IMG/VR virus record: IMGVR_UViG_2534681836_000028
Span: 1-19,941 of that record
Reading direction: 5' to 3' (one strand)
Source of the DNA: a virus
Lineage: Duplodnaviria; Heunggongvirae; Uroviricota; Caudoviricetes
DNA length: 19,941 nt
How positions within the stretch are numbered: the first letter of the stretch is position 1; each line of letters begins with the position of its first letter. The notes under the pieces are model-generated. The model was not told the origin of the DNA, searched no databases, and saw only the letters and a list, made by a program, of their open reading frames with translations. Of this stretch, positions 1 through 19,941 are shown piece after piece. Made by a program: the position numbers and the translations under genes.

Positions 1-585
1 ATGAATAAGTTACCGGAAAATTCAGACCAGACGAAAAACGTCAAAAAATCACCATCCATAACCCGCATAGCCACCCGGGGAATTATTAACATTTTTGTTC
101 CTCTGATGGAGACTCGCCTGATAACGAATTCTGTACAGCATATGCTGGAACAACAAAAACGCAGGCTGGACAGATTTCGTCAGGTAAATAATAAAAAGGC
201 GCAACTCCACCTCACGTGGGAAGAAGCTCTGCAGGCCAGCCATATGTCAGTAGACGATCTGGATCGTCGTTTCCGCCGGCGCAGAACAGTATGGCGATTC
301 TGTTGCTGGAGTCTGCTGGCCATCGCTTTGTTTCTCAGTGGTATGCTCTTTGCCGCCTCTTCATTACCTCTTACGACTCTGGTACGCGCCATCAGCACTC
401 TTGTGTTGATACTGTCAGGCGTCGCTCTTTGTGCTTCCAGATCACTGATTGTTACATACCGCCTCTGGCAGTTGCATGAACGAAAAGTCAGCGAACCCGA
501 GCAGGGGACTTTCCGTGATTTTCTGAACGACCGCAATGGCTGGCGCAATGCCACATTAATTGCCGTAACCAGTAAACAATACTGA
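1..585 (+). CDS. TraX-like conjugative-transfer inner-membrane protein (IncI-complex type), 194 aa
   Basis: ATG at nt 1, ORF to 585; basic N-terminus then two hydrophobic helices (WSLLAIALFLSGMLFAASSL, VRAISTLVLILSGVALCA); sits directly upstream of a DotA/TraY-like gene. Assignment rests on remembered IncI gene order traX-traY-excA, not on a search. Confidence 0.35.
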   Translation: MNKLPENSDQTKNVKKSPSITRIATRGIINIFVPLMETRLITNSVQHMLEQQKRRLDRFRQVNNKKAQLHLTWEEALQASHMSVDDLDRRFRRRRTVWRFCCWSLLAIALFLSGMLFAASSLPLTTLVRAISTLVLILSGVALCASRSLIVTYRLWQLHERKVSEPEQGTFRDFLNDRNGWRNATLIAVTSKQY

Positions 586-612
586 TCACGTCCAGATGCC
601 AGTACCACTGGC

Positions 613-2850
613 ATGTCGCCATCCCCCTTAATTAAATCCTGTGTGGCCTTTGCCCATACGCAATTCTATTCCGGAGTTACTGTGAAAATTTTACTTCGCG
701 CACTCTGTGCAGGCCTTGCTATATCCTCACTGCCGGCAATGGCTTCAGTGACCTATCAGGATATTGTGTCTGCCGCAACCAATCCTGACGATCTGTCTCG
801 CCAGGCGCTGGTCACGATATTCGGTGATGTAGTCACCAATCCACTGTCAACCAGCGCCCCCTCTCTGATCGGAAGCATGTTCGGGGCGTTCAACAGTATC
901 ATCGCCGTACTTGCCGTTGTCTGGTTTATGTTCATTGGTATCCGTCATGTTGTGCGTTCGGGGCATCAGGGACAGGTATTCAGCACCGGACGCGATATCG
1001 TCGGCACACTGAGTGTCGTTGCAGGTTTTCTGATGATCGTTCCAACCGGAAATGGCTGGAGTATCGCTCAGCTCATTATGTTATGGGGCGCATCGATAAT
1101 GGGGGTTGGGTCCGCCAATGTGATGGTGCAACTTGCCGCTGATAATATCGCAAATGGTTATTCAATGACTGTACAGCCAGTTCAGGCATCCACACGAACA
1201 GCAGCGCGTGGCATTTTTGAAATGGAACTGTGTAAGTATGCGGTTAACGCAGGACTAAATGATTTTAATCAGACGGCCAAATCCTCGACTTCACTAATGA
1301 CAGAATCAGCTAAAACCGCCAGTGGTAATTACACTGTCACGGTATCCAATGGCAGCGGTATCTGTGGTTCAGCCAGCCTGTCAGTAGAAGGAAACGGAAC
1401 AACAGATCAATCGACGATTGGAAAATTCTTTAATCCCTTCAGTAAAAACGAATACAGCGGTGTTATCTCAGCACAACGTGCAGCCATGGATAATATGATT
1501 AGCGACATGGACAACGCTGCCAGTGAGTTTGTGACAACATTTCTGGAAAAAAGAAATTCTGGCAACGGAACATTGCCGGATATCGAGACACGGATTCAGA
1601 GAGCAGCCGACGAGTATGAACGTGCTGTACAAAAATCGCTACCTATTGATAACGGAGAACAATCCAGGAAAGAAGCTCTCAAGTCTTATCTCACAACCTA
1701 TGGATGGGTGACGCTTGGCGCGTGGTATCAGACCTTTGCCACTGCTAACCAACGTCTGGCAGAGCTGGCAGACCGAGCTCCAGCTGTAACTTCAATGTCA
1801 TCACTTGGGGAAGTTGGCGATACTGATTTATTTAGTGCTGTTATGGGGGCATACAAGACTCAATTGCAGAATTCAACTTATACCCCACCTTTAGGTACTA
1901 TAACTTCAGCAGACGAACAACTACTTTCAAAAACAAGCACGCCACAAGATGCTTTAATCAAGCCCACAGAGAAGTTTGGGCAATGGCTTACGAACAATAT
2001 TGCCACCGAGTGGACTGATTCGGGAACAAGTAGCAATCAAGTTAATCCACTGATAAAAATGAAAAATATTGGTGATAAAACTATGGTCGCTGCAGAGGGT
2101 ATTTGGATTACTTATACATCTGCTAGAGTTATTACTTCAGGAACTGGGAGTTCTATATTTGGTAAATTCATAGATTTGACGACAAGTGCTATTTCAACAC
2201 TAAATGCCTTACTTGAGGCCTTAGCGCCCCCCGTATACTTTCTGTTACTACTGCTGTTTTGTGCAGGATTCTCTTTATCTATTTATTTACCATTTATTCC
2301 GTTTATTTTCTGGATGACTGGGATTGGTAACTGGGTCATTAGTGTATTAATCGGATGTACAGCTGGACCTCTGTGGGGGGCAACTCATCTAGGCACATCA
2401 CAGGAGAGAGGGAGTCGTGCTGCCTACGGTTATATATATTTAATAGACAGCATGATAAGACCACCTATCATGGTTTTCGGATTCTTTTTTGCCTCTGTAG
2501 CCATTATAGCAATAGGTACTATATTAAACTTTTTATTCGGTGCTGCACTGACCAATGTACAAATAAGTTCATTTACAGGTATATTTAGCCTCGCAGGTTT
2601 CTTACTTCTTTATGCTAGAAGTTGCACAACCATTGTAGCCGCAGCATTTGCCTTACAAGCATACCTCCCAGACCATGTAATTAATTTCCTAGGAGGACGT
2701 GATGGTGTAAACACGCTTGGCAATATGGCTGGTTCAATAAAAGAGATTTTTGCTGGCAGCAATAGAAACATAAGACACGCACCTAATATAAGAGAGGAGC
2801 AAATTAAGAGGATGAATAACGACAACAATAAGGATGGAATAAAGGGATAA
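613..2850 (+). CDS. DotA/TraY-like polytopic membrane protein (IncI-type type IV secretion component; exclusion target)
   Basis: ORF 613-2850 (745 aa from ATG). A GTG at 682 preceded by GGAG (673-676, 5-nt spacer) is the more likely start and yields a signal peptide KILLRALCAGLAISSLPAMA. Large soluble N-terminal part, then at least 6 hydrophobic helices in the C-terminal third. Architecture matches DotA/TraY; family assignment is from memory. Confidence 0.5.
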   Translation: MSPSPLIKSCVAFAHTQFYSGVTVKILLRALCAGLAISSLPAMASVTYQDIVSAATNPDDLSRQALVTIFGDVVTNPLSTSAPSLIGSMFGAFNSIIAVLAVVWFMFIGIRHVVRSGHQGQVFSTGRDIVGTLSVVAGFLMIVPTGNGWSIAQLIMLWGASIMGVGSANVMVQLAADNIANGYSMTVQPVQASTRTAARGIFEMELCKYAVNAGLNDFNQTAKSSTSLMTESAKTASGNYTVTVSNGSGICGSASLSVEGNGTTDQSTIGKFFNPFSKNEYSGVISAQRAAMDNMISDMDNAASEFVTTFLEKRNSGNGTLPDIETRIQRAADEYERAVQKSLPIDNGEQSRKEALKSYLTTYGWVTLGAWYQTFATANQRLAELADRAPAVTSMSSLGEVGDTDLFSAVMGAYKTQLQNSTYTPPLGTITSADEQLLSKTSTPQDALIKPTEKFGQWLTNNIATEWTDSGTSSNQVNPLIKMKNIGDKTMVAAEGIWITYTSARVITSGTGSSIFGKFIDLTTSAISTLNALLEALAPPVYFLLLLLFCAGFSLSIYLPFIPFIFWMTGIGNWVISVLIGCTAGPLWGATHLGTSQERGSRAAYGYIYLIDSMIRPPIMVFGFFFASVAIIAIGTILNFLFGAALTNVQISSFTGIFSLAGFLLLYARSCTTIVAAAFALQAYLPDHVINFLGGRDGVNTLGNMAGSIKEIFAGSNRNIRHAPNIREEQIKRMNNDNNKDGIKG

Positions 2851-2925
2851 CAAATTAATATATGACTTGCCATATACACTTGGAGAGATTAAAATATCAA
2901 AAAGTGTTTATGGAGGTCATATATA

Positions 2926-3540
2926 ATGATTGGAGCATATGCAAACCGTGGCGGCACCCATTCTAAAAAAGAAATATGCGTGATCGCATTCGCACTTTTC
3001 TACATTATTTTCGCCGTCCCATTACTAATCATTTGGAATACACCTACCAGTTGGGGACTAGCAGTAATCCCAACTGGATTCCTACTATACTCCGGATATA
3101 AAAAAGGAAGAAAGAAAAGAGCAATCGTAAATAATATCTTAGAACGGATAAAGACTGAATGTCATGATGCATTCGATCCAGACCCATCTTACGAATACAA
3201 ATCAATATCATCATTATATTTCGGAATTGATATCAGAAAAGGTACTGCGTTATATATTCGGCTTTACCCCAATAAAACATTAGATGTCATTGGCATTGAT
3301 ATTGATAATTTTACACGGACAGTAGTAAGAGAAAACTGTATGGAAATACACACAAAGTATGTCAATATGCCAATGTTAGAATTGTCTATTGGTGTTAACT
3401 CTGCTCGTTCTATTGCAAACACATTGCACGCAATGGCAGAAAGAGGATACGATTATTCTGTCGATTTTCCTCGCCTGATTCAGGCAAAACGTAAAGAGTG
3501 GGAGCAGATTGCAGGCATGCCTGTAGCTGAAGTATTTTAA
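2926..3540 (+). CDS. ExcA-like entry-exclusion inner-membrane protein (candidate), 204 aa
   Basis: ATG 2926 with GGAGGT upstream; N-terminal double hydrophobic hairpin (ICVIAFALFYIIFAVPLLIIW / GLAVIPTGFLLYSGY), basic KKGRKKR anchor, soluble C-terminal domain; lies immediately after the traY-like gene as excA does in I-complex plasmids (gene order from memory). Confidence 0.35.
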   Translation: MIGAYANRGGTHSKKEICVIAFALFYIIFAVPLLIIWNTPTSWGLAVIPTGFLLYSGYKKGRKKRAIVNNILERIKTECHDAFDPDPSYEYKSISSLYFGIDIRKGTALYIRLYPNKTLDVIGIDIDNFTRTVVRENCMEIHTKYVNMPMLELSIGVNSARSIANTLHAMAERGYDYSVDFPRLIQAKRKEWEQIAGMPVAEVF

Positions 3541-3560
3541 GATAAGCAGCCTCCATAACT

Positions 3561-3588
3561 GCCGGTTCAGATGAGCCGGCTTTTGTTT
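3561..3588 (+). terminator. Rho-independent terminator after excA-like gene
   Basis: Stem gccggttc / gagccggc with 4-nt loop, followed by ttttgtttg. Confidence 0.4.
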
Positions 3589-3637
3589 GCAACAACACAT
3601 AGCTTATGCCGTATTAAATAACCCCAAGGACCTATTT

Positions 3638-3847
3638 ATGGAAAAAACAAAACAGGAATGGTTATATCAGTTACGTCGCTGTTCCAGCTTAAAGACACTT
3701 GAGAAAATTATTGCTAAAAACCAGGGCACTTTAGCCTCGGATAAAATAGAAGCATTCAACTCTGCAGTTGATCATCACCTTGCGGAACTGACAATGAACA
3801 AATTGTACGACAAAGTACCGGCTTCTGTCTGGAAGCATGTAAAATAA
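3638..3847 (+). CDS. Hha/YmoA-family nucleoid-associated expression modulator, 70 aa
   Basis: ATG 3638 with AAGGA 7 nt upstream; C-terminal AELTMNKLYDKVPASVWKHV closely matches the Hha signature AELTMNKLYDKIPSSVWKF (recalled); LRRCSSLKTLEKII matches Hha LRRCQTIDTLERVI. Confidence 0.8.
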   Translation: MEKTKQEWLYQLRRCSSLKTLEKIIAKNQGTLASDKIEAFNSAVDHHLAELTMNKLYDKVPASVWKHVK

Positions 3848-3857
3848 CGCCAACAAA

Positions 3858-3889
3858 AAGAGCAGGAAATCCCACACCTGCTCTTATTC
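3858..3889 (+). terminator. Rho-independent terminator after hha-like gene
   Basis: 9-bp stem aagagcagg / cctgctctt, 10-nt loop, then T-rich tail. Confidence 0.35.
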
Positions 3890-4055
3890 ATGAATAAATA
3901 TATCCAATATATTTTAATGCGAAGAAATAATCTCCGTAGAAACCCCTATAAGAAAAATATCATATGGGAGAAAATCGCAATTATCACAGCCAGCGCATTC
4001 ATTATTTTCGCTGTGCTCTGGCATTAATTATTTTCAACACAAAAAGGAAAAAACA

Positions 4056-4232
4056 ATGAATCTGGTAGACGCCTTTGTCAAAAAAGTAATATCCGAGCCA
4101 TATGAAGAATATGGAAAATGGTGGATAGATGTTGAATACATTTCATGGGGTGTTCCCGGGAAAACAAGACTGATGTTTGAGTCAAAGGAGCAGGCACTGG
4201 AAGTTAAAGAAGGGTACAAATTTTTAACGTGA
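4056..4232 (+). CDS. Hypothetical small protein, 58 aa (MNLVDAFVKKVISEPYEEYGKWWIDVEYISWGVPGKTRLMFESKEQALEVKEGYKFLT)
   Basis: ATG 4056 with AAAGGAAA SD; below the 60-aa cutoff of the ORF track; ends at TGA 4230-4232 just before a strong hairpin; convergent with the dinQ-like gene. Confidence 0.4.
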   Translation: MNLVDAFVKKVISEPYEEYGKWWIDVEYISWGVPGKTRLMFESKEQALEVKEGYKFLT

Positions 4233-4247
4233 GATCTCTTTTTGTTA

Positions 4248-4277
4248 AAGGGCAGGAAGCGGTAACTCCCTGCCCTT
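4248..4277. terminator. Hairpin between convergent genes (probable bidirectional terminator)
   Basis: 9-bp stem aagggcagg / cctgccctt with 12-nt loop, lying between the stop of the 58-aa ORF (4232) and the stop of the dinQ-like ORF (4297). Confidence 0.4.
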
Positions 4278-4296
4278 AGTTACGTTTCCGGGCTTA

Positions 4297-4392
4297 TCAG
4301 TCGACAAGTTCCCGGATCAGTTCCAGAACAGCAATCAGCGCGTTTGCAACGGCAACTACTGCCCTGAGAACGATGATTAACAGATTAATCAT
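4297..4392 (-). CDS. DinQ-like type I toxin, 31-aa hydrophobic peptide (MINLLIIVLRAVVAVANALIAVLELIRELVD)
   Basis: C-terminal 31 codons of track ORF 4297-4593; ATG at 4392 preceded by GGAGA with 5-nt spacer; single predicted helix; ALIAVLELIRELV resembles DinQ ALIALLELIRFLL (recalled from memory). An alternative ATG four codons upstream (4404) would give MEKRM... Confidence 0.55.
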   Translation of the reverse strand: MINLLIIVLRAVVAVANALIAVLELIRELVD

Positions 4393-4464
4393 CCGCTTCT
4401 CCATCACTGGAGAAAGAACCCCGTTGTTCGCTCTTACACTGCCTGTCACAACGGTTTCTATAGT

Positions 4465-4500
4465 GTCAGTTATAGACAGTTCTTCTCCGACCAGAGCACC
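4465..4500. repeat. Direct repeat copy 1 (36 nt) in the 5' region of the dinQ-like transcript
   Basis: gtcagttatagacagttcttctccgaccagagcacc; matches 4653-4688 with 2 mismatches. Confidence 0.7.
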
Positions 4501-4639
4501 AAAACCAGCACCACCTGATGTTTTGGCCAGGACTTGCAACCTGTTCTTCCCGCTGAACAATATGTCGGACAGAACATGCCTCAGAGCTGACATGCCGAGT
4601 ATACACTTATCCAGTACTTGCAGAAATATAATTCCAGAC

Positions 4640-4738
4640 GTACTATCTACAAGTCAGTTATAGACAGTTCTTTTCCGACCAGAGCCACCCACTCTGTAAC
4701 GGAACAGTAAAAAACCGACCTCACCAGTCGGTTTTTTT
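4640..4738 (+). ncRNA. Putative AgrB-like trans-antisense sRNA for the dinQ-like toxin
   Basis: Perfect -10 TATAAT at 4627-4632; repeat copy 2 inside; rho-independent terminator (stem aaccgac / gtcggtt, T7 run) at 4713-4738. The RNA would be complementary over about 36 nt to the toxin mRNA leader. Ends are inferred, not mapped. Confidence 0.35.
4653..4690. repeat. Direct repeat copy 2 (within the putative antisense sRNA gene)
   Basis: gtcagttatagacagttcttttccgaccagagccaccc; about 188 bp from copy 1, same orientation. Confidence 0.7.
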
Positions 4739-4891
4739 ACATCTGTTGTTTCTCAAAATCCGCCCGACATGCCCGTCACACCGGGGAAACTCATGCTTTG
4801 AATCAGAACCAACCATCTCAACTTTGCCGTCTCCTGAAAAAACTGGCACATTCAGTTCGATAACTACCCATAAATACAGAGAGAAAATCCG

Positions 4892-5143
4892 ATGTCAGAA
4901 AAGTGGAGTAAAGAATTCGACTCTTGCTTTCAGGTGGGGAGCATAGAAGAAATTGCCGATGCTCTCGAGAAACGCAGCGGAAGCGAGGAAAATGCGTTAG
5001 CCATGCTGGCAATGACAGCCTTCACACTCATGACCCGACGTGGTATCTGCGAAATGCAGAACGTGGCCCCGGATGGCAAAGGCATTCGGCTGGAGCTAAT
5101 CGGCTTCAGGGGAAATGAAACAATACCGGATACGCTTCATTGA
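4892..5143 (+). CDS. rem: Rem-like small prophage protein, 83 aa
   Basis: ORF 4892-5143; size and position (next to hok-relE-relB-ydfV-flxA) match rem of the K-12 Qin prophage; named from gene order and length memory. Confidence 0.5.
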   Translation: MSEKWSKEFDSCFQVGSIEEIADALEKRSGSEENALAMLAMTAFTLMTRRGICEMQNVAPDGKGIRLELIGFRGNETIPDTLH

Positions 5144-5182
5144 AGAAGAAAGGGCGCAATGAGGTCAGCCTTCGCAACAAAG

Positions 5183-5205
5183 CGGCGGCAGAAAACCTGC
5201 CGCCG
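5183..5205. terminator. Bidirectional hairpin terminator between rem and hok
   Basis: 9-bp GC-rich stem cggcggcag / ctgccgccg, 5-nt loop; T-rich on the minus-strand side after hok. Confidence 0.4.
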
Positions 5206-5214
5206 TGTTGCCCG

Positions 5215-5370
5215 TTAACGTTTAACTTCGTAGGCTAACGTTGCCACAAGCACTGTGTTTCCCTGCTGGAGCCGGAATCCGCAAAGCGAATCCCTCACCA
5301 TCCAGACAAAACACAGAATCGTCACACAGACGACGATTAACATCATTAAAAACGTTCGCTGTGGCATCAT
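5215..5370 (-). CDS. Hok-family type I toxin (hokD/relF position), 51 aa
   Basis: Minus-strand translation MMPQRTFLMMLIVVCVTILCFVWMVRDSLCGFRLQQGNTVLVATLAYEVKR: single TM helix then conserved Cys-containing periplasmic tail typical of Hok; not in ORF track (under 60 aa); lies directly downstream of relE as hokD does in K-12. Confidence 0.7.
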   Translation of the reverse strand: MMPQRTFLMMLIVVCVTILCFVWMVRDSLCGFRLQQGNTVLVATLAYEVKR

Positions 5371-5438
5371 AGCCCCTCCATGTCAACGCAAAGCAGAAGT
5401 GTCACCTTCGGTGCGAAACAGAGATGTCATGCTTTGGT

Positions 5439-5726
5439 TCAGAGAATGCGTTTGACCGCCTCGCTATATACTTCCGAGCGTTCTCTTTTCCCAACAGAAA
5501 TCACGAAAACGACAACTTTCTCGTCTATAACCTGGTATACAAGGCGATAGCCCGAAGACCGGAGCTTAATCTTGTAACAATCAGGCATACCACGGAGCTT
5601 GTTTGCTTCAATCCGGGGTGACTCAAGTACTTCAACCAGCTTCTTTTTCAACTGTTCACGTACCGTCGAGCCCAGCTTTCGCCATTCCTTTAGTGCCCGC
5701 TCGTCAAAATCCAGAAAATACGCCAT
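5439..5726 (-). CDS. relE: RelE mRNA-interferase toxin, 95 aa
   Basis: ORF 5439-5726; RelE/ParE-family sequence; start overlaps relB stop (ATGA at 5726). Confidence 0.9.
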   Translation of the reverse strand: MAYFLDFDERALKEWRKLGSTVREQLKKKLVEVLESPRIEANKLRGMPDCYKIKLRSSGYRLVYQVIDEKVVVFVISVGKRERSEVYSEAVKRIL

Positions 5727-5965
5727 CAGAGTTCATCCAGCGTCACACGTACTGGCTTAGGATTACGAAGCCGTTCTTTCACTATCTCCACAAGTTCAGC
5801 ATCTTCATCACTCAGGAGTGTCTGTTTGAACGGCAAGCGTTCATTGTCAGCGATATACTCGAGCATGAGACGAAGCGCTTCAGAAGGAGTTACACCCATT
5901 TTTTCAAGCGCGGCGTAAGAACGCGCTTTAAGTTCATCGTCAATACGCAGGTTAATGCTACCCAT
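5726..5965 (-). CDS. relB: RelB antitoxin, 79 aa
   Basis: ORF 5726-5965; ribbon-helix-helix N-terminus MGSINLRIDDELK; upstream operator palindrome matches K-12 relO. Confidence 0.9.
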   Translation of the reverse strand: MGSINLRIDDELKARSYAALEKMGVTPSEALRLMLEYIADNERLPFKQTLLSDEDAELVEIVKERLRNPKPVRVTLDEL

Positions 5966-5976
5966 GTCTTACACCT

Positions 5977-6002
5977 CTTGTAATTACAAATGTCATTACA
6001 AG
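5977..6002 (-). promoter_or_regulatory. relO operator / relBE promoter region
   Basis: cttgtaattacaaatgtcattacaag: 12-bp perfect palindrome ttgtaattacaa plus a second attacaag half-site, immediately upstream of relB (minus strand). Confidence 0.6.
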
Positions 6003-6295
6003 TATCGCACTACAACATGCTTAGGGCAAGTCACGAAGGGAGTCAGAAAGTAGTCGTAAGAACGGTGATCACTGTCCGCTTTGTGCCAGGAGCAGCCACT
6101 GCTAAGTCCATCCTGTATTGTGCAGGTCAGCTCGTTTTTAAAGAGTCCGGCCATCATCTTACTGGTACAGACACCATATACTTTGTGACGGTCAGGCTAC
6201 ATATGCACAACTCAACTTATTCATCTATTTTTTGCTTTAGCATGTCAGTGTTGCTTTCTCGTCGGCGGGTGAGCGGTGACCTGACCTGTCGATAA
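5990..6295 (+). CDS. YdfV-like hypothetical protein, 101 aa (doubtful)
   Basis: ORF 5990-6295 divergent from relB; K-12 Qin annotates a ydfV of the same size and position; start overlaps relO and no clear SD is seen, so it may not be expressed. Confidence 0.3.
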   Translation: MSLQVSHYNMLRASHEGSQKVVVRTVITVRFVPGAATAKSILYCAGQLVFKESGHHLTGTDTIYFVTVRLHMHNSTYSSIFCFSMSVLLSRRRVSGDLTCR

Positions 6296-6447
6296 AGGAA
6301 CGTAGCACGTTTTATGCAACACCCGCATGCGGCAGAAAATTATTGCCGAACGTTTACCCCTGTCAACAAGCTTTACTTTCTGAGGCGCGCCAGCCCGCGA
6401 GGAAAACAATCTGAACATCAAACAATTAATGACACAAGAAATACGAT

Positions 6448-6474
6448 TAAAGATTTTTTTGTGCATACCGATAG
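6448..6474 (+). promoter_or_regulatory. Sigma-28 (FliA) class 3 flagellar-type promoter upstream of flxA
   Basis: taaagatt-N11-accgatag versus consensus TAAAGTTT-N11-GCCGATAA, about 24 nt upstream of the flxA ATG. Confidence 0.45.
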
Positions 6475-6497
6475 TGCTTTTTTAAAAGGAGAAATCT

Positions 6498-6830
6498 ATG
6501 TCTGTCACAATTCAGGGAAATACCTCAACCGTTATTTCAAACAACTCCGCCCCGGAAGGAACATCAGAAATAGCCAAAATCACAAGACAAATTCAGGTGC
6601 TGACTGAAAAGCTTGGGAAAATCTCATCGGAAGAGGGGATGACGACACAGCAGAAAAAAGAAATAGCTGCATTGGTACAGAAGCAAATTGAAAGCCTCTG
6701 GGCTCAACTGGAGCAGTTGTTAAGGCAGCAGGCAGAGAAAAAGAATGAAGACGCGACAGTTCAGCCTGATAAAAAAGAAGAGAAAAAAGACGATACAAAT
6801 ACCGCTGGCACCATTGATATTTACGTCTAA
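6498..6830 (+). CDS. flxA: FlxA-like protein (FliA-regulated), 110 aa
   Basis: ORF 6498-6830 with AAAGGAGAAATCT SD; MSVTIQGNTSTVISNN... recognised from memory as FlxA; coiled-coil, Lys/Glu-rich C-terminus. Confidence 0.75.
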   Translation: MSVTIQGNTSTVISNNSAPEGTSEIAKITRQIQVLTEKLGKISSEEGMTTQQKKEIAALVQKQIESLWAQLEQLLRQQAEKKNEDATVQPDKKEEKKDDTNTAGTIDIYV

Positions 6831-6844
6831 GTGACAGCCGTATT

Positions 6845-6867
6845 GTGGCCCTCATCGGGCCACTTTT
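6845..6867 (+). terminator. Rho-independent terminator after flxA
   Basis: Stem gtggccc / gggccac, 5-nt loop, then tttt. Confidence 0.45.
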
Positions 6868-7029
6868 CGCCATCAGCCTTTTCTTTAAAGACATATTATC
6901 TTTGTATCATTTCTGATAGTTAACATTACAAGATATAAGTAATGGACGCACTCCCAATTAGTCTATTTAAATCGCCACGAGTTTAACTGACAACCCATGA
7001 TCAATTATAGAATTGCAACTATTTCTGTA

Positions 7030-8680
7030 GTCACTTTTGTGGGGACAGTCCACAAAACTGCCAACTTCCGCTTCTTGCTCTTAGCGGACATTAGCATAGG
7101 CTATTTGCCATAACGCCTCATTACGCGCACCGCCCAGACTGACTCAGCGCGTTTCTGGCATATCCCCGGTAAAACAAGTAACAAACCACCCGAAAATGAA
7201 CACCAGAAACGCGACTTAAGAATCTACCCTATGAATGGATATGCACTCAACCGAATCGATCTTGGTTTCAATCTTTTTTATCGGGATCAGGCTTCTTTTT
7301 AGGTAACTTCGGGGGCTTAACTTGCTGATGACTTTGCGTTCGGCGCGTAAGCCAGGGATGGTCAGCTTTAGGTTTAACATAGTATTTTGAGCGTAAATCA
7401 ATACGGGCATTATCCACTCGTTCATGGACACTCTTTTCATCATCCAGTGGTATAGGCTCCGGGCCATCAACATACTTTTCCCAGCCCAGCGCTTTCCCGT
7501 CATACAGAACGTTAATTTCACCGTCAAAGTTCTCGCATACAGTAACAACCGAATGCCTAAGTCGATATCCCCGGCCCTCACTGCGTACCTGAAACGCACT
7601 GCTTTTGTACTGGAAAGTGAGATTTTTAGACAGAACGCGCTTCGCCTGTAGGCTGAAGATATAACCCAGTTCCTCTTCAGAATGGTGCACATCAAGATGA
7701 GCATTATCAGTAGTACGAGGCGACGTAGCGAACCGGTTGTTATAGGCTTCAATAAAGGTCGGCAACCATGCATTTGCTGTTTCAATATCACTGATATTCT
7801 GAAGCCGCATTTCTTTGACCAGCCTGTCCTGTAGTGTCTGATTGGCGCGCTCTACCCGCCCTTTTGCCTGCGGGCTGTTGGCATGGATTGGCTCGATGCC
7901 CAGTGTCTTTATCGCACGAGTGAACTGGGTCAGCTCACCTTCCCGCTCTGGGTTATTTACCCTGAATATACTGTGTCTATCAGAGTAGAGAGCGAGCGGT
8001 ACGCCATGATCATTAAGGTAACCCCGGAGGGTTTCCATGTAAGCCCGGGTTGTTTCAGCAGGCACAAAACGCAACGCCATCAACGCACTGGTGGCATCAT
8101 CAATGAAAACGATCAGTGTACATCTGGGGCCTCGATTTTCAAACCAGTCATGAGGTGAGCCATCAATCTGGATCAGTTCACCGTAAGATGGTCGTCGCAT
8201 GCGGCGTTGATATATACGGGCAATTTTACGACGGCGTTCACGCCATACCCCCTCTTCTATCATCCACTTTCTGAGAGTTTCAACGGATAAAGATAAACCG
8301 TGTATCTCACGCAATTTTTCGCACGCAAACGTAGGTCCAAAATCAGCGTAACGGCCTTTGAGGAGTGAAATTACTGTTGCTCTGAATTCAGTAGAAAAGG
8401 AATTATTAGGACGCTTTCCACGTCGGGGGGAAACCAGACCAGAAGGCCCTTCATTTCTATACCGTTGCACCAGACGTTTAACCTGCCGAATAGAAATGCC
8501 AATGCGTGCCGCAGCTTGTTCCTGAGTAATATGTCGATTAATTGACTCCTGAATAATCTGAAGTCGGTGGAGTTCCTTATGACTCATCGTAACAGTCTCT
8601 TTGATCATGAAAAATCCCCCAGAGAATTGTCTGGGGACATTTTAGAATGGTTCAAAGGGGACATTACAGCTTGGTGTTAA
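7030..8680 (-). mobile_element. Insertion sequence, ends not resolved (about 1.6-1.7 kb)
   Basis: Single 446-aa DDE transposase ORF with non-coding flanks; 23-nt hairpin at 7035-7057 and repeated GGGGACA motifs at 7041 and 8633-8665 may mark the termini. Boundaries are approximate. Confidence 0.45.
7268..8608 (-). CDS. DDE transposase (integrase-core/rve type, N-terminal HTH), 446 aa; ISNCY(IS1202-group)- or IS481-like
   Basis: ORF 7268-8608; HTH AARIGISIRQVKRLV; catalytic-core motifs QIDGSPHDW, FIDDATS, AKGRVERANQTL; no IstB-like partner, so IS21 is unlikely; basic Lys/Pro-rich C-terminal tail. Confidence 0.85.
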   Translation of the reverse strand: MIKETVTMSHKELHRLQIIQESINRHITQEQAAARIGISIRQVKRLVQRYRNEGPSGLVSPRRGKRPNNSFSTEFRATVISLLKGRYADFGPTFACEKLREIHGLSLSVETLRKWMIEEGVWRERRRKIARIYQRRMRRPSYGELIQIDGSPHDWFENRGPRCTLIVFIDDATSALMALRFVPAETTRAYMETLRGYLNDHGVPLALYSDRHSIFRVNNPEREGELTQFTRAIKTLGIEPIHANSPQAKGRVERANQTLQDRLVKEMRLQNISDIETANAWLPTFIEAYNNRFATSPRTTDNAHLDVHHSEEELGYIFSLQAKRVLSKNLTFQYKSSAFQVRSEGRGYRLRHSVVTVCENFDGEINVLYDGKALGWEKYVDGPEPIPLDDEKSVHERVDNARIDLRSKYYVKPKADHPWLTRRTQSHQQVKPPKLPKKKPDPDKKD

Positions 8681-9358
8681 CAATAGCCTGCTTCTCCTTG
8701 CCTTTCGGCACGTAAGAGGCTAACCTACATATGTCTAGCATGAAATTGGCCTCAGATTAATGTTAAGCGTCTTGCAGGACGCGTAATGTTAACTGGGGCT
8801 TTTCTCTATCTGCCGTTGGTGTTCATGCCCGAGGCAGATAGCCTCAAGCACCCGCAGCCATTCTACTTAACTACCGTTACCTCGCCAATGTGAAATCAGT
8901 CAGAAAGGCGATCCATAAGAACAATAGCAAGACAATAAATCGCCATTACAGCCGTAATAGCCAGCGCACATTTGAGAACCAGCACCACAACCTCCTGTAT
9001 TGGACGTAGACCAGTCCTGATGAATATGAGGCTGTCTCGTCAGTGATTCAATACAACTATTGGGTATAGTTTCTCTGATTTTTTCTGTGGAAATGGGGCA
9101 CAACCACTAGTCACCACCAGCACTTCTTTTAATACGCAAAGTCCGACACAAGCTAACCTTCTAGTCCGCTTTGAGCGAAAAACAGCCATAATTTAGTGCC
9201 ACGTATATAATGATAGAGCTATTCAAGCTAGCAATTCACATGTAAAAATTCAGAGGGTAGAAGCACATAGTTATAAATGTTGGCTCCATCGACAAATTGC
9301 GGTCTCAAGTACATTTATTAATGTTGCCCCCGCATTAACAAATCATCAAGGTGACGAC

Positions 9359-11146
9359 ATGGACGATATTAATATCAGCCTCGACGAACTTAACACTATT
9401 GATTTATCCCCCTTAATCCAGAGTAAGCTGCCAGTTACCTGCTTTGATATCACAAAGTATCTTTCTAGCCTAGGTGATGGAAGAGCGGAGATAAGACTGC
9501 TAACCCATATTTGCGGTTTTCACTTTCGTCCCGAAAATCCACAGGTACCATTTGGTCCGTGCTTTCAAAGCAGCCAAGGTAGATCTGCAATTCCGGATGA
9601 CATTAACGGGTTGTCGCTGGAGGTACTTTCTCAATTTTGCCCGACGATAGAGCTACCCGAACTTCAAGCTCGTATTGCTGATACACTTTGGGTTCGTAAA
9701 ATTGGTGGAATCCGTTTTCCTTTGCTGGCAGTCCGTGCTTATTATGCGTCCAGTATAGCTATTATGACATCGCAAGGGACGTGGGTTAGTGCTTTAGAAC
9801 GCCTAGAGCGTGCGCTTAGGCTGTGTTGTTTTTTTCGAAAGCATACTGATTTCAGGGATGAATTTGATCAGCTTTCGGCACATCTACTAGCAGAGTATGA
9901 ACGTACCAGAGAACAAGGCGATTCACCTTATCCGCTGCGACTCCTGCAACTCGATATCGACTGTAAAGTGAGTGAGCCATCTTTTATTGCCCAGGAACTC
10001 CTGTTTCTGACAAAAAACTATCTGGCTCAAAAATTATTTTCATTTGCCGTCGATGCCTGTAAAACCGCAATCCCGATTGCGAATAGGTGCTGTGACAGAG
10101 ATACACAGTTTGAATTCTGGCGGCTTCTTGCCGATACACATCTGGAAGAGTCAAAATTCCAAGATGGCGGTATGATTTCGGCAGCCTGCATGCAGAATGC
10201 TATTGAAGCACTGGCTAATATTCCAGGAACCCGAATAGAACGTCTTGCGCTGTATGAAGAAATGCGTGATTACCAAATCGAATCCCGTCACCAGATGTCT
10301 ATCCTTCAGTCTCCCCCTCAAGATATTAGTGAGATTGTCCATCAAGCCAAGAGTCGGGTAGTCGGAAGAGATTTGTTTGATATGGTTTTCAGACTTGCGA
10401 TGCTGGTCTGTCGGCCAACCAGCATTGAGAGACTTAAGGCTCAAGCAATAGAACAAAAGGCCAACAGCATAGCTTGGATGTTTGGATCAACACATATTGA
10501 TCATGAGGGAATGACACTTGCTCGCATACCCGCAGGATTGGGGATTGATGATGCAAATGGGGCAGTTATTTGGCCCATAATGATGACGAGAATGCGTATC
10601 GACCATGAGTTGGCAGTAGCTGGGCAAATTATTCCTGCTACAGATGAGATCACAATGAAATATCCAATCTCGGAGGCGTTTTTTCGCGATATGTTCATCA
10701 ATCATCCCTTCATCCCGTTTGGGCATGAAGAGTTTTTCATCAAGGGTATGGTTTGCGGTTTCAATGGAGATTTTATGACGGCATGCCACGTGTTGATTCC
10801 CCAGATCGAAAATAGTCTGAGATATGTGGCTAAAATTAAAGGTGAGGAACCATCGCAGCTTCACGGGGACGGTTCGCAAGAGCGAAATGGACTCAAGGGA
10901 TTACTAGATAATCCACTGATTATTGAAGCTTTCGGCGTAGACATAATTGGCAATCTTCAGGCCTTACTGGTAGATAAAATCTATGGTGATTTACGAAATC
11001 AACTAGCTCACGGATATGTGCCTGCCGGTTACTACAATCAACCTCCCTGCATTTTTGCATGGTGGCTTGTATTGCACATTCTAATGAACCCTACGGCGAG
11101 ATACTGGCAAGCCACTTATGGCCAAGAGAGTGAGGCTCAGACTTAA
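9359..11146 (+). CDS. Solitary 595-aa cytoplasmic protein with C-terminal HEPN-like Rx4HG motif; candidate abortive-infection/defence effector (possibly DUF4209-like)
   Basis: ATG 9359 with AAGGTGA SD; long uninterrupted ORF; motif DLRNQLAHG (nt about 10994-11014) fits the HEPN R-x4-6-H signature; no TM segment, no Walker motif; flanked by an IS and about 750 bp of non-coding DNA; convergent with phage replication genes. Confidence 0.8.
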   Translation: MDDINISLDELNTIDLSPLIQSKLPVTCFDITKYLSSLGDGRAEIRLLTHICGFHFRPENPQVPFGPCFQSSQGRSAIPDDINGLSLEVLSQFCPTIELPELQARIADTLWVRKIGGIRFPLLAVRAYYASSIAIMTSQGTWVSALERLERALRLCCFFRKHTDFRDEFDQLSAHLLAEYERTREQGDSPYPLRLLQLDIDCKVSEPSFIAQELLFLTKNYLAQKLFSFAVDACKTAIPIANRCCDRDTQFEFWRLLADTHLEESKFQDGGMISAACMQNAIEALANIPGTRIERLALYEEMRDYQIESRHQMSILQSPPQDISEIVHQAKSRVVGRDLFDMVFRLAMLVCRPTSIERLKAQAIEQKANSIAWMFGSTHIDHEGMTLARIPAGLGIDDANGAVIWPIMMTRMRIDHELAVAGQIIPATDEITMKYPISEAFFRDMFINHPFIPFGHEEFFIKGMVCGFNGDFMTACHVLIPQIENSLRYVAKIKGEEPSQLHGDGSQERNGLKGLLDNPLIIEAFGVDIIGNLQALLVDKIYGDLRNQLAHGYVPAGYYNQPPCIFAWWLVLHILMNPTARYWQATYGQESEAQT

Positions 11147-11243
11147 AGTGAATAAGTTTACGAAGTTGGCACTTCCGGATGCATGTCCATATGAGTTGAG
11201 GCGATTTGGTTAATAAGGTTGAGTGCTGCTGAAATTATTCGAT

Positions 11244-11267
11244 GTCCGCTTTTGGCACAAAGCGGAC
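11244..11267. terminator. Hairpin in the convergent intergenic region (possible terminator)
   Basis: Perfect 9-bp stem gtccgcttt / aaagcggac with 6-nt loop; weak U-tract, so terminator function is uncertain. Confidence 0.3.
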
Positions 11268-11364
11268 AACCACGCCAGATCTACCCTGTGCCATGAAAAA
11301 TGAGAATGTCAATTCACTCCTGAACTAATGCTTTTTAATCTAGTAACGTCTAAAATACCTAACA

Positions 11365-11766
11365 TTATCCCTGATAAAATGCCAGTATGCGCTGCATAAC
11401 TTCACTCATCCGGCACTCGCGACAGATTATGTTTAGGCGACTGTCGTAGCGACGTATTTCTCCATCAGGTAACGACCAGATAAGGTCCGGATCAACCACA
11501 GCTGTTTTCTTCACCTTTGCCCTCGAGAGTTTTTTGCGGGCGTTTTGCCAGTCCTTACGCGCCTGTTCAGACGGGAATAACCCGTAGCCGGAGTTGTATA
11601 CATCGCCACTGGCAACCAGCTCTCTGGCAAGAACGCTCATCAGATATCTAGTCGCACCTGTTTTAGCTTCCAGTTGCCGTAACGTCTCACGACCGCTCTG
11701 GCGCACGAGTTCCACCACCTGCCCTTTAATTTTTTCCCGCTCTTCTTGTGTAAAAACTTTTGCCAC
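11365..11766 (-). CDS. Phage hypothetical protein, 133 aa (downstream of replication initiator)
   Basis: ORF 11365-11766 with GTG start preceded by AAGGGGGA; basic, no ATPase motifs (not a DnaC/P-like helicase loader). Confidence 0.55.
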   Translation of the reverse strand: MAKVFTQEEREKIKGQVVELVRQSGRETLRQLEAKTGATRYLMSVLARELVASGDVYNSGYGLFPSEQARKDWQNARKKLSRAKVKKTAVVDPDLIWSLPDGEIRRYDSRLNIICRECRMSEVMQRILAFYQG

Positions 11767-11806
11767 AAGTCCCCCTTAAAATTACCTCATGACCTGAAAT
11801 CAAAAC

Positions 11807-12772
11807 TTATCCTCTGAAACCAGGCGGAATTTCTGTATTCGGTTCAGAAATATGATTAACACAACGCTGTACAGGTGAACGCCCCAGGCGGATGACCAGT
11901 TCGTCCCATTTTTCGCGGAGCTTTGACGGGCTCATGATGTTTTTTACCCAGAATGGATCCCGCTGTACCCGACCAAACATTTCACAAATTTGTCTGTGGC
12001 TTCTGCCATCCAGCATCCGCATTGTGCGCACATCATTGGCCCAGACAGTCCAGTTAGGCTCTTTTGGTCGCATGATCTCGCCATCATCACTGGCGGCCTG
12101 TTCGTAGAGACCCACGATCCGCCCCCATATCCACTGCGCACACGCCAGATCCTCCTGGCTACCCCACTGGCGTTTTTTCGCACTAAACACAACTGCGCCA
12201 GGGTGCCGGATTAAAAAATCCTGTTCAGCCGTCTGCGGGTCCGGTTGCGAAGCTTCCGGACGAAAAGTGTTTTTATTCTCTGTAGTAATCTCTGTTGTAT
12301 TCTCTGTAGGATCATCGGGCCATTTTGACCCGATGACATTGGGTCGTTTTGAACCAATGGAGCGTTTCATTTTGACCTCTTCCATCGTGTCATTTTGACC
12401 TGATGGAGCGGCGCATTTTGAACCGATGGATTCGCTCAATTTGCCATCATCTAAAAGCTCGCTCCCATAGTTAATCGTGTAGAAATTGGTCATATCGCGC
12501 TTTGATTTATTGAGCTTTTCACAACGCAAAAGCCCCAGCGTTTTCAGACTTGCAAACGCGCGCTTTAACGTTGACTCTGACCAGAATGGGAACTGTTCCA
12601 GCCATTGTTCCGTTGTGTTGTAAATCCAGCGAACACCATCACATTCCATGCCGGAATTGGTATCTCTCAACCAGTAATGCAACTGCTGCAACACAATGGC
12701 TTCATTTAAGCCAATCTTCATCGCAAGCTGTGTGTTTATAACCAGTGGGCGTTCAGCAAAAAGAAGGCTCAT
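11807..12772 (-). CDS. Lambdoid replication initiator (O-like / YdaU-like replisome organiser) containing the iteron origin
   Basis: Track ORF 11807-12826 begins at a TTG; the ATG at 12772 (MSLLFAERPLVINTQLAMKIGLNEAIVLQQLHYWL, winged-helix N-domain) is the more likely start; internal repeats SIGSK x3 are encoded by DNA iterons; overlaps the upstream ydaT-like gene. Confidence 0.8.
   Translation of the reverse strand: MSLLFAERPLVINTQLAMKIGLNEAIVLQQLHYWLRDTNSGMECDGVRWIYNTTEQWLEQFPFWSESTLKRAFASLKTLGLLRCEKLNKSKRDMTNFYTINYGSELLDDGKLSESIGSKCAAPSGQNDTMEEVKMKRSIGSKRPNVIGSKWPDDPTENTTEITTENKNTFRPEASQPDPQTAEQDFLIRHPGAVVFSAKKRQWGSQEDLACAQWIWGRIVGLYEQAASDDGEIMRPKEPNWTVWANDVRTMRMLDGRSHRQICEMFGRVQRDPFWVKNIMSPSKLREKWDELVIRLGRSPVQRCVNHISEPNTEIPPGFRG
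12270..12455. repeat. Phage origin of replication: five to six 23-24-bp-spaced iterons plus adjacent 12-bp repeats
   Basis: Iterons cattttga(c/a)c-N-gatgg starting at about 12321, 12345, 12368, 12391, 12414 (degenerate sixth at 12437); three attctctgtag-type repeats at about 12275-12309; all inside the O-like gene, as in lambda ori. Confidence 0.65.
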
Positions 12773-13274
12773 AATTCCATCCAGCTTTTTGTTGGTATTG
12801 CTGTCGATACGCAAGTTTGAAAGCAATTGCTTTTTCTATAAGTTCGTCAGTTTCACGATCCACTACGGCAGGATCAGCAAAAAGCAGTCCGGACTCCACC
12901 ACATCGCCATATTCTTTGTTTAACCCGGCGATCATGTACGTGATGCTTTTTCCGTCACTAATTTCACGATACAACCTGAAATCATTAATCCGGATAGCCT
13001 CCATAATTGCAGGCACTAGCGCCGTGAACTTTTCACGCTTATCCCTGGTGTCGATAGCCTTCCAGCGTTCGAATATCTTCACTCGATTAACGCCAAGCGC
13101 TCGCTGATCAACCGCGCCACCTTCATCTGTGACACGCTGAACATCGATGTTCGGGCGCTCTTTCAAAGCCCAGAATGCTTCAGTGATTAATATCGTCGCC
13201 TGCTCCTGTGTCATTCCTGGTCGACATATCCAGGCATCCAGAGCCTCACGAGCCTGTTCAGGAGTGATTTTCAT
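12753..13274 (-). CDS. YdaT-like protein (cII-position regulator/toxin-family), 173 aa
   Basis: ORF 12753-13274; start overlaps stop of the cro-like gene; motifs FERWK and ALVPAIMEAI parallel Rac YdaT (recalled). Confidence 0.6.
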   Translation of the reverse strand: MKITPEQAREALDAWICRPGMTQEQATILITEAFWALKERPNIDVQRVTDEGGAVDQRALGVNRVKIFERWKAIDTRDKREKFTALVPAIMEAIRINDFRLYREISDGKSITYMIAGLNKEYGDVVESGLLFADPAVVDRETDELIEKAIAFKLAYRQQYQQKAGWNYEPSFC

Positions 13275-13485
13275 TGTTCAACCGCCCCGCCCGCTTCGTC
13301 TTACGATATTCGTCATAAACCTTGGGATCATACAGAAGCTCCCCGCCAGATGCCTCCTGTAGACGCATCGCGCGACCTTCAGGAACCAGTATCCCCCAAG
13401 CAGCAACACTTGCCAGTCTCACTCCTGCGGCATTGGCAAGCTTTGTTTTGCTGCCAAAAAAAGTAATTGCGTCAACTTTAAGCAT
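13258..13485 (-). CDS. dicC: Cro-like regulator (DicC / YdaS family), about 75 aa
   Basis: Track ORF 13258-13488 starts at TTG; ATG at 13485 gives MLKVDAITFFGSKTKLANAAGVRLASV...; HTH; divergent from the dicA-like repressor. Confidence 0.75.
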   Translation of the reverse strand: MLKVDAITFFGSKTKLANAAGVRLASVAAWGILVPEGRAMRLQEASGGELLYDPKVYDEYRKTKRAGRLNNENHS

Positions 13486-13498
13486 CAAAGCCCCCTCT

Positions 13499-13516
13499 TG
13501 TTAGACTTTTCTAACA
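13499..13516. promoter_or_regulatory. Operator palindrome O1 in the dicC-dicA divergent intergenic region
   Basis: tgttaga-cttt-tctaaca (7-bp arms, 4-bp spacer). Confidence 0.5.
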
Positions 13517-13565
13517 TTATTGTGCGCGGGATATCTAAGTCAAGAAAAATTAGAATTACCTAACT

Positions 13566-13973
13566 ATGGATACAAGAACCCTAGGCCAGCGAGTTCTGGC
13601 GCGACGAAAAGAATTACGCTTAACACAACGAGAAGCTGCGCGCCTCGCTGGAGTTGCTCACGTCACAATTTCACAATGGGAAAGAGACGAAACCCAGCCA
13701 GTCGGAAAACGATTGTTTGCTTTAGCGGATGCTCTGAAGTGCTCACCTACATGGCTAATGTTTGGTGACGAAGACAAGGCACCAGTGCCTGCACAAGAAC
13801 TTCATGTGGAAACAGAGCTAACTCCCAACCACAAAGAATTGATCGAATTATTCGATGCTCTTCCATCTTCCGAGCAGGAAGCCTTGCTGTCTGAAATGCG
13901 CGCAAGAGTAGAAAACTTCAACAAACTCTTCGAAGAAATGCTTAAAGCGCGTAAAAATAAATCAATAAAATAA
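13566..13973 (+). CDS. dicA: DicA-like XRE-family HTH repressor (CI analogue without peptidase domain), 135 aa
   Basis: ORF 13566-13973; HTH LTQREAARLAGVAHVTISQWERDETQP; same length as K-12 DicA and closely similar to it (recalled). Confidence 0.85.
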   Translation: MDTRTLGQRVLARRKELRLTQREAARLAGVAHVTISQWERDETQPVGKRLFALADALKCSPTWLMFGDEDKAPVPAQELHVETELTPNHKELIELFDALPSSEQEALLSEMRARVENFNKLFEEMLKARKNKSIK

Positions 13974-14005
13974 CATTCTTTTCAAGTGATTAGTTGCGCC
14001 CACTC

Positions 14006-14031
14006 TTTTTGTTAGACCAATCTAACAAAAA
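14006..14031. promoter_or_regulatory. Operator palindrome O2 upstream of the ydfA-dicF-dicB operon promoter
   Basis: tttttgttaga-ccaa-tctaacaaaaa (11-bp arms); immediately followed by candidate -35 TTGCCT, 17 bp, -10 TAAATT. Confidence 0.5.
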
Positions 14032-14141
14032 ACACTTGCCTATCATGTTAGGTTATTCTAAATTACTTTCCATCAAGACACCGCACGGTGTTCTCAGCAA
14101 ACAGTTCCGCTACCCCGGCGTTAAGGGGAAATGAGGTCAGC

Positions 14142-14297
14142 ATGGATACTATCGATCTTGGCAACAGCGAATCTCTGGTATGTGGCGTGTTCCCCAACCA
14201 GGACGGCACGTTCACCGCGATGACGTATACCAAAAGCAAAACGTTTAAAACCGAAAATGGTGCCCGTCGCTGGCTGGAAAGAAACTCAGGTGAGTGA
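14142..14297 (+). CDS. ydfA: YdfA-like small protein, 51 aa
   Basis: ATG 14142 with GAGGT SD (track ORF 14088-14297 starts earlier, in frame); MDTIDLGNSESLVCGVFPNQDGTFTAMTYTKSKTFKTENGARRWLERNSGE. Confidence 0.7.
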   Translation: MDTIDLGNSESLVCGVFPNQDGTFTAMTYTKSKTFKTENGARRWLERNSGE

Positions 14298-14298
14298 T

Positions 14299-14874
14299 AT
14301 GGATTTCGACACAATCATGGAAAAGGCTTACGAAGAATACTTCGAAGGCCTTGCCGAAGGCGAAGAAGCTCTCAGCTTCAGTGAGTTTAAACAGGCACTC
14401 AGAATAAGAATGTGCTCTCACAATGACGCGGAGCACAAATATGAGAAGCAAAATCAGACCGCAGAAAATTTTGTTCTGGAACCCGGAGAAACGCTTTTCA
14501 AAATTCCCGTTACGTGCCCCATTTGCGGTTTTACATCAGAAGAACTTGACGACTCCTGTAACAATCAGGAAACAACCAAGTATGTCGAAGATGATACCGA
14601 GTGCGCACGAAGAACGATTATATCCACGAGTCCAAACTCCAGGGCCAATAAATCTCACTTTGAGAGGGTGATTAATCCACTCCCCCAAACCAATAAAAAA
14701 GATGCCGGAGGACAAAAAACCCAATGGAACAACGGGATATCTGTCAAAAAAAGACGTTCCATTAAAGACAAACAACGCAGCGCCAACAACTGTAAGCGCT
14801 TTATACCAGTAATCAATTTTCATGTTCTTAAGCGGATTTATTGGTGGTTGCGACATTGCTTAATGAATCCTTAA
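14299..14874 (+). CDS. YdfB/YdfC-like protein, 191 aa, with putative Cys-cluster (CPICGF ... DDSC ... TEC)
   Basis: ATG 14299 with AGGTGAG SD, one nt after the ydfA stop; single long ORF where K-12 Qin has two short genes (from memory). Confidence 0.5.
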   Translation: MDFDTIMEKAYEEYFEGLAEGEEALSFSEFKQALRIRMCSHNDAEHKYEKQNQTAENFVLEPGETLFKIPVTCPICGFTSEELDDSCNNQETTKYVEDDTECARRTIISTSPNSRANKSHFERVINPLPQTNKKDAGGQKTQWNNGISVKKRRSIKDKQRSANNCKRFIPVINFHVLKRIYWWLRHCLMNP

Positions 14875-15133
14875 AACTGTGGTGATTTTAAGGATACCAC
14901 CTCGCCTGACGTGGTTAAAAGCAGGCACACAACACGAAAGCGCACGGCGAAGTTCGTCTCACTGTACGGTGTCGTTAAATTTAATTCGACCGTGCGCTTC
15001 CGGTTGTGGCAACCCGCAAAATGGCGCGGCGGTAAGTATGGCGGGGTTATTCCTTCCCCGTTGAGGACACCGGGTTGTCAGGTTGACCATACGCTTAAGT
15101 GACAACCCCGCTGCAACGCCCTCTGTTATCAAT

Positions 15134-15186
15134 TTTCTGGTGACGTTTGGCGGTATCAGTTTTACTCCGTGACTGCTCTGCCGCCG
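15134..15186 (+). ncRNA. dicF: DicF sRNA (antisense inhibitor of ftsZ translation)
   Basis: tttctggtgacgtttggcggtatcagttttactccgtgactgctctgccgccg matches the remembered 53-nt K-12 DicF nearly exactly; followed by a T-run; position between ydfB/C and dicB as in Qin. Confidence 0.75.
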
Positions 15187-15360
15187 TTTTTAAAGTGAAT
15201 TTTGTTATGCGGTGAATGCGGCTAAGCGCACGCGGAACAGTTAAAACCAAAAACAGTGTTATGGGTGGATTCTCTGTATCCGACGTTAATTGTTAACTGG
15301 TTAACGTCACCTGGAGGCACCAGGCACTGCATCACAAAATTTATTGTTGAGGACGCGATA

Positions 15361-15549
15361 ATGAAAACGTTATTACCAAACGTTAATACGTCTGAAGGTT
15401 GTTTTGAAATTGGTGTCACTATCAGTAACCCTGTATTTACTGAAGATGCCATTAACAAGAGAAAACAAGAACGGGAGCTATTAAATAAAATATGCATTGT
15501 TTCAATGCTGGCTCGTTTACGTCTGATGCCAAAAGGATGTGCACAATGA
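15361..15549 (+). CDS. dicB: DicB cell-division inhibitor, 62 aa
   Basis: ATG 15361 with GAGGA SD (track ORF starts upstream at GTG 15256); MKTLLPNVNTSEGCFEIGV...; size and sequence as DicB (recalled). Confidence 0.75.
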   Translation: MKTLLPNVNTSEGCFEIGVTISNPVFTEDAINKRKQERELLNKICIVSMLARLRLMPKGCAQ

Positions 15550-15737
15550 ATTCAGCATTTGCGCTTGTTCTGACAGTTTTTCTTGTTTCCGGAGTGCCAG
15601 TTGATATTGCAGTCAGTGTTCACAGGACAATGCAGGAGTGTATGACTGCAGCAACCGAACAGAAAATTCCCGGTAACTGTTACCCGGTCGATAAAGTTAT
15701 TAACCAGGATAATATCGAAATCCCGGCAGGTCTTTAA
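15546..15737 (+). CDS. ydfD: YdfD-like small membrane/lysis protein, 63 aa
   Basis: ATG 15546 overlapping the dicB stop (ATGA), AAGGATG SD; N-terminal hydrophobic helix FALVLTVFLVSGVPV. Confidence 0.65.
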   Translation: MNSAFALVLTVFLVSGVPVDIAVSVHRTMQECMTAATEQKIPGNCYPVDKVINQDNIEIPAGL

Positions 15738-15830
15738 AACAGTTCCGTAATAAATATCCGGTTTCATTCTTATATGCCAGCAATGGCAGGGATTTGTTCA
15801 TCCTTAAATCTGTCATGAGGTTAAAACAAA

Positions 15831-18302
15831 ATGAGTAAAGTCTTTATTTGCGCCGCTATTCCTGACGAACTGGCAACAAGGGAAGAAGGCGCTGTGGCTG
15901 TAGCCACAGCCATTGAAGCTGGCGACGAACGCCGTGCTCGAGCAAAATTTCACTGGCAATTCCTGGAACATTATCCGGCTGCTCAGGACTGCGCTTATAA
16001 ATTTATTGTCTGCGAGGATAAACCTGGCATACCCCGCCCTGCCCTCGATTCATGGGATGCTGAATATATGCAGGAAAACCGCTGGGATGAGGAGTCTGCT
16101 TCTTTTGTCCCGAATGAGACTGAATCCGATCCGATGAACGTCACTTTTGACAAGCTGGCCCCTGAAGTACAGAACGCTGTCATGGTTAAGTTCGACACAT
16201 GTGAAAACATCACCGTTGATATGGTTATTAGCGCACAGGAATTGTTGCAGGAAGACATGGCAACATTCGACGGACATATCGTTGAAGCGTTGATGAAAAT
16301 GCCAGAAGTTAACGCCATGTATCCGGAGCTTAAGTTGCACGCCATTGGGTGGGTTAAGCATAAATGTATTCCTGGTGCTAAATGGCCCGAAATTCAGGCA
16401 GAGATGCGCATCTGGAAAAAACGTCGCGAAGGTGAACGCAAGGAAACCGGAAAATACACGTCTGTTGTTGATCTCGCACGCGCCAGAGCCAATCAACCGT
16501 ACACTGAAAATTCAACAGGAAAAATCAGCCCGGTCATTGCTGCCATTCATCGCGAATACAAGCAGACATGGAAAACACTGGATGACGAACTGGCCTACGC
16601 TCTCTGGCCTGGTGATGTGGATGCCGGAAACATTGACGGCAGCATCCATCGCTGGGCAAAAAAAGAAGTTATCGACAACGACCGCGAAGACTGGAAGCGT
16701 ATCTCGGCATCAATGCGCAAACAGCCTGATGCCCTTCGCTACGACCGCCAGACTATTTTTGGCCTTGTCCGTGAGCGTCCGATCGACATTCACAAAGATC
16801 CCGTAGCACTGAACAAATATATCTGCGAATACCTGACGACAAAGGGCGTGTTTGAGAATGAAGAAACAGACCTGGGCACTGTTGATGTTCTCCAGTCATC
16901 AGAAACACAAACTGATGCAGTGGAAACTGAGGTATCTGATATCCCAAAAAATGAAACCGCGCCGGAAGCTGAACCATCTGTAGAGCGTGAGGGGCCGTTC
17001 TATTTCCTCTTCGCAGATAAGGACGGAGAAAAATACGGTCGCGCAAACAAACTTTCTGGTCTGGATAAGGCACTGGCTGCTGGCGCCACTGAAATCACAA
17101 AAGAAGAATATTTTGCCCGAAAAAATGGCACATACACGGGCTTACCGCAAAATGTAGATACCGCTGAAGATTCAGAACAACCAGAGCCGATAAAAGTTAC
17201 CGCTGACGAAGTAAACAAAATTATGCAGGCAGCCAATATCAGCCAGCCTGACGCTGATAAGTTGCTTGCTGCATCACGTGGTGAATTTGTTGAAGGGATT
17301 AGTGACCCGAATGATCCGAAATGGGTTAAGGGGATCCAGACCCGCGATTCTGTGAACCAGAACCAGCATGAATCGGAACGGAACTACCAAAAAGCGGAAC
17401 AAAACAGTCCAAATGCGTTACAAAACGAGCCAGTAACGAAACAGCCTGAACCAGTAGCGCAACAGGAAGTGGAAAAAGTCTGCACCGCCTGCGGTCAGAC
17501 CGGCGGCGGCAACTGCCCTGATTGTGGCGCGGTGATGGGCGACGCAACATACCAGGAAACATTCGATGAAGAGTATCAGGTTGAAGTTCAGGAAGATGAT
17601 CCGGAGGAAATGCAAGGCGCTGAACATCCACACAAGGAGAACACTGACGGCAATCAGCATCACGATAGCGATAATGAAACTGGCGAGACGGCAGATCACT
17701 CAATTAAGGTGAACGGTCATCACGAAATCACATCCACCAGCAGGACGTGTGACCATCTAATGATCGACCTTGAAACCATGGGAAAAAATCCTGATGCCCC
17801 GATCATCTCAATAGGTGCAATATTTTTCGATCCGCAAACCGGAGATATGGGACCGGAATTTAGTAAGACTATCGATCTGGAAACTGCTGGCGGAGTCATT
17901 GATCGGGACACCATTAAATGGTGGCTTAAGCAATCACGCGAAGCGCAATCTGCCATTATGACCGATGAAATCCCGTTAGATGATGCACTGTTACAATTGC
18001 GGGAATTTATCGACGAAAACTCCGGTGAATTTTTTGTTCAGGTTTGGGGAAATGGAGCCAACTTCGACAACACGATTTTGCGCCGTTCATACGAACGGCA
18101 GGGGATCCCCTGCCCGTGGCGTTACTACAACGATCGCGATGTACGCACAATCGTTGAGCTGGGGAAAGCCATAGACTTCGATGCCAGAACGGCTATTCCA
18201 TTCGAAGGTGAGCGCCATAATGCACTTGATGACGCCCGTTACCAGGCAAAATACGTTTCAGTTATCTGGCAAAAACTGATCCCGAGTCAGGCTGATTCTT
18301 AA
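15831..18302 (+). CDS. RecE-like (exodeoxyribonuclease VIII-like) protein with C-terminal DEDDh 3'-5' exonuclease domain, 823 aa
   Basis: ORF 15831-18302; central region (LLAASRGEFVEGISDPNDPKWVKGIQTRD ... CGQTGGGNCPDCGAVMGDATYQETFDEE) matches remembered Rac RecE; C-terminus carries Exo I (MIDLETMG), Exo II (WGNGANFDNTIL) and Exo III (HNALDDARYQAKY) motifs. Confidence 0.85.
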   Translation: MSKVFICAAIPDELATREEGAVAVATAIEAGDERRARAKFHWQFLEHYPAAQDCAYKFIVCEDKPGIPRPALDSWDAEYMQENRWDEESASFVPNETESDPMNVTFDKLAPEVQNAVMVKFDTCENITVDMVISAQELLQEDMATFDGHIVEALMKMPEVNAMYPELKLHAIGWVKHKCIPGAKWPEIQAEMRIWKKRREGERKETGKYTSVVDLARARANQPYTENSTGKISPVIAAIHREYKQTWKTLDDELAYALWPGDVDAGNIDGSIHRWAKKEVIDNDREDWKRISASMRKQPDALRYDRQTIFGLVRERPIDIHKDPVALNKYICEYLTTKGVFENEETDLGTVDVLQSSETQTDAVETEVSDIPKNETAPEAEPSVEREGPFYFLFADKDGEKYGRANKLSGLDKALAAGATEITKEEYFARKNGTYTGLPQNVDTAEDSEQPEPIKVTADEVNKIMQAANISQPDADKLLAASRGEFVEGISDPNDPKWVKGIQTRDSVNQNQHESERNYQKAEQNSPNALQNEPVTKQPEPVAQQEVEKVCTACGQTGGGNCPDCGAVMGDATYQETFDEEYQVEVQEDDPEEMQGAEHPHKENTDGNQHHDSDNETGETADHSIKVNGHHEITSTSRTCDHLMIDLETMGKNPDAPIISIGAIFFDPQTGDMGPEFSKTIDLETAGGVIDRDTIKWWLKQSREAQSAIMTDEIPLDDALLQLREFIDENSGEFFVQVWGNGANFDNTILRRSYERQGIPCPWRYYNDRDVRTIVELGKAIDFDARTAIPFEGERHNALDDARYQAKYVSVIWQKLIPSQADS

Positions 18303-18374
18303 TGTTCAACTGTCGCCGGTTGTGACTGGTATTCTGCAACCGGCGCTCGTCTGATGTAAGAGATAAAGAAATCG

Positions 18375-18626
18375 ATGAGCGAAGTAATCATGATTGTCTC
18401 TCCCGGCAAATGGGTATCCGAAGAGCAGTTAATTGCGCTGAAAGGAATAAAAAAAGGTACGTTAAAAAAGGCCCGGGAAAAATCGTTTATGGAAGGAAGG
18501 GAATATAAGCATGTCGCTCATGACGGTATGCCATGGGATAACAGTCCATGCTTTTACAACCTGGAAGAAATTGATCGCTGGATTGAGCGCCAGGCATCAG
18601 CGAGACCAAGACGTCATCTTACTTGA
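18375..18626 (+). CDS. Excisionase-like DNA-binding protein, 83 aa
   Basis: Small ORF immediately upstream of, and co-oriented with, the integrase; basic C-terminus. Confidence 0.6.
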   Translation: MSEVIMIVSPGKWVSEEQLIALKGIKKGTLKKAREKSFMEGREYKHVAHDGMPWDNSPCFYNLEEIDRWIERQASARPRRHLT

Positions 18627-18645
18627 CTAAAAGCCACACTAACTA

Positions 18646-19941
18646 ATGAGAGAAGTTGAAATGAAATATCCGACAGGCGTGGAAAACCATGGAGGGAAAT
18701 TACGTATCTGGTTTGTTTATAAAGGCGTAAGAGTCAGGGAAAATCTGGGGGTTCCTGACACAGCAAAAAACAGGCGCGTTGCAGGTGAACTACGCTCCTC
18801 TGTTTGTTACGCAATAAAAACTGGTGTTTTCGACTATGCAAAACAGTTTCCCTCCTCACGCAATCTGGAAAAATTTGGTGAGGCCCGACAAGATTTAACC
18901 ATAAAAGAACTGGCTGAAAAATTTCTGGCACTGAAAGAAACTGAAGTCGCCAAAACATCACTCAACACATACCGTGCCGTCATCAAAAATATCCTGAGCA
19001 TAATCGGTGAAAAAAATCTTGCCTCATCGATTAATAAAGAAAAATTACTGGAGGTTCGTAAAGAGTTACTGACTGGATACCAGATCCCCAAAAGTAACTA
19101 TATTGTTACACAACCAGGGAGATCGGCTGTAACTGTAAATAATTACATGACAAATCTTAACGCCGTGTTCCAGTTTGGTGTTGATAACGGTTACCTGGCA
19201 GATAATCCGTTTAAGGGGATCTCGCCATTAAAGGAATCAAGAACCATTCCGGATCCTCTTTCGCGGGAAGAATTTATCCGTCTTATCGATGCGTGCAGAA
19301 ATCAGCAAGCAAAAAATTTATGGTGTGTTTCTGTTTATACTGGCGTTCGCCCTGGTGAGCTGTGTGCACTTGGATGGGAGGACGTAGATCTGAAAAATGG
19401 AACAATGATGATCAGGAGAAATTTAGCAAAAGACCGTTTCACGGTACCAAAAACACAGGCGGGAACCAATCGGGTCATTCATCTTATTAAGCCAGCAATC
19501 GACGCTCTCCGGAGTCAGATGACATTAACGAGACTGAGCAAAGAGCATATCATTGATGTTCACCTCAGAGAGTATGGCAGAACAGAAAAACAAAAATGCA
19601 CCTTTGTTTTTCAACCTGAAGTGTCAGCGAGAGTAAAAAATTATGGTGACCATTTTACCGTTGACTCAATAAGGCAGATGTGGGACGCAGCGATAAAACG
19701 TGCCGGACTCCGCCATCGAAAATCATATCAGTCGAGACATACTTATGCCTGCTGGTCGCTGACAGCTGGTGCTAACCCGGCATTTATAGCAAACCAGATG
19801 GGCCATGCAGATGCGCAAATGGTATTTCAGGTATACGGAAAATGGATGTCTGAAAACAATAATGCACAGGTAGCTTTGTTAAATACACAGTTAAGCGAGT
19901 TTGCCCCAACCATGCCCCATAACGAAGCAATGAAAAATTAA
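18646..19941 (+). CDS. Phage tyrosine integrase (lambda-Int family with arm-binding N-domain), 431 aa
   Basis: ORF 18646-19941 (alternative ATG at 18661, MKYPTG...); conserved catalytic-domain residues (R in GVRPGELCAL, H in SRHTYA, later HADAQMVFQVYGKW with catalytic Y); ends at the window edge, so att must lie beyond. Confidence 0.9.
   Translation: MREVEMKYPTGVENHGGKLRIWFVYKGVRVRENLGVPDTAKNRRVAGELRSSVCYAIKTGVFDYAKQFPSSRNLEKFGEARQDLTIKELAEKFLALKETEVAKTSLNTYRAVIKNILSIIGEKNLASSINKEKLLEVRKELLTGYQIPKSNYIVTQPGRSAVTVNNYMTNLNAVFQFGVDNGYLADNPFKGISPLKESRTIPDPLSREEFIRLIDACRNQQAKNLWCVSVYTGVRPGELCALGWEDVDLKNGTMMIRRNLAKDRFTVPKTQAGTNRVIHLIKPAIDALRSQMTLTRLSKEHIIDVHLREYGRTEKQKCTFVFQPEVSARVKNYGDHFTVDSIRQMWDAAIKRAGLRHRKSYQSRHTYACWSLTAGANPAFIANQMGHADAQMVFQVYGKWMSENNNAQVALLNTQLSEFAPTMPHNEAMKN

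Follow-up and report, generated by a model that had tools for sequence, protein, structure and literature searches.

ExcA in a plasmid-bearing recipient stops the entry of DNA from donors with a matching TraY variable segment, so the exclusion specificity of these plasmids sits in the linked TraY variable segments and ExcA. TraY is cited as the target of ExcA (Sakuma 2013, as cited in PMC11493245), and the R621a traY-excA entry-exclusion pair is cited from earlier work (Takahashi 2011, as cited in PMC8004404). Six ExcA variants and nine TraY variants have been reported, and IncI1 'Cluster A' plasmids carry an R621a-type excA/traY in an R64/ColIb-like tra set (PMC8004404); traY-excA also separates I1 from I-gamma (PMC7066084). 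The F-like TraS/TraG and SXT/R391 Eex/TraG systems are alike in that a recipient exclusion protein recognises a variable segment of the donor's mating channel, the channel protein lies in the inner membrane, and its gene neighbours that of the exclusion protein (PMC11493245). However, the proteins are unrelated and the likeness is one of logic only; TraY is a DotA-family protein of type IVB systems.

At nt 1-5380, the window (the whole 19,941-nt stretch analysed here) holds the usual distal part of the transfer region found in IncI1-type (I-complex, MPF_I) conjugative plasmids, with traX, traY and excA followed by a maintenance strip of hha, dqlB-agrB and pndA. With a probability of about 0.8, the best explanation is an IncI1 transfer-region end that carries an R621a-type exclusion allele in an R64-like backbone and is no orphan, with either an assembly misjoin or a cointegrate at the mobile element that follows.

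The transfer genes were identified with curated HMMs, and each product exceeded the cut-off of its model. On the plus strand, traX (nt 1-585) encodes a 194-aa IncI1-type conjugal transfer protein (NCBIfam equivalog conj_TraX NF033887, 172 bits, cut-off 100), and matching plasmid records also name the gene traX. It is followed on the same strand by traY (nt 682-2850), for a 722-aa DotA/TraY inner-membrane protein (TIGR04346 DotA_TraY, 557 bits, cut-off 100), which starts at a GTG at nt 682; an alternative in-frame ATG at nt 613 would give 745 aa. Next come excA (nt 2926-3540, plus strand), for a 204-aa IncI-type entry/surface exclusion protein of the R621a-type allele (NF033891, 232 bits, cut-off 100), and hha (nt 3638-3847, plus strand), for a 69-aa Hha/YmoA-family modulator (NF008191, 103 bits, cut-off 90; Pfam HHA, E=1e-25). 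The initial annotation had thus named the co-oriented traX-, traY- and excA-like genes and the Hha-family gene correctly. It had also called the first three membrane-protein genes, and a Kyte-Doolittle scan agreed: all three proteins have hydrophobic segments, multiple in TraY and N-terminal in ExcA.

Comparison with the R64 proteins, which the same annotation had proposed, confirmed the relationship and placed the differences. TraX is 99.5% identical to R64 TraX and 95.4% to R621a TraX, whereas TraY is 86.2% identical to R64 and 99.3% to R621a. The TraY differences concentrate in two variable segments, both 100% identical to R621a: an internal one (nt 1882-2241, plus strand, aa 401-520), with 45-70% identity to R64 in 40-aa bins, and a C-terminal one (nt 2722-2847, plus strand, aa 681-722), with 47%; over aa 401-520 and 681-720 together, the R64 range is 45-70%. 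ExcA has the length of R621a ExcA (204 aa) and 94% identity to it, the differing 6% of residues being chiefly C-terminal, whereas R64 ExcA has 220 aa and is 52% identical over 165 aa. The gene order traX-traY-excA is shared with R621a, and gene order and function are alike in R64/ColIb-P9. Downstream, hha stands where both R64 and R621a have an opposite-strand 'HEAT repeat' ORF; R64 has no hha, and a 100-nt identity profile of nt 3600-3900 found no homology in either plasmid.

The nucleotide counts follow the same pattern. Against R64, there are 8 SNPs in nt 1-1600, 629 in nt 1601-3400 and 1 in nt 3951-4400; against R621a, the counts are 29, 23 and 30. SNP positions, counts per segment and the identity profile delimit an R64-divergent block at nt 1573-3950, in which nt 1601-3400 are R621a-type and nt 3401-3950 (the hha module) are unlike both references. 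The flanks (nt 1-1600 and 3951-4400) are 99.5-100% identical to R64/ColIb-P9, and traX and the first 900 nt lie nearer R64 than R621a. Judged from these alignments, the window carries an R621a (IncI-gamma) specificity allele in an otherwise R64-like backbone, a recombinational mosaic, and its exclusion specificity would be expected to be unlike that of R64/ColIb-P9. The proposal that the traY 3' half and excA were exchanged as a unit therefore stood as regards a history different from that of the flanks, but not as regards novelty, since it was already published: this is a documented allelic mosaic and not a discovery. Over its 4.3 kb, the segment shares 99.2% identity with annotated IncI1 plasmids; it is matched by 1448 PLSDB records, at least 239 of which cover at least 80% of the query.

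The maintenance strip continues 3' of hha with dqlB (nt 4297-4392, minus strand), a DinQ-like type I toxin gene (NF041473, 63 bits, and annotation), and the AgrB-type antisense RNA of dqlB (nt 4654-4740, plus strand; Rfam RF02891, 58.5 bits). It ends in pndA (nt 5215-5367, minus strand), a plasmid Hok/Gef-family toxin ORF recognised from Hok HMMs, Hok/Gef annotation and junction sequences, which an element inserted just upstream separates from its own leader. At nt 5365-5380 lies a plasmid-type copy of the target-site duplication, CATCATAGCCCCTCCA, which takes in the start codon of pndA and its Shine-Dalgarno sequence; pDEC9B-1 has the same sequence on each side of the element, and pUA1136, where the site is empty, has a single copy.

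Terminal repeats, a transposase HMM and filled and empty sites identify this element (nt 5381-8682, minus strand, 3302 bp) as an IS1202-family (ISEsa1-like) transporter IS. The traits of the family (ISAjo2/ISAba32, ISTde1, IS1202 and ISEsa1 groups) have been described (PMC10132070), and the element shares a 446-aa transposase with an ISNCY_2 HMM match (nt 7268-8608, minus strand; NF033594 ISNCY, 463 bits, cut-off 250), terminal inverted repeats that are imperfect (here 19/26), about 26 bp long and bounded by 5'-TGT...ACA-3', a further subterminal repeat, target-site duplications of great length, and the passenger genes seen in some members. It differs in its cargo, which is the relBE toxin-antitoxin pair (relE at nt 5439-5726, minus strand, with relB), ydfV (nt 5990-6295, plus strand) and flxA (nt 6498-6830, plus strand), and in its target, hok-family gene starts instead of dif/pdif sites. 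For the long-TSD and ISEsa1 groups, two IS1202-family papers, PMC10132070 among them, give no target. Filled and empty sites were found on plasmid and chromosome alike. In the sibling strain DEC9B the element lies on both, each time where a hok gene begins, and the two copies are 100% identical over 3.3 kb. The element inserts at hok-family gene starts; this lineage has it at plasmid pndA as well as at hokD of the chromosomal Qin-like prophage. The hok-targeting element is the only item here that may be new.

Beyond the element, nt 8683-19941 form an arm of a Qin-like lambdoid prophage, as indicated by chromosomal matches adjoining rspB and by Rfam DicF. It holds a 595-aa PDC-S39 candidate defence gene (PADLOC, E=2e-102), DUF977, YdaT, cro/cI, DicF, dicB, exonuclease, xis and int. 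The adjacency of a prophage noted earlier is real as well, the prophage part of the window starting at nt 8683 and not straight after hha. The arm opens with a chromosome-type copy of the target-site duplication at nt 8683-8697, ATAGCCTGCTTCTCC, from the hokD locus, which does not match the left-hand CATCATAGCCCCTCCA. A sokD-type hok/sok leader (nt 8682-8853, minus strand) is that of chromosomal hokD and not that of pndA; its Rfam match (RF01794 sok, 106.9 bits) is full-length and stops at the element's final base.

The flanks of the element are therefore hybrid, plasmid-type on the left and chromosome-type on the right, which means either a repeat-bridged assembly misjoin or a true plasmid-chromosome cointegrate. 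We infer, and favour, the misjoin. A draft contig of E. coli DEC9C (AIGM01000028.1) matches the window at 100% identity. In the closed sibling plasmid pDEC9B-1 (NZ_CP074761), DNA that differs from nt 1-5375 by one indel and no SNP lies within a complete traN...traW-traX-traY-excA...trbABC-nikBA region. This plasmid and related IncI1 plasmids carry the relBE element at the same pndA site and share its left flank with the window; on the right-hand side, however, pDEC9B-1 has the pnd leader, trbABC and nikBA, where the window has the sokD leader and prophage. Five SNPs private to the window all fall inside the element, and the 5.4 kb of plasmid DNA is free of them, so the switch between plasmid and chromosome lies within the repeat's first 177 bp, where an assembler taking the wrong branch at a repeat boundary would put it. 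Among 5426 closed E. coli genomes, four have the pndA|relE junction, always on plasmids, and none has it on a chromosome. It counts against the favoured reading that element, sokD leader and 595-aa gene are arranged in exactly this way in no closed genome of the collections.

A real Hfr-like cointegrate, in which a whole IncI1 plasmid integrated in the Qin-like prophage of DEC9C and the window is the right-hand junction, is a tentative alternative that we consider unlikely. Two routes could lead to it: homologous recombination of the plasmid's relBE transporter IS with the chromosomal copy, or replicative transposition of the element into the hokD site that left the cointegrate unresolved. A plasmid duplication on the left with a chromosomal one on the right is the exact outcome of either route, the contig passes through the 3.3-kb repeat with no break, and the hokD site is mostly empty in chromosomes that carry the same 595-aa gene. 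By analogy, a TnsB-type transposase would favour copy-in transposition. IS1202-family transposases have been modelled on TnsB of Tn7, the family's IS lacking the further proteins that Tn7 requires for targeted transposition (PMC10132070). However, the five SNPs are absent from the plasmid copies, so the element was not newly copied from that of the plasmid, and a crossover by homologous recombination would have to fall in those first 177 of 3302 bp. The absence of a chromosomal pndA|relE junction from the closed genomes also speaks against integration, as do the separate plasmid in closed DEC9B and the nature of the DEC9C assembly, a short-read draft from 2012.

The initial annotation had instead read nt 1-4250 as an orphan remnant, retained beside a prophage as a barrier to incoming plasmids. 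In this account only the exclusion end (a truncated traW and traX-traY-excA) is left in the chromosome, and chromosomal ExcA bars IncI plasmids. We find it very improbable. Its proposed inspection upstream of nt 1 yielded only 73 bp, all plain traW 3' end with no IS end, before the draft contig begins inside traW, and a contig end does not prove absence. That break lies in unique sequence without obvious cause; it could reflect an IS insertion or deletion in traW, and would fit the edge of an IS-mediated deletion. Every ORF of the segment is intact, which also speaks for this account. But bar one indel the segment is that of a complete, functional-looking sibling-strain plasmid, and it shows no decay, so nothing indicates that it has long persisted as a remnant. 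A full transfer region surrounds the same DNA on 24 of 25 contigs examined, and among the 371 assembly-collection blocks in which the TraY protein is indexed, the only contig above 200 kb is that of DEC9C. Under the preferred reading, the segment looks orphaned because the draft contig starts there and crosses a mobile element common to plasmid and prophage.

The drop in GC noted earlier, from about nt 1800 to 4250, was reproduced at nearly the same places. A two-change-point likelihood fit over nt 1-5375 put the changes at nt 1820 and 4250, with GC going from 0.487 to 0.381 and back to 0.487; codon shuffles and a sliding window also support this low-GC block (nt 1820-4250). For traY by itself, the fit is best with a break at nt 1818 (GC 0.488 vs 0.393), with a log-likelihood ratio reached by 0 of 300 codon shuffles. 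By gene, GC is 0.487 in the traY 5' part, 0.396 in its 3' part, 0.377 in excA and 0.386 in hha, compared with 0.519 in the remaining tra region of a close relative. That the block is foreign DNA recently put into traY from outside the I-complex, and specific to the window, is the least credible reading, since, despite its sharp edges in the fit and the strongest drop being at third codon positions (GC3 0.456 to 0.311), TraY retains its full length (722 aa), colinearity with its R64 and R621a counterparts and a conserved C-terminal membrane domain (85-93%), the allele is common to hundreds of plasmids, the final 300 nt of the block (nt 3951-4250) are identical to R64 (the sole difference in nt 3951-4400 is at nt 4290), and R64 and IncB/O plasmids show the same gradient. 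Across the traY 5' part, traY 3' part and excA, GC falls through 0.49/0.443/0.389 in R64 and 0.567/0.481/0.426 in an IncB/O plasmid. The low GC is thus no sign of recent import peculiar to the window; AT-richness characterises this hypervariable module throughout the I-complex and is most marked in the R621a-type allele.

The left boundary of the window is set by the start of an assembled contig. In an exact look-up, the TraY protein occurred in 371 index blocks, and only one of them had it on a contig longer than 200 kb: AIGM01000028.1 (L004; 237 kb, assembly GCA_000249935.2), which belongs to a draft genome from 2012 for E. coli DEC9C (O26:H11, ST29). The window is 100% identical to this contig from its base 74. 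Its start at traX reflects the start of the contig, and the 73 bases that precede it are a plain traW 3′ end. No PLSDB plasmid and no closed E. coli genome covered as much as 80% of the window.

Plasmid homology stops at 5380, and from there to the integrase beside rspB the homology is to Qin-like prophages of E. coli chromosomes, with 5381-8682 common to plasmid and chromosomal replicons. This shared 3302-bp segment presents imperfect terminal inverted repeats (19/26 bases) with TGT...ACA ends, a subterminal repeat, and a 446-aa ISNCY-type transposase (NF033594, 463 bits vs. a cut-off of 250) that PGAP names IS1202-like ISEsa1 family. The IS1202 family is described with the same features, its imperfect inverted repeats measuring about 24-26 bp and its termini being TGT...ACA, next to a subterminal repeat (PMC10132070). 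The cargo of the element consists of relE, relB, ydfV, and flxA.

Filled and empty sites for the element were found on plasmid and chromosome alike. Plasmids without the element read GGCATCATAGCCCCTCCATTGCC at the empty site, and in pDEC9B-1, the plasmid of the closed sibling strain DEC9B, CATCATAGCCCCTCCA flanks the element on both sides. On L011 and similar chromosomes, the empty site reads TTCATAGCCTGCTTCTCCTTGCC and hokD adjoins a 595-aa gene; two loci with the element (L002 and L009) carry ATAGCCTGCTTCTCC on both of its sides. The target-site duplication is 16 bp at pndA, the plasmid hok-family gene, and 15 bp at hokD, the hok gene of the Qin-like prophage, each with a matching empty site. 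The two insertions share one homologous position, immediately 5′ of a hok-family gene's Shine-Dalgarno sequence and start codon. Inverted repeats, target duplications, and empty sites show a transposon insertion, and a homeologous recombination between hok paralogues at the pndA/hokD junction was rejected on these grounds.

The window itself is not a primary insertion, since its flanks do not match: the duplication before the element (5365-5380) is of the plasmid type and that after it (8683-8697) of the chromosomal type, so that a plasmid copy of the element is joined to a chromosomal copy. We favor a misjoin across the element, with a probability of roughly 0.6. In DEC9B, the plasmid and chromosomal copies are 100% identical over 3.3 kb, which makes them an ideal trap for a short-read assembler; at the repeat boundary, the assembler would join the plasmid left flank to the chromosomal right flank. 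Compared with the DEC9B copies, the element in the window has five private SNPs (5553-6665) and one indel (positions 5553, 6040, 6099, 6467, 6665, and 7009). These are missing from both DEC9B copies, from a plasmid-sized contig (L003), and from strain ARS-C101, whereas no SNP against pDEC9B-1 occurs in the 5.4 kb of plasmid sequence next to the element. Since the DEC9B copies are identical and the five SNPs are private, these variants do not assign the copy to plasmid or chromosome. Set beside the SNP-free plasmid DNA, it is probably the chromosomal one, with the switch from plasmid to chromosome probably falling no more than 177 bp into the repeat, consistent with an assembler that followed the wrong path at the edge of the repeat.

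A real plasmid-chromosome cointegrate at the element, produced by homologous recombination or by replicative transposition, would yield the same sequence as the window, and the contig does read through the repeat. However, SNP-free plasmid DNA next to an element with its own SNPs and indel speaks against it, and we regard a cointegrate as rather unlikely.

The initial annotation had read the first 4250 nt as an orphan remnant of a transfer region, possibly kept beside the prophage as a barrier to incoming IncI-type plasmids. This was not supported. Upstream of the window there is only the traW end and then the end of the contig, and the full region is found in pDEC9B-1 of the closed DEC9B genome, in the order traN...traW-traX-traY-excA-hha-dqlB-pndA-relE-relB-ydfV-flxA-transposase-trbABC-nikBA. 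Against nt 1-5375 of the window, pDEC9B-1 shows a single one-base indel and no SNP. The remaining 24 contigs that we read, represented by L003, were plasmid-sized and had the whole tra region upstream; both L003 and pDEC9B-1 contain a complete MPF_I transfer region and carry DNA identical to the module of the window. Four closed E. coli genomes contained the pndA|relE junction, each of them on a plasmid, and the exact 39-mer spanning it was absent from the GTDB species representatives. Given pDEC9B-1, the L003-type contigs, and the traW edge, we see no sign of a decayed or isolated exclusion module, and a true remnant in DEC9C is very improbable. As a caution, the end of a draft contig together with a plasmid/chromosome repeat crossed by that contig can mimic an orphan remnant next to a prophage.

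At the gene level, curated NCBIfam models agreed with the identities first proposed for this region. traX (1-585) matched the equivalog conj_TraX (NF033887, 172 bits vs. a cut-off of 100), traY (682-2850 with a GTG start, or beginning at an in-frame ATG at 613) matched DotA_TraY (TIGR04346, 557 bits vs. 100), and excA (2926-3540) matched surf_exc_IncI1 (NF033891, 232 bits vs. 100). For hha (3638-3847), both NCBIfam Hha (NF008191, 103 bits vs. 90) and Pfam HHA (PF05321, E=1e-25) were found, and its product of about 70 aa belongs to the Hha/YmoA family. TraX, TraY, and ExcA gave no significant family in the Pfam scan, and their identity was settled by NCBIfam.

The ORF list contains three genes in one orientation, followed by a shorter one. 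excA lies on the same strand as traY, 75 nt downstream, an order shared with R64 (the IncI1 prototype plasmid), R621a (an IncI-gamma plasmid), and an IncB/O plasmid. A hydrophobicity scan placed membrane segments in TraX, TraY, and ExcA, which as TraX, a DotA/TraY polytopic membrane protein, and ExcA make up the I-complex TraX-TraY-ExcA module. The start of traY is ambiguous (613-684): the longest ORF, from ATG 613, encodes 745 aa, and RefSeq annotations all use GTG 682 (722 aa). By megablast, 1448 PLSDB plasmids matched 1-4300, nearly all typed as conjugative with IncI replicons, and 239 of the 1448 covered at least 80% of this query. The best PLSDB match, pUA1136, was 99.2% identical and is annotated with traX, traY, excA, and hha.

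The drop in GC that had been described from about nt 1800, inside traY, was borne out by the sliding-window profile and by a two-change-point likelihood fit over nt 1-5375, which gave 0.487, 0.381, and 0.487 with breaks at 1820 and 4250. Within traY alone, the best break was nt 1818, and its likelihood ratio was reached by none of 300 codon shuffles. Third-position GC fell from 0.456 in the traY 5′ part to 0.311 in the 3′ part and 0.312 in excA. Judged by base composition, the low GC is not peculiar to this copy of traY/excA, since R64 and the IncB/O plasmid fall likewise: from traY 5′ to traY 3′ to excA, GC is 0.487, 0.396, and 0.377 in the window (R621a type), 0.49, 0.443, and 0.389 in R64, and 0.567, 0.481, and 0.426 in the IncB/O plasmid. 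Moreover, nt 3951-4250, within the low-GC block, are identical to R64.

To locate the mosaic, the window was aligned to R64 and R621a and differences were counted per segment. Segment 1-1600 differed at 8 positions from R64 and 29 from R621a; 1601-3400 at 629 and 23; 3401-3950 at 201 and 183; and 3951-4400 at 1 and 30. In this alignment, R64-like flanks with an R621a-like core are the signature of a recombinational replacement. The switch away from R64 starts at about 1573-1601, with early differences mainly at every third base. Divergence becomes heavy only from about 1850, so the GC break lies some 220-250 nt inside the allelic block.

The proteins follow the same pattern. TraX is 99.5% identical to R64 and 95.4% to R621a, and TraY is 86.2% and 99.3% identical, respectively. 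TraY differs from its R64 counterpart mainly in aa 401-520 and 681-720, and its variable segments (aa 401-520 and 681-722) show 100% identity to those of R621a. For ExcA, identity is 52% to R64 and 94% to R621a, from which 12/204 residues differ, including changes in the C-terminal codons (3439-3540). Variable TraY segments and ExcA are therefore of the R621a-type allele. Segment 3401-3950 is unlike both references, and its hha takes the place of a 'HEAT repeat' ORF that R64 and R621a encode on the opposite strand; the hha module adds a third piece to the mosaic and does not depend on the traY/excA allele. Another small patch of this kind (110 differences vs. R64, 3 vs. R621a) was observed at 4401-4700, between dqlB and its AgrB-type antisense RNA (4654-4740, Rfam RF02891).

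The exchange of traY 3′ and excA as a specificity cassette, as the initial annotation inferred, was correct given these flanks and core, but it is already established knowledge. Six ExcA and nine TraY variants are catalogued, and R621a-type excA/traY occurs together with an R64 inc sequence (PMC8004404). I1 and I-gamma plasmids are distinguished by traY-excA, with intermediates found (PMC7066084), and PMC11493245, citing Sakuma et al. 2013, states that ExcA of IncI targets TraY. The plasmid replicon (inc/rep, parAB) is outside the window. The finding is ordinary: a textbook IncI1 module with a traY/excA mosaic already used to subtype IncI1 and I-gamma plasmids.

Regarding the element, the window contains a full-length hok/sok leader (8682-8853, minus strand; Rfam RF01794, 107 bits) that ends at the last base of the element. 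The element parts this leader from any hok ORF of its own, and the nearest one in the window is pndA, 3.3 kb off. Expression of pndA or hokD may depend on relBE read-through, the situation known from the relBEF operon. The terminal 22 nt of the right inverted repeat recurred in the genomes of 16 Enterobacteriaceae species representatives, and many of these ends were on plasmid contigs. The adjoining DNA was a hok start and leader in 12 of the 15 readable cases, which comprised at least seven distinct sequences; one element was reversed and abutted the hok ORF. In six of these loci, the final base of a full-length Rfam sok match coincided with the terminus of the element. The cargo is variable, as element lengths among the species representatives were 2575, 3302, 4487, and 6093 bp. 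The hosts of these hok-adjoining ends (L020-L035) include Klebsiella, Enterobacter, Kluyvera, Citrobacter, Pantoea, Shigella, and others.

Behind the plasmid/prophage junction, including the possible cointegrate, we tentatively propose an undescribed, site-specific subgroup of IS1202 transporter IS, carrying relBE or other cargo, that enters hok-family genes downstream of the sok/mok leader and ahead of the Shine-Dalgarno sequence and start codon, a reading that remains rather doubtful. Neither of two papers on the IS1202 family, among them PMC10132070, mentions hok or names a target for the long-duplication and ISEsa1 groups. We found no paper linking hokD, relBEF, ydfV, or flxA to a transposon, which is weak evidence of novelty since literature coverage was incomplete. 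The insertions at hok loci suggest that the relB-relE-hokD arrangement of Qin arose by insertion of the element into a hok/sok locus. If the subgroup is real, the element created this classical relBEF arrangement, and hok homing would explain why relBE lies upstream of hokD and would give a target to the IS1202 subgroups for which these two papers name none. IncI1 plasmids would gain 3.3 kb of portable homology with the chromosome, hence a route for plasmid-chromosome recombination, and the DEC9C contig may record a genuine cointegrate, in which the chromosome would harbor the ExcA/TraY exclusion module. This relBE transporter IS with its apparent hok targeting, located outside nt 1-4250, may be more important than the transfer module itself and merits follow-up.

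Finally, the prophage arm encodes the 595-aa protein (9359-11146, plus strand) with DUF4209 / DUF7380 and EMARD_N domains, matching the PADLOC candidate defence system PDC-S39 (E=2e-102). The slot of this gene in Qin-like prophages is variable and holds a KwaB-like gene or a 1210-aa protein in other strains. The DicF sRNA (15135-15186, plus strand; Rfam RF00039, 72.5 bits) lies in the prophage immunity/dicB region, as it does in Qin of K-12.

Follow-up and report, generated by a model that had tools for sequence, protein, structure and literature searches.

A probable DqlB/AgrB type I toxin-antitoxin module in an IncI1-type conjugative plasmid backbone

Introduction

A short open reading frame on the minus strand of a 19,941-nt stretch of DNA (the window, considered here at its full length) lies beside a divergent plus-strand unit that repeats a segment of its leader. 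The arrangement raises the question of whether the two form a type I toxin-antitoxin pair and, if so, to which family they belong, what triggers the toxin, and on what kind of replicon the pair resides. In the original prediction, the locus was described as a DinQ-like toxin with an AgrB-like antisense sRNA, possibly controlled by LexA and relocated to the junction of prophage and plasmid DNA.

The dql family (dqlA and dqlB) was defined in 2016 on chromosomes and plasmids of Enterobacteriaceae and is characterized by conserved elements in the 5' UTR (Kristiansen et al., PMC5066626). For dinQ, a 5'-processed mRNA is translated, in contrast to the inert full-length form; binding of the agrB RNA upstream of the dinQ SD closes it again and leads to cleavage by RNase III (PMC5066626). 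Two plasmid loci have since been studied experimentally. The DqlB of the IncL plasmid pOXA-48 is toxic and is rescued by agrB, the pair constituting an addiction module, and dqlB was reported on 67.4% of IncI1 plasmids in the same work (Nat Commun 2025; PMC12365149). The locus of the IncX3 plasmid pOXA-484 was likewise found to be toxic, rescued by agrB, and plasmid-stabilizing (Nat Commun 2025; PMC12317039).

Results

The minus-strand peptide of 31 amino acids and its GGAGA SD were found as predicted, the coding sequence running from 4392 down to 4297 and the GGAGA being located 5 nt before the ATG (Table 1). The NCBIfam model NF041473 ("DinQ-like type I toxin DqlB"), for which the cut-off is 35 bits, recognized the peptide, MINLLIIVLRAVVAVANALIAVLELIRELVD, with a score of 67 bits and with residues 1-31 aligned to all 31 positions of the model. 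The DinQ model NF041472 scored 20.7 bits, under its cut-off of 30, and a Pfam search with the peptide returned no family, the only match being a sub-threshold one to DUF6486. The expected likeness to DinQ was upheld by a DqlB match above the curated threshold and by collinearity of the locus with dinQ/agrB of E. coli K-12, and on the basis of its sequence the peptide is assigned to the DqlB family and not to DinQ proper. It is identical to WP_001303310.1, the dqlB product annotated in loci L006 and L007, and has 25 of 31 residues in common with the experimentally validated DqlB peptides of both pOXA-48 and the IncX3 plasmid. In the best-matching RefSeq records, the open reading frame was annotated as dqlB in every one among the matches listed.

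Table 1. Features of the dqlB/agrB locus, with positions counted from the first nucleotide of the window.
Feature	Position	Strand	Basis or description
dqlB 3' stem-loop, 13 bp, homologue of the dinQ terminator	4248-4277	minus	Inverted repeat I4; MFE helix +315..+344; K-12 alignment
dqlB CDS	4297-4392	minus	31 aa plus stop, MINLLIIVLRAVVAVANALIAVLELIRELVD; single hydrophobic helix, charged C-terminus
SD GGAGA (4402-4398) in a 7-bp hairpin, UUCUCCA/UGGAGAA	4397-4414	minus	MFE fold of the predicted full-length mRNA
AgrB target in the dqlB 5' UTR (mRNA ~+95 to +127), repeat copy 1	4465-4497	minus	Repeat search, RNAduplex, covariation
CTG-N10-CAG, weakly LexA-box-like	4515-4530		Matches TACTGTATATATATACAGTA at 9/20 positions
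5' end of the predicted primary dqlB transcript, "sequence 1"	4564-4591	minus	MFE helices of +1..+28 with +101..+127
Predicted dqlB -10, TATACT	4598-4603	minus	Homology, by alignment to the promoter of K-12 dinQ; the inferred +1 is 7 nt downstream
Predicted agrB promoter	4618-4646	plus	-35 TTGCAG (4618-4623), 17-nt spacer, -10 TACTAT (4641-4646)
AgrB-family antitoxin sRNA, ~87 nt	4654-4740	plus	Rfam RF02891, model positions 1-84 of 84
sRNA 5' antisense segment	4654-4685	plus	Within repeat copy 2 (4653-4685)
sRNA internal hairpin	4670-4707	plus	Part of the AgrB sRNA
sRNA terminator stem-loop	4709-4737	plus	Fold, 11-bp stem

The plus-strand unit was identified as an AgrB RNA by a match to the Rfam family RF02891 (AgrB), which scored 58.5 bits against a gathering score of 40, covered the full length of the model, and was the single match to it in the window. 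Two other Rfam candidates were rejected: OrzO-P reached 28.5 bits against a gathering score of 60 and spanned the terminator hairpin only, and Atu_C9, at 3857-4029, was below threshold, outside the locus, and from an unrelated phylum.

The promoter assigned to this RNA aligns with the TTGCAA-17-TAGTAT of K-12 agrB, and each of the 12 homologous sRNA copies examined has its TTGC (-35) and TAnnAT (-10) elements, with constant spacing between the two. The perfect TATAAT to which the sRNA promoter had first been assigned does occur at 4627-4632, but it sits in the spacer and is not conserved among the 12 homologous copies. With TTGCAG-17-TACTAT as the promoter, the start of agrB is predicted near 4654, and the sRNA would therefore be ~87 nt long instead of the ~100 nt originally proposed. 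The strong terminator attributed to the unit was recovered as a stem-loop in the predicted fold, and the first 16 nt of the free sRNA were single-stranded.

The two units are connected by a direct repeat. A repeat finder returned 33 nt with one mismatch (4465-4497 versus 4653-4685); the repeat described earlier as 36 nt long thus exists, but its ungapped 36-nt version contains three mismatches and not two. It belongs to no larger repeat family in the window, as exactly two copies were found across the 19.9 kb in a search that allowed up to three mismatches, and none of 200 shuffles gave a match. When the two RNAs pair, the one mismatch in the 33-nt repeat is accommodated as a G.U pair. The proposed pairing of the sRNA with the toxin leader was borne out by RNAduplex, which predicted a duplex of -66.2 kcal/mol with 32 uninterrupted pairs, and the window sRNA with the K-12 dinQ leader gave -35 kcal/mol and 9 bp.

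Nine further loci were fetched from the IncI-gamma/K, IncFIB, IncX1, IncX3, IncX4, IncL/M, and IncF groups, their AgrB RNAs were located, and the 5' 45 nt of each sRNA were compared with the leaders in a 12 x 13 duplex matrix. All 12 sRNAs paired most strongly with a leader of their own recognition type, which was mostly that of their own locus; leaders of the same type from other loci were equal or better partners for L005.a2 (with L006) and L013.a1 (with L010). In the alignment of nine sRNA-target pairs, each from a different lineage, compensatory changes on both sides were observed at 16 of 34 duplex positions. Paired cells made up 90.8% of this alignment versus 37-47% in slid registers, and the observed covariation values were reached by none of 500 shuffles. 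The two-copy layout recurred in every lineage with a different sequence each time, the copies being 187-229 nt apart (188 nt in the window). Since both sites are direct repeats at the DNA level, gene conversion could account for part of their concerted change instead of selection on RNA pairing.

For the toxin mRNA, the transcription start was placed near 4591 from the K-12 numbering and the conserved GCTCTGAGGCAT at +5. Among the leaders compared, this anchor was present only in those of the window, K-12, and pCT, and the toxin promoter is therefore not comparable across all lineages. The MFE fold of the predicted 352-nt mRNA reproduced the "sequence 1:2" interaction of K-12, in which +1..+28 pairs with +101..+127. 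Within this fold, the 1:2 pairing was seen at +17..+28 with +101..+113 and the 3:4 pairing at +178..+195, and the 2:3 pairing was judged by eye only. The 5' end of the mRNA pairs in cis with the AgrB target region in this model and is thus itself AgrB-like. The SD hairpin matches "sequence 3:4" of the dinQ model and aligns with the SD hairpin of K-12, and the unpaired probability of the SD in the full-length RNA was 0.00. As modeled, the dqlB 5' UTR is homologous to that of dinQ, with elements 1-4 predicted to be capable of the mutually exclusive 1:2, 2:3, and 3:4 pairings.

Truncation of the leader from its 5' end in silico raised the SD accessibility modestly, from 0.00 to 0.09-0.26, without a sharp dependence on position, and the K-12 control was equally weak in the same calculation. 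No processing site was located by these truncations, in which a "+44-like" activating cut was sought. Sequestering the target drove the SD accessibility to 0.00 in every truncation tested. The folding results are consistent with the dinQ model without being decisive. Additionally, a generic, consensus-based promoter and terminator scanner was run on 4200-4900, where it called neither a promoter nor either of the two obvious terminators. The promoters were missed because their -35 elements match the consensus at only three of six positions, that of dqlB being a poor match, and the AgrB terminator was missed because its U-tract is absorbed into an A/U-extended stem.

The locus as a whole was collinear with K-12 dinQ/agrB from terminator to terminator, through the CDS, the SD hairpin, the leader blocks, the target, and the sRNA. 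Homology to the K-12 dinQ-agrA/agrB locus (Weel-Sneve 2013; PMC5066626) extended over its entire length, with 57% nucleotide identity on the toxin strand. Common to both are the 1:2 pairing in cis, the promoter of agrB, the terminator, and the placement of the target, at +88..+119 in K-12 and ~+95..+127 in the window. The two loci also differ in several respects. The DinQ peptide has 27 amino acids compared to 31 for that of the window. K-12 carries two agr copies (agrA and agrB), with 430 nt to the target, whereas the window has one, 188 nt from its target. Furthermore, the K-12 locus is chromosomal, between gor and arsR, and has a LexA operator, while the window locus is plasmid-borne and the operator is not conserved.

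The surroundings of the module were those of a plasmid. Over positions 1-5381, the window showed 99.2% identity to pUA1136, an ordinary plasmid of the IncI type whose genes follow the same order, and the order traX-traY-excA-hha-orf-dqlB/agrB-orf-hok is found on ordinary IncI-type plasmids too. Among complete E. coli genomes, 1,079 records matched a 521-bp stretch of the locus, and ~1,077 of the 1,098 matching places were on plasmids. Judged from these sequence comparisons, the module is native to the backbone of IncI1-type conjugative plasmids. The supposed relocation to a prophage/plasmid junction was not upheld, as mapping to pUA1136, pDEC9B-1, and a Qin-like prophage put the module in its usual IncI1 backbone position. 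The neighboring gene had also been named as rem, but the translations bear no visible likeness when compared by eye and the strand is opposite relative to hok; the open reading frame at 4892-5143 (plus strand) is a backbone frame annotated as the hypothetical protein WP_001291965.1 in pUA1136 and pDEC9B-1.

A transition from plasmid to prophage DNA does occur in the window, starting 640 bp to the right of the AgrB terminator end, and dqlB/agrB is not involved in it. The hok CDS is located at 5215-5370, ~480 bp to the right of AgrB, and prophage-like DNA of the Qin type (relE, relB, ydfV, flxA ... dicF, integrase) matches from 5364 onward. Positions 5381-8682 form a 3,302-bp unit that has TGT...ACA ends and imperfect terminal inverted repeats (19/26), carries an IS1202/ISNCY-like transposase ORF, and is inserted at hok. 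On either side of the unit in pDEC9B-1, the SD/ATG of the plasmid hok is duplicated over 16 bp, and in the chromosomal prophage the flanking duplication is of 15 bp at the equivalent place in hokD. These traits fit the IS1202 family. In the window, the left flank of the element is plasmid-type and the right flank prophage-type, an arrangement implying either that two copies of the element have recombined or that the assembly is chimeric.

Because of the NCBIfam and Rfam matches, the collinearity with K-12, the covariation between sRNA and target, and the experiments on homologues, the locus is read as a DqlB/AgrB type I toxin-antitoxin system that serves as a plasmid-addiction (post-segregational killing) module of an IncI1-type conjugative plasmid backbone, with a probability of roughly 0.9.

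Among the other readings considered, the strongest is that of an SOS-inducible stress toxin like the chromosomal DinQ, in which LexA would repress dqlB and the trigger would be DNA damage and not plasmid loss. Such a role would be in keeping with the homology of the module to the LexA-controlled dinQ, with the CTG-N10-CAG motif that the original prediction had offered as a possible, weak LexA box, and with a LexA site (HI 11.64) predicted at the homologous position for dqlB of pTF2, another IncI1 plasmid (PMC12211044). When 4250-4800 was scanned against the 20-nt LexA consensus TACTGTATATATATACAGTA, the motif at 4515-4530 was indeed the only site with both CTG and CAG. However, the candidate (ACCTGATGTTTTGGCCAGGA) matches the consensus at only 9 of 20 positions, has CTGA in place of the conserved CTGT, and lies some 60-77 nt inside the predicted transcript (~+62 to +77), where it coincides with the conserved leader helix +61..+72; chance alone would yield about 0.12 motifs of this kind in the region. 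The K-12 operator (AACTGGATAATCATACAGTA), in contrast, matches at 15 of 20 positions, has both CTG and CAG, and overlaps the dinQ -10/+1, and the homologous segment of the window has lost the CTG half, with CCAGTA (the CAG half-site) remaining. In the pTF2 study, DqlB was absent from the proteome detections, so that induction could not be shown (PMC12211044). By its sequence, the 4515-4530 motif is probably not a functional LexA box, SOS control of the window dqlB is unsupported, and a damage-induced toxin appears unlikely.

Still less probable is a decayed or silent remnant, in which a copy homologous to DqlB/AgrB would have lost its expression or toxicity. The -35 elements match the consensus poorly, as might be expected of such a remnant, but every element of the module was intact, including the ORF, the SD, the leader helices, the target, both terminators, and the conserved sRNA promoter. 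In addition, the duplex contains just one G.U pair, and 250 of the 1,079 matching records were at least 99% identical to the window sequence.

It is barely conceivable that the true gene is the mechanical 98-aa ORF (4297-4593, minus strand), of which the 31-aa CDS is the 3' portion, and that the repeat is a coding or recombination scar and not an antisense determinant: the frame is open for all 98 codons and databases often give Dql peptides a longer N-terminus (Kristiansen et al., PMC5066626), but the inferred +1 coincides with its ATG (4593-4591) or lies downstream of it, the family matches are limited to residues 68-98, the upstream portion is a conserved structured leader, and the RefSeq annotation is of the 31-aa product.

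Alleles of the module were compared over a regulatory core that begins upstream of the SD, takes in the target and both promoters, and includes the 5' antisense segment of the sRNA. The toxin CDSs of p17-AB00090 and pESI were identical to that of the window at the nucleotide level (96/96), and the 3' half of the sRNA matched that of the window at 55/55 and 52/55 positions, respectively. Their regulatory cores, however, were just 38-81% identical to the window core, and they are predicted not to cross-pair with the window, at -32 to -46 kcal/mol versus -66 kcal/mol. A second, orphan agrB copy in pCT matches the p17-AB00090 allele. The occurrence of an identical toxin with differing cores is the only mildly new observation of this study. 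One tentative explanation, which we consider possible but not the likelier outcome, is that the regulatory core is an exchangeable specificity cassette and that recombination in its conserved flanks gives rise to orthogonal alleles of one toxin.

Discussion

In the mechanism proposed for the window, the minus strand would be transcribed into a dqlB mRNA of ~350 nt. Pairing of +1..+28 with +101..+127 in the full-length transcript would keep the SD in a closed hairpin, and the primary transcript would be translationally inert. Processing at the 5' end, by analogy with dinQ, would free +95..+127, which could then open the SD. The divergent AgrB (~87 nt) would form a ~33-bp duplex with +95..+127 through its single-stranded 5' end, which would re-close the SD and create an RNase III substrate. 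Upon loss of the plasmid, the sRNA would not be replenished, the 31-aa membrane peptide would be made, and the plasmid-free cell would be killed or arrested. By analogy with the characterized homologues, the DqlB of the window would be toxic when expressed and its AgrB would neutralize the toxin through a translation block and RNase III cleavage; the transcription start sites, 5' processing, RNA half-lives, and killing for the window copy are extrapolated in the same manner.

The closest experimental precedents are the DqlB/agrB pairs of pOXA-48 (IncL) and pOXA-484 (IncX3). Like the window, both encode a 31-aa DqlB of the same NCBIfam family and a divergent sRNA that carries at its 5' end a second copy of part of the toxin leader (23-41 nt, at a distance of 190-229 nt, compared to 188 nt in the window), and both are located on a conjugative plasmid adjoining transfer genes. 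The window allele is of the IncI1 type, and its recognition sequence differs from those of the two validated alleles, with which no cross-pairing is predicted (-31 to -47 kcal/mol, 8-11 bp). The pOXA-48 sRNA is also too diverged for the Rfam model, while the window sRNA passes it.

More distant parallels are found in TisB/IstR-1 and ZorO/OrzO. These systems also combine a small hydrophobic toxin with a divergent, trans-acting sRNA that binds the 5' UTR far from the SD, and their primary transcripts are likewise inert until 5' processing, but they share no sequence homology with the window module. The Hok/Sok (pnd) system of the same IncI1 backbone is similarly a type I plasmid addiction module. 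Sok differs from AgrB in being an overlapping antisense RNA encoded in cis, whereas AgrB is encoded in trans by way of a repeat, and the two toxin families are unrelated.

Earlier publications already cover the family, the RNA mechanism, the role in addiction, and how common the family is on IncI1 plasmids, and the exact peptide is already annotated as dqlB in RefSeq. The practical value of the present analysis lies in annotation, since the AgrB sRNA partner was left unannotated in the matching plasmid records. Resistance and virulence plasmids of a widespread family gain a further stability determinant in the module, whose recognition sequence is distinct from both of the validated ones. The sole aspect that could lead to novelty is that of allele-specific cassettes, as it concerns specificity and cross-immunity between competing plasmids. 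If the cassettes are indeed exchangeable, co-resident or competing plasmids of the IncI complex would be unable to disarm each other, and orphan copies of agrB, like the second one in pCT, would be anti-addiction devices.

Possible recombination between copies of a 3.3-kb IS1202-like element

The plasmid and prophage portions of the window were joined by a 3,302-bp unit that contains relE, relB, ydfV, flxA, and ydfW as well as an IS1202/ISNCY-like transposase ORF, and whose terminal inverted repeats are imperfect (19/26 matching). In a comparison of copies of this unit, the one in plasmid pDEC9B-1 had the same 16 bp (CATCATAGCCCCTCCA) directly repeated on either side, and the one in a Qin-like prophage of the chromosome had 15 bp (ATAGCCTGCTTCTCC) duplicated in this way. 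The flanks of the window copy differed from each other, with a plasmid-type sequence on the left and a prophage-type sequence on the right. Mismatched flanks of this kind are the signature either of homologous recombination between a plasmid copy and a chromosomal copy of the element, which would have fused plasmid and chromosome into a cointegrate, or of a chimera created when the 3.3-kb repeat was assembled. Among the complete E. coli records searched, none spans at least 80% of the window.

Locations of features in the window and in comparison loci
Feature	Location	Strand	Remarks
Predicted dqlB mRNA 5' end	window 4564-4591	minus	GUCAG...GGCA.GUUCU.UCCGAC
hok CDS (plasmid hok/pnd toxin)	window 5215-5370	minus	
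3,302-bp unit	window 5381-8682		flanks 5365-5380 and 8683-8697; ends TGT...ACA
IS1202/ISNCY-like transposase ORF	window 7268-8608	minus	446 aa; inside the unit
sok	window 8682-8853	minus	Rfam, 106.9 bits
Hypothetical ORF	window 9359-11146	plus	595 aa; fills slot of Kiwa KwaB-like gene region
DicF sRNA	window 15135-15186	plus	Rfam, 72.5 bits vs. 48
3.3-kb unit, comparison locus L001	L001 10143-13443		
3.3-kb unit, comparison locus L004	L004 about 6002-9278		
Second AgrB-like RNA, pCT (NC_014477.1)	L005 1220-1307		37.4 bits, just short of threshold 40

A DicF sRNA is expected for a Qin-type prophage, and its presence confirmed the right-hand part of the window as Qin-type. About 2.4 kb of this part (8866-11242) departed from the reference Qin-like prophage, which carries a Kiwa KwaB-like gene and its neighbors at the same position. 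This slot may be a variable position for defense genes.

Possible exchange of the dqlB/AgrB recognition core

The dqlB coding sequence of the window was identical to those of p17-AB00090 and pESI (96/96 nt), and the 3' half of the sRNA matched at 55/55 and 52/55 positions, respectively. Between these two parts, at 4393-4685, lie the leader with the target, the promoters, and the antisense segment; this stretch shared only 38-81% identity with the two plasmids, and no cross-pairing was predicted between their sRNAs and that of the window. Such a mosaic suggests a cassette-like exchange of the recognition core. The predicted 5' end of the dqlB mRNA is a degenerate third copy of the sRNA antisense segment, and in the MFE fold it takes up the sRNA target in cis.

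The second AgrB-like RNA of pCT lies approximately 300 bp from the cognate AgrB RNA. Its 5' end fits the leader of another dqlB allele, the p17-AB00090 type (predicted -62 kcal/mol, 23 bp), better than that of pCT's own toxin. This second RNA may represent an antitoxin orphan or an anti-addiction copy, much like agrA of K-12.

Insertion of the element at hok loci

The pDEC9B-1 and Qin-like prophage copies share an insertion point, since each sits where a hok gene has its SD and start codon. The 3.3-kb unit thus resembles an IS1202-family element with cargo genes and a preference for hok loci as targets. While the mok/sok leader directly adjoins the hok/pnd CDS in an uninterrupted IncI-type plasmid (L003, 6867-7024), the plasmid CDS in the window is separated from its own leader, and the closest sok-type leader is that of the prophage, 3.3 kb away. 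The plasmid hok CDS is now located downstream of relBE, the same placement as hokD. If the unit is indeed a hok-targeting cargo element, it follows that the familiar relBE-hokD arrangement may itself be a product of its insertion.

Follow-up and report, generated by a model that had tools for sequence, protein, structure and literature searches.

A DUF4209 (PDC-S39) family protein carried as mobile cargo in a Qin-like prophage: a candidate single-protein HEPN ribonuclease of abortive infection

Abortive infection by a single prophage-encoded HEPN protein is an established kind of phage defence, exemplified by HepS, Tha and ApeA. HepS, from the Gifsy-1 prophage of Salmonella, is a single-gene HEPN abortive-infection protein that has neither partner nor inhibitor (Sargen et al., Nature 2026, PMC13043305). 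It possesses a canonical Rx4H site, remains inactive until triggered and is encoded in a slot beside the replication genes of a lambdoid prophage; the protein is a tetramer that is triggered by the tail-tip protein (J) and cleaves tRNA anticodons, and homologues of more than 250 aa or with extra domains were left out by its authors (PMC13043305). Tha is a tail-activated HEPN system of S. aureus prophages, with a structural protein of the incoming phage as the trigger (PMC11087260).

A further HEPN family, C6orf70/DUF4209, was classed as catalytically active in a survey that described its bacterial members as TPR-fused (Anantharaman et al. 2013, PMC3710099) and that used conservation of the R and H residues as the hallmark of catalytically active HEPN domains. 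Its eukaryotic members, ERMARD/C6orf70, have a transmembrane segment and are predicted to be ER proteins with a role in ER-associated RNA degradation (PMC3710099). DefensePredictor classes E. coli DUF4209 proteins as 'predicted novel defense gene', with log-odds of 4.3 where the protein has 595 aa and of 7.4-8.1 for relatives of 602 and 617 aa, and the family is absent from its table of tested systems (PMC13092281). No experimental report on the family was found in the searchable literature, where it is represented only by the 2013 HEPN survey, PADLOC tallies and the DefensePredictor prediction tables; the PADLOC category PDC-S39 appears there only as a call in strain surveys. The PDC label given by PADLOC is a prediction and does not amount to data, and the same holds for the score from DefensePredictor.

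Here, we analyse a member of this family encoded in the window, by which we mean the whole stretch of 19,941 nucleotides from IMG/VR virus record IMGVR_UViG_2534681836_000028. The gene and its ribosome-binding site lie at the following positions:

9359..11146, plus strand: 595-aa open reading frame with an ATG start (67 kDa, pI 5.3), encoding DUF7380, a TPR-like solenoid and a HEPN (DUF4209) domain
9348..9354, plus strand: Shine-Dalgarno sequence AAGGTGA, 4 nt upstream of the ATG

This is not a chance reading frame, since around 7,400 cluster representatives (50% identity clusters) match the family profile and the gene is under purifying selection, with a dN/dS of 0.11-0.20 against five alleles. 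The original prediction, made from the nucleotide sequence, had described a long ORF with a good Shine-Dalgarno sequence, a soluble product devoid of transmembrane segments and P-loop, and a monocistronic cargo gene at a prophage accessory slot, all of which agrees with what we find. The hydropathy maximum in a 19-residue window is only 1.75, at residues 520-538, and maps to conserved short helices of the HEPN domain and not to a membrane span; judged from its sequence, the protein appears soluble.

The protein is 100% identical to WP_000340969.1, a 'DUF4209 domain-containing protein' of E. coli ATCC 25922, and the suspected resemblance to DUF4209-type proteins is confirmed by Pfam PF13910, which scores 33.9 bits against a cut-off of 22.3, covers 87/89 profile positions at residues 484-573 and also matches all 35 members of our alignment. 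The PADLOC PDC-S39 profile PDLC05012 gives a near full-length match (E = 2.1e-102; residues 43-581, profile positions 54-602 of 615), and a second PDC-S39 profile, PDLC05011, matches at E = 7.3e-102. By these profile matches the window protein is a member of an already catalogued family of defence candidates, and the view that it was undescribed and belonged to no named system has to be given up: the family is at once the C6orf70/DUF4209 HEPN family, PDC-S39 and a DefensePredictor prediction. It extends across Proteobacteria, cyanobacteria and temperate phages, and the best 150 matches to the family profile are all full-length proteins of about 600 aa. Elsewhere in the databases, no NCBIfam model matches the window protein, PHROGs offers two matching families only, both of unknown function, and a search of the PDB by sequence or profile returned no solved relative.

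The protein can be divided as follows:

9368..9856, plus strand: DUF7380 N-terminal domain, residues 4-166 (Pfam PF24098, E = 3.4e-34)
9608..10294, plus strand: TPR-like alpha-helical solenoid of 11 helices, approximately residues 84-312
10568..11143, plus strand: C-terminal HEPN domain, approximately residues 404-595, within which Pfam DUF4209 spans residues 484-573
10793..10822, plus strand: HEPN helix motif L-I-P-Q-I-E-N-S-L-R, residues 479-488, from the 35-sequence alignment
10988..11014, plus strand: catalytic-type HEPN motif D-L-R-N-Q-L-A-H-G, residues 544-552, from the 35-sequence alignment

The DUF7380 match reaches 118.6 bits over a cut-off of 27 and is found in all 35 aligned members, with conserved motifs ARxADxxW (residues 104-111) and ERALRL (residues 150-155). 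Downstream of it, DUF4209 is fused to TPR-type repeats, as in the bacterial members surveyed by Anantharaman et al. (2013), and the solenoid is proposed to be the sensor or regulatory part of the protein. In structure models, all of which are of the monomer, the C-terminal domain is predicted to form an all-alpha up-down helical bundle that superposes on solved HEPN domains, consistent with the original placement of a HEPN domain near the C-terminus. The motif DLRNQLAHG had been read as fitting the HEPN R-x4-6-H signature, with its conservation among homologues set as a check, and it is kept in every member examined: R546, H551 and G552 are invariant in 35/35 aligned sequences, and R-x4-H-[G/A] is present in 146/146 further family representatives, with RN in 128 of them and RH in 14. 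On the other helix motif, all 35 aligned sequences share Q482, E484, S486 and R488, with more distant members looser and QxE/DxSxR-like. We consider it likely that the gene encodes an active RNase. The HEPN domain could instead be a non-catalytic binding or regulatory module, like MtlR or the substrate-binding HEPN domains of nucleotidyltransferases, making the protein a prophage scaffold or regulator, a role to which TPR-like solenoids, as typical protein-protein scaffolds, would be suited. This is very improbable in our view, set against the retention of R, H and the next G (G or A in the wider set), mostly as R-N, throughout the aligned and further members and the conservation of a further polar motif on the adjacent helix.

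The gene occupies a variable slot of a Qin-like prophage, with the replication module on one side and a hok/sok locus on the other, and is oriented against the flanking phage operon. The neighbouring features, outside the cargo itself, are:

7268..8608, minus strand: ISEsa1 (IS1202-like) transposase, 446 aa, context only
8682..8853, minus strand: orphan sok antisense RNA/hok leader (Rfam RF01794, 106.9 bits), outside the cassette
11365..11766, minus strand: DUF977 gene, which closes the prophage's replication module and is convergent to the cassette, given as context

The last of these borders the convergent intergenic region that had been recognised downstream of the gene. Upstream, the roughly 750 bp described as non-coding is not empty: it takes in the end of the IS (about 8682), the sok/hok leader and the 5' region of the cassette from about 9164. 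The sok/hok leader is split from the hokD coding sequence by a relBE-ydfV-flxA-ISEsa1 block, while the two are contiguous in ATCC 25922, and the region around the slot is dense in toxin-antitoxin loci, namely hok/sok, relBE and a DinQ-like dqlB/AgrB pair. The suggestion that the gene was inserted with an IS does not survive comparison with other strains: in ATCC 25922 the gene is present and the IS absent, and in NCTC9699 the IS accompanies a different cargo gene in the slot. Because each occurs without the other, the two are independent events, and we reject the IS as the vehicle of the gene. The ends of the IS can be given only approximately, as no terminal inverted repeats were found for it.

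What moves is a 2.1-kb cassette with its own boundaries and candidate expression signals:

9164..11267, plus strand: mobile cargo cassette, 2.1 kb, with boundaries set by BLAST
9164..9187, plus strand: left boundary hairpin, degenerate here (GTCCGCTTTGAGCGAAAAACAGCC)
9206..9211, plus strand: perfect -10 hexamer TATAAT, kept in all three cassette contexts
11244..11267, plus strand: right boundary hairpin GTCCGCTTT-TGGCAC-AAAGCGGAC (-14.7 kcal/mol, z = -3.8)

The BLAST boundaries fall at 9166-11267 in one comparison and at 9164-11258 in two others, and the conserved flanks of the slot, compared with NCTC9699, stop at 9185 and restart at 11242. A cassette with the same ends is found on an IncFIB/FII plasmid of K. 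pneumoniae as well as in other prophages, and an identical one in 153/5426 complete E. coli genomes (2.8%). In the Klebsiella plasmid copy the left hairpin is intact (GGCCGCTTT-GAGCGA-AAAGCGGCC, -17.2 kcal/mol), and the stems of the right and left hairpins are nearly identical. The boundary hairpins follow the pattern GNCCGCTTT-N6-AAAGCGGNC. It is conceivable, if unlikely, that such paired, near-identical hairpins mark a dedicated route by which slots in prophages and plasmids exchange their cargo. The hexamer at 9206..9211 is a putative promoter of the cassette's own; no good -35 element accompanies it, and a consensus promoter scan called no promoter for the gene.

The wider family recurs in places where phages and plasmids carry accessory genes, with relatives lying in other known hotspots for defence genes or morons and sometimes beside defence genes. 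One relative, 24% identical, is flanked by gpA and gpQ in a P2-like phage, a position that we take to be the tin/old hotspot, and another, 39% identical, lies between the Q antiterminator and the holin of an Enterobacter prophage. In IMG/VR prophages the cassette is seen once directly adjoining a ThsB-type TIR gene (E = 1.8e-128), and the Klebsiella IncF plasmid copies adjoin an IS110 element, a group II intron and an antirestriction gene. Relatives are encoded at 34 IMG/VR loci, whose neighbours include PADLOC matches to AbiLi, AriA, PD-Lambda-2_C, PDC-S31 and PDC-S66, in a sample taken without background. That scan pooled 143 ORFs as one pseudo-alignment and yields counts, not positions; the follow-up located only the ThsB and PDC-S31 neighbours, so that these data are a sample and not an enrichment statistic, and among neighbours in viral loci that were scanned individually, only 2/20 had PADLOC matches.

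Many chromosomal homologues are found in small islets amid housekeeping genes, as in V. cholerae, P. trivialis and a cyanobacterium, and no recognisable defence neighbour was seen around these copies. Such settings, together with the size of the family, the purifying selection on it and its being common to eukaryotes with a predicted part in ER-associated RNA degradation (PMC3710099), would suit a nuclease that serves the cell in stress responses or in RNA quality control and has no part in defence, comparable to the role predicted for ERMARD/C6orf70 or to the known ones of Ire1 and Las1. We think this quite improbable: the spread of the gene is very patchy, as its low frequency among complete E. 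coli genomes illustrates, the identical cassette has moved among prophages and plasmids of different genera, and relatives return repeatedly to phage accessory hotspots.

Next to some homologues lie genes that resemble toxin-antitoxin components, in Pseudomonas a HigA-like dnstrm_HI1420 gene and in a cyanobacterium one of the PIN type. These neighbours, like the toxin-antitoxin loci around the prophage slot, favour a toxin that serves mobile elements in addiction or competition. It would stabilise a prophage or plasmid or exclude rival elements while being restrained by an unrecognised antitoxin, be it a small RNA, a small peptide or the N-terminal half of the toxin itself. A hidden partner gene was sought and rejected: the non-coding flanks of the cassette (9164-11267) contain no other ORF of at least 60 aa, the cassette has no tandem repeats and no Rfam families or structured RNAs, and the neighbours of family genes differ in every context examined, none being conserved. 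The lack of a conserved adjacent gene, of repeats or structured RNA families in the cassette and of an MNT partner all tell against an addiction toxin, as do the solo chromosomal copies in non-mobile islets, which need no stabilising, and we hold it to be improbable, while recognising that it partly overlaps our main explanation because the line between addiction and abortive-infection toxins is thin.

A role in anti-phage defence is, on balance, probable. Our main explanation, to which we give somewhat better than even credence, is that the product is a HEPN ribonuclease sufficient as a single, self-contained protein, carried as mobile-element cargo and most likely acting as an anti-phage abortive-infection effector; a single-protein abortive-infection RNase is plausible and a known candidate, and HepS sets a precedent for a prophage HEPN protein that acts in this manner from a comparable slot and has no partner. 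The more specific model, in which a solenoid sensor governs abortive RNA cleavage, is tentative and falls short of even credence, with its dimerisation, auto-inhibition, trigger and RNA target all modelled on HepS, Tha, ApeA and further enzymes of the HEPN type. Under it, a lysogen would make the protein from the cassette's own promoter, and two HEPN domains would pair to build a composite Rx4H active site that the N-terminal solenoid would hold inactive. A phage-made protein or another infection cue would then engage the solenoid/DUF7380 part and free the nuclease to cut tRNA, mRNA or rRNA, whereupon translation would stop and the infected cell would yield no phage. A broader generalisation seems to us unlikely, namely that proteins of DUF7380/TPR-like/HEPN architecture are widespread immune receptors made of one protein, in which the helical N-terminal two-thirds senses a phage protein directly and turns on the RNase at the C-terminus, and that this architecture is the bacterial ancestor of ERMARD.

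If the gene does act in phage defence, a family of around 7,400 clusters that has no assigned function would become a validated single-gene immune system, and the cassette is handy for study, being 2.1 kb long, carrying expression signals of its own and residing in the quality-control strain ATCC 25922. It would also open a functional route to human ERMARD/C6orf70, which figures in discussions of brain-malformation genetics, and the immune-receptor reading, were it true, would add one more immune module common to bacteria and eukaryotes. The payoff is nevertheless moderate, because single-protein prophage HEPN systems of abortive infection are established and two prediction resources have already flagged the family.

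Among the known systems, ApeA (Gao et al. 2020), lactococcal AbiV, the AbiJ C-terminal domain and the AbiA HEPN domain come with N-terminal domains unrelated to that of the window protein, and the ApeA, AbiJ, AbiV and AbiD models in PADLOC and Pfam (HEPN_Apea and ApeA_NTD1 included) gave no match at E <= 1. The HEPN-MNT and RnlA/LsoA toxins depend on an antitoxin encoded next to them (MNT, RnlB or LsoB), whereas no MNT nucleotidyltransferase, RnlB or LsoB lies beside the window gene or is conserved among its homologues. Tha is likewise a prophage-encoded HEPN defence, but it belongs to a different host and family, and no sequence or profile relation to it was detected. With HepS the window gene has in common that it is partner-less and sits in an accessory slot of a lambdoid prophage by the replication genes, which is a shared lifestyle and not family membership: HepS is a small solo HEPN, whereas the window protein has 595 aa, a DUF7380/TPR-like N-terminal two-thirds and a HEPN domain of a different family, and we reject HepS as the same family on size and architecture (595 aa and extra domains against a solo protein of <250 aa). 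The tetramer, the J trigger and the cleavage of tRNA anticodons are features described for HepS. Eukaryotic ERMARD/C6orf70 proteins differ in having a transmembrane segment, whereas the window protein appears soluble. It is to the DUF4209/C6orf70 (ERMARD) family itself, PF13910 or PDC-S39, that the window protein belongs, and from that family it shows no structural difference.

The protein encoded at 9359..11146 belongs to the DUF4209/C6orf70 HEPN family and equally to the PADLOC candidate PDC-S39. As originally predicted, it is a 595-aa ORF with a good Shine-Dalgarno sequence and a convergent region downstream:

9359..11146, + strand: DUF4209 gene, ATG start, 595 aa
9348-9354, + strand: Shine-Dalgarno sequence AAGGTGA, 4 bases 5' of the start codon
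11365..11766, - strand: DUF977 gene, downstream neighbour, convergent with the DUF4209 gene

Two Pfam domains are recognised, DUF7380 (residues 4-166, E = 3.4e-34) and DUF4209 (residues 484-573, 33.9 bits where the cut-off is 22.3), the latter having been offered beforehand only as a guess, and PADLOC-DB returns a near full-length match to the single-gene candidate PDC-S39 (E = 2e-102). The NCBIfam models gave no match to the protein and PHROGs only two families of unknown function. Given the PDC-S39 match, and the description of the DUF4209/C6orf70 family in 2013 by Anantharaman et al., who regarded it as catalytically active with bacterial members TPR-fused and found in R-M-related operons (PMC3710099), the protein cannot be called undescribed, as had been claimed. 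It has no Walker A motif, and its sole borderline hydrophobic window (residues 520-538) falls in short conserved helices of the C-terminal domain, so that it looks soluble and P-loop-free, as expected.

Homologues are numerous and uniform, with more than 150 found in a word-indexed search and 7,394 representatives at 50% identity in a profile search (2,802 of them at E <= 1e-30); the best 150 of these 7,394 all run the full length of about 600 aa. An alignment of 35 sequences, reaching down to 24% identity, holds 13 invariant columns, nine of them within the last 135 residues, including Q482, E484, S486 and R488 of the motif L-[IV]-P-Q-x-E-N-S-x-R and R546, H551 and G552 of the motif [DN]-L-R-N-x-x-[AS]-H-G, which reads DLRNQLAHG here (residues 544-552). 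The pattern R-x4-H-[G/A] recurs in 146/146 further representatives, 128 of which have the R-N form, upholding the proposal that it is a HEPN signature; next to this invariant, catalytic-type motif, a non-catalytic HEPN scaffold is the less likely reading of the protein. The gene is under purifying selection, with a dN/dS of 0.11-0.20 against five alleles.

No sequence-related solved structure was found for the protein. An AlphaFold2 model built from the 35-sequence alignment is confident and all-helical (pLDDT 89.6, pTM 0.70), and residues 395-595 modelled alone reach a pLDDT of 91.1 and a pTM of 0.86. The comparison with HEPN folds suggested at the outset was made with this second model, which matches HEPN domains almost exclusively.

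Structure-search matches of the residues 395-595 model, with scores
HEPN toxins of HEPN-MNT pairs: 8.6, 8.4, 7.7
AF0298 / YutE: 8.6 / 8.4
Csm6: 7.7-6.1
AbiA HEPN domain: 7.3
MtlR: 5.9
RnlA / LsoA: 5.5 / 5.1
Las1: 5.2
AbiV: 4.6

Because the motif is conserved and the C-terminal model matches HEPN domains, the test by which the original prediction was to be overturned favours the HEPN reading.

The gene travels as a 2.1-kb unit. In K. pneumoniae IncFIB/FII plasmids the only part of the window present is 9166-11267, at 96.6% identity, the cassette there adjoining a group II intron, an IS110 element and an antirestriction gene, while two IMG/VR prophage contigs carry 9164-11258 at 97% in yet another context. 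Homology between these unrelated contexts ends exactly at two hairpins whose 9-bp stems are almost identical (GNCCGCTTT / AAAGCGGNC) and whose 6-nt loops differ, the left hairpin being degenerate in the window:

9164-9187 (6999-7022 in the Klebsiella plasmid locus): left boundary hairpin, GGCCGCTTT-GAGCGA-AAAGCGGCC, intact in the plasmid copy, -17.2 kcal/mol
11244-11267: right boundary hairpin, GTCCGCTTT-TGGCAC-AAAGCGGAC, -14.7 kcal/mol, z = -3.8
9206-9211: TATAAT, a perfect -10, kept in all three cassette contexts

No good -35 accompanies this TATAAT, and a consensus promoter scanner called no promoter for the gene. From the cross-context comparisons, the matching hairpin ends and the conserved TATAAT, we conclude that the gene is an insulated, self-contained cassette of the 'moron' type, reading against the prophage replication operon; since no conserved partner gene was found in any context examined, the unit is a single gene. 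In E. coli NCTC9699 the flanks are those of the window (hokD, relE, relB, ydfV, flxA-like, ydfW and ISEsa1 on one side, DUF977 on the other), with an unrelated 269-aa gene between the equivalents of 9185 and 11242, from which comparison of sequences the site between the hok/relBE/flxA/ISEsa1 side and DUF977 is read as a variable cargo slot. The same hairpin elements flank this alternative cargo; they may act as terminators that insulate it, or offer a preferred site of recombination for exchanging cargo. The NCTC9699 gene (6410-7219 of its locus, replacing window 9186-11241) has the same orientation, is annotated 'chaperonin' and has no PADLOC match; it may be one more uncharacterised cargo gene or defence candidate.

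The cassette occurs in only 153/5,426 complete E. coli genomes, always on the chromosome, and 149 of the 153 copies are at least 99% identical. In a few E. coli genomes (H55, H66 and H71) the gene, otherwise 99.9% identical, is labelled only 'DUF7380 domain-containing protein' or has 86% query coverage, which suggests frameshift or truncation with loss of the HEPN end. One IMG/VR prophage contig (L016, 5647-6978, corresponding to window 9311-9316) has 1.3 kb of inserted DNA some 45 bp before the start codon; this may be an IS disrupting or replacing the promoter.

The roughly 750 bp upstream of the gene, described as non-coding, is not featureless, for it spans the IS end near 8682, a sok/hok leader (8682-8853) and the cargo unit from about 9164:

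7268..8608, - strand: intact ISEsa1 (IS1202-like) transposase, 446 aa, the element ending near 8682
8682-8853, - strand: orphan sok antisense RNA / hok leader, Rfam RF01794, full-length, 106.9 bits

Terminal inverted repeats of ISEsa1 were not found in the window, and the IS ends are approximate. The gene had been thought to be inserted together with the IS; ISEsa1 is instead an independent neighbour, as each is found on its own, the cassette in E. coli ATCC 25922 and the IS in NCTC9699. The Qin-like prophage of ATCC 25922 is 99.75% identical to the window from 8683 to its end and 100% identical over 8683-11600, which includes the gene (WP_000340969.1 in RefSeq, 'DUF4209 domain-containing protein'). 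The short 'YdfW' of the pDEC9B-1 and NCTC9699 annotations matches the C-terminal end of the ISEsa1 transposase ORF and is thus an IS remnant, as are K-12 ydfW/intK. In ATCC 25922 the sok/hok leader directly adjoins an intact hokD, whereas in the window and NCTC9699 a relBE-ydfV-flxA-ISEsa1 block splits the hok coding sequence from it; in K-12, hokD (relF) is expressed as third gene of the relBE operon, which fits this separation.

The window itself is a composite. Bases 1 to about 5364-5376 are an IncI1 transfer region (traX, traY, excA, hha, dqlB/AgrB and a plasmid-type hok), meeting the Qin-like prophage (5364-19941; relBE, flxA, replication and immunity genes, DicF, dicB, exonuclease, xis and int) at the 5' end of the plasmid-type hok coding sequence:

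5215-5370, - strand: plasmid-type hok, end of the IncI1 part
4297-4392 (-) and 4654-4740 (+): DinQ-like type I toxin gene dqlB and AgrB antisense RNA (Rfam RF02891), plasmid part
15135-15186, + strand: DicF sRNA (RF00039), prophage part

IncI1 plasmids such as pDEC9B-1 carry only 5364-8709 of the prophage part, and the arrangement as a whole is in no complete RefSeq E. coli genome; plasmid integration, a cointegrate or a join made in assembly could account for it. Small toxin-antitoxin loci are unusually frequent in the window, which has two of the hok type besides relBE and dqlB/AgrB.

Divergent relatives occupy classic accessory sites. Between gpA and gpQ, at the tin/old hotspot, a P2-like phage encodes a relative of 643 aa (24% identical; PDC-S39 at E = 8.5e-85), and an Enterobacter prophage a 39%-identical one between the Q antiterminator and the holin. 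Relatives are encoded on 34 IMG/VR contigs; in two prophages (L017 2214-2900 and L019 6687-7373, both - strand) a 229-aa ThsB-type TIR gene (PADLOC ThsB1, E = 1.8e-128) stands in divergent orientation some 470 bp upstream of a 97%-identical cassette, with no ThsA noticed among the scanned neighbours, and at another locus the next gene is PDC-S31. Besides ordinary phage genes, the pooled neighbours from 16 viral loci include AbiLi, AriA, PD-Lambda-2_C, PDC-S66 and type II methyltransferases; most individually scanned neighbours have no PADLOC match. On the chromosomes of V. cholerae, P. trivialis and one cyanobacterium, homologues sit in small islets amid housekeeping genes, where defence-like neighbours are weak or absent; a cellular nuclease for RNA quality control, as has been predicted for eukaryotic ERMARD, may be considered beside these, at lower likelihood than a defence role. 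DefensePredictor independently labels E. coli DUF4209 proteins 'predicted novel defense gene', with log-odds of 4.3 for one of 595 aa and 7.4-8.1 for relatives of 602 and 617 aa, and its table of tested systems lists none of them (PMC13092281).

HEPN RNases are established to be dimers joining two Rx4-6H motifs (PMC13043305), and a partner-less HEPN protein tolerated by its host would have to stay inactive until triggered. HepS is just such a case. A phage-defence or abortive-infection role, as first put forward, is the likely one, and that of an addiction toxin of the mobile element is placed lower. By analogy with HepS and Tha, the mechanism proposed is one in which the DUF7380/TPR-like N-terminal two-thirds would serve as sensor and auto-inhibitor, binding of a phage product to this region would free the HEPN site, and RNA cleavage would then abort infection. 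What is newly defined here is the cassette structure and its slot; the DUF4209 family is a candidate only, and the novelty is modest.

Among known systems, membership of HepS was rejected on size and domain criteria, of ApeA and AbiJ for lack of a profile match, and of HEPN-MNT and RnlAB toxin-antitoxin pairs for lack of an antitoxin gene. [quoted passage not shown] The 595-aa protein would, by analogy, act like HepS, Tha or ApeA.
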